Of a stretch of 64,000 nucleotides of DNA, positions 1 to 64,000 are shown in pieces (position 1 is the first letter of the stretch; every line of letters starts with the position of its first letter). The position numbers were made by a program, and so were the translations under genes. The notes below the pieces were generated by a model. That model saw nothing but the letters and a program-made list of their open reading frames with translations, had not been told where the DNA came from and ran no database searches. This stretch comes from a virus (lineage: Duplodnaviria > Caudoviricetes), in IMG/VR virus record IMGVR_UViG_3300029448_000025, positions 653 to 64,652 of that record; one strand, given 5' to 3'.

Positions 1-115
1 ACTTTAGCGAATCAGAAATTATGGCTACATCCACACCTGCGCAAAGAGGCTCATTCCCTATGGCGTGGCCTATCAAGGATTGCGACCTCCCGCACAGTGG
101 GCGCAGAGGTGATGC

Positions 116-3100
116 TTGATGGTGTCTTCGATAAACTCAAGAATCACACCCGCAGACTATGCGAAAGCACTTTATCAGAGGCGAGTCCAACAACTCAGGG
201 TCATGCGCCGTTGCGCAGTTATCACCAACGAGGAATACTTTAGCCTTGTCGAAGAGGCGCACAGTGCGCTTGAACTGGCAATTACTGAACTTAAGGGGGT
301 GGGCGAATGAACAACGACGAGTTCGCACACATACACGGCTACGGCGCAGACCCCTTCGGCAACGCAAGAGGTTTTGCCGACGGTTCAGGCGCAGTGGATA
401 TGGGCGCAGGTGTTCACGCACTCCCGCAAGAATACGACACAGTTCGACTGCCTGATGATTTGGGCGGGGCGTGGGTCTGCGTGGTTAAGTCGCAGATGAT
501 GCGATTACCTGATGGGCGCATTGGTCGCTATCTACATTTGACACATCCTGAAATTGACTGCATCGAGATGCGGGATGGTTCAGGGGCGCTATGGGTGCGC
601 AAACCCACACACACAGGAGGCGAAGAAGAATGAAAAAAATACCCGAAGACATGACCGAAGAAGAATGCCACGCAACCGAATGGCCCGTTTGGGTTGTATC
701 GGGCGACGGCGCAAAACGCTCTTTCGTTCATGAATCGACCGCAAGAAGTTATGCGCACCAGTTGAGTTTGCGCATGGCTTCGCACAGCATTGAATGCCAC
801 GCTAAACTCGGCGCAACATTTGAAAAACCTGACCCCGACGCAGACGGCGAAGGCATCATGCGCACATGGGAAAAGGATGACTTTGTTATGGCCTTCGCAT
901 TTGGATGGGTGGTCGAATGAGCAATTCGATGTTTTACACGGTTTTCAGTGATGCCGGAAACGGTTACGCAATACAGTTCACTGGACTCATGTTCGGTGAA
1001 AAGGTCAAGGACAGGCATATTGCGTTCTTTTCAGATGCGAACCACGCAGAGAAGTTTGTTGATGCAATGAATAGCAAACTCGATTCGCCATGCGCAGAAG
1101 ACTGTTTATGCGGTAGAGATTTCAAGGAGGTTTTTCAATGAGCGTAGTCGGAATGCTTCACATCAAATGCGGCAGTAAACTCTGCGACTACTCGGTTTTC
1201 TGCGTAGATGCGGCGCAATACCTGCACGACTTGGCAGAGATTGCCGAAACCCGCAGTGGACTATCATATCAATACCCTAAGCGGTATTGTCCGAACTGCG
1301 CCGCAATCCTGAAACAGAGAGGCGCAAAGACCGAACAAGAGCGTGATGAGGCGAAGGCCGCACGCATAGAGGGGGGGTGGGCGCAATGAGCAACCATAAT
1401 CACACAGAATCAGGACTTCGATTCCTGACGACGCTTTGGTTCGACCACGCATGGACTACGCATGAAACCGGCGGCTATCGTTGGGTTAATTTATGCGCAA
1501 TTGTTCAATCGGCTTTGGCTCAAGGAACCTCAAAGTCGGAGATACTCAAAGCCCTTGAGAACGGGATAAAAGCGGCAAATATGCCTAAAACAATATATAC
1601 TGGGGCCACAGTAGCCCAACCAACGGAGATGAGAAAATGAATATACCGACCGGATATGAAGCCTATAAATTGAATTGCACCGCAGGGGATGCCGTCGTTG
1701 GCGTTCTTTGCCGCCGACCTGACGGCGGAGTATCAGATTACCGCATGGTGATGAACAACCCCGCAGTTGATGGCGTATGCCCTGCTTGCGGTCGTGAAAT
1801 GCGTGAAGTCCAAAGCGGAACCTTCACCTGCTCATCGGGTCATTTGCTTGTCGTTATGACGAATACTCAAGCGACACGCCGAAAACTCGGAACCACGCAG
1901 AGCAAGCCAAAGGCTCGCAAAGCGGTTATGTTGCCTAAGCGCAAATCACCTGCGCTACCCGCACTCCGCACACATCAGACTCGCCTTGTTGCGCCGGTTG
2001 TCTCCGACGCAGAAGAAGACATGACGGACTTTGACCTCGATGCCGTGATTGATGCGGCGCTAAAGGAGAGGATGTCTTGAGCGATTTCTCTATGCTTTTC
2101 AGAACCGACGCAACCTTTGAGGTAGTCGAAGACGATTTGACCCTTGCGCAAATGCAGGGCATGGTTGGCGATTCTCGCGACCCTGAATACACCTCTCTCA
2201 TCGAATACTGCCCAGTAGTAGAAGGCGCACAGTTTCCCGTCAATGACCCGATTACCGGCGAGGTTCGCATGGCATGGGTGCGTGATGTTATCGCAGACGA
2301 AGAAGGCCGATTGCGTGAAAACACATGCAAAGCAAATGTTCTCGCTACATACGCAGTCTTTCAGGCTGTGCCACCATATGCGCCGTTTTGGATTGTCGGT
2401 GATGTCATCATCAAATTGCGCATGAAGGCCACGCACACGCAGGAGGAATCAGAATGACTACGCAAACGAATCATGGAGTAGCAGTAATGGCTCGACAACT
2501 CGCCGCAGACTATGCAGTGTGGCTTGGGAGTCATCGGGCCGCAGGTTTAGCGGAACTCTCAGATGGCATCAACCGAAGCATTCTTGCTTATCAGAACAAA
2601 TGCGTAGCCTATGTAGAACGGTTGCGCAAAGAAGGCGATTCTATCGCATTCCTGCTCTCCCTGCTCGATGATGAGCAAATGATGGCGTGGACTGCGCATA
2701 TCGGAGGTGAACCCCAATGATGTATATGTCGGCAGAAAACAAAGAATGGATGGCGCACGCAATTTTCCTCGGTGAAGACAACATGCACCTTTTCAGGGAA
2801 TCCCGTTGGGAATGGATTTCCGAATGGGAGACTGGTGTTTTCTACAAGGCGTATGTGCGCTTTGGCGGAATCGTGCCATACGAAAACGACGAAGCACTCA
2901 ACTGCGCAATCGAATACGCAGAGCAAAAAATCGAAGCGTGCTTTGAAGAGATTCGACGGCGCTTCAACTTAGGATAAATATATATGTGGCGACACTATCG
3001 GAACAAATACAGGAGACTGAAAATATGAATAACGAAAACGGAAACAGAACATGGACTGTAAAACTGAACAACCAAAAGAAGTTTGAATGTAATTCGCTTC

Positions 3101-4838
3101 AAAAGTGCGCATGGTGGGTAAACAACTCGCATTATCTGCGCATGAACCCTGACACCCACATTTCGATTTCATCGTTTGTAACGGGGGCTTCTGAATGATT
3201 ACTCTTGCAGACCTTTTGGGCGTAGTCGATGACCTGCGCCAACTTCAATTAGACCAAGTTCACAGTCTCGCAGATGAAGACACAGACCTTGACAATTACA
3301 ACCTCGGCCATGTGCGCACCATCATTCGCACTCTTGAGAAGCATAACAATCACCCGTTTGACTTCTCGGACACTATCGCATTCGCTAAGGAGTTGTTTGA
3401 ATGAGCGCAGAATCAGAATACACTTGTTGCATGTGCTACAAGGCAATTGACGCACACACGCATAACGGCGAAGTTTACTGGACTTCGGGCCATAATGCGC
3501 AACCGTTGGTTCCTCAAGACACCTCAGACGCAAGCATGGTTGAGCATGGGCGCTGTTGCGACTCATGCAACGGCATAGTCGTTCAAGTGCGCATGATGCA
3601 AGCCTTCGGACACCATGAAACCGCCGGTATGATTATCGGCATGTTCAGGACTGCGAAGACGCAGACAGACGCAATACTTGCGCACATGAAAGTTCTCTCT
3701 GCGCTAATGGCGGTGAACGAATGAATGAGTATAGTGCTATCAAGTTCTACGGGCTTATTGTAGCGAAGGGCATACCGTTCTCTACGGACACTGGTTTTAT
3801 TTCAGAAGACGGAGTTTCGCTTCATGCGCAAATCCCCGACTATGAAGCACACAGGCTACACCGCATGAACGCAAATGCGTGCGAGGTTCTCAAGGAAAAC
3901 CTCATTGATGCGTGGGAGGTTGCTACGCACCTAAAAATCATCACATACACATACCTGCAAATACGGGATAACGCCGATTTGCTCAAGAGCAGGGGGATTT
4001 ATTGCGACACGCAGTTTGAATACCTTAAGCACCTTCTAAAAGAAGGCGGTATGCGGGTAAACTATATCCTGCCATCCTCGGAATCGGAATCGCAGAGGGA
4101 TTTGCGCAGGGCGGAGTTTTTCTTGGAGTTGATTGTCGGCGTTCATTCAAAAAACCTCATCGTCGGTTCTCAACGCAAAGTGAATAACACTACTGCGCAA
4201 ATGATACCCTCGGCAATTGTTCCTGAAATACTTCAACCTGCGTTGGAGTGGGCTATGCGCACAGTGAACGGGATAACAAATACCTTCGACGCAAGCGTAG
4301 AAGACGCACTAATCAAGTTTGAAGAACTAAGCGACGAACACATGCCAACCGGCCCTGAACCCGACGCAGAAGAAAACAACGACGACCCAACAAGGGGGGT
4401 ATATTGAATGACTAAAATAAACGACTCTTATCACGCAGTAAAAGAACACATACTATTGAACGGCAGTAATGAACAGAGGGATATTATTTTACCTCATTTG
4501 GATAATCTGCTCGCAGAAACCCAACGCTTGCGCAGAGGCATTTTAAGCATCCTATCGGACTACGGCATCACTGAACTTATCCGTGAAGTTCCCGAAGAGG
4601 AAATGAACTTTGAGCAACGGGCATTAGTGAGAATAAAGGAGATGCTTGAATGAGGCGCTCATACAAGCCTAAGAGCCTGTTCCGCAAGCGTAAGCGCACT
4701 CGATGCCCCCGATGCGGTGAACTCGCCAACAGACGCACTAAAACGGTGGGAAAAACCTTTAGTCGCCATGAGGCGTTTCATTACATATGCAAAAATGAAG
4801 AATGTTCAATGATTGCGTTTAAACCGTCAATCACCTGA
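116..4838 (+). CDS. Early cluster of ~16 small hypothetical ORFs (116-310, 307-633, 630-920, 917-1141, 1138-1389, 1386-1640, 1637-2080, 2077-2457, 2454-2720, 2717-2977, 2986-3198, 3195-3404, 3401-3724, 3721-4407, 4408-4653, 4650-4838)
   Basis: Contiguous ORFs with ATGA/TTGA stop-start overlaps and GGAGG/GGGGGTG SD sites; several carry CxxC pairs. Confidence 0.75.
2077..2457 (+). CDS. DUF3846-like phage protein
   Basis: Pattern L..MQGMVG..IE...IADEEGRL...N.LAT...IVGDVII matches this family as I recall it. Confidence 0.65.
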   Translation: MSDFSMLFRTDATFEVVEDDLTLAQMQGMVGDSRDPEYTSLIEYCPVVEGAQFPVNDPITGEVRMAWVRDVIADEEGRLRENTCKANVLATYAVFQAVPPYAPFWIVGDVIIKLRMKATHTQEESE

Positions 4839-5044
4839 GACTTTATATTGTCTGACGAAGTGGGGTAGAACACGGAGATGAAAAAAATGAGCCTGAACAA
4901 AAAATATATTATTGCGCAAATCCTCTTAGAGATAAGAGAAGAGATGGATGAGTTGAAAGAAGAAGTTTCAGAACTTAAAGACATGAACTATAACTTACGC
5001 AGACATCTAAACAATACGCATGAAAAATTACAAGAGATGATAAA

Positions 5045-5578
5045 ATGAACCTATTTATCCTCGATGAATCACCAGTTTACGCCGCTATGTCATACTGCGA
5101 CAAGCATGTGCCGAAACTTATTGTCGAATGTTTTCAGATGCTTGGCTCTGCGCAACGGAGGCATGGCGCACAGGATGCAGACATGCCCCTCACATCGAAA
5201 GGCACGCCCCTGAAAGGTGGCTACGCAAACCACCCCGCAACCCGTTGGGTGGGCGCAACCAGTGAAAATTATATGTGGACTTGTTATCACGCCGCTATGC
5301 TCTGCGAAGAGTATGAGAAGCGGTTCGACAAAACTCACAGTTGCGCAGACGGCATCGAACACCTATACATGATGTGTGGGCGAATCCCCGTTGGCGACCT
5401 GACTCCTTTTGCGCAATGTATGCCTGATGAATACAAAATCGAAGGCGACGCAGTAGCGGCATATCGCGCTTACTACAAGGGCGAGAAGGCACGCTTCGCA
5501 AAATGGGCGCGTGGGCGCACTGCGCCGTATTGGTGGACTGATGATTGGATTTACGGAATCAACTATCCTATCATTTGA
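5045..5578 (+). CDS. Pyrimidine-dimer DNA glycosylase / T4 endonuclease V-like protein
   Basis: MNLFILDESP..AA...CDKHVPKL.VE..QML, NHPATRWV and Q.MPDEYK...AV.AYR.YY are typical of the phage denV-like family. Confidence 0.75.
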   Translation: MNLFILDESPVYAAMSYCDKHVPKLIVECFQMLGSAQRRHGAQDADMPLTSKGTPLKGGYANHPATRWVGATSENYMWTCYHAAMLCEEYEKRFDKTHSCADGIEHLYMMCGRIPVGDLTPFAQCMPDEYKIEGDAVAAYRAYYKGEKARFAKWARGRTAPYWWTDDWIYGINYPII

Positions 5579-5616
5579 TATACCGGAAACCCCTAATTAG
5601 GTCGAGGAAAACACCT

Positions 5617-5862
5617 ATGAGACCGAAACAAGTAGTAACGACGATTGAAATGTGCAGTGGATGCAACAAATACCCCGTATTCGATTGGGGCGGCTGTTGG
5701 ACTGAAGTATTTATATGCGACTGCGTGAATGAAAACGGAAACCGAAAGACATTCAGGATGCACGCAGGTAGAGATGCCGACGAATATATCACTGTCGAAA
5801 AGTCTGAATACGAAGCGAATTGCGCACAGCCATCCGAAAGAAAAGTCGGATTGTTCGACTGA
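5617..5862 (+). CDS. Small Zn-ribbon protein
   Basis: CSGC...C.C motif; a TTGATA box lies upstream. Confidence 0.5.
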   Translation: MRPKQVVTTIEMCSGCNKYPVFDWGGCWTEVFICDCVNENGNRKTFRMHAGRDADEYITVEKSEYEANCAQPSERKVGLFD

Positions 5863-5930
5863 GTTTACTCAGACACGCACACGCATACCCATCACCCCTG
5901 CGGGGGTTTGATGTTCCCTTCGGGGTCGCC

Positions 5931-5969
5931 GCCCTCACTCACGCCTCGGCGTGGGTGGGGGCTTTTTTT
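5931..5969 (+). terminator. GC-rich hairpin plus T-tract ending the early operon
   Basis: GCCCTCACTCACGC-CTCG-GCGTGGGTGGGGGC followed by TTTTTTT. Confidence 0.7.
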
Positions 5970-6033
5970 AATTTTCTTTTCTGCCGCCGGATTAGTGCGC
6001 AGGTTAAAGTGGGCATAGACCCCACGCTTTCAT

Positions 6034-6858
6034 GTGCAACCTTTCAGATATTGCGGCGAGTGGCTTTTCACATCTCCGCAAAGAGTTGTCGTTGAGCGAT
6101 TCTGCGGTTGGCGTAGAGGTGGCAAACGGCGGAGGTTTCAACCCTTTGCGATTCTGCGTGCCGGAGAACACCGCATCATCATTGACGGCTACAAACGGAT
6201 GTGGCAACTCATCGACGCGATACAGCCTGACCTGCCCCGCAGGATGGTTGATGAGGGGATGAAGGGCGGATTTCACATAGACGGCCACCCGTCGTTTGCA
6301 GATGACCTGCAATCGTTTTTTCTTGAATGCGCAGACCTGTATGTTTGCTTCGACTTTGAAAATGTGAAAATCGTCGAACCCAACAGCAACCAGTTGTTCA
6401 CGGGCATGAGCGCATCAGGTGTAAGCACGCAAAAACCACCAGAATTATTTTCTCCTGCACCTGTCGGCGGTGCATTTACTTCTGCGCAAATCCAACTGCC
6501 GTTCAGGACTGCCGATGGCATTTACCTTTTGCCGTCGTTGGTGGTCGGGGATTATCCGCATTTGGTGGTTGCGCAAAATCTAAGCGAGGGTGATTCCTTT
6601 TCATTCGACTCGCCAAGCCTGATTAGTAGCGTCGTTTGCGGCGCAGAAAACCTTGACGCAAGACCTCATCGCACACTAAAGCGGGATTCAAGGCAGGGAA
6701 TTATTTCAGATATTGAGCGCAGACTTTTTGATTTGAACGAGACAACATGGCGACCAAATCCTTGTAGAGAGCGAGAAGCAGGAGTGGGTATGACCTTCGC
6801 AGAAAGGGATTCGATAGAGTATGAGCGTGCTGTTCGGTTATTCTTTTCACTGGATTGA
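6034..6858 (+). CDS. Hypothetical protein (274 aa)
   Basis: Only long ORF in the interval; TTAAAG box ~30 nt upstream of the GTG start. Confidence 0.55.
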   Translation: MQPFRYCGEWLFTSPQRVVVERFCGWRRGGKRRRFQPFAILRAGEHRIIIDGYKRMWQLIDAIQPDLPRRMVDEGMKGGFHIDGHPSFADDLQSFFLECADLYVCFDFENVKIVEPNSNQLFTGMSASGVSTQKPPELFSPAPVGGAFTSAQIQLPFRTADGIYLLPSLVVGDYPHLVVAQNLSEGDSFSFDSPSLISSVVCGAENLDARPHRTLKRDSRQGIISDIERRLFDLNETTWRPNPCREREAGVGMTFAERDSIEYERAVRLFFSLD

Positions 6859-7046
6859 AGGAATTAAAAAAGAAATAATGCGCACACTAAAAGCCTGATT
6901 GAGTTATTCTTTATTGTTTCCTTAGAGATTAGAATTAAAGCGCCGATGAGAAGTATAGAATATAATTTAACACACCATAGTAAAGAATAAAGAATAGCGC
7001 AGACTTAAGCGCAGTCCATTGATTTATTTTTTCTCAATTCCTTCAA
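6855..7046. repeat. AT-rich palindromic element A (candidate replication origin)
   Basis: Terminal inverted repeat TTGAAGGAATT (6855-6865) / AATTCCTTCAA (7036-7046), internal AAAGAATAA repeats; homologous to 53432-53627. Confidence 0.65.
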
Positions 7047-7068
7047 AGACAAAAAAAGAATAAGCAGG

Positions 7069-7074
7069 TTTATA
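7069..7074 (+). promoter_or_regulatory. Archaeal TATA box, representative of many (also ~4842, 12823, 15447, 17921, 23406, 26519, 27243, 53659, 60894)
   Basis: TTTATA/TTTAA boxes, often 25-30 nt upstream of a start codon, implying leaderless mRNAs. Confidence 0.6.
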
Positions 7075-7098
7075 CCGACATTGGGTTTAGGGTATAAC

Positions 7099-7911
7099 AT
7101 GGCATGGAGATTAACGACCACAGGAGAGACAGATTTTATTTTGAGCGAGGCGTGCATGGATGCTACGCACATACTAATTACAAACATGGATGATTCAAGC
7201 AATTTGCCTGAGTTGTTGGTTGAACATATTATCAAAGACCGACACGGTGAAACGGGGAAACCGGATGGCTACATTACAAGCAAGCACGCCATGACTGCAC
7301 CGCATAGAGTTTTGAACGAGAAGAATAATATGTGGCCGGTTTATCTACGGGATAACACATTGTATATTTGCGTAGCATCCCCGCCGACTGTATCGCCTAA
7401 GACCAACAGAAACGAATGGTTGTTCAACTATCCACCTGCACGCGATATTGCTATGCACTTCAAGCACGCAGAACATCTATCTACTTTAAGCACATTTGCT
7501 CTCGACTCCTTATTCAAAGACCCGCCATCCGAACCGAATACCGAATGCGTATTTGTTTCCGCAGATGAGTTCGGAACAGACGATGCACCGCAGACATTAC
7601 AGGCAGTTTGGGCGTGGGCATCTCCGCAGGTATTCTCGCTATGCACCGATGAAACGGAATCGGGCGCATTTATTATGCGCAACGAACAACCAAGCAACAG
7701 TGATTCATTCCCGATTGAACCTGCCGACTTTCAAAATATGTGCGACTTGTTGCGTGAACATGGGTTTTCAATCCTTCATGGCACAGCAGATGATGCGCAA
7801 AGCGTATATATGGGTATGGCATCGGAGGCTTTAGAGCGCATCAACGATTTGGTGGATAGTGCCGAATTAGAAAAGCGAAAGCAACGATATTCAGGAGGAA
7901 TGTTTCAATGA
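7099..7911 (+). CDS. Putative PAC2-family (proteasome assembly chaperone-like) protein
   Basis: Order of motifs (HILIT..., LLVEHII, GYITS, WPVY, LYIC...PP, ARDIA, LSTLS) resembles archaeal PAC2; C-terminus GGMFQ is HbYX-like. TTTATA box at 7069. Confidence 0.5.
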   Translation: MAWRLTTTGETDFILSEACMDATHILITNMDDSSNLPELLVEHIIKDRHGETGKPDGYITSKHAMTAPHRVLNEKNNMWPVYLRDNTLYICVASPPTVSPKTNRNEWLFNYPPARDIAMHFKHAEHLSTLSTFALDSLFKDPPSEPNTECVFVSADEFGTDDAPQTLQAVWAWASPQVFSLCTDETESGAFIMRNEQPSNSDSFPIEPADFQNMCDLLREHGFSILHGTADDAQSVYMGMASEALERINDLVDSAELEKRKQRYSGGMFQ

Positions 7912-9206
7912 CCGATATTTTCGACAGGGTTCAGAAGTTCTGCGACGACAACCACTTAGTCGATGTTGCCGACAAAGTTCCCGTATTCCTATGTAGCATT
8001 GGCGCACATATGTTTAACGCAGTGAACAAATGTTCAATGTGCGACTTCGACCCCCTCACTGCGCCCGAAGGCTCATTTGTTATCGAAGACTGCCCTCTGC
8101 GCCATACCGACTACCCGATTTATACTCCCGCATCCCGACTCGCAGATACACGCATTAACATCCTCATCAGAGGACAGAAAGGTTCGGGAAAAAATGTATT
8201 ACTCGACTTGTTCTGCGCAGAAAACACTGGTCTTCTATGGAACAATGAGGCTATGGGTGGCGTTGGTTTTAGAACCATGATAGGCGCAAACAGCATCACA
8301 GAAGCAGGTATGTTCGGTTCGGTAAACGAAGACGGCGAGATAATGGGGCGACCACTTGCTCGCGATATGTGCGGTGGTTTCATTTGCTTTGAAGAGTTTT
8401 CAAGCATGAGCGACGCAGGGAAAAAAGACCACAGCATCGACATGAAAAATCAACTACTCACTTCTCTCGACAGTGGCCGAGTCAATAAGGCCATGAAAGC
8501 GGGATGGGTGAAATACAATACTCGTTTCACGCTATGGGCAGGAACTCAACCGGCTCGTTTTGAATTGGAGTCCGGTCTTGACCGTCGTTTCTTCATCATT
8601 GACATTACAATGACTCCTGAGAAGGAGTTGGCATACAAAATTGCGCAGAACGCCCAAGCATCTACGCCTCCTGCGAAGAGGGCGGCTTTAGCGTCTGAGA
8701 TGATAGATTTGCGCAAATGGTTCATTGACCGACAAGAAAAGACTATGGCTAAAAAACCAAAGGGTGTTGTTTTCGGTGAAGACTTTGAACAATGGGTCTT
8801 GCAGGAATCAGTGCGTAGTTTTGAGTCCGACTTGTTCCGCAGAATGGCTATCGGATATGCCATGATGCAGGGGGAATGGGTCGATAAGGAATTGTTGATG
8901 GTCGATTTAGACGACCGACTGCGTGGCATTCTTGAAGACACACTGAAAATGCGCAGAAATGTTATGGATGAAGACATCCGTTTGATTCGCACTACCTATT
9001 GGGAAAAGGATGTTCCCCGTTCCGTTCTCGTCAAAGACATAGCACGCCTTGTCTGCGACAACGATTACTCCGCTTCTAAGAGGTGGATAGAAGAACACTT
9101 GATAGGTCAAGCGTGGTTCTCAGAGTTTATTCCTAAGCGAGATGGCAGAGGTCGCAAAGGCGTAGTCTGCCGTTTCGGATTTGAGGATGGTGTTATGAAT
9201 GGTTAA
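7908..9206 (+). CDS. mcm: MCM-like replicative helicase (AAA+ core only)
   Basis: INILIRGQKGSGK (Walker A), ITEAGMFGSV, GGFICFEEF (Walker B), LDSGRVNKAMKAG..YNTRFTLWAGTQP, LDRRF follow the MCM motif series. Confidence 0.8.
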   Translation: MTDIFDRVQKFCDDNHLVDVADKVPVFLCSIGAHMFNAVNKCSMCDFDPLTAPEGSFVIEDCPLRHTDYPIYTPASRLADTRINILIRGQKGSGKNVLLDLFCAENTGLLWNNEAMGGVGFRTMIGANSITEAGMFGSVNEDGEIMGRPLARDMCGGFICFEEFSSMSDAGKKDHSIDMKNQLLTSLDSGRVNKAMKAGWVKYNTRFTLWAGTQPARFELESGLDRRFFIIDITMTPEKELAYKIAQNAQASTPPAKRAALASEMIDLRKWFIDRQEKTMAKKPKGVVFGEDFEQWVLQESVRSFESDLFRRMAIGYAMMQGEWVDKELLMVDLDDRLRGILEDTLKMRRNVMDEDIRLIRTTYWEKDVPRSVLVKDIARLVCDNDYSASKRWIEEHLIGQAWFSEFIPKRDGRGRKGVVCRFGFEDGVMNG

Positions 9207-9507
9207 GAAAGTAGTTTATCGAAAAATGATTGCGAACAAGCGCAGTAAATCCAAAACAGGAAAATACGCCGTATTCCTCGATGCGTGCGAGCGATACTTT
9301 CTTGAGAACGGCGCAGACAAAGTTTTCAACGGTAAAGACTTAGCCGCCGATGTGCGCACTACAAAGGGCCGAAGACTGTTCGCAGTTCCTCCGTTGCGTG
9401 GCGTGGCGCAGATAATGAGCGCAGATAAACAAAAGCGATTTATCAGAGTCGGTAATACCGGAGTCCAAACCTTTGCGTATGTCGGGGGTGGAGTCGATGC
9501 CGAGTAA
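9199..9507 (+). CDS. Small winged-helix-like DNA-binding protein
   Basis: Basic ~100 aa with YFLENG...DL...VAQIM..D..RF pattern; paralogous to the next ORF. Confidence 0.5.
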   Translation: MVKKVVYRKMIANKRSKSKTGKYAVFLDACERYFLENGADKVFNGKDLAADVRTTKGRRLFAVPPLRGVAQIMSADKQKRFIRVGNTGVQTFAYVGGGVDAE

Positions 9508-9757
9508 GAGAACACGATTCCTCAGATGGCGCAACAGATGCGTAGAATATCTCTTAAACAACGGAGAAGCGTTTACTGAAACACTTTTGGTAGAAGCAGG
9601 TTCGCATGGCAAAAAACCATCCAACATACCGAGCGCCTCGCAGATTCTCATGCGGGATGATAGATTTATCGGGGAGTATGAAAGTCAGTCCAACCAAAAT
9701 CTCATGGGTAAATGGGCCGCAAAACAGAAAATATGGAGGCTTGCAGATGAAGAGTAG
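9497..9757 (+). CDS. Small winged-helix-like DNA-binding protein
   Basis: YLLNNG...ASQILMRDDRF...IWRL; SD GGGGGTGG upstream. Confidence 0.5.
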   Translation: MPSKRTRFLRWRNRCVEYLLNNGEAFTETLLVEAGSHGKKPSNIPSASQILMRDDRFIGEYESQSNQNLMGKWAAKQKIWRLADEE

Positions 9758-10394
9758 AAAACAAATACAAGCACGCATAGATGAACTCAGTGCCATGAAG
9801 AACACCGTAGAGAGGTTTCATTTGATTGAGTCTTTGCGTTGGGTCATCGAGGACAACAACTGCCCTCTTTGCGCACACCGAGACAGAAAGGATTTGGAGG
9901 TTCAGGTTTTCAACGGCATTATCACCACCTCATACCTTGAGGCAAAATATAACTGGGAGGCAGGTCTTGTCGAAGAACACTTGTCGGAACACATGCAGTA
10001 TGACCCCGCAGAAGCATTAGAGGTGGAGAAGGCTCGCAGTGAAGCGATTACAACTCTCGATATGGCAGAGGATGTATTTTCACGCATAACAAAGTGGCTT
10101 GATGAATGGGAGGCGAAGAAAGACGCAGAAGGTATTGATGGTGAATGGCTATCTACCGCTACCCGACTTGTTGCGCAAGCCAACACATCGGTTAAATTGA
10201 TTGGCACATTGAAGAAAGAGATTGGCGTTGATTCGCAAATCCTTCTTGCGCAACAGCAAGTCAATGGCGTGATGGGCGTTCTCGTTGATGTTCTGCGCAA
10301 CGAACCTAAACTTCTCAACGATATGCAGTTGCGCCTCGGCGCTATGCAAACTCCCGCTACCGTCATTGATGATGGCGAATGGGAGGTTCTTTGA
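9747..10394 (+). CDS. Zn-finger/HTH plus helical protein, possible small terminase subunit
   Basis: CPLCAH...HLSEH followed by helical and coiled-coil segments; GGAGG SD at ~9735. Confidence 0.4.
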   Translation: MKSRKQIQARIDELSAMKNTVERFHLIESLRWVIEDNNCPLCAHRDRKDLEVQVFNGIITTSYLEAKYNWEAGLVEEHLSEHMQYDPAEALEVEKARSEAITTLDMAEDVFSRITKWLDEWEAKKDAEGIDGEWLSTATRLVAQANTSVKLIGTLKKEIGVDSQILLAQQQVNGVMGVLVDVLRNEPKLLNDMQLRLGAMQTPATVIDDGEWEVL

Positions 10395-10535
10395 TGGTTG
10401 CGCACCCGCTAAACAAGAAACTGCGGCAGTGTCAAAACTGCGGCCATACTACCGAAGCACGCTACGCTTCTCATAAAATCTACCAACCTGCTCTACGCAG
10501 AATGGTTTACTGCGGATATATGCGGGTGATTCGGG

Positions 10536-11592
10536 ATGAATGAGGGTGAGCCTATCAAATGGCGTGCGCATTTCAATCAGTTGATTGCCCGACCTATCCC
10601 TGAATCCGAGTTTCCTGAAATCGTCAAAAGAATGTTCGATGACGGACTTATTGCAGTTTTGACTCTCGATGGGTTGAGGTGGTTTAGTGGCCGCTATCGG
10701 GTTTCTGCTAAGGTGGTTCGCGATATGTGGGGCTTAAGTGAGCATCAGTTTAAGAGGTTCAACCGTTGGGTTTATAAGAACGATAGTTTTATGTCAATTA
10801 TACAGGGAGATGAAGAGATATGACCGAAGAAAGCCAACGATATGACATGAAGTTTTATTCACTAAAGGACAATCAAATAATTGAACAATCAATAGACGCA
10901 ACTACTGAGGGCTTTGTCTCCTTTTTGACTGGTTACTTGAGTTCTTGTAACGATATGCTCGTCGGGTTTACTAAGCGTAGTCTGAATCAGGACTCGTTGA
11001 TAAGCGACAAAATAAAATCATTGAAGAATGAAATTAGAAGGATGGAGCAATACTTGAGCGAAGAAACGCTTCAAGAGATGGCGCTACATGATGCGGGGTT
11101 GATTTGAATGCGTAAGTGGGCGGTAGTCGCCAACATGACAAGCGTTGTATTCTGCGACGATGACGGCGAAGCAAACTTTGTCGAGCATTTTTTTGAAGGC
11201 ATGGATTTGCAGTTTAACTTGACCGGCGAAGAAGTCGGTAAAGGATATTTTAGAGCAACCATGCCAAACGGTATTCCGATAATAATTTTCTATGACGACT
11301 GGCGCAAAACCAATTTGAAGGTGAAAGCATGAGTAAGGCATATCGAAAGCACGCAGTCGCTAAAGCGGTTGAGACATGGGATATTTCAGAATGGTTTAGC
11401 GCAGATTCTATTTTGCCGAAAGCACATGAGGCTCTCCCGCAGAGCCATATGTCTATCAATGTGTATGCTGTCGCCAAAGCATTAACGGTTCTTGAATCGA
11501 AGGGTGTTTTGACTTCACGCAAAAGCGGCGGAGTGAAAGAGTATTCTCGCATAGAAGGTGTTTGGGATGGGCGTTCTCATTTTCACGCATGA
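10536..11592 (+). CDS. Four small hypothetical ORFs (10536-10823, 10820-11107, 11108-11332, 11329-11592; the last is wHTH-like)
   Basis: Coupled ORFs; the last has AVAKALTVLESKGVL...KEYSR. Confidence 0.65.
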
Positions 11593-12223
11593 TGCTAAGA
11601 AGTATCGAGTCGGAGATTATGTCGAAGGCTCGGAGGTTGTTTGCGCACCCAATGTCGAAGGATTAACAGTGATAGTCCATAAGAAGAATCCGACAGCAAA
11701 AGAATGTCTCGACTGGTTGCCGTATATCTCATACCGCATGGTTTGGGTTTGCGCAAAACCCCCGAAAATCAAAAAGAATGATTCAGTGATAATTGACGGT
11801 CGCTTTGAACAATCAGATTACACACGCAGTATCGACGCAACGATGCGTTGGCGGGATAGGTCGAAAGCAAAAGAAGAATGTGAGAAAGTGCCTATTCCCC
11901 TGATGCTCTCCTTTCTGCGTGAAAACAATAAGGATATTGAACTTTGGCGCACACTCGCAAAATCATTTACCCATGTTCCTGAATCGTTTCAACAGAACCT
12001 AATTGCCTTTGCGCATAAACCAGTTCGCAGAATGGCGTGGCCCAAGAAAAAGAGAAGTGATGAAACGATACTCCCTTTGGGTGTGCGTAGTAGTGATTTG
12101 TATTGGCAAAGGATAATCGAGAATAGTCGAGAAGCGGCAAATGATTTACGCAGAACGGAAAAGGATGCTTTGCCCAAAGGTGTAAAAAAGCGTGCGCAGA
12201 AAAAAATAGAGGATTGGTTGTAA
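11567..12223 (+). CDS. Hypothetical protein with C-terminal PIP box, possible degenerate clamp-loader large subunit
   Basis: Ends QKKIEDWL, matching Qxx(L/I/M)xx-aromatic-hydrophobic. Confidence 0.45.
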   Translation: MGVLIFTHDAKKYRVGDYVEGSEVVCAPNVEGLTVIVHKKNPTAKECLDWLPYISYRMVWVCAKPPKIKKNDSVIIDGRFEQSDYTRSIDATMRWRDRSKAKEECEKVPIPLMLSFLRENNKDIELWRTLAKSFTHVPESFQQNLIAFAHKPVRRMAWPKKKRSDETILPLGVRSSDLYWQRIIENSREAANDLRRTEKDALPKGVKKRAQKKIEDWL

Positions 12224-12422
12224 TGTATTATCAACAGTGCATGATACTGCAAGTAATAATTTTCATACTTGTATTCTTTCTGCGCTTTGCTTTCGCAGTT
12301 CTGTTTCATGTCGGCAACAAACCTTCTTTCAAGAAAGGGGGCGGTGTTGCGCAAGGTGTGCCGTCATATGTGTGGTATAATTTGGGCGAGGATTAAAATA
12401 ACAACGATACTTAGCCCGTAAT

Positions 12423-13750
12423 GTGGCGAAGAACAACGGTAAAGTCCGTCGCCTGATTGCGCAGATTCTATTTTCAGAAGGGCCGATGACAAGAGCAAGA
12501 GTTTGCGAGCGATTGCATGAGTTGGGTATGTTCCGAGAAGTGCCGAGCGAATCAAGTCTTGCGGCACTGATTAGCAAAAATACGCAGGTTGTATCGGTCG
12601 GCCACACCAAAATTGAACTTAGCAACGGTGCGAGAGTCAATAACATGGTCTTCGATGTCGATAGAGAATTAGTCAAAGAAGAACGAGATTTGATGCTCAC
12701 TCGACCATACTCAAGCATGACAACCGTTGAAAGAAAGTGTGCGGTTCGATGCCCCGAATGCCGACAAATGAGAATAATAGAAGAGAAGTTTGGGTCTTGT
12801 CTTATATGTCTCCGGCGTGCGGTTTAATAGGGCATGGGTCAAAGCATACACCATGAAACAATTACTTCACATCGGTTCTAAAGAATACGATTACAAGAAT
12901 CCCTCTTATGCTTGCGGTGAACCCATAACTCATAATCCTAATATGACAGACGCAGATGCTATGGCTCTGCGCAAATGCCCTAAGTGTTTCCCCAATGGGT
13001 TCACTGCGAAGGTTGGTGCTTCGCGCACTTTTGTTGAAGAGGAACCAACCAAGAAGTCTAAGGTTGTAGAAGGGTTGCGTGAAAGAGGAATAGGGGGTTG
13101 GCTCTAATGGTTGCCGGACAAGAACCGAATGCTACTTACGCAGACGACATGGATTCAAGCGTTTATGATATTCTGCGCCAAAGAGTGCCGATACAAATAG
13201 CGATAGACTGGCTCATAGATTACATCAGAAAATGGCCCGAAGAAGACATTTACTATCATTTGGCAGAAGCAGTTTACCATGACGCAGAACCCATATTGGA
13301 GGAATTATCAGATGAATACTGAAAGCAACTACACAGTAAAACAAGTATTTAACGCACTGCGTTATATCAGAAGCAGAATCAACGCAAACGACTTCATGGA
13401 GTTATTTTTCCCCGAAGAAGAGTTTGACGACTACCATGTGAAGAAGTGGGAGATGTTCAGAGATGACATATGCGGTTTTTGGTGTTATTCGGATTATGAC
13501 AGACAGGCTACTATCCACCGACTTGTTGAAGAATCAGTAAGGGATTGATAATATGGTTGAAATAACAGAAGAACAGCGCATACAACTAATTCAAGGCATT
13601 GAGACTCTTGCCGATATAAGCGGCAAATATAGCGAAACTGTTACATTGGCATTTGACGCAATAGACATTATCAAGCGAATGGGTAGAATAGACCTCGCTC
13701 TAATTCTTCTCGACCGACTCAATAAAATTATAGGAGTTGCGCAGGAATGA
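12423..13750 (+). CDS. Small ORFs: wHTH plus Zn ribbon (12423-12827), Zn-finger (12853-13107), 13098-13322, 13312-13548, 13553-13750
   Basis: Coupled ORFs with CPEC/CLIC and CPKC motifs; TTTAATAG box at ~12823. Confidence 0.6.
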
Positions 13751-14355
13751 CTCTCATAATAGGTATTGCAGGGCGTATGCGCACAGGAAAATCAAGTCTT
13801 GCGCAGTTGCTTGAGGAATACCTTTCGCAGACACATACAACAATGACATTTTCATTTGCAGAAGCAGTGCGTCAAGAAGTGGCGCAGTCTATTTGGTCTA
13901 AACACAGAAAAATGGAGGCGAGGTATATGTTGTCTCGGCATGAGTCCGAACATAAGGAGTCGGTTCGCCCACTACTACAAGCATTGGGTCAAGCAAAGCG
14001 ACAAATGGTTGATGAAGACTATTGGGTTGATGCGGTGCAAGACTCCATCAATCGTCAAGGTGAAACATCAATCGCAATCATAGACGATGTGCGCCATCAT
14101 AACGAGGCAGACTTCTGCATCAAACATGGCATTCTTATCAGACTGCGTGCGCACGAAAGCACATTGATTGAGAGAGGTGCGATTCCTGAAAGACTTGCGC
14201 ACTACTCGGAAAACGCTATGAAAAACCCATCCTCTCAAGAATTACGCAAACCGCATAGAGTCTTAACTCTCGATACTGCGGGTCTTTCACCAAAAGGTAT
14301 GCTCAAAGCATTGCGCCCTTTCATTGACGAATTGGTTGAAGGTGAGTTTGAATGA
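13747..14355 (+). CDS. Deoxynucleoside monophosphate kinase-like P-loop kinase
   Basis: IIGIAGRMRTGKS, SFAEAVRQEV, RPLLQALG, DYWV, IIDDVRHHNEA. Confidence 0.75.
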   Translation: MTLIIGIAGRMRTGKSSLAQLLEEYLSQTHTTMTFSFAEAVRQEVAQSIWSKHRKMEARYMLSRHESEHKESVRPLLQALGQAKRQMVDEDYWVDAVQDSINRQGETSIAIIDDVRHHNEADFCIKHGILIRLRAHESTLIERGAIPERLAHYSENAMKNPSSQELRKPHRVLTLDTAGLSPKGMLKALRPFIDELVEGEFE

Positions 14356-14533
14356 TTCAACGATTTGTCAAATGGTTTCTGCGCAAAAAGGGTGTTGCTA
14401 TATGCCACCTATGCAACGAACCAACACTGAACCTGATGAGTGATAAATTGACTTGCTACGGTTGCGAACATGAAGTCATGGGTTATGAACATGAACATGA
14501 CGCAATCCTTGAAATGCTTTACGGAGATGGTGT

Positions 14534-15436
14534 TTGATGAGCAGTATTTGGTGGGAAAAGCACCGGCCTTCGGGCCTCAAAGGGTTTGTCGGTCAAGAGC
14601 ATTTGATGGGCGAGATGAAGAAAATTGCCTATGAGAATGCGCCGATGCAACACTTCATATTCAACTCCGTAGAAGCCGGAACTGGCAAAACAACTCTCGC
14701 ATATATCCTCGCTCGGATGAAAGGTTTTGAGGTTGCGCACTTCAATGCTTCATCGAAGAGAACAAGAGGTATTGAGTTCATCGAAGACGACATCATACCG
14801 CTTGCGCAAAGCGGTTTAAACGAACTGATTATACTTCTCGATGAAGCAGACCAATTGACTCCTGCGGCGCAAAGCGCACTAAAGGGTGTCATAGAAGGCG
14901 CATCATGCTTTTTCATCCTTACATGCAACGACCTGAGCAAAGTTTCCCGTTGGCTTCAATCTCGATGTCAAGTGCGCACTTTCAACAAACACACGCAAAC
15001 GGACATCATCAAGGTGATGAACAAAATACTTTTCTCGGAGGGATTGAGTGTAGATGAAGAAAACCTCAAGACCATAGCAAATTGCCATGACGGGGATTTG
15101 CGCAATAGCATAGGCGCACTTCAAGCATATTCAACTCTCAACCCCGCAGAAGGACTAAACTTCTTACTGCGCATGAATGAAGGTTTTGATGCTCGGCGGT
15201 TTTTGCGCTTAACTACAAAAGAAAAGAGTATCACCGACGCAGTTAAACTGGTGGGCAACATGAACATAAGAAAGTTAATCCGTAGCGTTTTCGACTACGC
15301 AGTTTCAAGCAACGCCAAACCTGAGATGATTCGCTCAGTCATAGAATCCTGCGTGGTTTCCGAGAGAGATATGGTTAATGGCGTAGATGAGAAAATAGTC
15401 CTGTATGATTTTGCGAGAATGCTCTCATTGGGCTAA
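14534..15436 (+). CDS. rfcS: Replication factor C small subunit (clamp loader)
   Basis: WWEKHRP...VGQ, GTGKTT, FNAS..RGI, LLDEADQLT..AQ.AL, FILTCN, LQSRC, GDLR. Confidence 0.92.
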   Translation: MMSSIWWEKHRPSGLKGFVGQEHLMGEMKKIAYENAPMQHFIFNSVEAGTGKTTLAYILARMKGFEVAHFNASSKRTRGIEFIEDDIIPLAQSGLNELIILLDEADQLTPAAQSALKGVIEGASCFFILTCNDLSKVSRWLQSRCQVRTFNKHTQTDIIKVMNKILFSEGLSVDEENLKTIANCHDGDLRNSIGALQAYSTLNPAEGLNFLLRMNEGFDARRFLRLTTKEKSITDAVKLVGNMNIRKLIRSVFDYAVSSNAKPEMIRSVIESCVVSERDMVNGVDEKIVLYDFARMLSLG

Positions 15437-15495
15437 AATCGTTGGGTTTATATGGATAACAGGATAAGGACAGAATACAACGGAAGTGAAATACC

Positions 15496-16731
15496 ATGAT
15501 TGAACAGAAAATTATTGATAGAGTCGCAAAGAACATCGGATGCCCTGTTGAGCAATTGCTCGCAAAGCACGCTACGGTTCTTTCGGCCAACCAAGCAAAC
15601 CTTGAGGCTACGGGCCTCGGACAAGAAGACATTGACATGAAGTGCCTAAGAATGGCGGCGGCAGAACTGCGTGTAGTAAGCGCACGCCTCGCTAAATCAG
15701 GTTGCGAAGCAATCGAAGGCATGTTCATCAGTGTGCCTCGCGTTAAAGACTTCGCCAAAGGCCAATATGAGCGTATGAAAACTAATCTCATGGGCCTCGA
15801 TGAAGAAGCACGCATAGGTCTTGTTGCGCAGGGCGCAGTCGCACTATACTTGAATGACGATGTGAACGGCGGTTTCCGCTATATCTATAATCCGACTCTT
15901 GAATACAAGCGAGACTTCGCCGCAGAATCCGAGGAAAAGAACTCAGAGGCTTTGCCAAAGGCCGCTATGGATATTAACGACGGCACAGGACACTTTGTTC
16001 TTATTGCCGACAAATCCTCCCCCACATGGCCCAACGGCGGCGCAAACTTTCGATACGGTCGCTACAAGCAACAATCGGAACCAATGCGAGACTGCTTATT
16101 CTTGGGTCGAACAAAGGACAATCAAACAGTCCGACCAATCAAGGTGCGCTTCAACGGCGAAGACTCATACACAGACCACCCCACATATGTAACCGGAACA
16201 ATCCCTGCTAAAATGGGTCGTGATGGCAAAACTGCTTATGCGAAGAAGGGCGTTTCTGTTTTCAATGCCGATGAATCCCTCATCAGTCTCTTTGAATCCC
16301 CTCCTTTGGACTCAGAAGGCAATGGGCTTTTGCCTGAACATGGCGTAACTCCCCTCTCCGGTTTGGGCGACCTTGAAGGTTGGCTCACTTCTCTCTCTGA
16401 TAAGGAAAAGTGGGATGCTCTCTGCGCACTACCTCTTGAGGTTGCGCACATTGACCCAAGAGAAAAAGGTGGCTACATCATTACTCTCGCAGACCTCGAC
16501 ATCACCTCACCGATTCCTCCGATTGACCTATGGGTTTCTAAAGAAGAAGAGTCGAAAGTGGACTTCTCGGTTGGTTCTATTGTCGTCGCAGTCGGCGGCG
16601 GTTGGATTGACAAGAATGACGGTATGCCTCGCATGGGTGTCTCCGGTTGGTGGGTCATGGATGCAATCGAAGGTGTCGCTCAAGAAGAAGTAGTTCTCGA
16701 TGACTCAACGGCAGAAGAGAGTGGATGGTGA
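15496..16731 (+). CDS. Probable OB-fold ssDNA-binding (RPA-like) protein
   Basis: Sits between RFC and the recombinase; beta-rich with an acidic C-terminal tail ending in W; own TTTATA box. Function inferred from context. Confidence 0.5.
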   Translation: MIEQKIIDRVAKNIGCPVEQLLAKHATVLSANQANLEATGLGQEDIDMKCLRMAAAELRVVSARLAKSGCEAIEGMFISVPRVKDFAKGQYERMKTNLMGLDEEARIGLVAQGAVALYLNDDVNGGFRYIYNPTLEYKRDFAAESEEKNSEALPKAAMDINDGTGHFVLIADKSSPTWPNGGANFRYGRYKQQSEPMRDCLFLGRTKDNQTVRPIKVRFNGEDSYTDHPTYVTGTIPAKMGRDGKTAYAKKGVSVFNADESLISLFESPPLDSEGNGLLPEHGVTPLSGLGDLEGWLTSLSDKEKWDALCALPLEVAHIDPREKGGYIITLADLDITSPIPPIDLWVSKEEESKVDFSVGSIVVAVGGGWIDKNDGMPRMGVSGWWVMDAIEGVAQEEVVLDDSTAEESGW

Positions 16732-16737
16732 TTTTGA

Positions 16738-17694
16738 ATGGCAAACGCATGGGCAAAGGCAAAAACTGCGCAGAAAGACACACAGACGGACAAAGCGCCA
16801 ATGCGTGATATGAAAGCGCACTACGCAGAATTGTTTGCGAAGAAGCGTTCCCGCACGCAAAGCATCAGAATGGCTCTCGTCGGAAAAGAAAATACGGCGA
16901 AGACCGGATTAGCAGTCTCTATTGCTCGCCAACACATCGGCGCAGAAAAGGGCATTGTCATATTCGATGTCGATAACTCCGCAGTCCAAACAGTAGCGGC
17001 AAACTACGCAGACGATGAGAACATAACAATCATCCCTCTCTATGATGAACTGGATGATACTATTTTCAACGCAGACAACTCAACAAACTACACTGCGCTC
17101 GTTGATAAAATGACCTATTTCATTAACATTGTTGCGCAGAAGTGCAGGGATGGAGAAGTCGGCGCAGTTATCATGGATGGCATGTCTTCATTCCTTAAGT
17201 GGTGCGAGTTCGCAATGACCGATGTTTTACTCAACCGTTCTAATAATCCTGTCAATGTCGATGACGGAGACAAGTTTAATCAGGCCGAGTGGCGCATCCG
17301 TAACAAACTGTTCAAGGATGTAGTCAATCGGGCGCATCAACTACCTGTTGATGCAGTATTCTACAACTTTCACTTGAAGGACAAGAAGCAATTTGCAGAC
17401 CTCGGAAACGGACAAAAAGGACTTATGAAAATCGGTGAAGAACCGGAATGGGATAAAGGAACTATGCGCTTGTTTTCACAGCAACTATGGATGACTCGAT
17501 ACACTAAGAAAGGCGACCTCGCCGCAGGTGTCAAGGCAGACAAGACTCTCAAGGACAACGAATGGCAAATTAGAGCCTCAATCGAAGAAATGAAGGGCTT
17601 CAACATGGAGCATCTCGGTAAAGACTACACCGTTTTGACCGTAGCAGACGGCGCAGTTGATTGGGCCGGACTACCTTTCTTGACATGGGGTTGA
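16738..17694 (+). CDS. RecA-superfamily ATPase (RadA/Sak4-like recombinase)
   Basis: ALVGKENTAKT (Walker A), IFDVD, VIMDG (Walker B). Confidence 0.7.
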   Translation: MANAWAKAKTAQKDTQTDKAPMRDMKAHYAELFAKKRSRTQSIRMALVGKENTAKTGLAVSIARQHIGAEKGIVIFDVDNSAVQTVAANYADDENITIIPLYDELDDTIFNADNSTNYTALVDKMTYFINIVAQKCRDGEVGAVIMDGMSSFLKWCEFAMTDVLLNRSNNPVNVDDGDKFNQAEWRIRNKLFKDVVNRAHQLPVDAVFYNFHLKDKKQFADLGNGQKGLMKIGEEPEWDKGTMRLFSQQLWMTRYTKKGDLAAGVKADKTLKDNEWQIRASIEEMKGFNMEHLGKDYTVLTVADGAVDWAGLPFLTWG

Positions 17695-17951
17695 GTAATT
17701 GAACCCTAAGAAGCGTGTAAAACGCGTCTTTATGCAAAGTAAGACGGCGGGTAAAATACACTACGCCGTCGAATGTGCGCAAGAAGGTAAACTTTCATAC
17801 ATACTATGTCGGGGTTTCCCGTCAATAGGTAATCATACTCATGCGCATTCTGCCGAAGGTTCAGAATGTGCGCAGTGTCTCCGCGTCTTGAAAAAGACGC
17901 TACGGCAGAACAGCGACAGGTTTATATTGATTAAGGATGGAGGGATAGAAC

Positions 17952-18785
17952 ATGATGAAAATTGATGTATCAGACTTAACCTCTATGCTAAAAATGGCCC
18001 GACGCATGAACAATGTCGGCGGTAAACTTCTTGAGCAAGTGAAAGGAGCAGTCATAATTTATGACGGCGAAAAAAATGTTGCTCAGACGACAAACATAGT
18101 GCGTGATGGCAAAACAAGCATTGCGCAAATGTCCTGTAACCTTTCGGAAAAGAATGAAGAAAGTGGCAGGTTGGTTATTTCCGATATTGCGCAAACTCTC
18201 GACGCTCTGAAAAAACACAGTGGCGTAGTATCGTTGAGCAATGATAACGGCAAATTGATTATCATTTCAACTAAGCGCAGAACCACACTTGTAAGCGACG
18301 AGCGAGCGAAAGCATTCCCGCACACCAAAAAAACGGTTATGCAGTGGTCTGAGGATAGCACAGAACGATGGGGCATATCTATGGGTAAAATCCATGAAGG
18401 AATATACACCGTCAAGGGAACAGATGAATTGAAACCTGTATTTTCTGCCGATGTTGATGTCGGGGAATTGTTGTCTGCTTTAGACTGCGGGAATATGAAC
18501 GGCCAAAAAGTGAGCGAATACACCTTTCGCACTCTTGACAAGGATTTATCCGTAACAGTTGGCGCAGAACTCAAGGGCCAAACCACATCCTCTTTATCAA
18601 CCAAGTTTCATGCCTCTAAAAAGGATGTTGAAACGACGGTATCGGGTGGTTTAGAGCATGTATTGCGCAGTAGTAAATCAAAGACTGCTCGACTAAGGCT
18701 ATTTGACTTCACCCAATACGGCGCAGGAATTGCTTTGTCATTAGTCTGCGCAGACTTTGCGTTGTTTCAAAGAGAGGTTGTTTGA
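17952..18785 (+). CDS. Divergent DNA sliding clamp (PCNA-like)
   Basis: 277 aa with two similar beta-alpha-beta halves; genome encodes RFC and PolB. Confidence 0.6.
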   Translation: MMKIDVSDLTSMLKMARRMNNVGGKLLEQVKGAVIIYDGEKNVAQTTNIVRDGKTSIAQMSCNLSEKNEESGRLVISDIAQTLDALKKHSGVVSLSNDNGKLIIISTKRRTTLVSDERAKAFPHTKKTVMQWSEDSTERWGISMGKIHEGIYTVKGTDELKPVFSADVDVGELLSALDCGNMNGQKVSEYTFRTLDKDLSVTVGAELKGQTTSSLSTKFHASKKDVETTVSGGLEHVLRSSKSKTARLRLFDFTQYGAGIALSLVCADFALFQREVV

Positions 18786-19478
18786 TGGCTTTAATAGACC
18801 TCTCGACTATCTACTCTACAAAATCTGTAAAGTGGTTGCATAATTTACATAACTCGCATTTCAAAAACCTGACAATAACGGAGACTGAGTATGTTCTCAG
18901 TCAAATGGGCGAAGTAATGTCTATGCGCAAACTCGGCAGAAAAATAGGTTTGATGGCTACAATCATTTATGAGTTTGAAATAGGTGAACAATTTAGCGCA
19001 GAAAAACTAAATCAGAGGGCGCGCAAATACATTTGCGATAAAATGTCTTTGACAAACGACAGCGTGGGTGCTATTCTGCGCCTATTCAAAAAGTGGGGCG
19101 TAGTCCACCGAGAGCCTAAATTGGTCGGCGGTCGAGTAACATACATAAGGATGAGATAAAATGAAAATAAACTTTAAATGCTTAAATTGCGAAAATATGA
19201 TTAACATTGAATTGGGAGAAAAAGGTAGCGGCGCTCAGGTTTCCTGTAACTACAATGGGTGCGGGGCGATTATGCGCATTGACGCAGAATTAACTCCCGC
19301 AGAAAGAGATGAGAGATACAGAGATGCCGACTGGCTCGGACTGAACTACGGAACAATGGGTCGCAGTATGGCGAGCATAGCCAAAGAATGTAGAGTATCT
19401 CCTATGACAATCCAACACTGGTTGCAGACGCACGCAATAGAAACACGCAGTCGCGGTCGCCGCAAGAAAGTGGTTTGA
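18782..19478 (+). CDS. wHTH protein (18782-19159) and Zn-ribbon plus HTH protein (19161-19478)
   Basis: VGAILRLFKKWGVV; CLNC...C...C and SMASIAKECRVSPMTIQHWL. Confidence 0.6.
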
Positions 19479-19958
19479 ATGTGCGCAAAGCCCTTATTTG
19501 TCGATTACATATTGACACATGAAGACTTAGAAACGATTTGGGGTTCAGATTTACCCCTCGCTTCTGAAAAGGGCTATCCTGATTTTTTCGATAACATGGT
19601 CTATTGGCTTCTTTGGGCCAATCAAGAACCTATTGCATATACTGCTTCTTTGACGACGCATTATGACGGCAAAAGAAAGTTTGCGTTTGTCGGCAATACC
19701 TATGTGCGCAGTGAATGGCGCAGTAAAGGTTTACACTCGTTTCTTTTGAGTGAGCGCAATTCTGCGCCGCACATGAAAGACCTCGACAAAATTACTATAC
19801 TGAATCCGATTGAAGGAGTCGGTATGGCTCAATTAGAAAGGGTCGTTTCAGGTTTAGGCTATCACAGAATAGATTCTTATTCTCAAGTCGAGGACATTAT
19901 GCCTCGGCAGGTTTATATGAGCATCGAACAAAGAAACATATGGAGGCTTAATTCTTGA
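19479..19958 (+). CDS. GNAT-family acetyltransferase
   Basis: NTYVRSEWRSKGLHSFLL matches the acetyl-CoA-binding motif A. Confidence 0.65.
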   Translation: MCAKPLFVDYILTHEDLETIWGSDLPLASEKGYPDFFDNMVYWLLWANQEPIAYTASLTTHYDGKRKFAFVGNTYVRSEWRSKGLHSFLLSERNSAPHMKDLDKITILNPIEGVGMAQLERVVSGLGYHRIDSYSQVEDIMPRQVYMSIEQRNIWRLNS

Positions 19959-21172
19959 AGAAAATTATACTCGCAGATTGTTTAGATGCTTTGAAAGACA
20001 TGAAAAGTAATTCTGTTGATTCAATCGTTACCGACCCACCATACGGATTATCCTTCATGGGTAAAAAGTGGGATTATGATGTTCCTTCTGTTGAGATTTG
20101 GAGAGAGGCTTTGAGAGTCTTGAAGCATGGAGGACACCTTCTCTCATTTGCGGGTTCTCGCACTTATCACCGTATGGCGGTGAACATTGAAGACGCAGGG
20201 TTTGAAGTGAGGGATATGATTATGTGGGTGTATGGTTCGGGTTTCCCGAAGTCGCATAACATTAGCAAGGCGATAGACAAAACCGCAGGTGCAGAACGGG
20301 AAATTATAGGGTATAACAAATGGGATAATGGCGTCAATTTTTCTCATAGTGGTGGTGGAAAATACCAAGAAAAGTGGGATAAGAGGCAAAAATCACCTAT
20401 CATCGCCCCTGTTACGCCCGAAGCAAAACAATGGGATGGTTGGGGTTCAGCCCTCAAACCGGCCCATGAGCCTATTGTCGTCGCCCGTAAGCCCCTCATC
20501 GGCACTATCGTTGAGAATGTGCTTGAACATGGCACAGGTGGCTTGAACATTGATGGTTGCCGAGTCGGAGATTTTACAAATACTCAATTTTCGGGGATGA
20601 ACAGGTGGAATGATTTTAGGCATGGGGAGGGTAAATACGAAACAGAAGAAACAGTCAATGTCAAAGAAGGCAGGTTCCCTGCTAATTTCATTCACGATGG
20701 CTCGGATGAAGTAGTGAATCTATTCCCCTCAAACAAAAGCACCAAAAGACCCCCTTCCAAAAAAACAAATACAAGCAACGGTTTAACGCATGGGAAAATA
20801 AAGGGGTTGGCAACAGAACGGGGTTTCGACGATAGCGGTTCCGCCGCCCGATTCTTTTACTGCGCCAAAGCGAGCAAAGCCGAGCGAAGCGCAGGACTTG
20901 AAAACAACATACACCCAACGGTAAAGCCCGTCGCTCTGATGAAATACCTTTGCCGACTTGTTACGCCGCCAAACGGTATTGTTCTTGACCCGTTCATGGG
21001 TTCAGGAACAACAGGAATAGCGGCGTTGGCGGAAGACTTTTCATTTATAGGAGTGGAGAGAGACTCCCAATACTTTGAGATTGCGCAGAAGCGATTATCA
21101 CATATTTCAGAAGAAGTTGAGCGACATGAAGAAGTGCGCAGAAAACATGAAGAAAGGGTTGATTTATTTTGA
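19955..21172 (+). CDS. DNA N6-adenine/N4-cytosine methyltransferase (beta class)
   Basis: VTDPPY, HPTVKP, LDPFMGSGTTG. Confidence 0.93.
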   Translation: MKKIILADCLDALKDMKSNSVDSIVTDPPYGLSFMGKKWDYDVPSVEIWREALRVLKHGGHLLSFAGSRTYHRMAVNIEDAGFEVRDMIMWVYGSGFPKSHNISKAIDKTAGAEREIIGYNKWDNGVNFSHSGGGKYQEKWDKRQKSPIIAPVTPEAKQWDGWGSALKPAHEPIVVARKPLIGTIVENVLEHGTGGLNIDGCRVGDFTNTQFSGMNRWNDFRHGEGKYETEETVNVKEGRFPANFIHDGSDEVVNLFPSNKSTKRPPSKKTNTSNGLTHGKIKGLATERGFDDSGSAARFFYCAKASKAERSAGLENNIHPTVKPVALMKYLCRLVTPPNGIVLDPFMGSGTTGIAALAEDFSFIGVERDSQYFEIAQKRLSHISEEVERHEEVRRKHEERVDLF

Positions 21173-23397
21173 TTATCGAGAGGATGAATAAAAATGATGT
21201 CAATATCCGATACAGGGATGCAGACGGTAAAAGGCAGACTGCTACATACGGATGCAAACCCTTCTGTTTCATCGAAGAGTCAAGCATAGGTAAATTACAA
21301 CAACCTTTTGCCATCCTCCCTTCAAAACAAGAAACTGGACTTTACGGAGAAAGTTTGCGCAAAGTAGAGTTTGAGAATACGGAGGATTTGCGCAGTGCCG
21401 CAAAGAAAGTGCGCACATGGGAGTCAAACATTGCACACACCAACAGAGTTCTCGTTGAACGCAATGTCAATATCCCTATGTATGAACACCGGACATGGTT
21501 CTTCGATATGGAGTGGATGATGGATTCAGGACAAATCACCATCATAGTCATTCAGGATTCAGTAGATGGGGAGTATGTTTTATTCACGCACCCCGATTAT
21601 GAGGCGGGGTATTATGACATGATGCCCTGCGCAAACCACCCCGAAGGACACTCACACATATGGTCGGGAAAAAGAGATTTCAAGTGCTTCAACAGCGAAA
21701 AAGAGATGTTGCAGGACTTTGCCCGACTTATGCGTAGATGCGACCCTGATATACTGACGGGGTGGAATGTAGTCAATGCAGACTGCCAACAACTGTTCAA
21801 GCGATTCAAGGCAACGGGTCTTGACATACGCACATTATCCCCTCTGCGCAAAGTGCGTTATGACTTCGGGGAGTGGGCGCAACCAATCGCAGGGTATAAC
21901 ACCATAGACCTGATGATTTCTTTTAAGCAGTTATGGGCTTTGAAAAACGGGCAATTGCCTTCGATGGGCTTAGGCGCAGTTTCAGAGCATTGTCTCAAAG
22001 AAACAAAGGTCGAGTTGGCAGACGGCCATGACACTTACTTTAGCGACATCGGAACATACCTCGACTACGCAAGACAGGATGTGCGGTTGTTACCCCGCTT
22101 AGACTCACTGGTTGGCGCACTTGGTTATTTCACCGCTATTCAACATATTGCGCAGTGCGACATACGCACCACGCCATACATAACGAAGGTATTCCCCGTT
22201 CTCGCCCTGCGTGATGAAGAGTTTAAAGAGAAAATACCGAGCAAGCCTCAGTTTGAAAAGGTTGATTATCAGGGCGCAGATATTCAAGTGCCGGAGGCCG
22301 GAGTGTATAAAAACATAGGAATTATGGATATTAAGGCCATGTATCATTCAAATATCAAGAAGCATAACATTTGTTGGACTACACTTGATGGCGAAGGCGT
22401 AGATTGCGGGAATGGGGTCAAGTTTGCGCAGAGCAATGGTTTGCTCGGCAGACAGATGGATAAAATGACTGTTCTACGCAACAGATACAAAGCGTTGATG
22501 AAGTCTGCGGAAACAGAAAATGAGCGCAAAATGTATGACGCACTGCAATACGCCACTAAGTCTCTCGTTGCATCCATGTATGGCGTCGCCGGAGACTCAA
22601 AGTGCGGGTTTTATCACCCTGATATTGCCGCCGCTATCACTTTCACATCCCGACAGACACTTTTTGAATTGCGCAGTATTGCCAATGAATTAGGGTGCAA
22701 AGTCCGATACGGACACACCGACAGCATAATGTGCGACATCGAAAGCCCCGAAAAAGGATTGGAGTTTCTGCGCATAGTCAATGAGCGTATGCACCCCATC
22801 GAGACTGAGTTTGAAAAATGGTGCGACTCATTCCTGATTATGGCAAAGAATCGTTACGCCGCAAGTGTTTCATGGACTGAGGGCGAAGCCCACCCTGCGC
22901 AGATTTATGTCAAGGGCATTGAAATGAAACAGGGCAGACTACCAAAGTGTATGAAAAATGCGCTAAAGACCGTGATAGAAGGAATACTGCTCGATGAAGA
23001 CAGTGCGCAGATAACCTCTTCACTGGACTCCTTAGTTTCAAACATAGTCGATGGAGTTATCCCCGTAGATGAACTTTGCATCAAAGCAAAGTTGAATAAA
23101 AATCTAAGCGAATACAGAGTGTTGGGTGAAGCGAGAGCAGGTGCGCAGTGGGCGAACACACACTTAGGCAAAGGCTACCGAAAGGATGATTACTTTTTAA
23201 CCACGCTAAACGAGAATGGTGAATACATTGCCTTCGATGACCCAACCGAAGTTGAAGGTATTGCGCAGATTGGCTACCGTCATTTGGCAGAAAGATTCAT
23301 CGTTGATAAGGTCAAACCGTATTACTCAGTTATGGGTTGGGATATTATACGCTTAGAGAATGCTCTCAACGGTATTAGTAAAATAGATTGGATTTAG
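21169..23397 (+). CDS. polB: Family B DNA polymerase
   Basis: Exo I FDME, Exo II GWN...D, Exo III Y...DV; motifs DIKAMYHS, KSLVASMYG, YGHTDS, KNRY, KGIE. Confidence 0.93.
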   Translation: MIIERMNKNDVNIRYRDADGKRQTATYGCKPFCFIEESSIGKLQQPFAILPSKQETGLYGESLRKVEFENTEDLRSAAKKVRTWESNIAHTNRVLVERNVNIPMYEHRTWFFDMEWMMDSGQITIIVIQDSVDGEYVLFTHPDYEAGYYDMMPCANHPEGHSHIWSGKRDFKCFNSEKEMLQDFARLMRRCDPDILTGWNVVNADCQQLFKRFKATGLDIRTLSPLRKVRYDFGEWAQPIAGYNTIDLMISFKQLWALKNGQLPSMGLGAVSEHCLKETKVELADGHDTYFSDIGTYLDYARQDVRLLPRLDSLVGALGYFTAIQHIAQCDIRTTPYITKVFPVLALRDEEFKEKIPSKPQFEKVDYQGADIQVPEAGVYKNIGIMDIKAMYHSNIKKHNICWTTLDGEGVDCGNGVKFAQSNGLLGRQMDKMTVLRNRYKALMKSAETENERKMYDALQYATKSLVASMYGVAGDSKCGFYHPDIAAAITFTSRQTLFELRSIANELGCKVRYGHTDSIMCDIESPEKGLEFLRIVNERMHPIETEFEKWCDSFLIMAKNRYAASVSWTEGEAHPAQIYVKGIEMKQGRLPKCMKNALKTVIEGILLDEDSAQITSSLDSLVSNIVDGVIPVDELCIKAKLNKNLSEYRVLGEARAGAQWANTHLGKGYRKDDYFLTTLNENGEYIAFDDPTEVEGIAQIGYRHLAERFIVDKVKPYYSVMGWDIIRLENALNGISKIDWI

Positions 23398-23435
23398 ACA
23401 TTGGGTTTATATGGACTAAGAGAGAAGGGTTGTTT

Positions 23436-23717
23436 ATGGCAGAAAAGCGCAAATTGACTATGAAAGAGGCAGAAGCGAGAATCGAACAGGTCGAAACTGA
23501 ATTAGGAACTATCAACCAAATGTTGAGAGTTATTTTCGCAGAGGTTGATAAATGCAATATGGTTTTGATTCGGCTACTTGAAAAAATGGATTTGTTGCAT
23601 AAAGAAACATGCAAATCATGCGGGTTCGCTATTCAGACTCCGAAGTTTGACGACATCGAATTAGCAACCCATTGCCCTGCGTGCCAAGAACCACTAAACG
23701 ACGAAGAAGAAGAATGA
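23436..23717 (+). CDS. Coiled-coil plus Zn-ribbon protein
   Basis: CKSC...CPAC; TTTATA box at ~23406, apparently leaderless. Confidence 0.6.
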   Translation: MAEKRKLTMKEAEARIEQVETELGTINQMLRVIFAEVDKCNMVLIRLLEKMDLLHKETCKSCGFAIQTPKFDDIELATHCPACQEPLNDEEEE

Positions 23718-23726
23718 GGGGTTTTT

Positions 23727-24584
23727 ATGAAAGACCCGTCGAAAATGTCAATTGAAGAATTGAAATCCAACTCAAGTTATGACCCCACAGAAGAGGGAAA
23801 AATACTAAAGTTGAGTAAGTCTTCTTTTATGACATATTCAAAATGCCCTCGTCAATTTTGGATGCAGAAGGTTGTCCTCAAGGATTTGCGCACACCCGCT
23901 ACTCCTGAAATGGAGAGAGGAACTCGGATTCACACAGACCTTGAATTGATTTATGATAATTGGGAGGGTCAATCTACTCTCGGCCCACTCATCCCCGCAG
24001 AACGGCATGAAAGTGGCGTAGAAGAATTAGTTGCGCTTGAAGAACAGCGCATTAAGGAATGGGGAATCGAGAACTTTATGCCAGTGGAGTATGAAGAATA
24101 CCGAGCAGTATATGACGCAGAGCGAGATGTAGTGCTTGTCGGATTGATTGACGCAGTATTGGTTCATCCTGACGGTGGACTATGTATCTATGAGTTAAAG
24201 ACCGGAAACATGAACGCCAATAAACTTTCACGCACACGCAGAGAGTTATGCTATTACACGCATGTTCTGCGCCTAATGGGTGAAACTCGACCAATCACGC
24301 ACTTCGCATACCTTGCGCCCGACGCAGACAATCTCGACTTTGTTATGAAAATGGTGAATGATAAGAAAAGACAGGTAATGCTCGGTGAAGAAAAGGGAAT
24401 ACTCGTCGTTGAGAAGGTCAATACTCGCTCTATGACTGCTTTCTACAAAGCATTAGACAAAGCGATAGAAGGACTAAAAGCGCATGACAAACCTATGAAA
24501 TGGTCTGATTACTTCTGCCCTCAGTGGTGCGACTTTGCGCAACAATGCGAATCTGAATTAACAGGGTTGGTTGAAGAATGGTGA
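23727..24584 (+). CDS. Cas4-like PD-(D/E)xK exonuclease
   Basis: LSKSS..Y..CPRQF, GTRIH, GLIDAV, YELKTG and C-terminal CPQWC.....C (4-Cys Fe-S cluster). Confidence 0.85.
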   Translation: MKDPSKMSIEELKSNSSYDPTEEGKILKLSKSSFMTYSKCPRQFWMQKVVLKDLRTPATPEMERGTRIHTDLELIYDNWEGQSTLGPLIPAERHESGVEELVALEEQRIKEWGIENFMPVEYEEYRAVYDAERDVVLVGLIDAVLVHPDGGLCIYELKTGNMNANKLSRTRRELCYYTHVLRLMGETRPITHFAYLAPDADNLDFVMKMVNDKKRQVMLGEEKGILVVEKVNTRSMTAFYKALDKAIEGLKAHDKPMKWSDYFCPQWCDFAQQCESELTGLVEEW

Positions 24585-24687
24585 AGTGCTGTAAACCTTT
24601 AGCCCATAACCCGCAGTTTGAGGGTAAAGTCCACTGCAAACTCTGCGCCGCAGAAAAGGTTATTTTCGATTTGACGGGTGAAGAAGA

Positions 24688-25305
24688 ATGAAGCCCGAAT
24701 GGGTTTGGATGAAGGAAAAGGTTCAGAACCGCAACCTTTGTTTTATCTGCGGGGGTGAACTTATTTGGCAAAATGAGTTTACTCCCGAAGAATACGGTTA
24801 TGACATCGAGTATGAAGGGAGGGTTATATTCTTAAGTTGCGCAGAATGTGAGGCTAATGTGAAGTATGAATTGGTGGTGCGCTCTGATGAATGAAAAAGA
24901 GTATGAGCGTGCTTTAATCGAAGTCGAAAGCGTTTGCGCAGAAATATACATCGTTGCCAAAATGATGCAACCGAAAGACGCAATAGAGCATATACTAAGT
25001 ATTTTCGATAAGCGATATTCTGATGAGAAAGACGATTTTAATAACTTCTTAAACAAGTTGGGATGAGTGAATGATAATTTGTTTTGGTTGCGGCGAAGGA
25101 CTTGAAGTTTCAGACATTGATGAAGGATATTGCATATATTGCAGGAGGAAAATAGAATGATAATTTGCGCAGAATGCGACGGTGAAATGACTTTGAACAG
25201 TGAAGCGGGTGCGCCCATGATGTTGATAACAGGTGATGTCGAAACAGGCAACCGAAGGTATGCTTCATGTAAGGTATGTGGGCATCGGCAGGTTCTTAAG
25301 GACTG
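24688..25305 (+). CDS. Small Zn-ribbon/hypothetical ORFs (24688-24894, ~24887-25066, ~25156-25305)
   Basis: CFIC...CAEC and CAEC...CKVC motifs; GGAGG SD before the last ORF. Confidence 0.5.
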
Positions 25306-25322
25306 AACACTTCGCTTAAAAT

Positions 25323-26318
25323 ATGTTGGAGTTCCCTCGACAGATAGGGCTTAAGAGGTCTATTTGCAGAAGCAGAAGTGATTTTGCAAACTACATTAAA
25401 AGGTTGAACGGTAAAACCTCAATCTACACATCCCTCTATTCTTTCGATACTTTCGGAGAGTATGATTCCGCCGTCATGGATAGAGCATGGTGGGATTTTG
25501 ATATGAACGACGATTTCACTATGGATGATGTCAAGCATGATGTAGCGGCCCTAATACAGCGTTTAGAGGGGGATGTGAGGCTCGTTGCGACCGGCAGGGG
25601 GTTTCATATCCACCAATGCTTCAAACGCCCCGTAAGAGGCCGAGAATGGGCTATTCACCTCGACAGGTATGAGCGCGCTATGGCAGACGGCCTATCAAGT
25701 CTTGATGGAGTCGGCTACCCTGAAAAAATGACAAGGGTTTCAGGAACATACAATCCAAAGAGAAGGAAGTGGGCAGTTACTATTCCTGCGCAGGATTTTG
25801 CGAAAGACCCGTTCAATTACCGAATACCGGAAAGACCTTTACCGGAATATGACAGTATAGACCCGTTCAAAGGTATTATTCAGGAAAATGATTGCTTCGA
25901 TTTGGTTAAATGGGCGCATGAGAATCCAATTCCCTCAAGGAAAAGAACATATGAATCGAGTATCACTACCGTTTCAGTCGGCGCAAACACTGGCGAGTGC
26001 GCACTACCGACCTGCCTCGACAGAGCGATTAGAGTTTCTAATCCTCCACACCATGTTCGGGTGGCACTGGTTCAGGAGATGCGCAGACAATTGGCGTTCT
26101 ACGCAAAACCAACTCAACTATCCGATGAAGAAAATTATGAAATAACAGACAGCATATGCTCTTTCATAGAGGGCTTGGGTTGGTTGGACTATCGAGAGGG
26201 GATTACCCGCAAATATGTTCTTGGCGCAGTGCGCAAATATGAACATGCACCGAGTCCACTATGGTATGCTAAACATAATCTATGTAATGGTGAAGGGTGT
26301 TGGTTCTGTGCGCAGTGA
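25323..26318 (+). CDS. Archaeo-eukaryotic primase, PriS domain fused to PriL-like C-terminal domain
   Basis: WWDFD, TGRGFHIH, LD; C-terminal LPTCL...HHVRVALV...C....C..C. Confidence 0.85.
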   Translation: MLEFPRQIGLKRSICRSRSDFANYIKRLNGKTSIYTSLYSFDTFGEYDSAVMDRAWWDFDMNDDFTMDDVKHDVAALIQRLEGDVRLVATGRGFHIHQCFKRPVRGREWAIHLDRYERAMADGLSSLDGVGYPEKMTRVSGTYNPKRRKWAVTIPAQDFAKDPFNYRIPERPLPEYDSIDPFKGIIQENDCFDLVKWAHENPIPSRKRTYESSITTVSVGANTGECALPTCLDRAIRVSNPPHHVRVALVQEMRRQLAFYAKPTQLSDEENYEITDSICSFIEGLGWLDYREGITRKYVLGAVRKYEHAPSPLWYAKHNLCNGEGCWFCAQ

Positions 26319-26511
26319 AGAAGAGATAATAACGATGCTAAAAGAAGCGTCAAAGTTGAGAGACAGGTGGCTTCAAGTATTGACTGATAAGACATGGGCC
26401 GATGATTCGGAGATGCGCAGAGCGATACGCAATTATAACGCTTTGCGTGGAGTTATCAAGAGTCTGCGTTGGGCTTTGAGGCAACCAATGGCCGGAAACC
26501 CTCTTTATTGA
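26308..26511 (+). CDS. Small hypothetical protein
   Basis: RSEEEI...IKSLRWAL; overlaps the primase stop codon. Confidence 0.55.
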   Translation: MRSEEEIITMLKEASKLRDRWLQVLTDKTWADDSEMRRAIRNYNALRGVIKSLRWALRQPMAGNPLY

Positions 26512-26548
26512 ATCGTCATTTAAATAGAGGCGTGAAAACCGAGTCATC

Positions 26549-27247
26549 GTGATATACGCAGACGACAGGGAGAATGAGAAACTTCTGCATCGGCTGTATG
26601 TCAAAGTTGGCGACAGAAAGACCGACCCGAAGGGGCAATGCGTCGTTAAGAGACTGGCTACCGCAGATTACATAATCAATGAATACGGCATCGAAGCAAA
26701 GGAGATTAACGACCTTTACCGTAGCATTCTCGGCATCGGGCGCAACGGGCGCACTATCAAACATCAACTTTCAGAATTATGCGAAGCGGTCGAGATTCCC
26801 GTTCTCGCAGTTTACAATACTACTCTAAAGCCATATTTCAAAGGGCGCAAAGCAACTCGTCAGGAGGTTGCTAAAGAGATTCTGCGCCAACAAAGAATTA
26901 TCAAGTCTTTCAAAATGACTCTTTACTCGCAGTTTCCTAAAGTGCGGCTTATCGAGTTTAGCGATATGGCAGAGTTTGTCGAATGGCTCGCGATACTGAA
27001 TATGAATTGCTCTATGCGCAAAGCATTGACTCCTGCGCCCAAAGAAAAGCCAAGCGACCCCCGACTACTTGCTCTGATGGGTGTTCAGGGAATATCGGAG
27101 ACAATCGCAACCCAACTTCTCGACCAATACGGATGTCTGCAAAACATACTCAAAAGTAAAGTAAAGCAAAAAGACCTGATGAAAATTAAGGGCGTTGGTC
27201 GGACAACAGCACGCAGAATAAAACAACTATCGAAACGATGGGTTTAA
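26549..27247 (+). CDS. ERCC4/XPF-family nuclease with (HhH)2 domain
   Basis: IYADDRE, L.TADY, IEAKE..DL..S; GVQGISETIA and KIKGVGRTTA HhH motifs. Confidence 0.85.
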   Translation: MIYADDRENEKLLHRLYVKVGDRKTDPKGQCVVKRLATADYIINEYGIEAKEINDLYRSILGIGRNGRTIKHQLSELCEAVEIPVLAVYNTTLKPYFKGRKATRQEVAKEILRQQRIIKSFKMTLYSQFPKVRLIEFSDMAEFVEWLAILNMNCSMRKALTPAPKEKPSDPRLLALMGVQGISETIATQLLDQYGCLQNILKSKVKQKDLMKIKGVGRTTARRIKQLSKRWV

Positions 27248-27272
27248 TAGAGCGTTTGATACAGGGTAATTT

Positions 27273-27345
27273 GCGGGTGGCACTCGCGGCAATGGACTTT
27301 CTGTTTTCGGTCTTCGTTTCTCCCCTCCGGCGATGTGCCACTCGC
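27273..27345 (+). ncRNA. Candidate hairpin small RNA with pyrimidine-rich loop
   Basis: GCGGGTGGCAC-TCGC-GG pairs with CC-G-GCGA-T-GTGCCACTCGC around a 37 nt loop; TTTAATAG box at 27243. Confidence 0.55.
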
Positions 27346-27358
27346 CCAATTCAGTTAA

Positions 27359-27430
27359 GGGCTTGTAGTGTAGAGGAAGCACACCCTCTTTGGTTGAGGG
27401 AGGTCGGAGGTTCAAATCCTCTCAAGTCCA
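27359..27430 (+). tRNA. tRNA-Pro(UGG), CCA not encoded
   Basis: Acceptor GGGCTTG/CAAGTCC-A, D arm GTGT/GCAC, anticodon arm CCCTC-TTTGGTT-GAGGG, T arm GGAGG-TTCAAAT-CCTCT. Confidence 0.88.
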
Positions 27431-27435
27431 CTTTA

Positions 27436-30400
27436 TCAATAAGGCTTAAAGTTATCAGACTGCGCATTTGAATGAATACTGTTTCTGCGCATTTTAACCG
27501 ATGTGTTATGGATTACAAGCGATTGATAAGGCGCAGAATCGCCACTACGGGCCGGTGAACGAGATATTTCAATAACCAAAGTATTACCTGCTGTTTCTGC
27601 GCCGTCGAGGTTTTGCGTAGTCAGTAGTGTTGTTGATTCTCTCGATGTTCCCATAGCAACGGTAGTGTTTTGAGAGATGCTTTGCCCAGTTTCTTTACAA
27701 GTTATTGTAGTAGTGATAAGCGCAGAACCACCACTGCTAATAGTATCGAGTGTTAAAGCACCTTCAAGACCGACAATACCTGTGCTTATGTCATTCGGAA
27801 CTCGGACAGTCATAGAGTGAGTATGTATCTCTCCTTGTTCGCCTGATTCCGAGTCTGTGATGCCAGCGAGAACAAAACCTTCATTTGTCTTCATAGCAAC
27901 CCCTTCACCCGTAGAAAGGATGCTATCTATCCCGTCTATATCTCTATCAGAAGACAGTGCGACAGACGGCTTCTTTTGCCCTATGATACCCCAAGAACCC
28001 GCAGAAGCGTGCGTGTCGGAGGAAAAGGATGCTCGACCCTTGATTACACGCAAAGCCGCATTAGACATCATATTGACATCATAACCTTGATTGTTGTTTG
28101 TTTGACTTGAACCACCTCCGACTGTTGGGGGAGGTAGAGCAGGTCGGGGATTGACAGCATCTCCACCGCCCGAAGATGGAGGGATTGCGGGTGAGGGGTC
28201 GGGTGAGGCAGGTGGGCCTGATTCGGGTTTGGCCGGATTGTTTGCGCCGCCACTGATGACCTGCGCAAGAGAATACGCAAAGTGCCTCTCTGTTCTCTCA
28301 AGACCTAAAATTACTTTCTCAACTTGTTGTTCATCCTTACTCCAACCAACAGAGTTTATTGAAAGAGTTTGGGTTTCTAAATCAATATGCGTATCTGTAA
28401 ATGTGAGCGTGGTTGATGGCAAATAATTTATGTCTTTTACTATTGCTACGCGTGGCGCATAGTATGAGGCTCTTTCATTACCCATATGGCCGAATACCGG
28501 ATGTTGGCGCACGCCGAGAGGGAATGGTGAAGCAAGGTTAAATGAAGAATATGTAGATAGGCCGTCAATGTTATGCGCATTTATTGTAGAACCTGTTATT
28601 ATTTTGCGCACTAATGCACGCAAATACTCTACATTTACAGAAACAAAAAGTTTTTTGCTTGTATCTCCTTGATAAGAAGAAGGAATAGTAATTGGATAAT
28701 AACCATTGCCATTAACAAGAACACTACTGCTACCTGAAAGCGAACTAATGTCATTTTGCGGAGGTTTGTTTCCGGCATCCGGCGCTTCATCAAAAGTATA
28801 ATCAAGAAGCCAAACCCTAAACACTACATTATCTGCGGTAGAACCACTGTCAATTGTAATTGCTAATCTTAATTTATTTGTTGTTGTTGCGCTTACTAAA
28901 TTAGTTCCTTTATCAACATGAATAATGTTTAGTGCGTAAGAAAGACTGTTTGAACCATGCCATGAATAAGCAGAGTTATAGCCTCTTTCTATTCCTTCTG
29001 CAAAGTTCATTGTATAAGTTCCGGCGGTTCCTGTTCTACTGCCTAATCCTGATTGACAATATATACTTAATTGAGTGCTACCTGTGTTCGGTTCTAAAAA
29101 GTTCCAACCATCGGCAAGTGCTTTAGTTGCACCATACACCGGACTACCACCATTTTGCGCAAACTTAGCAGTGTGAACTCTATTTGGCGCACTACCCGAT
29201 TCGACTATATTTAAAAGCGAACTACCAGTTGAGACATCAACTCCAACTGAAACCGGCCCCCTAACTCTCGGTTCTACGCCTTTGCTTTGCAAAGTATCTG
29301 TTTGGAGTATTGCGCTGTGAAACTTGCCGAGGTTTCTACTATTTTCCGCAGGTTTGTTAAAAGTTGTTTGCGCACTTTCAAGTGCAGACTGAATGCCTGA
29401 AAACGGAGAACCGCCCCATATGTTGCACCAAGAAGCATTTGAATCAATATGCGCTTTAGTTCCTTGACGGAAAACATCTTGAACATACCCATACCTTGCG
29501 CCGTAAAGCATAATATCGCTTTCGCCAGCCGCCCTTACCATCTGCGCAGTAATAGAAACTCTTGCGGTATTTTCACGCGCATATTCTTGTTTAGCAATAG
29601 ATAACGCTTCATCGGCAGAAAAAATCTTTGGTTGTTGCAAAATACGCCATCGAGTTACTTCGCCTGAAACGGCTTCGGGATAGTCTGCGTAGTTTGTATT
29701 ACCGTTGTAAAATACTCTAATGTTTGTTGCCTGAGAGCCAATCTGCGTGTTAAGAGAACTCATTAACATATTACTGCGGGTAAGGGTATGACCCGAAGCA
29801 TAGGATGGCCTAAAGGTAAGCATGTTGTCTCGATTTACGCTCCATGTAAATGTTTTTGTATTACCGCCAATACCTGAACCTTCTTTATCGCTCATTTGGT
29901 TTAAAAGGTTAAGAACGGTAGTTGCTTTTGCGTCAATTATTGAACCGAATGAATCAGTATCGCTACCCGAAGCCGCTAATTGAGTTATAGTCATGTTTTT
30001 TGTATTAGGAACTCCACCAAAATTATACATTAAAGGTAGTGCGCTGTTTTTAGCCCAAGTATCGGCAGTTAAAAGATTAAAAATAGTGCGCAGTTTATCG
30101 TGCGCAAAAAATGTTCCTGAGTTTGCAGAAGGAATATACCCTTGTAGATTTGTCATTAAGCGCAAAGAAAATAATGCGGCAGTAGTATTGTAAACAATTG
30201 CACTTTTAAAAACACCTGCGCCGTCTGTGCCGACTAAATCAATAACTGCGTTTGAACCTGTTGCGCCACCTGCGACATCGGCTTTTAACAAAACTTCAAG
30301 GGATTTAGGCCCGATAAGGTTTCCATTAGGATATGAAGTAATATACACGCCTGTTAATTTATCACCCTTTGTTGCATCCACGCCTTTGCCAGTCCATGAA

Positions 30401-33400
30401 TAATAATAAATTAAATCCTCCGCACTTCTACTATCGCCCTTTCTACAAACAATTGCACCATATCCTGCTGTATCAAATTGCGAAACATCATCTACAAAAA
30501 TTGTCGTGTCTGAAAGTGCTATGTCTTGATTTAAGAAAGAAAAGTCGTTAATCATATACTTTTGATTTTTATGCTTGATAAAAGTTGCATCATCGTTATT
30601 TTTAAACGACAAAACAGCATTTTTCCAATAAGAATCAGTTAAGTATGGAGTTCCTGCTACTGCTAAGGTATAGTCGCCAAAATCAACTTGACCTCCCGAA
30701 GAATACCCACTCCGACCACCTGTTGCGGCTGTATTTAGGTTGTAATATCGAGATGCGTCAATTATTACAAACGCACCTGCTGTTTCATCCCAATTAGCGT
30801 AGCGAGTATCAAGAGGTTCGTCATTTGAACCACCGGCTAAACTGCACCAAGCATTGCCCGTGTAAGGTTCGGATTCTGCGTCAAACTTCCAAATATCAAT
30901 GTCTTCGCCAATTTTTAATTCTGTATAAACATCAGGCTCGCCGCCTTCATTAAATTGGTCTGCAACAGTTAATTGAACTTTATAGTTATCAGAGGTTGGC
31001 AACAACAAACCAAAATCGTTTTTGCGGAAACCGCCATCTGCGTCTGCTGTTCCGTCGTTGCGCATGTCTGCCCAAAGAACATACAAATGCTTGTAAGAAT
31101 CACTTGAATTATTGCGCAGACTGTAAATTGTTTTATCGGCTTGCCATTTTCTTTTAACACCTTTAACCCCCGTTAATGTAATTTGCGCAGAATTAAGATA
31201 CTTTATTGTTCCTGTATCATCGACGGGTTCAAAAGTTGCATTAGAGTTTGCTGTTCTTCTTTCGGTAATATGAGGTTCAGTTAAACGGACTTTAACGCCA
31301 TCGGGGTCTGAATAATGACGAGCAGTGCCGTAATTCCAAGAAGAAGCATTTAGATTTCTTGCGTTCATATAAGCAAACTCATTTACACCTGCCTCAAAGG
31401 ATATTTTTGATGCTTTGTAAACACCGCTACCTGCCGCCGCAGTTATTTGAAACAAGCCGTTTAACAAATTATCTGAAAAACCTTCATGGATAACAATGTT
31501 CCCAACAGTCCAAGTTCCTGAACCTGATGTAAACTCTTCATCCGATAAATCCCATGAGGTAGCGGCTTCTGTTAAAGTTCCTGAAACACCACTAAAAATA
31601 ACATGCTGTGAGTCATTTGTTTCAATATCAACTAATTCAAGAATGCCATGTCGCATATCATGGTAATTAAACAAATGCAAAATTGCGGGTTCATCAATAA
31701 CAATTGAAGTAGCACCCTGCGCAATATCTGCGTGCAAACCATCCCAACCTGTTACTGTTCCGTTTGAATTATATGACCCTGCGCCATGAGTAGCAATATA
31801 CTGCGCAGACTTTGGCGTATTTAGATTTGAACCTGCACCAGCCCTCCATAACGGTATTGCGTCAATTATGCCAAACTGCGCCTTAAAGAAAGGAGATAAA
31901 GGCAAATCTCTCATAATTCTTGCGTGGATGTTTCTATTCTTTACTGCTTGATGTTCTGCGTCTGTTAAAAGTGCGCCTTCAAATAAAACGGGTTTTACAA
32001 GCGGGTATCGTTTTGAGTCATCACTGTTTATTTTTGTTAAATTATAAGCCATACCATAGTTGCTTGTTACTGTTGCGGTATCAGAAACAGCAAGCGCAGA
32101 AGGCCAACTTTCAAGTTCAACATGAACAGTAGTAGCAGAGGGAACGGCAACAACCTTTAGTGGTGATGCCTTTAAAAAAGAAGAACCAGTAGTGCCTATT
32201 CCCGAAGGCAAAATAAATACATCACCAATAGCAAGACTATGAGATGCTCTTGTTCGCAATTCAAACATAACACTTTTTACTACACTTCGATTAGTAGTTT
32301 CATCCAGTTTTGAGCGATAATGAATAGATTTACAAGTCCATTTATCTACTTCAAACAATCTATCTGTTGTTTCATCTGCGCCAGTAAAATCACATCTAAT
32401 TTCACATAAATAAGTATTAACATCAATAGAGCCGTTTCCCGCAGAATTATACCTTCTTTTATGCGCAATAAGACCATTTGTAGCAATAGCATAATCTCCA
32501 TCATAACCTGTTCCCTTAACAGTAATTGTATCACCTGCGGCTAAACCTTTGTATGTGCTTAACACTGTTGCGTATTGAGAAACTCCGCTTGATGCAAATG
32601 TTGGGTCTGTTGCTTCCTCCCATTCAACATAAAAACTGCGAGTATTTGCTGTGCCATCTACTTTATGTTGCACTGCAATAATTTCAGAAAGACTGTAAGT
32701 ATCATTATCAAAACCAAAACCCGCCCACTCCTTATCAGGAAAATTAGGGCCATCTTCGTCTTCACCCATATACATTTGAATAGCCGAACCTGAGTTTAGA
32801 TGAGTTCTTGCACTACTATCCTTTTGAAACTTAACGCTATTTACTACATTGTAAAAATTATGTCCTAAATCACTATTGCCAACAGTAAGAGAACTTGCGC
32901 CCATATTCATTTTTGTCAAAAGAGAAAGTGTGTCAAAATTAACTTGAGAAGAAGTAGAAGACATTGAAATATGCTCATTCAAAGAAAAAGTTGCACTACC
33001 CCCTGTTTCCCATAAAGGCAACACTCTATTGAGAATTGCCGATGAATCGCGAGCAGTAATTATTGTTTCGAGGGTTTGTTGATGTTTATTTTGTTTATGG
33101 TTTAAAGACTCAACAACTCCCGACCAAATAGGGCGTTCTTCTTCATCACGGAATGCTAATAAACGCCATTCTGTTGCGCCTACGCCTGTTGTAAGGGCCG
33201 CAAGAGCATATTCGTTTGAATCGTCATAAATAGATAGATTAAGGGTTGAAACATTATTTGTTCCATATTTGAAAGCAAACTTACCAACTTCGGGTTTTGC
33301 TACTGTGTTACCGATGTTATAATTTAACGGCAAAATAACTCCGACTCTATCAATTAAAGTGTTCGTGCAAAGATGTGTTTTACTGTTAAGATTAGCCCAA

Positions 33401-34623
33401 ACTGCATCTAAAGACCAACCTTTACTTGTTGTTAAAGAGTTGCCAGTTGCCGCAATAGAACCATTAGTAAAATGAGTTGTGCTATCGTTTAAATACGCTT
33501 TCCATGTGCCGCCAGCATGGTCGAAAACAACATAAATATCCGCCCATATTTCATCTGCATTGTATATTCGTGCGCTACTTTCGCCATCATCCCACTTTCT
33601 AAAAACACCGGAACTATAACTCATTAGCGTTGCAAGGTCAATTGCCACTGTTGCTAAAGGCGTTGTATCACTCCACTCGCCTGTCGATTTAGTAAAAGTT
33701 GCACTTGATTTGTAGCCAATTTTTAAAGAATAAGTCATTGGCACACCATCCATAATTCGATGTGAAGCCATCCTTATGTGAAAAACTTCACCTAAACCAC
33801 GCAAACGCAAAGGCCCATCATAACTAATTAGTCTTTCAGTGCCGCTTGATGCTTGAGAATAAATGTTATTTATTAAAAATGGCATTTCACTTGGCGAAGT
33901 AATGTCATGCAAATAATTATCAGGTCTTGATTCTGTAATATCCATTGCTGTTTGCGGCCCTTCGCCGGTATAAACACTTGCAAAATGAGTTCTTTTTATT
34001 GCGCTTAAAGCCCACTGAGAATCGTCTTGTTGTCCTATGCGAGCATAACCTCCTGCAAGTGGCATTTTTGCGGCAGGAAACCATGAAGAATCCGCAGGAA
34101 TATAACTGTCTGCGCCAAATGTTAAATCCATAACACCCATTGGCGCAAAATAAGAGCCGCTTGTATCATGTCCGTTTGTAAAGTTAAGGTATGAAGAACC
34201 ACTCGCACCATTAAATCGAACTCTGTTTGCCGATAAAGAAGAAGGATGTTGTAGATTTGACCTATGTTCATAATCAGAACCAATTGACGGGTCAATAGTT
34301 AGCCATTCATGGATTCCTCTATTTATTGTAAGTTTATTTGCGTTATTAGTAATAAATGTATTAAGTCCTTCATCAACATCACTTTCTGCACGCACAGGGT
34401 CGCCCGAAGCATAATGCCCACTGCGCAGACGGTCAATGTAAGAATACGCATAGCGTGGATTTAGTATATTAGTTCCGCCAAAAATTGAACCATGATGAGA
34501 GTTTTCGTGGTCGTGTGTGCGTATTGTAGCGTCGTTTAAATCGTCTGCAATTGCTCTTGCACCGTTAAAGTCGTCGTAATAACCTGAAAGCCAAAATGTC
34601 TGTTTTAACCCTATTGACTTCAC
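27436..34623 (-). CDS. Giant tail tip / baseplate-adhesin protein (~2400 aa)
   Basis: Directly downstream of the tape measure gene; beta-rich G/S/T/N composition; GTG at 34623 overlaps the TMP stop and has an AGGTGG SD. Confidence 0.7.
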   Translation of the reverse strand: MKSIGLKQTFWLSGYYDDFNGARAIADDLNDATIRTHDHENSHHGSIFGGTNILNPRYAYSYIDRLRSGHYASGDPVRAESDVDEGLNTFITNNANKLTINRGIHEWLTIDPSIGSDYEHRSNLQHPSSLSANRVRFNGASGSSYLNFTNGHDTSGSYFAPMGVMDLTFGADSYIPADSSWFPAAKMPLAGGYARIGQQDDSQWALSAIKRTHFASVYTGEGPQTAMDITESRPDNYLHDITSPSEMPFLINNIYSQASSGTERLISYDGPLRLRGLGEVFHIRMASHRIMDGVPMTYSLKIGYKSSATFTKSTGEWSDTTPLATVAIDLATLMSYSSGVFRKWDDGESSARIYNADEIWADIYVVFDHAGGTWKAYLNDSTTHFTNGSIAATGNSLTTSKGWSLDAVWANLNSKTHLCTNTLIDRVGVILPLNYNIGNTVAKPEVGKFAFKYGTNNVSTLNLSIYDDSNEYALAALTTGVGATEWRLLAFRDEEERPIWSGVVESLNHKQNKHQQTLETIITARDSSAILNRVLPLWETGGSATFSLNEHISMSSTSSQVNFDTLSLLTKMNMGASSLTVGNSDLGHNFYNVVNSVKFQKDSSARTHLNSGSAIQMYMGEDEDGPNFPDKEWAGFGFDNDTYSLSEIIAVQHKVDGTANTRSFYVEWEEATDPTFASSGVSQYATVLSTYKGLAAGDTITVKGTGYDGDYAIATNGLIAHKRRYNSAGNGSIDVNTYLCEIRCDFTGADETTDRLFEVDKWTCKSIHYRSKLDETTNRSVVKSVMFELRTRASHSLAIGDVFILPSGIGTTGSSFLKASPLKVVAVPSATTVHVELESWPSALAVSDTATVTSNYGMAYNLTKINSDDSKRYPLVKPVLFEGALLTDAEHQAVKNRNIHARIMRDLPLSPFFKAQFGIIDAIPLWRAGAGSNLNTPKSAQYIATHGAGSYNSNGTVTGWDGLHADIAQGATSIVIDEPAILHLFNYHDMRHGILELVDIETNDSQHVIFSGVSGTLTEAATSWDLSDEEFTSGSGTWTVGNIVIHEGFSDNLLNGLFQITAAAGSGVYKASKISFEAGVNEFAYMNARNLNASSWNYGTARHYSDPDGVKVRLTEPHITERRTANSNATFEPVDDTGTIKYLNSAQITLTGVKGVKRKWQADKTIYSLRNNSSDSYKHLYVLWADMRNDGTADADGGFRKNDFGLLLPTSDNYKVQLTVADQFNEGGEPDVYTELKIGEDIDIWKFDAESEPYTGNAWCSLAGGSNDEPLDTRYANWDETAGAFVIIDASRYYNLNTAATGGRSGYSSGGQVDFGDYTLAVAGTPYLTDSYWKNAVLSFKNNDDATFIKHKNQKYMINDFSFLNQDIALSDTTIFVDDVSQFDTAGYGAIVCRKGDSRSAEDLIYYYSWTGKGVDATKGDKLTGVYITSYPNGNLIGPKSLEVLLKADVAGGATGSNAVIDLVGTDGAGVFKSAIVYNTTAALFSLRLMTNLQGYIPSANSGTFFAHDKLRTIFNLLTADTWAKNSALPLMYNFGGVPNTKNMTITQLAASGSDTDSFGSIIDAKATTVLNLLNQMSDKEGSGIGGNTKTFTWSVNRDNMLTFRPSYASGHTLTRSNMLMSSLNTQIGSQATNIRVFYNGNTNYADYPEAVSGEVTRWRILQQPKIFSADEALSIAKQEYARENTARVSITAQMVRAAGESDIMLYGARYGYVQDVFRQGTKAHIDSNASWCNIWGGSPFSGIQSALESAQTTFNKPAENSRNLGKFHSAILQTDTLQSKGVEPRVRGPVSVGVDVSTGSSLLNIVESGSAPNRVHTAKFAQNGGSPVYGATKALADGWNFLEPNTGSTQLSIYCQSGLGSRTGTAGTYTMNFAEGIERGYNSAYSWHGSNSLSYALNIIHVDKGTNLVSATTTNKLRLAITIDSGSTADNVVFRVWLLDYTFDEAPDAGNKPPQNDISSLSGSSSVLVNGNGYYPITIPSSYQGDTSKKLFVSVNVEYLRALVRKIITGSTINAHNIDGLSTYSSFNLASPFPLGVRQHPVFGHMGNERASYYAPRVAIVKDINYLPSTTLTFTDTHIDLETQTLSINSVGWSKDEQQVEKVILGLERTERHFAYSLAQVISGGANNPAKPESGPPASPDPSPAIPPSSGGGDAVNPRPALPPPTVGGGSSQTNNNQGYDVNMMSNAALRVIKGRASFSSDTHASAGSWGIIGQKKPSVALSSDRDIDGIDSILSTGEGVAMKTNEGFVLAGITDSESGEQGEIHTHSMTVRVPNDISTGIVGLEGALTLDTISSGGSALITTTITCKETGQSISQNTTVAMGTSRESTTLLTTQNLDGAETAGNTLVIEISRSPARSGDSAPYQSLVIHNTSVKMRRNSIHSNAQSDNFKPY

Positions 34624-37600
34624 GATATTCCACCTGTCGCTCTCCACTCTGCTAATACTCCCTCCGACACCTGAGTAACCATTTCAGGCAAAGTCATTCC
34701 ATTGAAAATGTTTGTTTGAACAATTTCAGTTTTATGCAAAAGGTTTTCAATACCTCCTTGCGATACTTGTTTCATAAGTGTTCCTGTAAAGTTTTGTCGC
34801 TGTCCGAAAAACAACTCTTCACGGGCATTGGCAAATTGAAATGCGTCGCCTAAAATCTCTTCATTAGCCGCTTTTTCTGCGTCAATTATTTCTTCATTAT
34901 TAGCAAGAGTAGTGCTAAGAAGTGCGTTTAAGTAATCTTCATGTTGCATAAGAGCAGTTATATTATACTCTTCTTGAAGTTCAAGTTTTCTTGCATCTCT
35001 TTGCTTAATAGTATCGAACTCTTCTTGAATATACTCGCCTTGCAAATTAGTGTAAGAAAGTCTTTCTTTAGTCGTTACTATTTCACCTCTATAATGTTTT
35101 CCAAAATAACTTGCCCTTGAAGTAATACTTTGGTCTTCTGTCATTTCTAACCCTCCTGCCGCTAATACAGCAGAAGTTCTCGCTAATTCAGTTTGAGATT
35201 TTTGTAACTCTTCTAAGGTTATTTTAGCGGCTTCTGCCGCCGCAATATCCGCACTAAGTTGATTTGCCAAAGCGTCATTACTACCCGCCATACTTTTACT
35301 TTCATTTAATTCTGCCAGTTCTACATCAAGTCTTGCGATAGCATCTGCCGCACCATTTGTTGCAATAATATCTGCATAAGTTTCATCAATAACGCCTTCT
35401 AAAATTGAACCTTCTCTTGAAGAAAGAGATGCGAGGTTTGTTTCGGTATTCATTAAGCCTGTGTTAAAAGAATCAATTTGCGCAATTTCTTCTGCCAAAA
35501 AGTCTTTGCCTCCAAACAAAGCCTTGCCGCCAAAGTAAGCACCGGCCATTACAGCCGCCGCAATGAGAAGGTTCATTCCTCCTGTTAAAATAGTTTGAAG
35601 GAATACTCCCTCTGCCATAGCAACATTTAATGCAGTCATAGCACCCATAAGCATAGGAAAAGCCATAGTAGCCAACATGACTGCCATAACACCTGCTTGA
35701 GAAGCACCGTCGCCAACCAACATGAATAACATAGATAGTGGCATCATAGCCTTTGTTACGCCTTGAACACTTATTCCGGCCATACCCATAGCAAAATTAT
35801 ATTTAATCATTGCACCTGTGCTTGCATTTACACCTATTGCCTCGTTACGGATTTGCAAGTTTCTTTTCTTTAAAGCCGCACTGGATTGTTCGCTTGCAAG
35901 AATATCCATTTGTATAGCGTTTCTCTTTTTCATTAACGCTTCTTCTTCTTTTTGATATGTTACCAAAAGTTCGTTGAGTTCTTTGTCTTCTTCGTCTATT
36001 AACCTTAATTTAGCAATACTGGATTGAACCTCGGACTTTTTAATACCTGCTAATTGTATTTCAGTGTTCAATTGTCCGACTTTTGTTCTTGCCATTTGCA
36101 ACTCTGCTTCATTAAGAGGATTTGTTAAAGTAAGAGTTTGAGATAAATACGCAATCTCTCTTTCTTGAGTCATTGCGAGCGTGTCCTGAGCCTTTGCTCT
36201 TTCTATCATACCCTTTGTTCCCTGAGACTGCAAAGCATTGTAATGCGCAACAGCAGAAGCGCCTCCTGTGTTTAGTCCAATAAATCTTTTTTGAACTGCT
36301 TCTTGCGCCTGTGTTTTTAAAGTCAGTTCTCCTAATTCAGTATTAAGAAGTTCAATATCTATTTTTAGTTTCTTCATTCCTTCTTCACTAAATATAACTG
36401 TTTGTCCTGTAAGTATGTTAAAGGCATTCCGCATTTTACCTGCGGCAGTTGCACCTAATTCTAAACTTTTACCCATAGCAGTCATTGTTGCTTGCGCAGA
36501 CTCCATAGTAAGTTTTGTTTCTAAGGATTCTTGATTAAGAGCGTTGAGTTTTAGAGTAGCCTCATAGATTTCATTGCCAAACAACTGATTCCTATAAGTC
36601 AAACCTTGAAGGTGAACTAAGTTTTGTTTATCGGTAATTGCCATATTTTGTTTTGCAGTCGTTAAAAACTTAATTTCTTCTCTTGTTGCCGCATAACCTT
36701 GCGCTTCTGCGTAGAACTGCGGATTAGATGCTTTGCGCACTGCGTCTAATGTTTTAAACGCAATCATTAAATTAAATACACTAAATCCAACATCTGCTAA
36801 TGGTTGAATCATTGCTTTGTATTGTCCTGAAAGAGCAACAAGGTTTCCAATTGCTTTACCGCCTAAATCAGTTTCCATTAGTGCGTCAATACCTTTCAGG
36901 AAAATTGCTTGTCCTTCTGCGGCTTTGCGGTATGAATCGGTTAATTTATCACCGATTTCAATTTGAAGGTTTGTTACAACAGCCTCTAATTGCTGTTGTC
37001 TAAATGAAGCGGTTTCTGCCCTAAGACCAAACTCTTCAAGTGCGCTGTATTGTCCGTGATAAGCCGCAGTTTGCAACTCAATAAGTCGAGGTTGGTTTTC
37101 CATTAACTTAAGAAACTTAACATAGTGGCGAGAACCTGCGATTGCAACAGCAAGGTTTCGTTTTTGTTCTGCTGTCATACTATCATAAGCAGGGCCAATT
37201 TCTTTAATAATATCGGTCAGTTTCATTTGCGTTATGCCGGTAGCATCTACGCCATCTATTAAGTCATCTAAAACTTTAACTGCTTCTGTATTTTCATTAC
37301 CTATGCGTTGATAAATCATACGCAAACCTGTTCCCGCACGACTTACTTCTTCACCAGTCTCAAGCAAAAGAGCAGACATTGCGGCCATTTCACCAATAGA
37401 TTCACCGGCAATAGACGCTTGACTTGAAAATTGGTTAAGAACAAAAGTAATATCCTCCATTATTGCAACAGAAGAGTTTTCAACGGTATTTAATTGGTCG
37501 AGAACTCGAATTGTATTTCCACGCACTATATTGGCTTGTTGTTCCGCAGTCATTAACTCATACTGCGCATCCGTTAAACCGCCCATCATAAAACCTGTTT

Positions 37601-38075
37601 GTTGCGCAAGTTGAATAAGACGGTTCATACCCATTTCAGTTTCCATTTCACCAACGGCGGCCATTAAAAGACCGCCTCTTGTAGCCTCAATAATTGCTTC
37701 TTGAGACTCAAGAACTTGTTTCAATTGCGCAGTTTTTGCAGAAGCCGCAAGTGCTTGGTCGCCACTAAAACCAAAAGCCAAACCTAATTGAACTGTTGAT
37801 TCCGCAAATCTTTCAACTTCTCCGGCTTGACCTTGATAAAACTTGCGCACACGGATAAGTTGTTGCTCATACTCAAAAAACGCATCAACGACAAGTTGAG
37901 TTGCGTCAATAATCTGCGTGGCAGAATCATTAAAAGCATCACTAATTCCTGAAAGCGCATCACCAAGAATTGCTTGTTGAACAGTTAATGCGGCTTGAGT
38001 GTCGCCAAGAAGAGTTTTTGCTTGAAAAGTTCCGACAATATCGAAAAAGACTCTTGCCGCACCTGCTTTTGCCAT
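34620..38075 (-). CDS. Tail tape measure protein
   Basis: 1151 aa, Ala/Gly-rich and helical, SRAGTGLR motif typical of TP901-like TMP core, hydrophobic segments; follows the tail chaperones. Confidence 0.88.
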   Translation of the reverse strand: MAKAGAARVFFDIVGTFQAKTLLGDTQAALTVQQAILGDALSGISDAFNDSATQIIDATQLVVDAFFEYEQQLIRVRKFYQGQAGEVERFAESTVQLGLAFGFSGDQALAASAKTAQLKQVLESQEAIIEATRGGLLMAAVGEMETEMGMNRLIQLAQQTGFMMGGLTDAQYELMTAEQQANIVRGNTIRVLDQLNTVENSSVAIMEDITFVLNQFSSQASIAGESIGEMAAMSALLLETGEEVSRAGTGLRMIYQRIGNENTEAVKVLDDLIDGVDATGITQMKLTDIIKEIGPAYDSMTAEQKRNLAVAIAGSRHYVKFLKLMENQPRLIELQTAAYHGQYSALEEFGLRAETASFRQQQLEAVVTNLQIEIGDKLTDSYRKAAEGQAIFLKGIDALMETDLGGKAIGNLVALSGQYKAMIQPLADVGFSVFNLMIAFKTLDAVRKASNPQFYAEAQGYAATREEIKFLTTAKQNMAITDKQNLVHLQGLTYRNQLFGNEIYEATLKLNALNQESLETKLTMESAQATMTAMGKSLELGATAAGKMRNAFNILTGQTVIFSEEGMKKLKIDIELLNTELGELTLKTQAQEAVQKRFIGLNTGGASAVAHYNALQSQGTKGMIERAKAQDTLAMTQEREIAYLSQTLTLTNPLNEAELQMARTKVGQLNTEIQLAGIKKSEVQSSIAKLRLIDEEDKELNELLVTYQKEEEALMKKRNAIQMDILASEQSSAALKKRNLQIRNEAIGVNASTGAMIKYNFAMGMAGISVQGVTKAMMPLSMLFMLVGDGASQAGVMAVMLATMAFPMLMGAMTALNVAMAEGVFLQTILTGGMNLLIAAAVMAGAYFGGKALFGGKDFLAEEIAQIDSFNTGLMNTETNLASLSSREGSILEGVIDETYADIIATNGAADAIARLDVELAELNESKSMAGSNDALANQLSADIAAAEAAKITLEELQKSQTELARTSAVLAAGGLEMTEDQSITSRASYFGKHYRGEIVTTKERLSYTNLQGEYIQEEFDTIKQRDARKLELQEEYNITALMQHEDYLNALLSTTLANNEEIIDAEKAANEEILGDAFQFANAREELFFGQRQNFTGTLMKQVSQGGIENLLHKTEIVQTNIFNGMTLPEMVTQVSEGVLAEWRATGGIS

Positions 38076-38077
38076 AA

Positions 38078-38368
38078 CTATTCCTCAACCCAATTGTTCA
38101 TTATGCCGCCCATTTTTTCGCTTGATATTTTTTCTGCTTGATGTCGTCTTTGATTTCTGCGTGCAACTGCGGATTTAGCCTTAGACTTGCTATTGGCTTC
38201 TTCCGTTTGCTCTTTAATTCTTTCTCCTATCTCTGCGGCAACATGAAGGTCAAACTCCATTCTTTGATAACCGTTTTCGTCATCATAACGGTCAAAAAGT
38301 TGATTCGGAAGAATGCCTTTGAAAGTGCTTAACAAAGTTGGCGCGACCCTCCCGATTAGTCCAAAGGG
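38078..38368 (-). CDS. Tail assembly chaperone C-terminal extension (gpT-like), reached by -1 frameshift
   Basis: The -1 frame opens at the slippery heptamer C-CCT-TTG (38368-38362) and runs to 38078. Confidence 0.75.
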   Translation of the reverse strand, partial: PFGLIGRVAPTLLSTFKGILPNQLFDRYDDENGYQRMEFDLHVAAEIGERIKEQTEEANSKSKAKSAVARRNQRRHQAEKISSEKMGGIMNNWVEE

Positions 38369-38715
38369 ATAGCGCCCTCTAATGTATCGCCTCGGACAAA
38401 TCCGAGAATATCTCTTATCTCTAATGAGGTTAAGGTGTTAATATCAAAATCCTTTGGTTCAATAACGCAGGTAGGAATCCATGTCATAATTTGGTCGGTC
38501 ATTCCGCCGCCTTCTTCATCGAGCATTACAGCAAACTCTTCATGTTGCTCAGGAGTCCATTCCGTCGGGTCATTGCCAAAGTGTCGCAATTTGCGAAAAA
38601 CCTTTGCTTGTATATTTTCAATTCGCAATTTTTCCATACCGGATGCTTGGCGAACCCAAATCTTTTTTCCATCACTTAATTCAATCTCTTTCTTCAATAC
38701 TGGCATTCTTTTCAC
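38356..38715 (-). CDS. Tail assembly chaperone (gpG-like)
   Basis: Between the tail tube and TMP genes; slippery site just before its stop. Confidence 0.75.
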   Translation of the reverse strand: MKRMPVLKKEIELSDGKKIWVRQASGMEKLRIENIQAKVFRKLRHFGNDPTEWTPEQHEEFAVMLDEEGGGMTDQIMTWIPTCVIEPKDFDINTLTSLEIRDILGFVRGDTLEGAIPLD

Positions 38716-38794
38716 TATCCTTTTCTTTTACTATTTGGTTCATTGAACCGTTCAAATACAAAATACTACTATTATTCTGCATTTAATTTCACTC

Positions 38795-38986
38795 TCATTG
38801 GTCTTCAAATGTAATAATTCCCATATAGTTGTTTCCAACAGGTTTTCTTATTACTGAAATATCTACTATTTTGTCTCCGTTTGCCAAAGCACGCAAAGCC
38901 GTTTGTATCTGCGTATGAATCGTTAAATGCGTTCCATAAACTACCGAAGTAGTCATTTTTGCGGCGGCGGTTATTTCGTGAGACAT
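38795..38986 (-). CDS. Small hypothetical protein
   Basis: 63 aa ORF in the tail operon. Confidence 0.55.
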   Translation of the reverse strand: MSHEITAAAKMTTSVVYGTHLTIHTQIQTALRALANGDKIVDISVIRKPVGNNYMGIITFEDQ

Positions 38987-39000
38987 CTATGAAGCCCCCA

Positions 39001-40041
39001 TCAAGCGTCATAGTCTGCAAGGGCGGCGGAATCTGATGAGCGACAGTTAATTGACATCATTTTATTAGCATCCCCTAAATCATAAAGAGCGTGAAATGCG
39101 ATAGACATTGTTTGACTGTCTCGACCCGATACCGATGTTTCCGGCATTTCAAAGTGAAGTTTGAAAAAGTCAAATCGAATAAAGTCTGTTGCCGATACTT
39201 CAAACAAAACAGACAAAGCAGGAGTTCCTGAACCCGGATTTTGAACTGCTTGAGCATTTGCTTGAGTAGCACCCATTATTTCATCAAAGAAAGGTTCTGC
39301 ATTAGTTACATCACTTGTTAAAAGAGCCTTAGAAAAAGTAATAGTTCCTGATATATCCCTTAGTGTGCTTGGGGGAGTTCTTACGCATGTTTCATCACCG
39401 AGAGTATATGAGTTTTCAATATCGCGGTTTGTTTTAATTTCAAAGTCAATACTTTGAACCAATTTTGAAAAGTTGCTGTTTGTAGCAGTTCCTTCAAAAT
39501 CTACAAATGCTTTAGCAAAGTGTGCGGCATCTCCTAAGTAAGTCGGAACTGCTGTTGCGAGAGTAGTAGTCGAAGAAGACTGCTTTCGACCAACTGTATT
39601 AACGCTCATCATAGCGTATTCACCAATAGACGATGAAACACTAATTGATTCAATTACTTGTCCGTCAAAAATATGTGCTTTGTCATCTCGACCAACATGA
39701 AATGTAAAAACAGGCAACTCGGCAGTTGAGGAAATTGTTAATTCGTTAAAAGTTCGAGCCGCACTTGCGCTTGCACCTTGAGCATCAGTTCCCATAATGC
39801 CATGAAGCATCATAAGAGTAAAGTGGTCGGGTTGCAAAGGCATACTAAACGAGCCTTCTGAAATCTTTTTACTTAGAATTGCTTTAGCAGAACCGTAGTA
39901 GTTAATGTCGTTTCGCTTTAAGACATCAAATGATTGTTGAAATGATTCCGACTCTACTTCACCAATAGCGGTGTGAGAAGTAGCCGGAGTCAAAAAATTA
40001 GATTGTTTTTTAGCCGAAACATAGCGCGTGTGCTGTGCCAT
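39001..40041 (-). CDS. Major tail tube protein
   Basis: EGSFSM, FTFHVGRD..HIFDG..I.SIS, RDISGTITF; position upstream of the chaperones. Confidence 0.8.
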   Translation of the reverse strand: MAQHTRYVSAKKQSNFLTPATSHTAIGEVESESFQQSFDVLKRNDINYYGSAKAILSKKISEGSFSMPLQPDHFTLMMLHGIMGTDAQGASASAARTFNELTISSTAELPVFTFHVGRDDKAHIFDGQVIESISVSSSIGEYAMMSVNTVGRKQSSSTTTLATAVPTYLGDAAHFAKAFVDFEGTATNSNFSKLVQSIDFEIKTNRDIENSYTLGDETCVRTPPSTLRDISGTITFSKALLTSDVTNAEPFFDEIMGATQANAQAVQNPGSGTPALSVLFEVSATDFIRFDFFKLHFEMPETSVSGRDSQTMSIAFHALYDLGDANKMMSINCRSSDSAALADYDA

Positions 40042-40095
40042 ATTTAAATTGAGGCGTTGCCTCTCTTATGAATGTTTTGACTAAAAACTTTATAT

Positions 40096-41205
40096 TTATG
40101 CTTCGCGCATAAACATGCGAACCTTTTTCATATATTGTAAAGATAAATTATGCACGCAAATTGTTTCGTCGTCATCAAGTTTAGAATCAAACTTTACATC
40201 ATACCCAACAAGACTATCTACGCCACTTTCAAGACCTGTTTTAGTGTATAACTCATCAAATACTTCACCAAGAATTGACGCACCAAGCCTATATGCGTTT
40301 GCATAATTAGTTCCTCTTGTAGTAATAAAAATCAATACTTCATACCTTTGGTCTGTTCTTGCACCTGCTAATGTCAAGAAGTCGGGAGAGGTTGCTTTTT
40401 GAATCAACACATGAACAGAAGGAACGGCGAAGCGGTTAATTAGCGCGCTGTTTGAAAGGTCATATCCATACCGAATACTACCGGATTTGACAAATGATTT
40501 AAGGTAAAGTCTATTGCTATTTTGTAAAATCTCAACAACTTTCATTCCTGTGCGTAAAAGACTATGTGAAATAAAGTCGGACATATCCATTTCATCAGGA
40601 GAGTATGCGCCATGCGGAGTAAAATAAACGGAGTAATAATCAACGGTTCCGCTTGTATTGCCAAAGAAAGCACCCTGCGCAGAAGAAGATGCGCCAGTTA
40701 CCTCAAGGTAATGCTGTGTTGCATCATCATCTTCAATAATTTCACTAATGTAGAGTCTTGCATTACCGCTACTATCGAGAGTCAATCTCAATATAATAGG
40801 AACTGCGTCGTCTTCAATCATGGAGAAGTCGAACCCATTACTTACAACGGTAGTAGCACCAACGAGTTTCACTTTATTCAAACTCCCATCACTTTTAACT
40901 TCGACTTTATGACTCCCATTATCGAGAGTCATAAGGACTGCATCGTTGGATGGCGCAGATTCAATATGGATAGCGCAAATTATGGAGAGGGAATTATCAT
41001 CATTAGCAACGGTTTGTTTCCAAGTTTGACCCCCACTTGATGAAGACACTCTCCAAAAACCCCCTGTATTAGCCACTCCGTCGTCTGTGTGGCCTCCGGT
41101 AAGAGTCCAAGCGGTATTATACTCTGAACTGCCAACAGGAGAAGCAGGGCTACCCCCATTAAGTCTTGCAGTCCAAAAATCATTTTGTTTTGAAACAGCC
41201 ATCAA
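40096..41205 (-). CDS. Tail terminator-like protein with N-terminal lectin-like domain
   Basis: C-terminal PSVHV...YEVLIFI...LGEVFDEL and position before the tube gene; beta-sandwich-like N-terminal half. Confidence 0.5.
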   Translation of the reverse strand: MMAVSKQNDFWTARLNGGSPASPVGSSEYNTAWTLTGGHTDDGVANTGGFWRVSSSSGGQTWKQTVANDDNSLSIICAIHIESAPSNDAVLMTLDNGSHKVEVKSDGSLNKVKLVGATTVVSNGFDFSMIEDDAVPIILRLTLDSSGNARLYISEIIEDDDATQHYLEVTGASSSAQGAFFGNTSGTVDYYSVYFTPHGAYSPDEMDMSDFISHSLLRTGMKVVEILQNSNRLYLKSFVKSGSIRYGYDLSNSALINRFAVPSVHVLIQKATSPDFLTLAGARTDQRYEVLIFITTRGTNYANAYRLGASILGEVFDELYTKTGLESGVDSLVGYDVKFDSKLDDDETICVHNLSLQYMKKVRMFMREA

Positions 41206-41909
41206 TAATCTCTCCTTGCCGACATAGCACCCATTCCTCCAATCATACTTGTTGGGGATGCACCACTTACTTGTCCTGCGGCTTCAACAGTAAATCCTGC
41301 TTCTAATGCCGCACCAAAAATAACTGATTTAGAAGTTGCATAAAAATCATCAGTTATTTGTTTTTGTATTTGAGCCATATAGTCTATTGTTTTGTAAAAT
41401 CCGGGGTGTTGCGCTCTCATTCTCATTCCTGTTGAAACCCAATCTCCCTGACCTGTTGCTTTATACCAGCCAGTGCTTGAGCGAACAACCATAGGTAAAT
41501 TGCCATAATTAAAAGGGTCAATACCTTTTGCAACAATATGCGAAAGTCTTCCTCCCCTTGAACCTAAAACACCTTTTTCGGCATTTCTTAAACCTTTACC
41601 TGTATGTATTCTATGTTCTAATTTTTTTACTTTTTCTACTTGCAAAGCATCAGAAACTTTAGTATGGATATTTTTTGAACTACCTCTAAATATGCGAGAA
41701 GGCGGAACTACAACATCTGCGAGTCCACCTGCTAAAGCCTTGATGTCTTTTTTTGCTTTAATAACTGCTTTTTTAGAAGCAAGGTCAAGTAAATTATCTA
41801 ATCGTCGTTCACCTGCTTTTCCGATAAGGTCAATTGCTTGTCGCAAACCTTTATCGTTTCTTGACATTTTAAAGTCAATATAGGTTCCTCTTCGATTAGT
41901 AGTTTGCAA
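41202..41909 (-). CDS. Neck / tail completion protein (HK97 gp10-like)
   Basis: Basic protein with an HPG motif, in the expected position. Confidence 0.5.
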   Translation of the reverse strand: MQTTNRRGTYIDFKMSRNDKGLRQAIDLIGKAGERRLDNLLDLASKKAVIKAKKDIKALAGGLADVVVPPSRIFRGSSKNIHTKVSDALQVEKVKKLEHRIHTGKGLRNAEKGVLGSRGGRLSHIVAKGIDPFNYGNLPMVVRSSTGWYKATGQGDWVSTGMRMRAQHPGFYKTIDYMAQIQKQITDDFYATSKSVIFGAALEAGFTVEAAGQVSGASPTSMIGGMGAMSARRDY

Positions 41910-42440
41910 TCAAACACTTCCTAAATGAGCCAACCTTTGAAGACAGTGAATCCCTCTATCACGCAATGTTTTTCCACGCAAACCTCCGTCTGCGCCAGTT
42001 TGATGTGTTCCTTCATCTTCAAGATAACCTGCGGCGGCTAAGTCTGCGCAGATTTCACGCAGAATATGCGCATAAGCACCTTCTTGCACTGCTACGCCGC
42101 TTGCGTGGTCGAAAGATACGCCAGTTACGCCGGTTAAATCGTTGGTTGATTTGCCAGTCCATGTAAATGTGTCTCCGTCAATGTTGCCACTCCCCGCAGA
42201 ACTAAAATCAGTTCCGCTTGTTACGGTTATAGTTGTCGCACCTGCCGTTATTGCTCCGTTTAAAGTCGTATCGGCAGTTGATTTACTCGGTTCTGCTCTG
42301 CCAAAATCAAGAAACTCTTGGTCGATGTAAATTGCAGATTGCCTAATATGTCTGTTAATTCTACTTTCTGCTCGAACTCTTTGTTGAGAGTCAAGACCAA
42401 TTCGAGAACCAACATCGGCAACACTACAATAATAAGTCAT
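41910..42440 (-). CDS. Head-tail adaptor with inserted beta domain
   Basis: YCSVADV...I..SA.YID...LREICADLAA...LQRLA adaptor pattern, interrupted by TTLNGAITAGATTITV... Confidence 0.65.
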   Translation of the reverse strand: MTYYCSVADVGSRIGLDSQQRVRAESRINRHIRQSAIYIDQEFLDFGRAEPSKSTADTTLNGAITAGATTITVTSGTDFSSAGSGNIDGDTFTWTGKSTNDLTGVTGVSFDHASGVAVQEGAYAHILREICADLAAAGYLEDEGTHQTGADGGLRGKTLRDRGIHCLQRLAHLGSV

Positions 42441-42441
42441 T

Positions 42442-42750
42442 TTACTTCACCTGTTCTTTTAGTTTTGCGATTAACTCGTCTTTTGTTCCTTTTGCGTCAA
42501 TTCCATGTTCTGCGCAAAGATTCATAACTTCTGATTTGCGCATACGCTTTAGTTTTGAAAGTGAAGGAAGGCTTTTTGCTTCTTCAATACTTTCTTTAAC
42601 ATCATCTACTAAATCAAGTGCTTCATCAAGTGAAATACTACCGTCTGCCATAGCGGAATCATACGCATTGCGCAATTTTTTGTAATGCTTAAGCGCAAAA
42701 CCTATTCCGAATAATCCAACTGCTAAACCTGCTACTATAATTTCATTCAT
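42442..42750 (-). CDS. Membrane-anchored protein with C-terminal SAP/HeH domain
   Basis: N-terminal TM IIVAGLAVGLFGIGFAL; C-terminal LKRMRKSEVMNLCAEHGIDAKGTKDELIAKL. Confidence 0.65.
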   Translation of the reverse strand: MNEIIVAGLAVGLFGIGFALKHYKKLRNAYDSAMADGSISLDEALDLVDDVKESIEEAKSLPSLSKLKRMRKSEVMNLCAEHGIDAKGTKDELIAKLKEQVK

Positions 42751-43101
42751 AATTTTTACCTTCCTTGTATTCAATAGTTATTGCTTTAGATAGCGGAATA
42801 ACCATGAAATGTTGCGTATCGCCATCCCTGTATAAACGGTAGCCATGCGGTGTCTCTTCAATGTTTATGTTTGTATAACAACGCTCAGGAGGTTGATACA
42901 CTATTTTTCCTTTTCTTTTTACCATAATTAACTCTCCAAAAACGCTTTGATTTCATCCGAACTCCAAACAGGCAATCCCGAAGGCCAATTCGGGCCTAAA
43001 TGATATTGCCCCCTAAAGTAATTGAAGCATGTATCGTCATCCATAAACGACCAATTTTCATCGGGGAATCTTGTTTCTAATTTTTCTTTTAATGTCGGCA
43101 T
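42743..43101 (-). CDS. Two small ORFs (42928-43101, 57 aa, possible fibre chaperone; 42743-42925)
   Basis: Coupled to the fibre gene; MPTLKEKLETRFP...W..G.P.W read manually. Confidence 0.5.
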
Positions 43102-45206
43102 CACGCATCACCTAATCTAATTACTTTTACTGATGTTCGGTAGTCGTTATATGCGGCGAGATAAAAACCACACCCATTAAGATAAGCGGAAAAATAAATG
43201 TTTACTGCCGAACCGCCGGTTCTAATTTTTGCTGTTGTTTGGTGATTGTATTTTACTTCAATACCGTTTATTCTAATAACTTTTCTTGTTGTAGCATATC
43301 GTCTGTCGCCACTATTGTTTGTTGATATTTCAATAAAAGAATCAATGTTGGCGGCACTTGTTCCGTGTCCGAAAATATCAGTCGAAAACCACACATCGTA
43401 AATACCATTAGCGGCTAAAGTAAGGTAGCCGTCAGTGTGTAAAACAATACTTGTATGGTCGCTTGCTGTGGTGGCCGCAGTCCAAAAACTTGTATCGGCT
43501 AAATCCGCAACCCATCTTGTGTTGCTGTTAAAGTCATTGCTTGAGGATGTTGAAGGGTTGTGATTAACCATGCGGTATTCGGCAAACTCCAAAAGGTCAA
43601 GTGCGTTTAACTTAGTGTGGTCGTCATCAGTAAATACATTTGAATCAGTTGCGGCTTCAACAGCCGCCCTTACTTCGGCATTACTTAATTGAGTATTAGT
43701 GTCGGCGTGGTTACTTGCGTGTATTGTTCCTGCGCTTGCACCGGCCCAATCAACATGCTCCGCCGCTACAAAATTGTTTAAAGAATCGTGGTCTATTTCT
43801 GCGGGAACTGCAACGGCTGTAATTGTAGTTCCACTGTTTGTTACACCAACTCCATTAGAACCTAAAATAGAAAAATCCGCAGAACCTCCTGTATCTTCGG
43901 CTTTTGAACCACCGCCGCTATCAGTAGTTATTGTTACTCCGGTTATATCTCCTGAGCCACCTCCTGAACCAAGCGTAGTATCGGTTCCTGCATCATTAGT
44001 AAATATAAGTGTGCTTGGTGTTGTATTTTTAACCCAAAGAATGCCCGTTCCTGCGGCGGCGGCAATTGGATGGTCTGCATTTTCTGTTAATTTAATTCCT
44101 TTGTCTGCGTGCAAAGTATTGTCTGCAAAAGAAAGTTCGGTAGAAGTATTCAATGCCGACGCTGTGCTACCAAACGGTATTAGTCCTGCCGCAACTGACT
44201 GCAAACCTGTTCCCCCATCTGCAATATTTAAAGTATGCAATCCTTTGTAAACATAAATGCCATCTGCAATAGGATAAAAACCCCAAGTTCCTCTAATTGT
44301 TGGTTTATTTGTAATATGAAAAGTTCCTCCAAGTGTATTTGAACCGCTAACTCCTGCGCCAACATTTACTGTTAAATCGTTTAAAAAAACGGATGAACCC
44401 GACGCAATGTTTGCTTTGCCCCCAACACCTGCTACGCTTGAATCAATAATCCATTTTTGCCATGTAAAACGACATCCATTATATGTCGAAGTTCCGTTTG
44501 TTGGCAAAACAAAACTACCAGTAAATGCTTGAAAAGTCCATGCCGAATATCCCCCATTAAATGTATTAACGCCGCTATCAACCTGAAACTGTGTTTGCGC
44601 AGTTCCTTGACTTATCCATTCTTTTGCTCTGTCATTAGTAGAAGGAGTTGCGGAAGCAGGGGCAAAAGCGCCGCCTTTTATATGTAAAGTGTAAAACTTT
44701 ACCGCAGTTGCCGTATTTGTTCCAAGTGAAGGTGCGACATAATCAGGAGTATGCGAGCCTGAGTTAATAACTATGTTTGGATATTCACCTGCTTCATATT
44801 TTATTCCTGTTGTAGAACCTGTATAAGTAAAATAAAATAATCTTCTTGCAGTTTCATTTGCAAAAATTGATGTGTCTTTTGCTATACCTATTTGAAAAAA
44901 AGTTTTATTGCTGTTGTATGGTGCTGTTCCTGAAAAAGTAAAAACTCTATCTGCGCTCGCAGTAAAAGCGCCAACTCTTGAACAAGAAAGACCCGTAAGT
45001 GCAATATCACTATTTACTGTAATTACTCCTGTATAAGTTGAAGCAACAGTAATTGTAGAAACTGCGGTTACATCCCATGTGCAATTTTCTACACTTGTAT
45101 TATTAAAAACGACTGTATCACTTGAAGTTGGGGCAGAACCACCACTCCAATTACCATTAGTTGAGGCAGAACCGGCACTCGAAGCAGACCATACTCTTTC
45201 TGCCAC
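43101..45206 (-). CDS. Head/tail fibre or spike protein
   Basis: 701 aa G/S/T-rich; NWSGG..P..D.V.F beta-helix start, GGSGDITGV linker, C-terminal C1q-like beta domain. Confidence 0.7.
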   Translation of the reverse strand: MAERVWSASSAGSASTNGNWSGGSAPTSSDTVVFNNTSVENCTWDVTAVSTITVASTYTGVITVNSDIALTGLSCSRVGAFTASADRVFTFSGTAPYNSNKTFFQIGIAKDTSIFANETARRLFYFTYTGSTTGIKYEAGEYPNIVINSGSHTPDYVAPSLGTNTATAVKFYTLHIKGGAFAPASATPSTNDRAKEWISQGTAQTQFQVDSGVNTFNGGYSAWTFQAFTGSFVLPTNGTSTYNGCRFTWQKWIIDSSVAGVGGKANIASGSSVFLNDLTVNVGAGVSGSNTLGGTFHITNKPTIRGTWGFYPIADGIYVYKGLHTLNIADGGTGLQSVAAGLIPFGSTASALNTSTELSFADNTLHADKGIKLTENADHPIAAAAGTGILWVKNTTPSTLIFTNDAGTDTTLGSGGGSGDITGVTITTDSGGGSKAEDTGGSADFSILGSNGVGVTNSGTTITAVAVPAEIDHDSLNNFVAAEHVDWAGASAGTIHASNHADTNTQLSNAEVRAAVEAATDSNVFTDDDHTKLNALDLLEFAEYRMVNHNPSTSSSNDFNSNTRWVADLADTSFWTAATTASDHTSIVLHTDGYLTLAANGIYDVWFSTDIFGHGTSAANIDSFIEISTNNSGDRRYATTRKVIRINGIEVKYNHQTTAKIRTGGSAVNIYFSAYLNGCGFYLAAYNDYRTSVKVIRLGDA

Positions 45207-45209
45207 TTA

Positions 45210-45593
45210 TCATTCAACCCTTGTATTTGTAAAATCAAGAGCAAAGGCACTTCCGCCGGATTCTCGAATCTGCGCAAACAGTCTTTCTGCTTGCGCTTCA
45301 AACGATTTTAATTGGGCCGACAAACGAATATCTGTTCTTCTTTGCTCAGGTTCCGGCACATAGGAGGGTATTGTATCAATCATTATACGCAGACAATCTA
45401 CGCAAACAAGAAACTTAATTGCAGACTCTTTTTGCGTGTCTGAAACTCCGTCTGATATATTGTAAAGCGTAGTGCTTCTTGACAATTTAGTAATTTCTTC
45501 TGTTCTGATAGTAAGGTATTCTGTAATAGTTGCTTCATTTAAGCCTCTTGGCCTATTTAACAAATCACGGATATTATCAGAAGTAACTACCAT
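45210..45593 (-). CDS. Head completion / connector protein
   Basis: VTSDNIRDLL...L.E.TI..YL pattern, downstream of the capsid gene. Confidence 0.5.
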   Translation of the reverse strand: MVVTSDNIRDLLNRPRGLNEATITEYLTIRTEEITKLSRSTTLYNISDGVSDTQKESAIKFLVCVDCLRIMIDTIPSYVPEPEQRRTDIRLSAQLKSFEAQAERLFAQIRESGGSAFALDFTNTRVE

Positions 45594-45598
45594 TTATT

Positions 45599-46507
45599 TC
45601 ACGCATCCATAGGAATATCAACAAGAGTATATTTTGAGTTGTATTTTGTTCGACCCATAGGCCACATAACACCACTTCTAATAATGTTTTTAGTGTATTC
45701 AGAATCCGGCATCCAAATTACTGCGCCAATAGAAATAGATTCAGGCAAATTATGAGTATGATGATGCGCAGTTTTTATTCTGCGCAAAAGAAACCCTTGC
45801 GGAGAATCCCATGTATTAAAACGGTGCAACATAGCACCTAATGAATCTTCATCAGGCAAAGGAATACCCTTATTCTTTAATGCCTTTGCTACCTGTGCCT
45901 TTGACTTCATTTACTACACTATCCTTTTTCTTCTCTACTTTCTTCGGTGTGGTTTTTGGTGCGCTTTTTGGCGCATCCTCTTGAGAACGAACCCATGCTC
46001 GCATGTCAGGCCCAACTCCGAGAAGACCTTCCGGCCATTCTGTCGGTGAAACTTTTCCGTATTCTTTACACATGGCTTGTAATCGAGCCAAGTCGGTTCT
46101 TGTTCTTGACAAGTATATCACTCCGCAATACAGAGAATAAACTCGCATGGGGCGGTATCTGCTATTAAAGAGACTTTAGCAACAGCAGTCATATCAACAT
46201 CTAAACGAACCATGAAAACACCATTAGGCGCAATCTTCAAAGTGCTTAGAACACCGTCTGAGCCATCCTTTAGAACACAAGTAATAAAGTTTGTTGAATC
46301 ACGGTTTTCAAGGTAAATACCATCACATTGAGCCAAACCGTAATCGCTTGCCAAATAAACAGTAGCACCACTATGAGAAATTGTTCCTGCAATTTTAACT
46401 GCGTCGCCACTTGTAAAAGAAGTGCCGCTTATTGATTCGGTAAAACCGCTTGCGCCATCACCTGCGGCCATCTGAAATGTTGCCGAGACTGTATTATTGC
46501 GTGCCAA
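45599..46507 (-). CDS. Three small virion-module ORFs (46118-46507, 45870-46112, 45599-45910)
   Basis: Coupled ORFs with GAGGTGA/GGAGTGA SD sites and TTG starts. Confidence 0.6.
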
Positions 46508-46518
46508 ACTTAATCACC

Positions 46519-47430
46519 TCAAGCAGTGATGTTTGTAATCTTGCAAATGCGGTCGTTTTTACCATCACCGGCAGTTTGAGTGTCTTGGTGTTCATGGATA
46601 ACAGTTCCCATGTAGCCTGTGAGCATCCAATCATAGCCAACGCCCGGAATCCGAGTCAATTCGGTTTCCATGAATCCGTCGCCGTTGTATGTAAAGAACT
46701 CGGCAGTTTCGCCACCCGGAACAAGAAGCAAACAAGTGTCTGCGAGTCCTGAATCACGGGAGTAGTAAACAGTAATGTTGCCCATTCCTCGGAGGTGTTC
46801 TTGGAGGGATTGAACGACATTGCCGTAAAGAGTTGTTTGAAGCAAAACATTTCGGTGCTTTGCAGGAACAATAAGAGCCAATGGTTCATTACCGGAAACA
46901 CGGGCATTCTCGAAAATCTTATCCATAGCACTAAGGATGTTTCCTTCTGCATCTGCACCTGCGGAATCCCATTCGGAACCTGCGGCAACAGCAACGCTTT
47001 GACCTGCACCTGCAATAAGAGCAGAGATAATGAGGTTGTCAATAACAGTTGCTCGGTTGCGAACAATTGCCATTTGCTGTCGGTCAAGGTTTTCAAAGGA
47101 TTCGCCACGCAAAAGAGTAGAGTCAAGGAAAACACATCGGCCTTGACCCTTCTTCAAGGTAACGCCATAGTTTGCGGTTCCAACCTTTGTTGGGTCTGTA
47201 ACTGAGTTATCATCAAGCGGGTAAGAGAAAGTTCCTTCTGCACCGCTATACCAAGTAAACTCCAACCATCCAACGCTTCGGACACCCACTACTTGAGTTC
47301 CGACTGCGATTGTAGTTGATTGTAGTTCGATAAAGTCGCGAAGGGTTTGTTCAAGCACTGCGTCGCCTGAACTAAATGGCCCTGCGGCGGCTTCGATTGT
47401 TAGTATTTCTTCAAGGGTATTATTAGCCAT
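46519..47430 (-). CDS. Major capsid protein (HK97 fold)
   Basis: ~303 aa after protease and decoration genes; R...IDN.II.AL..GAG, W.....I..A...I, LIVP. Confidence 0.8.
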   Translation of the reverse strand: MANNTLEEILTIEAAAGPFSSGDAVLEQTLRDFIELQSTTIAVGTQVVGVRSVGWLEFTWYSGAEGTFSYPLDDNSVTDPTKVGTANYGVTLKKGQGRCVFLDSTLLRGESFENLDRQQMAIVRNRATVIDNLIISALIAGAGQSVAVAAGSEWDSAGADAEGNILSAMDKIFENARVSGNEPLALIVPAKHRNVLLQTTLYGNVVQSLQEHLRGMGNITVYYSRDSGLADTCLLLVPGGETAEFFTYNGDGFMETELTRIPGVGYDWMLTGYMGTVIHEHQDTQTAGDGKNDRICKITNITA

Positions 47431-47459
47431 ATTATTCATCTCCAATTATTTTTTTATCA

Positions 47460-47912
47460 TCAAGCGATTTCATGCACAGTAGTATTAACTGCGATAAGAG
47501 TTCCCTCTGTATTAGTGGTATCACCTGCACCATTAGCCCCAAGAGCCGCCGTTGCTTCGCCGTTTCCGACATAAACTCCGAGTTTCTTAACAGAAGAACC
47601 GCTTGAATTAGTGGCAAGTCCATTTGCACCTGCGTAAACGACTTGTCCGAGTGTGTAAGTAAGTCCATTGGTTGATTGAACCATTTGAACTCCGCCAAGA
47701 GGATAATAAGAAACAGTTGCTCCTGCGGCTGTTTGCAAAACAAGTGCGGAGTCGCGAGAAGAATCTCCCGCAGTAACTCCGATGCAAACTTCGCTGTTTG
47801 CGACCAAATCAACAGTGTTGTTGGTGCTATCCATTGTAATAAGTTTACCTGCGCCGTAAATTACAGTGCCGGTTTTTAGTGTTGCGCTTCGAGGTTTTGT
47901 ATGCAAATCCAT
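47460..47912 (-). CDS. Capsid decoration / cement protein
   Basis: 150 aa Gly/Ala/Thr-rich with GQVVYAGANG; shares the upstream TTGGAGATGAATAA initiation signal with the MCP gene. Confidence 0.65.
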   Translation of the reverse strand: MDLHTKPRSATLKTGTVIYGAGKLITMDSTNNTVDLVANSEVCIGVTAGDSSRDSALVLQTAAGATVSYYPLGGVQMVQSTNGLTYTLGQVVYAGANGLATNSSGSSVKKLGVYVGNGEATAALGANGAGDTTNTEGTLIAVNTTVHEIA

Positions 47913-47938
47913 TTTATTCATCTCCAATTTTTCTCAAT

Positions 47939-50335
47939 TCAAATGAGTTTCTTATCCCTTGCTTCACGGAAAGTTGGTGCTTGAGTTTCAGAAGCAGATA
48001 GAGTATTGTTCCATCCGTTTGCCCATGCGTTCCATGCTTTTTCATAAAGACTTTCGGGAGTTTTAATTAGTTTGCGGTTAAGGTAGTTTGCTACAACCGG
48101 CTCTGAGGAAAGGTCGGCTTTTTCTGAGGCGACCATTCCCATGTTTGATTCAACAGGTGAAAGTTCTTCAACAACTTCTTCACTTGCAACAGGCATTTTT
48201 GATTCAAAGGATGCAATAATGCTTTCGAGAGTTTCTGATGGCAAAGAGTCAATACCTGCAATTCCGAGTTCAGTTGCTTTTTCTACAAGAGAAAGTCGGA
48301 CTTCTTCTACCTTTGCTTCTTCATCTGCCTTAATTGATTCAAGTTTTGCATCACGCTCTGCGAGAGAAGCCTTAAGTGCTTCGATTTCTGCGGCGTAGTC
48401 AATAGATGGAGTTTCTTCGGCAACAGGTGTTTCGACAACAACCTCTTCCTCGGATGCGATAATGATTTCTTCTTCACTCATGGTAGTCATATCCTTTGCG
48501 ATATTCTGAACAGAATGCGAATGACTATTAAAGCCTTCTTTAGTTTCTGCTATATTTACTCGTTCAACCGATTCTATCTTTGCGCCGGAATAAGCAGGTT
48601 TATGAACAATAGCCAAATGGTCGAATTGAAAATCACTTTCAAACTTCATAACTGCCGAACCATCATCTGCTTCAATAATTTCATCAGGAATACCCGTTCC
48701 TCCAATAGAAACACCATATCCTTCTCTAAGCCAAAGTCCTGATTCAAGAGCCTCAAATAATTCTTTGCGGTGAACATTTGCTTTAAACTTAACATTCCAC
48801 TCGAAACCATCATCAACAATAGAGGCTTCTGAAACAACACCAACTACTGCTTCATCTACTCCGCCATCCATGTTTCGACGGAATCTGCCATTATCTGATT
48901 TAGGATGATTTAAAGTTAAATCTGCACCAACCATTTGAGAAACAGCGAGATTTGCACCTTTGCGTGTAATTTCCCAACCGTTTTTATTTACTCCTTGATG
49001 AAATGCAATACCACTGATGCGAATAACTTGATTGCCTGTTGTTGCATCAACCATAACTTCATCAACTGAAATATCAATATCTAATTGAAATGTAGCCTTA
49101 ACACACTTGCCACCTTGCATTTTGTAGCCAGTTCTGCAAGAGTTGCTGTAACCGCCGCCACCGCCGCCGCCACCGTAGCCTTCAAGTTGTTCTTCTTCGA
49201 TAAACTTATGACCTTCATGTGCGGCCATACATTCTTCTTCGGAGTAACCCATTTCTTGACAACGACTCATATATTCATTATGTGTTTCATCATCGTTTGG
49301 AGTTGGTTCTGCCGCTTCAACAGAACCGCATTTGCCACCACAGCCACAACCGCCCATAACTGTTTCCATCATATTGTCTGTTTTATTAAAGTCTTCTATG
49401 CTTTCAACTTTAGAACCACTTCGCCATTGATAGCAAGACCAATAACCTGCCGTTGTTTTGTCTTTCTTTTCTGCGCAGTTATGCCTATCACGGAATGCTT
49501 TGCGTCGTTTTGGGTCATCACGCTTAATTTCCATATTAGGGTCGCCAAATCGAACAATTATAACTTTACCTGCGGGATTCTTAACATATACCGCAAACTT
49601 CTTTTTTTCTTTAGGAGTTCTAAATGGTTTATTGAGTGTAACTTTGCGACCTTGATATTCTGCGGCACTAAATGCTTCTTCATCCCAGTCTTCAAAGTCT
49701 TCTTCAACACTTGCTCTTGGATGTGATTTAGGCAACAAATCATTGTCTTGTTTGTAGTTTGGGTTGCTTGGTCTGCCGTTGCGCAACAAATACAAGAATG
49801 CTTTAACTCTTGCAATACCCCATCCACCTCTTGACATATTAGGTGCGTGTGAACGAGAAAATGCACCTGCACCTCTTCGATATACAGACTTTAGACGACC
49901 CATGCTTGCTTTTGAACCTTTACCTTTGCTTGAAACCTTTTTGTTATGTTCAGTCATCATTTTGCGCAAACGGGCTTCGGTTTCTTTGCTTACTTTAATT
50001 GAAGTGTTTGGTTTTTTAGCAGAACCGGGCTTATTTTTCTTAGAACCCTTTCTGCGCTCACTTGGTTTAGCAGGAGTTTTGCGTGGGTCGTTTTTCTTTG
50101 GTTTTCCATATTGAAGTGCTTCTACTGTTGCTCCTAATTCTTCTTCTGCATCGGGGTCATTCTTTCGATACCACTTAATGAACTCGTCTTCTGTTTTAGC
50201 AGGAGAATACAACTTTGTTCCGTCTGCAAGTGTTGATTCATGGATTTCTCCATTAAAACCTATTTCTTCGGATTTTTTTTGCGCACCTTCCGGTGTGCGA
50301 AACAAATAATCCTCCATTTTAGATTCTACCAACAT
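47939..50335 (-). CDS. Prohead protease/scaffold fusion with long multidomain N-terminal extension
   Basis: Protease core ISGIAFH.G.NKNG, LNH, VSIG, FDHLAIVHKPAY; acidic coiled-coil C-terminus. Confidence 0.8.
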   Translation of the reverse strand: MLVESKMEDYLFRTPEGAQKKSEEIGFNGEIHESTLADGTKLYSPAKTEDEFIKWYRKNDPDAEEELGATVEALQYGKPKKNDPRKTPAKPSERRKGSKKNKPGSAKKPNTSIKVSKETEARLRKMMTEHNKKVSSKGKGSKASMGRLKSVYRRGAGAFSRSHAPNMSRGGWGIARVKAFLYLLRNGRPSNPNYKQDNDLLPKSHPRASVEEDFEDWDEEAFSAAEYQGRKVTLNKPFRTPKEKKKFAVYVKNPAGKVIIVRFGDPNMEIKRDDPKRRKAFRDRHNCAEKKDKTTAGYWSCYQWRSGSKVESIEDFNKTDNMMETVMGGCGCGGKCGSVEAAEPTPNDDETHNEYMSRCQEMGYSEEECMAAHEGHKFIEEEQLEGYGGGGGGGGYSNSCRTGYKMQGGKCVKATFQLDIDISVDEVMVDATTGNQVIRISGIAFHQGVNKNGWEITRKGANLAVSQMVGADLTLNHPKSDNGRFRRNMDGGVDEAVVGVVSEASIVDDGFEWNVKFKANVHRKELFEALESGLWLREGYGVSIGGTGIPDEIIEADDGSAVMKFESDFQFDHLAIVHKPAYSGAKIESVERVNIAETKEGFNSHSHSVQNIAKDMTTMSEEEIIIASEEEVVVETPVAEETPSIDYAAEIEALKASLAERDAKLESIKADEEAKVEEVRLSLVEKATELGIAGIDSLPSETLESIIASFESKMPVASEEVVEELSPVESNMGMVASEKADLSSEPVVANYLNRKLIKTPESLYEKAWNAWANGWNNTLSASETQAPTFREARDKKLI

Positions 50336-50340
50336 TTAAA

Positions 50341-51073
50341 TCACTCTTTTTTAATACGCTCTAATTCTTCTGTTGCTTTATCCATTGCAACATCAACAAT
50401 TTTTTGCGCTTCTGCGTCAATATCAACATCTTCCATATAACTTCTTAATCTTTGAAAGCCAACTTCATGTTTTTCGACTTCGTGTTCGTGCGATTGTTGT
50501 ATTGCGGCTAATTGCATTAAATGCTCATGGTTGTCTGCATCACGCTCTCTTTCATGCTTTAATTCAACGGCAATGTTTTCAATTTCAATACTTTGTTCTG
50601 ATTCCCACATGCGCAAAACTGTATTTAGCGCAGGGGCGGCTACTCCACCAATAATTGCAATAAGAGCAATAAATCCATCGAGATTTGCAAGGACAACATC
50701 AGGTTTCCATATACCCATACCGACTACTGCGCCTGATGCAAGAAGCCAAAGATAAATTGCAGGAATTACTGTTCGCTTAACCATTCGGTCATTAAATGAT
50801 TGATTGTTGTTTCTTTTTTTCATATTACTCACCTTAAATTGTCATACCTGTTAAATCAACTCCGAGAGTCAATCCTAATACTGAAACAAGAATTAAACCA
50901 CCTTTGCGCAAAACTGTAATAGCAGTTGCAATTTGCGCATTTAACTCTGCAATACTAATCATCATATCAGTTTGCGCAGAAGCCATTTTTTCAATCATTT
51001 CATCATGCTTTAGTAATTTTGTTTCAACTGCGCTTATTCGCACATCTTGGACTGCATCATTCGTCGTCGGCAT
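50341..51073 (-). CDS. Two small membrane proteins (50341-50832 with 2 TM; 50834-51073 coiled coil plus C-terminal TM), holin-like candidates
   Basis: Hydrophobic segments VIPAIYLWLLASGAVVGMGIW, FIALIAIIGGVAA and GLILVSVLGLTLGV. Confidence 0.55.
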
Positions 51074-52505
51074 TTGAATCATCCTCTATTGTTTCGTTAT
51101 CCGTTGTTTCATCAGTTGGAGTTCCTTCTTGTCCGTTTTCACGGGGCAACTCGCCATTATCTGCAATTCCTTTACTATCCTTTCTAATATCGCCTTCTGT
51201 TTCATCAGGCAGGTTTACAATTTCAAGTGCTTGGTTTAAAGTAAGAATACCTGCATTGTAGCCAATGTTTGCTCTTTGCATTTTGTTAAGTCTTGTTTCT
51301 TCATCAATTGGTTCAAATTGCAAATCGGGCAAATCACTTATTCGATGGTCTATTTTTAGTAAATCTAAATGTTTACTGAATAAGGATAAAGTAGATTGTT
51401 TCAGAATACTTTGTATGCGTCTAATTGCATTACTTGCCCATAGATTAGCCGTATATGATGCGGCAAAAGTTGAACCCTTTTCTTGTCCTGCGGCAGTGCG
51501 AGGAACCTGTAAAACTGCGGCTATGTCTGCATTGATGTTATCTAAAAACCCTGATGAGTCAGGCAAAGCAGTTCTTTGGTCTATGTGCTTGATATTGACA
51601 TAATCAGGGAAAATTGGCACTTGGTCGCCTCTAAGAGCCTCCATTGTTTCAATTACTTGATTCATAATAAAAAGTAGTCTTTCTCGTTGCTCATCGGGAT
51701 TTTGTATATGTTCGACGGCTTTCATGTCAATAGTAATAAATTGCTTTGTCATAGCGTCTTCAAGTGAAATCCGATTGTTAATACTGTTGTATTTTGCTCG
51801 AATTGCTTGTTTAAGTGAAGTAAAGCGAGATGCACCCCACACGCCATAAGTAATTCTATTTTCATTATCTGTAAACCAATTACTTCTGTAATCCATTCTA
51901 AAGTGAAGTATTTCATCTGCTTTAAACTCTTGAAAGGTTGTTTCGCCTTCACGGAGATAATAGTTTTCTGCTTTGATAATCGGGTCGTTTTCATCGACGG
52001 TATCATTGATACCTCTTTCATCGTTAATGGTTATTTGCCGAATAGGGAGATTTTGCACATCTGTAATGCCCTCTTTGCCCGTTCCGACTAATTTATTGAT
52101 GTCATTGCCATAAACCATCAAGTTGCGCATTGCGCAAATTAAAATATCGTCAAAATCAAGCCTTTCGACTAATTCTTGTATTGCGTTTCTAATTCGAGCA
52201 TTGCGTGCTTTTCGGTAGTTAATAGTATAGTTGTTTGCGGTTAAGGACACTGCTCGGACTGCACCGTTTAATTCGGGGTCAAGTTTAAGCATTTCATCAA
52301 ATAATTCAAAATCATTATCAAAATTAGTATCATCTCTTAAAGTATTTGTTTCTTTAACAACATCTGAAATACCGGCCATAAGAGCAAATGGACTTCGATG
52401 GGCAACACTGTGTCTTAAATCCTCATTGCTTACAAAAGCCATAGGAACAGGTTCGGCAACATCTACTTTAGATTTGCCAAAAATAGAAAAACGAGTTCGC
52501 GCCAT
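51057..52505 (-). CDS. Portal protein
   Basis: MLKLDP.L.GAV, NLMVYGND, DEILHFR, YG.WG.S, I.AVLQVP, GILT.NQA. Confidence 0.85.
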   Translation of the reverse strand: MARTRFSIFGKSKVDVAEPVPMAFVSNEDLRHSVAHRSPFALMAGISDVVKETNTLRDDTNFDNDFELFDEMLKLDPELNGAVRAVSLTANNYTINYRKARNARIRNAIQELVERLDFDDILICAMRNLMVYGNDINKLVGTGKEGITDVQNLPIRQITINDERGINDTVDENDPIIKAENYYLREGETTFQEFKADEILHFRMDYRSNWFTDNENRITYGVWGASRFTSLKQAIRAKYNSINNRISLEDAMTKQFITIDMKAVEHIQNPDEQRERLLFIMNQVIETMEALRGDQVPIFPDYVNIKHIDQRTALPDSSGFLDNINADIAAVLQVPRTAAGQEKGSTFAASYTANLWASNAIRRIQSILKQSTLSLFSKHLDLLKIDHRISDLPDLQFEPIDEETRLNKMQRANIGYNAGILTLNQALEIVNLPDETEGDIRKDSKGIADNGELPRENGQEGTPTDETTDNETIEDDSNADDE

Positions 52506-52560
52506 GAATTACCTTTAATAGACGGCGACTTAAGAAAGTATGCACAAGAATAAGTTATTC

Positions 52561-53228
52561 TTATTTTTTAGATGATTTAGGTTTCTTAGTTGATTTTGCG
52601 GTTTTTTTCTTTGCAGGAGGGATAATATCGTAGTTACCATCTTTATTTAGACGATAAACTGTGCCATCGGCCTCAGTCCACTCTTTGAGTTGCTCACTCA
52701 TACTTAATCACCTCAAACAATACTTTCTTGGTAAGTAATATAAACATCACAAATACCGGCTGTAATAGCGGCCCCTGCAATAGTAAGTAAAAGATTATGC
52801 GCACCTGCTAAACCAATTGCACTTCCACCGGCAGTAGCGCACAATTCCCAACCAACAGTAGCGGCGGCAAGTGCGGCATCGTCAAAAGCAGTAGCGGCCA
52901 TAATACCGGCGGCTGTTCCTGTATATCCAAGAGCGATTGTTGCGCTACCCGAAGAAGTAAATGCTTGGGTCGGAACTACTAAAAACGATTTGATAAATGT
53001 TCCGGCGACAAGTGTTTGCGCTGTTCCGTCTGCGGCAGTTAAAGTTTTAGCGCCAGTAGTCTTTGAAGAACCGTCATAAGAAAACTTTAGGGTCTTTTCA
53101 ATAGTAGTTGCTGTCTTTGCGTCAGTTACGGAGTCTGCTTGTAGTTTTGCGGTTGATACCGACAAATCATCAAGGTGTCTATTTTTAAGAGCGCGGTCGA
53201 GTTGCGAGTTGGTGTGTCCTACTGCCAT
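52561..53228 (-). CDS. Putative virion protein (52713-53228) and small basic ORF (52561-52701)
   Basis: TQAFTSSGSATIALG...G..DVYITY beta-sandwich; SD GAGGTGA before the 46 aa ORF. Confidence 0.55.
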
Positions 53229-53431
53229 AATGATACACAGAAACCGTTTGACTTATCAAAGTATTGGGTAATCCATACTAAAAATTATTAAGCAAACAAA
53301 ATAAAAAGTTAATTAGGGCGTTAAAATGATAGATTTTACCTTTAATGGAGTAGTTTTAATTGGCGGTAGCACACTTTTGATACTTGAGTTAATTTGGTGG
53401 GCATTAGTGTTTTTGTTTATTCTTTTTAGAC

Positions 53432-53627
53432 GAAAGAAAAAATTAAGAAAGAATAAAACGATTGACTGAATACAAATTGCTATTATTCTTTATTCTTTAC
53501 TAAGAGATAAAAAACTATTATCTAAGTAAATAATAAGCGGCCCAATATCTAAACACTTAAGAAGAATTAAAAGAATAAATCGAATAGGCTTTCAGTGCCT
53601 TGTTTATTTCTTTTTTAATTCTTTCAA
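53432..53627. repeat. AT-rich palindromic element B, inverted homolog of element A
   Basis: AAAGAATAAATCGAATAGGCTTTCAGTG...TTATTTCTTTTTTAATTCTTTCAA matches the reverse complement of 6855-6915; TATTCTTTATTCTTTACTA matches the reverse complement of 6978-6996. Confidence 0.65.
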
Positions 53628-53687
53628 AAGCATAAAAAGAATTAAATTGCGCAATACCTTATAAGCCAAACCTATTAAGTGCGTAAT

Positions 53688-54914
53688 ATGGCAATAGAAT
53701 ACCATGATGCTGTTAAAAAAGAAATTGATGAGCATTATACTGGAAACATTATGGCTTTTTCAAGACACATGCACAGTATTATGCCTGAAATAACAAGTGA
53801 ACAGCATAGATGGCGTTTGCGTATGTTAAAACAACATATGTCGGAGATTTTTCCTGTTTTTAAAAATGTTGATTATAATGCAGAAATACCAAAACAATTT
53901 GACGGCACTCAAGCACAGTTAATACGCATTATGCACAAACGGTTTCCTGAAATCTCAAAGTCAGGTTGGGAGTCAAGGATTCGGGCGGCATGGGAAAGAG
54001 AAGCGGTTACTCGCACAGAAACACCCCATTTTATTGTCGAACACTTGAAAAAGAAGTCAAGTAGTCAAGAAGACCTATGGAATGCTATTGAAGAACGCTC
54101 AAAAGCGGCGATTCTTGCAAACACAGATGCTCGTTGGGCTACATTTCACATGAAGTCCGATAAACGATACATTGGCATTGCATTTCAAAGCGACCAACAC
54201 ATAGGCAATCCATTTTGCGACCATGAAAGGTTGCGCGAAGACACAGAAGCAATTGAACGACACCCTGAATGCTATGTTATTCATGCGGGTGATTATATTG
54301 ACAACTTTATGATTGACAAACCTCGACCTGCTATGAAAGCACCTATTCCTCCTTCTATCCAATGGCAACTATGTGAACACTACATTAACATGAGTCCTAA
54401 TTCACTTATGGCTATTGTTGCGGGTAATCACGACCTTTGGACTGCCGGTGCAACAGATTATGACCCTCTAAAGCGTCTTGCGCAAGACAGAGGCGTTTTG
54501 TATCACCCGTATGAGTTAAACCTCAAAGTTATTCACGGCGATATTCCTTATCACCTTAGTATTCGACATAAGCGAAGAGGTAATTCAAATCTCGACCCAA
54601 GCCGTGTAATTAAGAAAATGTGGGATGACGGAGAATGTGATTTTGACATTGGAGTTATCGGACATCATCACACGCCATCAGTTGTTCCTTTTACTCGACA
54701 TGCAGTTGAGCGTTGGGCTTTAAGGCCGGGCGCATACAAAACAATAGACAGTTTCGGTGAAATGTGCGGTTTTCCGAGAGAACGCCCAACATCCCCTATG
54801 GTTGTCCTTGATTCTCAAACAAGAGATATTCAAGCATTTACAGACCTTAGACATGGACTTAGACTTCTTAACACTCTTAATGGAAGGAAAGCAAATGCCT
54901 ATATGGAAGAGTGA
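53688..54914 (+). CDS. Calcineurin-like metallophosphoesterase with duplicated N-terminal helical repeat
   Basis: SDQHIG, GDYID, GNHD, RH, GHHH. Confidence 0.85.
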   Translation: MAIEYHDAVKKEIDEHYTGNIMAFSRHMHSIMPEITSEQHRWRLRMLKQHMSEIFPVFKNVDYNAEIPKQFDGTQAQLIRIMHKRFPEISKSGWESRIRAAWEREAVTRTETPHFIVEHLKKKSSSQEDLWNAIEERSKAAILANTDARWATFHMKSDKRYIGIAFQSDQHIGNPFCDHERLREDTEAIERHPECYVIHAGDYIDNFMIDKPRPAMKAPIPPSIQWQLCEHYINMSPNSLMAIVAGNHDLWTAGATDYDPLKRLAQDRGVLYHPYELNLKVIHGDIPYHLSIRHKRRGNSNLDPSRVIKKMWDDGECDFDIGVIGHHHTPSVVPFTRHAVERWALRPGAYKTIDSFGEMCGFPRERPTSPMVVLDSQTRDIQAFTDLRHGLRLLNTLNGRKANAYMEE

Positions 54915-55092
54915 TGACGAACAGTTAATCCTTACTGAAATGGGGCATGATTATGTCGCATTTAATATATTTTCAGAAGAATTAGTTATTGGCATTATGC
55001 TTAATAGAAATGAAATTGAAGAGTTATGCAACTCTTTGCTTGAATACTGTGGAATACCTGTTTTTGAGGTGAAAAACAATGATGAAGAATAG
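54895..55092 (+). CDS. Small hypothetical protein
   Basis: 65 aa ORF coupled to the terminase gene. Confidence 0.5.
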   Translation: MPIWKSDDEQLILTEMGHDYVAFNIFSEELVIGIMLNRNEIEELCNSLLEYCGIPVFEVKNNDEE

Positions 55093-56578
55093 AATAATGA
55101 CTGCTCTTAATATGGAAAGAAGCAGGTATGACATTAAACATTTTTATGAATGGCTTGGCTACAATTGGGGCGACCACATAGGAGAATGGTTAAAACTTTA
55201 CAGTGAAAGAGGCGAAAGACAAGTTCACCGTGTATGCGTAATTGCACCTCGCGACCACTCTAAATCAACAACTCTTCGAGTAAAAGTTCTTCATCAATTA
55301 CTTTTTGAAAAGTGGCGAGGTAAACCGTTTACTATTTGGTTGTTTTCCGCTAATAAAGACCTTGCGATAAACAGACTTGATGAAATAAGACAAGACCTAA
55401 AACGACATCCTGAATTGTCAAGACTTATTGATGTAACAAAAGGAAACAGATATGAGTTGCGATTAACAAACGGCGCTTGGATTAAGGCAACATCCGTTGG
55501 TTCAGGTATTCGGGGCGAACATCCAGCCGCAATTGCTCTTGACGATGTATTAGACGACCAAAATGATATGTCTTATGATATAGTCCAACAATGGTTCAGA
55601 AAAAAATTAACACCTATGCTATCGCCCGGAACTTCTATTTATTGCGTCGGAACGCCTATGTCAATGAACGATTTATACCATACTGAAATGCTAAGTAATG
55701 AGTCTTGGCAATCATGGCGTAAAGGTTCTATTGTAAATTATGACGAATGGAGAAATGACCCTGATAATGTAAAACCTGTCTGTCTGTGGCCTTCTGAAAG
55801 ACCTATTGAGTTTTTGCTTGAACAACGACAAGCAATTGGTGATTTAGCATTTGCGCAAGAATACCTTTGTAAAGTAGTCGATGACGACAGCGCAGTTTTC
55901 CCTCAACAACTTACACGCAAAAATATGAACATGGATGTTATACTGCAAAATAAAAAAATACATGACGGGCGCTATGTTATAGGCTTTGACCCTTCACATG
56001 GCATAGGAAAAGACTACACGGTTATGGTTGTTCTGCGTCAAGACAAAGAAGGCTTCATACATATTGTAAATATGTGGCGAAAAAACGATTTTCCCCCAAA
56101 TAAACAAATTGAAATGATTGGAAAGTTTAATGACGCATACAAACAGCCAACTTTTGCTTTTGAAAGCGCAGGTTTTCAATCTCTTTACAAATCTCTCGTT
56201 GAACAAAGCAAATTGACGCTCGATATGAAAATGAGCAAGGTATCAAACAAAACACTCAAGCAAGGACTACTAAATCGCCTCCGAGTATGGTTTGAACAAG
56301 AAAAAGTCGTCATACCCTATGGAAACGACGAAACAAGACGGGTTATGAGCATCCTCCTTGACGAATTGGAGTCGCACGCATGGAAAAACGGCGATATTGT
56401 CGATAAAGGCAAGCATAATGACACAGTTATGGCCTTTGCGCACGCAATAGACCAATTTAAGACAGGCTTTAACGCCGGATTAGCCATGACAACAGGCCAA
56501 ACTGACATATCTAAGTGGAACACAGCAAAAATTAACAAAAATAAGCGAGTTTCAAGCAAATATGTGCCTTTTTTCTAA
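55079..56578 (+). CDS. terL: Terminase large subunit
   Basis: APRDHSKST (Walker A), IRGEHP..IALDD (Walker B), VGTP, FAQEYLC, IGFDP...DYT, FES, HNDTVMA. Confidence 0.92.
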   Translation: MMKNRIMTALNMERSRYDIKHFYEWLGYNWGDHIGEWLKLYSERGERQVHRVCVIAPRDHSKSTTLRVKVLHQLLFEKWRGKPFTIWLFSANKDLAINRLDEIRQDLKRHPELSRLIDVTKGNRYELRLTNGAWIKATSVGSGIRGEHPAAIALDDVLDDQNDMSYDIVQQWFRKKLTPMLSPGTSIYCVGTPMSMNDLYHTEMLSNESWQSWRKGSIVNYDEWRNDPDNVKPVCLWPSERPIEFLLEQRQAIGDLAFAQEYLCKVVDDDSAVFPQQLTRKNMNMDVILQNKKIHDGRYVIGFDPSHGIGKDYTVMVVLRQDKEGFIHIVNMWRKNDFPPNKQIEMIGKFNDAYKQPTFAFESAGFQSLYKSLVEQSKLTLDMKMSKVSNKTLKQGLLNRLRVWFEQEKVVIPYGNDETRRVMSILLDELESHAWKNGDIVDKGKHNDTVMAFAHAIDQFKTGFNAGLAMTTGQTDISKWNTAKINKNKRVSSKYVPFF

Positions 56579-56700
56579 AAAATCGGCAAAAATTAAAAAA
56601 AATATAAAAATTGTGAGAGGTGGTTGGCGTGCGTAGCCCCGTCAGTATGCGCAGTTTTTGGCGCACCTAAAGCGCAGGTTCAGGGGCCGCAATTATTTTG

Positions 56701-58188
56701 CCTAAACGACGCACTGCGAGCCTGTTTGTCTGCGTGTTCTGCGCAGTTCATGCTCGCGCAGGTGCGCGTCATCACGCCACACGCCTTATGCGTCTGTTTT
56801 TCGATTTGCGCCAAAAGTTTCTGAAAGGGCCACTGAGAGCCTGTTTAGGGCCAATAATCCACTATTCAACTCAAGGTTCAGTAGTGCGAATGGCACATAG
56901 CGAGGCTGTTTGACCTTCTGCGCAACCCCAAATATGCGACCTTCTGCGAGACTCCAAGCGATTCATTCAGAAAACCACGCCAAAATTGACGCCTCAGAGC
57001 CTCCCCCATAGCCCCGCAGTCTATCGTTTAGACCACCCTCAAACGACCTTCTCAGAGTTGAAACCTCAGAACTCAAAACCGTTGCACTGCGCCCCACCTT
57101 AGAAACTGCGTGAACCGTTGTTTTCAAGTATCAAACCGCCGTTTTCCGGTTTACCGCCATACATGCCGAATATGTGCAATTTCTCAACATTGCCGAAAGA
57201 GTCCGTTTTCACCATACCGGCACTGCGGCGCAGTCTATCGAATGACTACTGAACCGATGGTTCCCCTATGGTAGCACTCCCCGCAATTTTGCGCAGAGCC
57301 TCAGTGCATCGAATAGAAAGCAACGGGGTGCGGCTATTGCATCATCGACTTTCGGCGTTTTCTGCGTGTTTTCTAAAATCGCCGTTTCCGTTCCGTTTGG
57401 GCTGTTTTTGGTTTTTCATCGAATGTCGGAAACCTGCAATTTATCCCGCCGATTCTGAAAAAAACGATGGACTGCGAAGCCGACACTAAAACCCCGCAAT
57501 CCCTAAACGATGCACTGAGAGCCTATGAGTTCTAAACGCCGCACTGCTCGACCGGCGGCCCCATGTCGGCTTGACATCGACCGGACAACAGCCCCGCAGT
57601 CATGCGTTTACCGATTCGGCCTCGCGTGCATGATGCGCGTGCGTATGCGAGATTTGGGGGCTTTGCGTGGATTGTCTAAACGATGGACTGAGAGCCTATC
57701 CTCTCTCCTGATTCGATGCCTAAACGATGGACTGCGCCGCTATTTTCCGGTTTCCGACATGACCTGAAACGACCTTTTCGGCCAAACAGCGCCGCAGTGT
57801 TGCTTTTAGACCTGTTTTCTGAAATGCTAAACGATAGACTGCGAGCCTATTGATATTCTGCTCTGCGCCGTATTCCTAAACGATAGACTGAGAGCCTGTT
57901 ATTTTCCTAAACGATGGACTGAGAGGCGGAGAACCCTAAACGATGGACTGCGAGCCTGTCGCCTAAACGCTATACTGCGCCGCAATTGTAGAGCAGTGCA
58001 TCGAATAGATTCTGCGAACACCCCTAAACGATAGACTGCGCCCCGATTGTCTCTCAGTGCGCCGTTTTTTTTCAGGAGATTTCGACAAAATCAAAACCCG
58101 CAACCGTCGAAGATGTGCATATAAGAACTGCGCCGTTTTGCTTCAAGGCACACTGCGAGCCTGTCGCCGTCGCAGTGCATCGTTTAGG
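56701..58188. repeat. Dispersed array of the bipartite motif (CCT)AAACG-N4-ACTG(C/A)G(AGCC) in the non-coding region
   Basis: + copies at 56701, 57461, 57502, 57532, 57676, 57719, 57827, 57875, 57906, 57935, 57962, 58023; - copies at 57015, 57229, 57300, 57595, 57993, 58053, 58171; further degenerate copies. Confidence 0.92.
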
Positions 58189-58256
58189 TTGCTTCTGCGC
58201 CGTTTACCTTCTCGCTTCATATACTCCCATGAGAGAGGTGAAACCGGAGAGATACC

Positions 58257-60863
58257 ATGATACAAAATATATGTATGAAAATAATGGCCTTCATCCTCGC
58301 AGTGGTGCTTTTTACCACTGCGGCGGGTGTCGGTCTTGAGCAAAACCCTTTGACTGAGGTTGAAGGAGAAGACAACATGAACAAAGAAAACGACGCACTG
58401 CGCCCCATTTGGGCAGAGTTGCCTGAACAAACGCACATCTCGCGTTCGCGAGTCAAGCGTTTTCACCGCAAGCAACAATTGCGTGAACAGCGCCCCCGTC
58501 ATGCGTTCAAGCGAGCATTGCGCCGCTTGTTTTCTTTAGGGCATCTGCGTGAAGAATCGAAAGGTTCAGGCGTTTGGATTCTTGACAAAAGAAGCACACT
58601 GCGCCGCATTTCGGACTTCTTGAGCCATCGGGTTCAAATTATCCGTATTGGCTTCGCAGTCCGTCGATTAGCGAAGGAAACCGCGAAGAAGAACGCAGAA
58701 CTCACACTCGCGAGTGATGCGTTTTCATCCGTTGAAATTGCGCCGCAGTCAAACGAATTGTTTGAATATCAGTGGGATGAGGTCTGCGAGTGTAAAACCT
58801 GCGGAGATTTCACCGATGAAGTCGATTTGACCCTTGAAAATGGGCCGCAGTGCATCGAATGTTACTTAGACGAAACCGACGCACTCACGCAGACACGCGA
58901 CGACATCGACAAATACGCAGACTGCGAGCCGGTCGATGGTCTTTTGTCAGACCTGAACCCCGACCTCGTAGAATACGGAAACGCTACACTGCGCCGCACT
59001 TTCTGCGTCGTTGCTGTTATCGCGGTTTTGTATGCTTTCGACATCACTCAATTGTCTTTCAGTCTTGCGTTTATCGGCGCAGTTCGCACGCCCAAGCCTC
59101 AATGGTTGAAGGACGCGGAGAACTCAGGCGTTGAAGTGATTTCAAAGGGTCGCAGTGTTCCGATTTCAGGCCGAAAGGAAAACACACGGGTGAAGTCCTG
59201 CGCCGCTTGCGGTTGCGATATTCCCGCCGGTCAATACTTCGCCCAACTGAATGCGAAGAAGGGAAACGGTGAACCTTTCGCCTCCTTAAAGCCACACTGC
59301 GAGACATGCACAGCCGAATATATCCAAGTTCATCAAACGATAAAATCGTATCGCTCAGGCGCACATAATGCGCCTGTCGCGAGTGCCTCGGTTTCTGAAC
59401 CTGAACCTGAACCTTTGACCGTCAATGTTCAAAACAACGCACTGCGCCCCAATTCTTTCAAGGGAACATGCGCAGTTTGTAGCGTTGAAGTTCCGTCGAA
59501 GGCGGGATTCATTCACGCAGAGAGTCCGAAAGGGCATAAAATCCGATGTGCTGAACACGCAACTGAGGCGCTGTTTATCGGTTCAAACGGTGAGCCGATT
59601 CAAGGCAAAAAGTCCAACGGCGCAAGCCGTGTGATTCCTGAACCTTCACAGGCTCTCAGTCAAGCGGTTAAGGCGCAAGTTTCTGCGTCGTTGCCATCGA
59701 CTGCGCAAGGCGATAAAATCGAACTTCTTCAAGCGTTGCTTTCAGGCGATGGTTTGAATGAAGAACAAGTGCGCAGTGTTGCGAAAGCGGTTGTTGAACA
59801 ATACGCAGAAACTGCGATTCAAAACGGCGTTCAAAACGCTTCTGCGCATGTTGAAGAACGGATTGAAAAAGTCGTTTCAGAATTGAAGGCTCAAGAAGTC
59901 ATCAAAACGCTACACATCAAGCCATCGAAGAAGGCCAAAGCGGTGAAAATATCAGGCGCTTATCATCCCGCAGTGCCGACCGTTTTCTCAATCCTGAAAG
60001 CGGGGCTTCTCAATGGCTCGCCGTTGCCTGTTTACATGGTGGGCGAAGCGGGAACCGGCAAGTCTTACGCAGTGGCTCAGGTTCAAGCAATGCTTCAAGC
60101 GGCTAAATTGCAGAGCAGTAAAGCGTATGGAGAAATCATATGCTTCGCAGATATGACACGGGGCGACCTTCTCGGTAATGTGAAGTATGGCGTGGGCGGT
60201 AAAGGTTCTATTGAATGGCAACGCAGTGGCCTTGTTAAGCCGCTTCTTGAAGGCGGCGTGGCCTTTGTCGATGAAATAGACAAAGCAGACCCCGCAGTCC
60301 TCGTTTTATTGAACGGCGTGCTTGCATCGCGAACCGTCATCAATCCGGCAACGGGTGAAGTCCTGAAAGTGCATCCTCAAGCGGTGATAATCGCCGCAGG
60401 AAACACCGGCGGTCATTCGATGGGCGGCGCTTACAAAGCGGCGCAGATTCAAGACGCCTCGCTTCTTGACCGATTCGCCGCAACCGTAGTGAAGTTTGGA
60501 TTTTCCGCACGCATTGCGGCTTCAATATGTGGCCTCAGTCATTCGATGGCCGAACCTGAAAACAGTCCACGCGGTGAACCTGCGCAGATGTCCGAGGTTT
60601 TGAAATCCTATACCGAATTGCGCCAAATTGTAGTGGGTCAAACCACTGTGCAATACAGCAACCGCGCCCTTCTTCATGCGTCGGTTTTGGCTAAAGACGG
60701 GTGGACTCTGAACGCCATTATTGGTCGATGGGTTGAACCGCTTGATTCTGAACTCCGCAGAGAGGTTTTGAATCACTTCGGAATGATAGACGGCGAGGCT
60801 CTTTCATTGGTTCCGCAAGGTGTCTTTGAACCTGAATCCGTAGATATTGCGGGAGGCGCTTAA
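58257..60863 (+). CDS. MoxR/CbbQ-type AAA+ ATPase with N-terminal hydrophobic segments and Zn fingers
   Basis: VGEAGTGKS, FVDEID, AAGNT, LLDRF; CKTC...CIEC, CAAC...CETC, CAVC...CAEH. Confidence 0.85.
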   Translation: MIQNICMKIMAFILAVVLFTTAAGVGLEQNPLTEVEGEDNMNKENDALRPIWAELPEQTHISRSRVKRFHRKQQLREQRPRHAFKRALRRLFSLGHLREESKGSGVWILDKRSTLRRISDFLSHRVQIIRIGFAVRRLAKETAKKNAELTLASDAFSSVEIAPQSNELFEYQWDEVCECKTCGDFTDEVDLTLENGPQCIECYLDETDALTQTRDDIDKYADCEPVDGLLSDLNPDLVEYGNATLRRTFCVVAVIAVLYAFDITQLSFSLAFIGAVRTPKPQWLKDAENSGVEVISKGRSVPISGRKENTRVKSCAACGCDIPAGQYFAQLNAKKGNGEPFASLKPHCETCTAEYIQVHQTIKSYRSGAHNAPVASASVSEPEPEPLTVNVQNNALRPNSFKGTCAVCSVEVPSKAGFIHAESPKGHKIRCAEHATEALFIGSNGEPIQGKKSNGASRVIPEPSQALSQAVKAQVSASLPSTAQGDKIELLQALLSGDGLNEEQVRSVAKAVVEQYAETAIQNGVQNASAHVEERIEKVVSELKAQEVIKTLHIKPSKKAKAVKISGAYHPAVPTVFSILKAGLLNGSPLPVYMVGEAGTGKSYAVAQVQAMLQAAKLQSSKAYGEIICFADMTRGDLLGNVKYGVGGKGSIEWQRSGLVKPLLEGGVAFVDEIDKADPAVLVLLNGVLASRTVINPATGEVLKVHPQAVIIAAGNTGGHSMGGAYKAAQIQDASLLDRFAATVVKFGFSARIAASICGLSHSMAEPENSPRGEPAQMSEVLKSYTELRQIVVGQTTVQYSNRALLHASVLAKDGWTLNAIIGRWVEPLDSELRREVLNHFGMIDGEALSLVPQGVFEPESVDIAGGA

Positions 60864-60948
60864 GCGTAAACTGCGCAAGCATATGACGGCCAGTTTATAC
60901 TTGCCCGATGCTACGCAGTCAAACGAAAATGGAGGTGAAAAAGTGAAT

Positions 60949-61962
60949 ATGAAACATCAATTTCAAGGTCGGAATAAGAAGCGGCTTGAGAACCGACATG
61001 TCGATGATGAAGGGTGCGAATATGGCACTGCGACACTTGGAGGTTCTAAGTGCGTGGTTTCGATTGCTCCGAGTCATGGCGCAGTCATCCGTTCATTGCA
61101 TGGCGGGTCTAAGATTTCAGGCGGCGAACCGCATGACATCAACTCCCCGTATCAATCATTTCATGGGCGCAGTGCATCGAAAGAAGAAGTTTACGCAGAG
61201 GGTTTGAAGGGCGCAAGTCATCAACCTGATGCCGACGCCGTTTCAAAGCACGCAAAGCGATTCGATGCCATCAAAAGCCTTGTTTCAAAGTCCGTGAAAA
61301 TTGTCCGAAAAACGGAAGACTTCGCCGGTAAAGTCGTTGGACTTGACATCGGCGCGGCATTGCGTGGTGATGCGTTTATACGCAACAAAAAGCGACGGCG
61401 CACTCAATCCGAATGTGTCGCCATATTTGTTCCCGTGAATGCGGTCGGGTCGGTCGATTCTCGCATTTGTCAAATCCGCAGTAGTGCGGCGTTGGCATGT
61501 GCGCAAATCCTTGAAGACTCAGGCCAACCCGTTGAAGTCTATGGGCTTGCGTGGTCTTGCGGCGTGTCTATCGGTTATGACGGTCTAAGCGTGGTTAAGG
61601 TCAAGGGTTCAAACGAACCTTTCAACCTCGGTCAAGCGGCTTCGGCTCTGTCTGCGTGGTCTTGGCGTTCTCTGATTTTCGGGTTCCGTGAACTCGGATT
61701 CGCAAACGCCCTTGAGCATCGAATGACCGACGGCGGCGGCAGAAGCATGGTTCCAACTAAGCGATTCTGCGCCGAACTTGCCGACCTTCTCGGATGTCAA
61801 AAGTTCGCCTCAATTGCCCATATTCCCCGACGGGGAACCCGATGGACTACGGCCAACGCTGAGAAAGAAGTCGAGCAATGCACAGACGCCCTAATCGAAG
61901 CACTGAAAGGCATTATGAAGAATGATGATGCCTTTTCAGGTCTGAACTACGGGAGAGACTGA
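60949..61962 (+). CDS. vWA-domain partner of the AAA+ ATPase (degenerate MIDAS)
   Basis: Directly after the AAA+ gene; LDI.AAL.G, VAIFVPVNAVGSV, LE.SG.PVEVY, VKVK...P; SD GGAGGTGA. Confidence 0.7.
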   Translation: MKHQFQGRNKKRLENRHVDDEGCEYGTATLGGSKCVVSIAPSHGAVIRSLHGGSKISGGEPHDINSPYQSFHGRSASKEEVYAEGLKGASHQPDADAVSKHAKRFDAIKSLVSKSVKIVRKTEDFAGKVVGLDIGAALRGDAFIRNKKRRRTQSECVAIFVPVNAVGSVDSRICQIRSSAALACAQILEDSGQPVEVYGLAWSCGVSIGYDGLSVVKVKGSNEPFNLGQAASALSAWSWRSLIFGFRELGFANALEHRMTDGGGRSMVPTKRFCAELADLLGCQKFASIAHIPRRGTRWTTANAEKEVEQCTDALIEALKGIMKNDDAFSGLNYGRD

Positions 61963-62548
61963 GAACCATTGAAAACGGTGGACTGCAATACATTTGAACA
62001 ACTTTAGAAAGTCAAAAAGGAGGTGCGAAAAAGAAGGAAAAGGATAGATTGAGAGATGTGGCCCCGTGTTTCTCAAATCCAAAACATTGCGCAACGGGGC
62101 ATTTTCTCATGCCGATTGGCTCGCAGTGTAGCGTTTAGCCACTGCTTTCTTGCCTCGGTGATTCTCCGCAGAAGTGGCCGATAGGCTCGCAGTCAAGCGT
62201 TTTTACCGCCGCCGCCATTCGACGTGCGATTGATTCTGCGCCGTTCTGTTTTTTCCGGCCTGAAATCTCAAACCTCAAATCTCAAATCCAAAACGACCCC
62301 GCAGTTTTCAATGCGTGGATTTTGCGCTCTACTGTTTCTGCGGAGTTTGAAATCCCCACCTAAATGCGCCCGAAAATACCACAGAAATATTTTGCCCTTT
62401 CTCGCACATGCCTTGCGTGTGCCTTGCGTGCGTGCATCATGTGCGCCTTTTATTTTTTATCGCATGACCCGCATATGTTGGGTTTCAGGCCAAAAATGGG
62501 GGTTTTGGGGCGGTCATTTGATAAGGTGTGGCGCTTTCGCTTAGGTTG

Positions 62549-63783
62549 ATGAGAACGAAAACTCAGATGATAAACAAGGCGAAAAGAGCGATTGAAGAGG
62601 GAACGGTATTCACATACCTGTCCTCGCATATGTTGGGGGTTCCGGCTGAGAGGTTGCACCGTTTCACGGTTCAAGGTTTCTGCAATCAATACGGCCCTGC
62701 TTGGGCTGTCATTCTATGCGACTGCGCAACCGGCGAAGAAAGGAAACTGGTTTTAGAAAACTTCGCAAAGCGATATACCGAGGTGAGCGAATGAGTTTCA
62801 AGCAATGCTGTGTAGCCTGTGGGCGTGAAATGCGCTACAATCCCGCACACTACCTATTCGCTTGTCGAACCGATGGTTGCGAGTGGATTTATCAAGGTGG
62901 CATATTCTTCAATACAGCCGATGATTCACAGGCGGTGGTCGCATGATTCTTTACATGTGCGGCGCATGTGGGGCGGATTACACGCTACCGAGAGATTTTG
63001 AAGCATTGAAGAAGTGCGCAAAGAATTGCGGTGAACCGCATTTGATGATGGAGGAATCAGAATGAGGGGCGGAATCATACGAAGCGCAGACCTTTGCGTG
63101 TGTCGCACAGGTGCGAAGGAGCAGTTTTACACCCTCTACATCGAGGTTCAATGTGTGCGCACTACTGCGCCGAAAGGCGTTTCATACTCGTCATGGTTTG
63201 TTCAGAACCTTGCGCATAAGAAGGAGGATGCTATCGCTAAAGCCGAGGAACTCGGCACAGAATTAGAGGCATGGGGCCACTATGATGAAATCACACTCTC
63301 CTTTCACGCAGAACCACGCCCGATATACACGCGCTATGTTGCCTTTGGCGACATTGAAATGAAAATGTCAAAATCACGCAAAGTCTGGTGGGGCAACACC
63401 AACGAAGAGTTTTGGGATGCGTGGCGAGCAGACAAGGCCGCAGTTAAGGCCGCAGGTTACTGGGTCAAGCGCAACGAAGACGGCAAATGGCTTTTGTTCC
63501 GCAGAGTCGAAGCCGATGAAATCGAATGGAGGCATGAATAATGAAGAAGGAAGGGCAGATATTTACAGCATGGATTAGCGGAACTGCGGTAATCGCTCGC
63601 AGAACTACGCTTAGATGCACCCCTTGCGAAATCAGAGTTCAGGGCGAACCTGTATCATGGGCCTATAACATGGCGAGTGAGGCGGAAACTACGCACTACG
63701 GCTTTCTATGCAAAGGTTGCGGGAGAGATAGCACGCTCTCAACCGATGAAATCCGCAGAATAAAAAAGGGAGTGGGCGAATAA
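62549..63783 (+). CDS. Start of the early micro-ORF operon (62549-62794, 62791-62946, 63062-63541, 63541-63783)
   Basis: TTGATAA box at ~62518, coupled ORFs, SD sites, CxxC motifs. Confidence 0.65.
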
Positions 63784-64000
63784 ATGTTTGCTCTGCTATT
63801 AGTCGGCGCTTTTATTATCATGGTTGTATTGCCGTTGTTCATGGCTTACCTGATGGAGAGGATTGAATGACTGCGTGGCCCTGCTACCGATGCGGTGAAA
63901 TCGCAGACCTGAACGGCCCTCACGCCGAAGGTTTGCCTGTATGCGCACAGTGCGCACCTGATGCGCAACCTCCGATTCTCAGTATTGAACTCGTTCCCGC

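Follow-up and report, generated by a model that had tools for sequence, protein, structure and literature searches.

A clustered ~25-bp motif downstream of the terminase gene in one lineage of an uncultured marine phage family: a candidate protein-binding array extending from a noncoding field into two protein genes

Between its large terminase gene and a gene for a MoxR-type AAA+ protein, the 64,000-nt stretch of phage DNA analysed here (hereafter the window) carries the largest noncoding region in the genome, in which we recovered no ORF of at least 81 aa and no Rfam match. This field and the two genes that follow it constitute a domain of about 5.5 kb that bears a repeated motif, with the features listed below:

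56579..58256, unstranded: noncoding repeat field of 1,678 bp between the large terminase gene and the MoxR-type AAA+ gene; densest part of the motif domain
56579..56618: AT-rich tract of 40 bp at the far end of the field, preceding the junction element
56619..56665, plus strand: junction element just past the terminase stop, made up of a conserved block GGTGGTTGGCGTG (56619-56631) and then a stem-loop (56648-56665)
56700..56727, plus strand: first 25-mer copy, ~122 nt past the terminase stop; positionally the most conserved copy
57458..58071, plus strand: dense tandem array of 15 copies (weight-matrix hits; repeat families D1-D5)
57544..57590, plus strand: conserved block outside the repeats (GACCGGCGGCCCC...), joined to a motif copy
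58139..58189, unstranded: inverted pair of copies (58139 on the plus and 58162 on the minus strand), ~70-120 nt upstream of the AAA+ start; inverted repeats I7, I20, I23 and I24
58257..60863, plus strand: 868-aa MoxR-type AAA+ protein, AAA+ domain at residues ~570-745 (Pfam AAA_5, E 2.1e-17)
60847..61962, plus strand: 371-aa DUF7192 protein (Pfam DUF7192, E 1.9e-9)
62113..62140 and 62179..62206, minus strand: two strong 25-mer copies (scores 36 and 32) in a 261-bp gap past the DUF7192 gene; distal boundary of the domain
63158..63169, plus strand: outlying core-only 12-mer whose flanks do not fit the 25-mer

The 12-mer pattern CG-N4-ACTG(C/A)G matches the window at 41 places, against 2.66 expected from 100 dinucleotide shuffles of the same sequence (sd 1.81, maximum 8). 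Of these matches 34 lie within 6.5 kb (56.7-63.2 kb), namely 18 in the noncoding field (56579-58256), 15 in 58257-62202 and one at 63158; the other 57 kb hold seven, so that, as the initial annotation had remarked, density is not similar across the rest of the genome. That annotation dealt with 58257..62202 and listed 13 matches together with a 26-bp direct repeat at 62111 and 62177. All 13 exist, ten exactly where listed and three shifted by 1-3 nt (58391 for 58388, 58982 for 58979 and 61477 for 61478); the direct repeat is also real (88% identity; repeat family D8), each copy containing a 12-mer match (62122 and 62188). The 12-mer in turn sits as the core inside a longer, asymmetric unit of ~25 nt, cCTAAACGAT(G/A)GACTG(C/A)GAGCCT(A/G)T, in which, as read from the sequence, conserved TAAACG and ACTG(C/A)G blocks start 10 bp apart, i.e. 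one helical turn, and are followed by a GAGCC(T) tail. This unit is densest in the noncoding field, upstream of the interval that had drawn attention to it. The core hexamer ACTGCG/CGCAGT alone is 6-7 fold enriched genome-wide, which slightly raises the background but does not explain the cluster. Another short word, the palindrome TGCGCA, is 15-fold enriched in the window's phage and purged in every sister lineage.

At a weight-matrix score of at least 20 the field contains 19 copies, 13 on the plus and six on the minus strand. Across seven relatives the field keeps its architecture and the motif copies align as conserved islands, the sites persisting while the spacers between them diverge (alignment A1); the eight fixed core bases are identical to those of relative L001 at 141 of 144 positions and to those of L002 at 142 of 144, against noncoding backgrounds of 86% and 90% (p 2e-6 and 8e-5). 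Over seven lineages, 82 of 95 field copies are directed at the genes that follow the field. Within the tandem array 11 plus-strand copies are spaced 22-107 nt apart, with four minus-strand copies interspersed at 57586, 57784, 57983 and 58044, and repeat families D1-D5 have spacings of 49, 31, 29, 27 and 61. The junction element is near-invariant in alignment A1: its GGTGGTTGGCGTG block follows the terminase gene in many lineages, array-less ones included, and its stem-loop varies in sequence between lineages with self-complementarity kept, as judged by eye rather than by a covariation statistic. The first 25-mer copy lies at +122 to +128 from the terminase stop in the window and in L001, L039, L009, L010, L014 and L011, and at +125 in L092 and L090; it is inverted in L039, L009, L092 and L090. 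From position -5 to +23 the distal pair shows 100% identity with L001 and L002, and the copies in the equivalent region of L006, L009, L010, L014 and L039 face the plus strand, as opposed to the minus strand in the window.

The two genes between the field and the distal pair form a neighborhood conserved across lineages. The 868-aa protein has invariant GxxGxGK and DE motifs (alignment A2) and recovers midasin, NorQ (E 8e-7) and CbbQ in sequence searches of PDB. Its 400-590-aa N-terminal extension contains two hydrophobic segments and zinc-ribbon-like invariant Cys pairs (alignment A2). The DUF7192 protein gave no sequence hit to vWA; for its low-confidence AF2 model (mean pLDDT 52.9) the top three Foldseek hits all fall on NorD, the vWA chain in complexes with NorQ (E 3e-3 to 7e-3, TM 0.2-0.3). 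The protein probably partners the AAA+ protein in a vWA-like role. Thus, of the AAA+/vWA label initially given to this coding sequence, the AAA+ part stands and the vWA part leans on weak structural similarity. The pair may be of the same kind as the MoxR-type AAA+/vWA pairs NorQ-NorD, CbbQ-CbbO and CobS-CobT: by sequence its AAA_5 domain is like those of NorQ, CbbQ and midasin, and the partner model best matches the NorD vWA chain. This likeness concerns the two genes, not the motif, and the phage pair differs in the long N-terminal extension with its hydrophobic segments and Cys pairs, and in a vWA assignment drawn from a low-confidence model.

Both genes carry the motif. The AAA+ gene has nine exact 12-mers and nine weight-matrix copies, the latter all within residues ~43-463, and the DUF7192 gene has four exact 12-mers, all on the minus strand; 11 of these 13 exact copies are antisense. 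As had been claimed, they fall in several frames and on both strands: minus-strand copies occupy all three frames (7, 3 and 2), and two plus-strand copies share one frame. The reported recurring peptides were likewise recovered (ENDALRP, GNATLRR, GPQCIEC and GFAVRRL). Synonymous-codon shuffles (n=500) of the AAA+ gene yield a mean of 0.47 copies (maximum 3) against the nine observed, those of the DUF7192 gene 0.20 against four, and three control genes contain no copies. Counting the old domains by the same procedure gives two copies against 0.04 for the AAA+ and four against 0.20 for the vWA-like domain; copies inside these domains must have arisen by substitution. Core positions of the coding copies are identical to L001 at 102 of 104 and to L002 at 98 of 104, against backgrounds of 87.7% and 90.3%, and third codon positions at 35 of 37 (background 79.0%, p 0.010) and 34 of 37 (83.3%, p 0.12) respectively. 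The coding copies are under DNA-level selection, as the initial annotation had proposed from the recurring peptides. Its further contention, that DNA shapes the protein, is borne out for codon choice and the short recurring peptides, but the N-terminal extension, which carries most of the strong coding copies, is a genuine conserved protein region. Copy positions within the AAA+ gene are not homologous between relatives. Terminase identity is 99%, as against 78-89% for the AAA+ protein.

Four relatives that are 98-100% complete have the same discrete domain, of ~5-6 kb: in them 18/24, 13/16, 17/23 and 19/24 of all 12-mers fall together past the terminase gene, against three matches each for reversed-pattern controls. 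Relatives' contigs run through the domain, their ends being variously placed and the domain lying mid-contig in single copy. Distant relatives have 1-4 near-perfect 25-mers, which persist at terminase identities of 54-60%, always in noncoding gaps and on either strand. These copies bracket a gene in L094 and L106 and form an inverted pair 135 bp apart in G009; their distance to the terminase gene is 10-18 kb in G005 and 4-18 kb over G005, G012 and G009. Several site positions are conserved across lineages, and at locus L115 of the distant record G009 a motif copy is again followed by the GACCGGCGGCCCC block. The window's lineage, by comparison, has ~35-40 copies of the unit in ~5.5 kb, written into two protein genes. 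A search of 596 Gb returned four single matches where, by our own arithmetic, ~17 are expected by chance, so the motif is not a bacterial repeat. Given the same domain in four relatives and the few near-perfect noncoding copies in distant ones, sequence comparison indicates that the motif is an ancient cis-element of an uncultured marine phage family that was amplified in the window's lineage.

Two features outside the domain bear on the motif:

53582..53609, minus strand: weak 25-mer variant (score 19.6) in the divergent gap between the structural block (minus strand) and the packaging genes (plus strand)
19161..19478, plus strand: gene for a 105-aa protein with a zinc ribbon and a helix-turn-helix (HTH), with an HTH_23 hit in 8 of 8 aligned homologues (best E 1.6e-5)

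In L009, L015 and L069, and also in L092, weak sites like the former are placed -2.85 to -3.12 kb relative to the terminase stop, amounting to 5 of 17 lineages examined; the background in the 25.8-kb late block is zero hits. One of the seven out-of-domain 12-mers (19362-19373) is inside the zinc-ribbon/HTH gene. The family-wide protein that it encodes might be a candidate reader of the 25-mer, which we offer as a lead, its candidacy resting on a phyletic distribution in which independent events are few.

We propose, with a probability of roughly 0.45, that the array comprises binding sites for a predicted sequence-specific protein that would control the head of the early gene block. The 12-mer would then form the core of a protein-binding site, asymmetric and ~25 bp long, whose ancestral state of 1-4 copies in noncoding control gaps has been amplified to roughly 35-40 in the window's lineage. 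About 20 copies fill the 1.7-kb field at the head of the putative plus-strand early/replication gene block, ~13-16 weaker ones are placed by codon choice in its first two genes, those for the MoxR-type AAA+ protein and its probable vWA-like partner, and the two strong copies close the domain. A sequence-specific protein, probably phage-encoded, may occupy the tandem high-affinity sites and spread over the weaker in-gene sites as far as the distal pair, and the resulting nucleoprotein domain could switch the first early transcription unit, whether it acts as an array of repressor or roadblock sites or titrates the regulator. The term early transcription unit derives from gene order, no promoters having been located. 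That site orientation is not fixed, both the first site and the distal pair being flipped between lineages, is easier to reconcile with a binding site than with a promoter. Against an operator, the co-orientation of field copies fits iterons or promoters too, and a tandem array of ~20 sites is unusual. A parallel in kind is offered by the stoperators of Cluster A mycobacteriophages such as L5 and Bxb1, which two reports describe as short asymmetric sites, dozens per genome and located within as well as outside coding sequence, that a monomeric repressor reads through two domains, with motif and reader co-varying between lineages (PMC9283540; PMC6550527). The likeness lies in the many asymmetric sites in both coding and noncoding DNA. 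However, stoperators are 13 bp long, spread over the whole genome and mostly in one orientation relative to transcription, whereas the present units are ~25 bp long, densely tandem within ~5.5 kb, and mostly antisense in genes and sense in the field; neither a repressor nor an integrase was seen among the roughly 80 ORFs scanned.

Iteron arrays, such as those of the lambda ori inside gene O, P4 ori/crr, P1, F and R6K, are asymmetric tandem direct repeats of ~19-22 bp, sometimes in coding sequence and with inverted copies near the neighboring gene; they usually number 3-10 copies within a few hundred bp and adjoin an identified initiator gene. A replication origin, with the tandem copies as iterons for an initiator, unwinding at the AT-rich tract or at the conserved blocks outside the repeats, and the in-gene copies recalling lambda ori, is unlikely but would account for a good deal: the largest noncoding region of the genome, ~20-bp direct repeats 27-49 nt apart (11 plus-strand copies in 57458-58049), inverted copies by the adjacent gene start, the prevailing co-orientation, the 40-bp tract at 56579-56618, a cumulative GC-skew minimum at ~52-60 kb, and the filling of the same slot with different repeats in other lineages, origin/initiator pairs tending to be replaced between lineages. 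However, the GC-skew signal is wholly confounded by gene orientation, the ~35-40 copies extend over 5.5 kb and run 4 kb into genes, and the 1-2 scattered copies in distant relatives are too few for an iteron origin. Moreover, no initiator, helicase or primase was recognised in the ORFs scanned, the neighboring AAA+ protein being of the MoxR/NorQ type with a vWA-like partner and apparent membrane segments, and DnaA boxes (TTWTNCACA) are absent from 56.5-62.3 kb and number four in the whole window, where 8.5 are expected. This absence of DnaA boxes also disfavors the less probable possibility that the field is a packaging or DNA-entry signal at a concatemer junction, with sites for terminase (cosB- or pac-like) or a T5-like injection-stop or anchor on the first-entering DNA, the latter in line with the first-injected segment that the initial annotation had suggested. 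Known pac and cos sites have few copies, and T4-type terminases, the nearest to that of the window (~24% identity), usually package by headful with no fixed ends. No small terminase subunit was identified, copies in G005, G012 and G009 lie many kb from the terminase gene, and the contig is unbroken over the field, with no end repeat or doubled depth. The suggestion is attractive in that the field begins right after the terminase gene, beside a deeply conserved block and stem-loop, the first site keeping its ~125-nt offset across lineages, and in that its anatomy is very similar to the T5 injection-stop region, 1,662 bp of noncoding direct and inverted repeats that are conserved while adjacent coding DNA is poorly so (bioRxiv 10.1101/866236). 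Here, similarly, a 1,678-bp repeat field keeps its architecture in seven relatives beside fast-evolving genes; but the T5 region sits inside a ~10 kb terminal repeat with paired DnaA boxes, of which the phage field gives no sign, and in the phage domain one repeat family dominates and spills into genes.

A ~5.5-kb long terminal repeat, one of the initial annotation's suggestions, would have had to be collapsed in assembly and is very improbable: nothing beyond the clustering itself speaks for it, and the 64,652-bp contig has neither an end repeat nor a second copy of the domain, which is mid-contig and single-copy in relatives as well. Nor is depth doubled: in the probable source run, word depth, a coarse measure with one figure per contig, is 19.8 for the 9,939-nt contig over 52989-62927 and 18.4, 18.7, 23.7 and 15.9 for neighboring contigs. 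Selfish or relic repeats have a slim chance; here a small mobile element would end in the 25-mer, or the 25-mer would be a repeat prone to recombination that had spread across a hypervariable region, and the in-gene copies would be decaying functionless fossils. Such repeats would explain the inward-facing copies that bracket a ~420-aa zinc-ribbon ORF in L094 and L106 like terminal inverted repeats, the much faster evolution of the domain than of the structural genes, with many indels, and the non-homologous in-gene positions. Yet no transposase or recombinase family was found among the ORFs scanned, field copies are mostly direct and unpaired, several site positions are kept across lineages, copies are better conserved than their surroundings in noncoding and coding DNA alike, and they exceed the shuffles within the old AAA+ and vWA-like domains. 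Tandem early promoters for an unrecognised polymerase or sigma factor, slimmer still, would suit a unit about as long as a T7-type promoter and the field copies pointing at downstream genes. The field also has no sigma-70-like site of at least 9/12, an absence that says nothing, as intergenic DNA nowhere in the genome is enriched in such matches. Against promoters, the ORFs scanned include no RNA polymerase or sigma factor, a 2,403-aa ORF being Ser/Gly/Thr/Asn-rich with neither polymerase motifs nor a PDB sequence match; the exact in-gene copies are mainly antisense; and the distal pair and the L095 and L089 copies oppose their flanking genes, while the first site flips between lineages.

A more speculative proposal, which we consider about as doubtful as a packaging signal, is that the array serves as a sponge or timer titrating the zinc-ribbon/HTH regulator, or as a T5-like stop-and-anchor, and that, together with genome-wide positive selection for TGCGCA, it reflects a lineage that marks its own DNA with short words. 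If true, such marking would be previously undescribed for phages. On this reading, one ancient single-copy control site would have become a domain of ~35-40 sites that dictates the codons, and some of the peptides, of two genes.

The 12-mer CG-N4-ACTG(C/A)G occurs 41 times in the 64-kb window, against a mean of 2.66 in dinucleotide-preserving shuffles (sd 1.81, maximum 8), and 34 of these matches lie between 56707 and 63169 (18 in 56579-58256, 15 in 58257-62202 and one at 63158). Thus, the clustering of the motif noted in the initial annotation is real and robust; the 13 coordinates listed there are all genuine, three being shifted by 1-3 nt, and the 26-bp direct repeat at 62111 and 62177 exists, with 88% identity. 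Extension of the matches revealed that the 12-mer is part of an asymmetric unit of ~25 nt, cCTAAACGAT(G/A)GACTG(C/A)GAGCCT(A/G)T, in which the starts of the conserved blocks TAAACG and ACTG(C/A)G are 10 nt apart. A weight matrix made from the motif copies (information content ~26 bits) recovered 36 sites over the whole window, of which 34 fall within 56700-62206.

Features of the motif-bearing region
55079-56578: large terminase gene
56579-58256: noncoding field of 1,678 bp, the densest part, with 19 copies scoring at least 20 (13 on the + and 6 on the - strand)
57825-58049, + strand: run of tandem copies with a spacing of 27-49 nt
70-120 nt upstream of the AAA+ start codon: inverted pair of copies
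58257-60863, + strand: AAA+ gene
60847-61962, + strand: DUF7192 gene
62113-62140 and 62179-62206, - strand: two strong 25-mers within the 261-bp gap after the DUF7192 gene

The nine matrix copies of the AAA+ gene all fall in its first 1.4 kb, and core-only copies continue through its remainder and all along the DUF7192 gene. Motif discovery over the 16 other intergenic gaps of the window found none akin to the 25-mer, a blastn search of the field against phage records matched no cultured relative, and Rfam returned 0 matches at E up to 1 across 53-64 kb. The papers matching the 10-mer ACTGCGAGCC, among those listed, are unrelated eukaryotic work. RNA folding, with 20 shuffles per stretch, gave a z-score of -3.0 in 57440-58256, as expected from the inverted motif copies there, and of -0.5 in 56579-57440.

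It had been proposed that the motif is written into coding sequence in several frames and strands, yielding recurring peptides, and that selection at the DNA level shapes the protein. The quoted peptides are encoded as claimed; two of the coding copies are on the + strand and eleven on the - strand, with - strand copies occupying all three frames (7, 3 and 2) and the two + copies a single frame. Upon shuffling synonymous codons within each gene, with the protein sequence and codon usage kept, the 9 copies of the AAA+ gene compare with a mean of 0.47 (maximum 3; none of 500 shuffles reached 9) and the 4 copies of the DUF7192 gene with 0.20; the terminase, polymerase and methyltransferase genes, used as controls, have 0 copies. 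We also compared the window with the loci L001 and L002, whose terminases are 99% identical and which differ from it by 5-25% in this region. In noncoding DNA the 8 fixed core bases are identical at 141/144 (L001) and 142/144 (L002) positions against 1245/1446 and 1303/1446 in the remainder (p 2e-6 and 8e-5). Within genes the core bases are identical at 102/104 positions in L001 (p 2e-4) and 98/104 in L002 (p 0.12), and third codon positions within cores at 35/37 against 79.0% (L001, p 0.010) and 34/37 against 83.3% (L002, p 0.12). Selection at the DNA level on the coding copies is thus upheld by both the synonymous shuffles and the conservation of the cores.

The window corresponds to bases 653-64652 of a single viral contig of 64,652 bp, and it also encodes a portal, tail tube, tape measure, B-family DNA polymerase, clamp loader, nucleases and DNA methyltransferase. 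Genes on the + strand run from the field over the contig junction to ~27.4 kb, and structural genes occupy the - strand between 53.2 and 27.4 kb; the two blocks converge at a tRNA-Pro (27359-27431). The structural block has a GC content of 37-41% along most of its length, against 43-52% in the + strand early/replication block and the motif domain. A small terminase candidate at 54757-55092 was rejected, being acidic, overlapping the upstream gene and going undetected in distant loci that bear the motif. The tape measure gene is directly followed by an ORF of 2,403 aa (27436-34647, - strand) with a high content of Ser, Gly, Thr and Asn, for which neither a family nor a PDB sequence match was found. 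We rejected it as a virion polymerase given its fibre-like appearance; its giant product probably acts as a tail fibre or in host recognition. The + strand ORFs 1637-2080 and 2077-2457 are probably real genes, in preference to the overlapping - strand ORF 1975-2436, because 4-5 of 5 motif-lineage relatives have kept them. These two and the other small early proteins common to these relatives (63062-63541 and 307-633) matched no Pfam family, and that of 63062-63541 matched nothing in the Atlas. Among five whole records, 1637-2080 is also present in two that are devoid of the array, 63062-63541 in the close lineage only, and an Ogr-like ORF found no match.

The label "AAA+/vWA" given to the coding sequence stands for the first gene, the C-terminal part of whose product is an AAA_5 domain (E 2.1e-17) nearest to midasin, NorQ and CbbQ. 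For the second gene a vWA domain is plausible and weakly supported: DUF7192 is the sole family match, and a low-confidence model of the protein (pLDDT 52.9) is most like the NorD vWA chain of NorQ-NorD complexes (E 3e-3 to 7e-3, TM 0.2-0.3). The literature search with "DUF7192" found no papers. The N-terminal 400-590 residues of the AAA+ protein form an extension that contains two hydrophobic segments, a stretch of basic character and invariant pairs of Cys; lineages bearing the motif have a longer extension than the others. The AAA_5 gene of the distant record G005 has no noncoding field upstream. The domain is hypervariable (58257-61962 compared with 55079-56578): the AAA+ proteins of L001 and L002 are 78-89% identical to that of the window, with indels, against 99% for the terminase, and identity drops to ~25-40% in relatives with 77-82% terminase identity.

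A related terminase is encoded by 80 IMG/VR contigs; in the cultured-phage collection terminase identity is at most ~26% among the matches listed. All loci with at least 77% terminase identity that reach past the terminase gene contain the motif at the same place, and most of those at or below 75% have no motif after this gene. Seven lineages have 11-19 field copies each (82 of 95 on the + strand), several of which keep their offsets from the terminase stop (about +126, +253, +396 and +496) as the spacers diverge. Four relatives that are 98-100% complete possess 24, 16, 23 and 24 12-mers, with the reversed pattern occurring 3 times in each; 18, 13, 17 and 19 of the 12-mers, respectively, fall in the homologous 5-6 kb, in agreement with the discrete domain of ~5.5 kb originally suggested. 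Orientation varies: the first site is inverted in the loci L039, L009, L092 and L090, and the distal copies are on the - strand in the window and the + strand in relatives. Positions of copies within the AAA+ gene are not homologous between lineages.

Immediately after the terminase stop (56579-56665) a conserved AT-rich tract is followed by GAGGTGGTTGGCGTG and a stem-loop. This deeply conserved junction is also seen in loci L003-L014, L019, L021, L026, L029, L046, L069, L105 and others; the stem sequence varies between lineages with pairing kept (12-bp stem in L026), and the element could serve in packaging or processing, or form a transcript's 5' end. Lineages with 70-75% terminase identity display a noncoding gap of 1.1-2.3 kb at the same position with other elements, mostly short palindromic hairpins (e.g. 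CCCCCTTTAGGGGG and ACCATCGAAGATGGT).

Post-terminase gaps with hairpins in related loci
L027: 11504-13000
L031: 10059-12400
L046: 11507-12900

A search of viral contigs with exact 19-mers recovered 21 stretches, and among the further loci thus obtained a related terminase is visible in 12 of 18, down to 50% identity. Lineages at 54-60% terminase identity have 1-4 near-perfect 25-mers in noncoding gaps, and complete records of still more distant lineages have 1-2 copies of AAACG-N4-ACTG(C/A)G against an estimated ~0.06 by chance (reversed control 0-1), with the complete records G004 and G017 having none. In these records 4-18 kb separate the copies from the terminase gene, and in one of them two copies, 135 bp apart and inverted relative to each other, share a gap of ~580 bp. 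A search of 596 Gb recovered 4 isolated matches, below the chance estimate of ~17, and no array; the motif is not a bacterial repeat. The 25-mer is thus an old, family-wide cis-element, amplified in the lineage of the window. Two distant loci encode an ORF of ~420 aa with a zinc-ribbon motif between inward-facing 25-mers; neither Pfam nor PHROG assigns it to a family, homologues occur in loci L063 and L064, and the window genome has none.

ORFs of ~420 aa between inward-facing 25-mers
L094: 11131-12387, - strand
L106: 4469-5734, - strand

Distant loci (L048, L050, L053, L073, L075, L078 and L079) are also rich in TCTCTC/CTCTCT, with 35-59 occurrences per ~20 kb locus against ~4 expected, and in L050 and L075 one 25-mer copy lies inside a GAGAGA-rich stretch.

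We tentatively interpret the array, with a probability of roughly 0.45, as an amplified set of putative binding sites for a protein, located where the early gene block begins. This reading is ranked first because it covers the low-copy sites found in control gaps on either strand, the genes bracketed by sites, a weak 25-mer variant in the divergent late-gene gap and the tolerance of inversion. The stoperator system (PMC9283540, PMC6550527) is a known analogue of such a regulator-site array. A replication origin comes second and is rather unlikely: direct repeats and an AT-rich tract in the field and a GC-skew minimum at 52-60 kb speak for it, but no initiator was recognized among the window ORFs, no DnaA boxes lie within the domain and the copies in distant relatives are too few. 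That distant lineages have their copies far from the terminase gene, and that no end signal is present at the contig level, makes a packaging or DNA-entry signal less probable again, even though the field adjoins the terminase gene, the junction block with its stem-loop is conserved, and the anatomy is closely like that of the T5 injection-stop region (1,662 bp; bioRxiv 10.1101/866236).

We regard relic or mobile repeats as improbable. The old AAA+ and vWA-like parts of the two proteins also hold copies (2 against 0.04 and 4 against 0.20), which are therefore not mere leftovers of the noncoding field. Promoters, placed below these and likewise improbable, are at odds with the antisense copies and the flips of orientation between lineages, and no polymerase or sigma factor was found in the window, the 2,403-aa ORF being fibre-like. 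The arrangement TAAA-N13-GCCTAT resembles the flagellar sigma-28 consensus; we rejected this likeness on account of a spacing 2 nt too short, the lack of a counterpart to the central ACTGCG block and the many antisense copies. The field has no sigma-70-like sites, which is uninformative because intergenic DNA shows no enrichment of matches of at least 10/12 in any part of the window (3/20). A long terminal repeat, as entertained in the initial annotation, is the least credible: the contig has no end repeat, and doubled depth was not seen over the interval, the 9,939-nt contig covering it (52989-62927, no differences, probable source run) having a word depth of 19.8 against 18.4, 18.7, 23.7 and 15.9 for its neighbors in these coarse, contig-level figures. 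No nick-site consensus was found in PMC10644984.

If the array comprises binding sites, one lead for the reader is a protein of 105 aa encoded at 19161-19478, with a zinc ribbon at the N-terminus, a helix-turn-helix at the C-terminus and a basic tail; each of the 8 aligned homologues matches HTH_23 (best E 1.6e-5). A site that is bipartite and asymmetric would be well matched by a small chain with two DNA-binding modules. Among 12 records at least 97% complete, with presence defined as a match at E 1e-11 or better, each of the nine with this protein carries the motif one or more times; among the remaining three, G004 and G017 have no copy and G003 has one variant copy (Fisher p ~0.045, with G004 and G017 being close relatives and independent events few). 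In two incomplete records the motif is present and a match to the protein was not found.

A distinct signal is offered by the palindrome TGCGCA (e.g. 56647-56652), which occurs 178 times in the 64.6-kb genome against 11.9 expected from base composition (15-fold); TTGCGCAA likewise occurs 28 times against 0.9. Within genes there are 149 instances of TGCGCA, in all three frames, against 31.6 +/- 5.2 in synonymous shuffles, and its density is 3.49/kb in noncoding against 2.66/kb in coding DNA. TGCGCA is under DNA-level selection in this genome. It is similarly enriched in motif-lineage relatives (316 against 27 expected) and purged in all other lineages (0 against 30 and 4 against 53 expected). 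The methyltransferase does not follow this pattern and was rejected as the cause, being absent from the 98%-complete record G001 with only weak partial matches in G002 and G003; our literature search found no related paper on TGCGCA over-representation in phages. AGCGCT and GGCGCC are absent or nearly so in every lineage (0 in most groups), CGCG is strongly depleted in all, and GCAGC is absent from the window genome (0 against 43 expected); this family-wide avoidance, together with the absence of GCAGC, looks like restriction avoidance.

The array is a clear example from nature of a noncoding DNA signal superimposed on coding sequence, in several reading frames and on either strand, where selection can be measured at synonymous sites. 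It belongs to a widespread family of uncultured marine phages. Comparison across lineages shows the growth of a cis-element from 1-4 copies to a dense array. The early genes of these phages have no known function, and the 25-mer, used as bait, offers a concrete handle on the protein controlling the early region, the origin or DNA entry. The enrichment of TGCGCA in some lineages as against its avoidance in others provides a second, independent entry point to phage-host interaction in this family.
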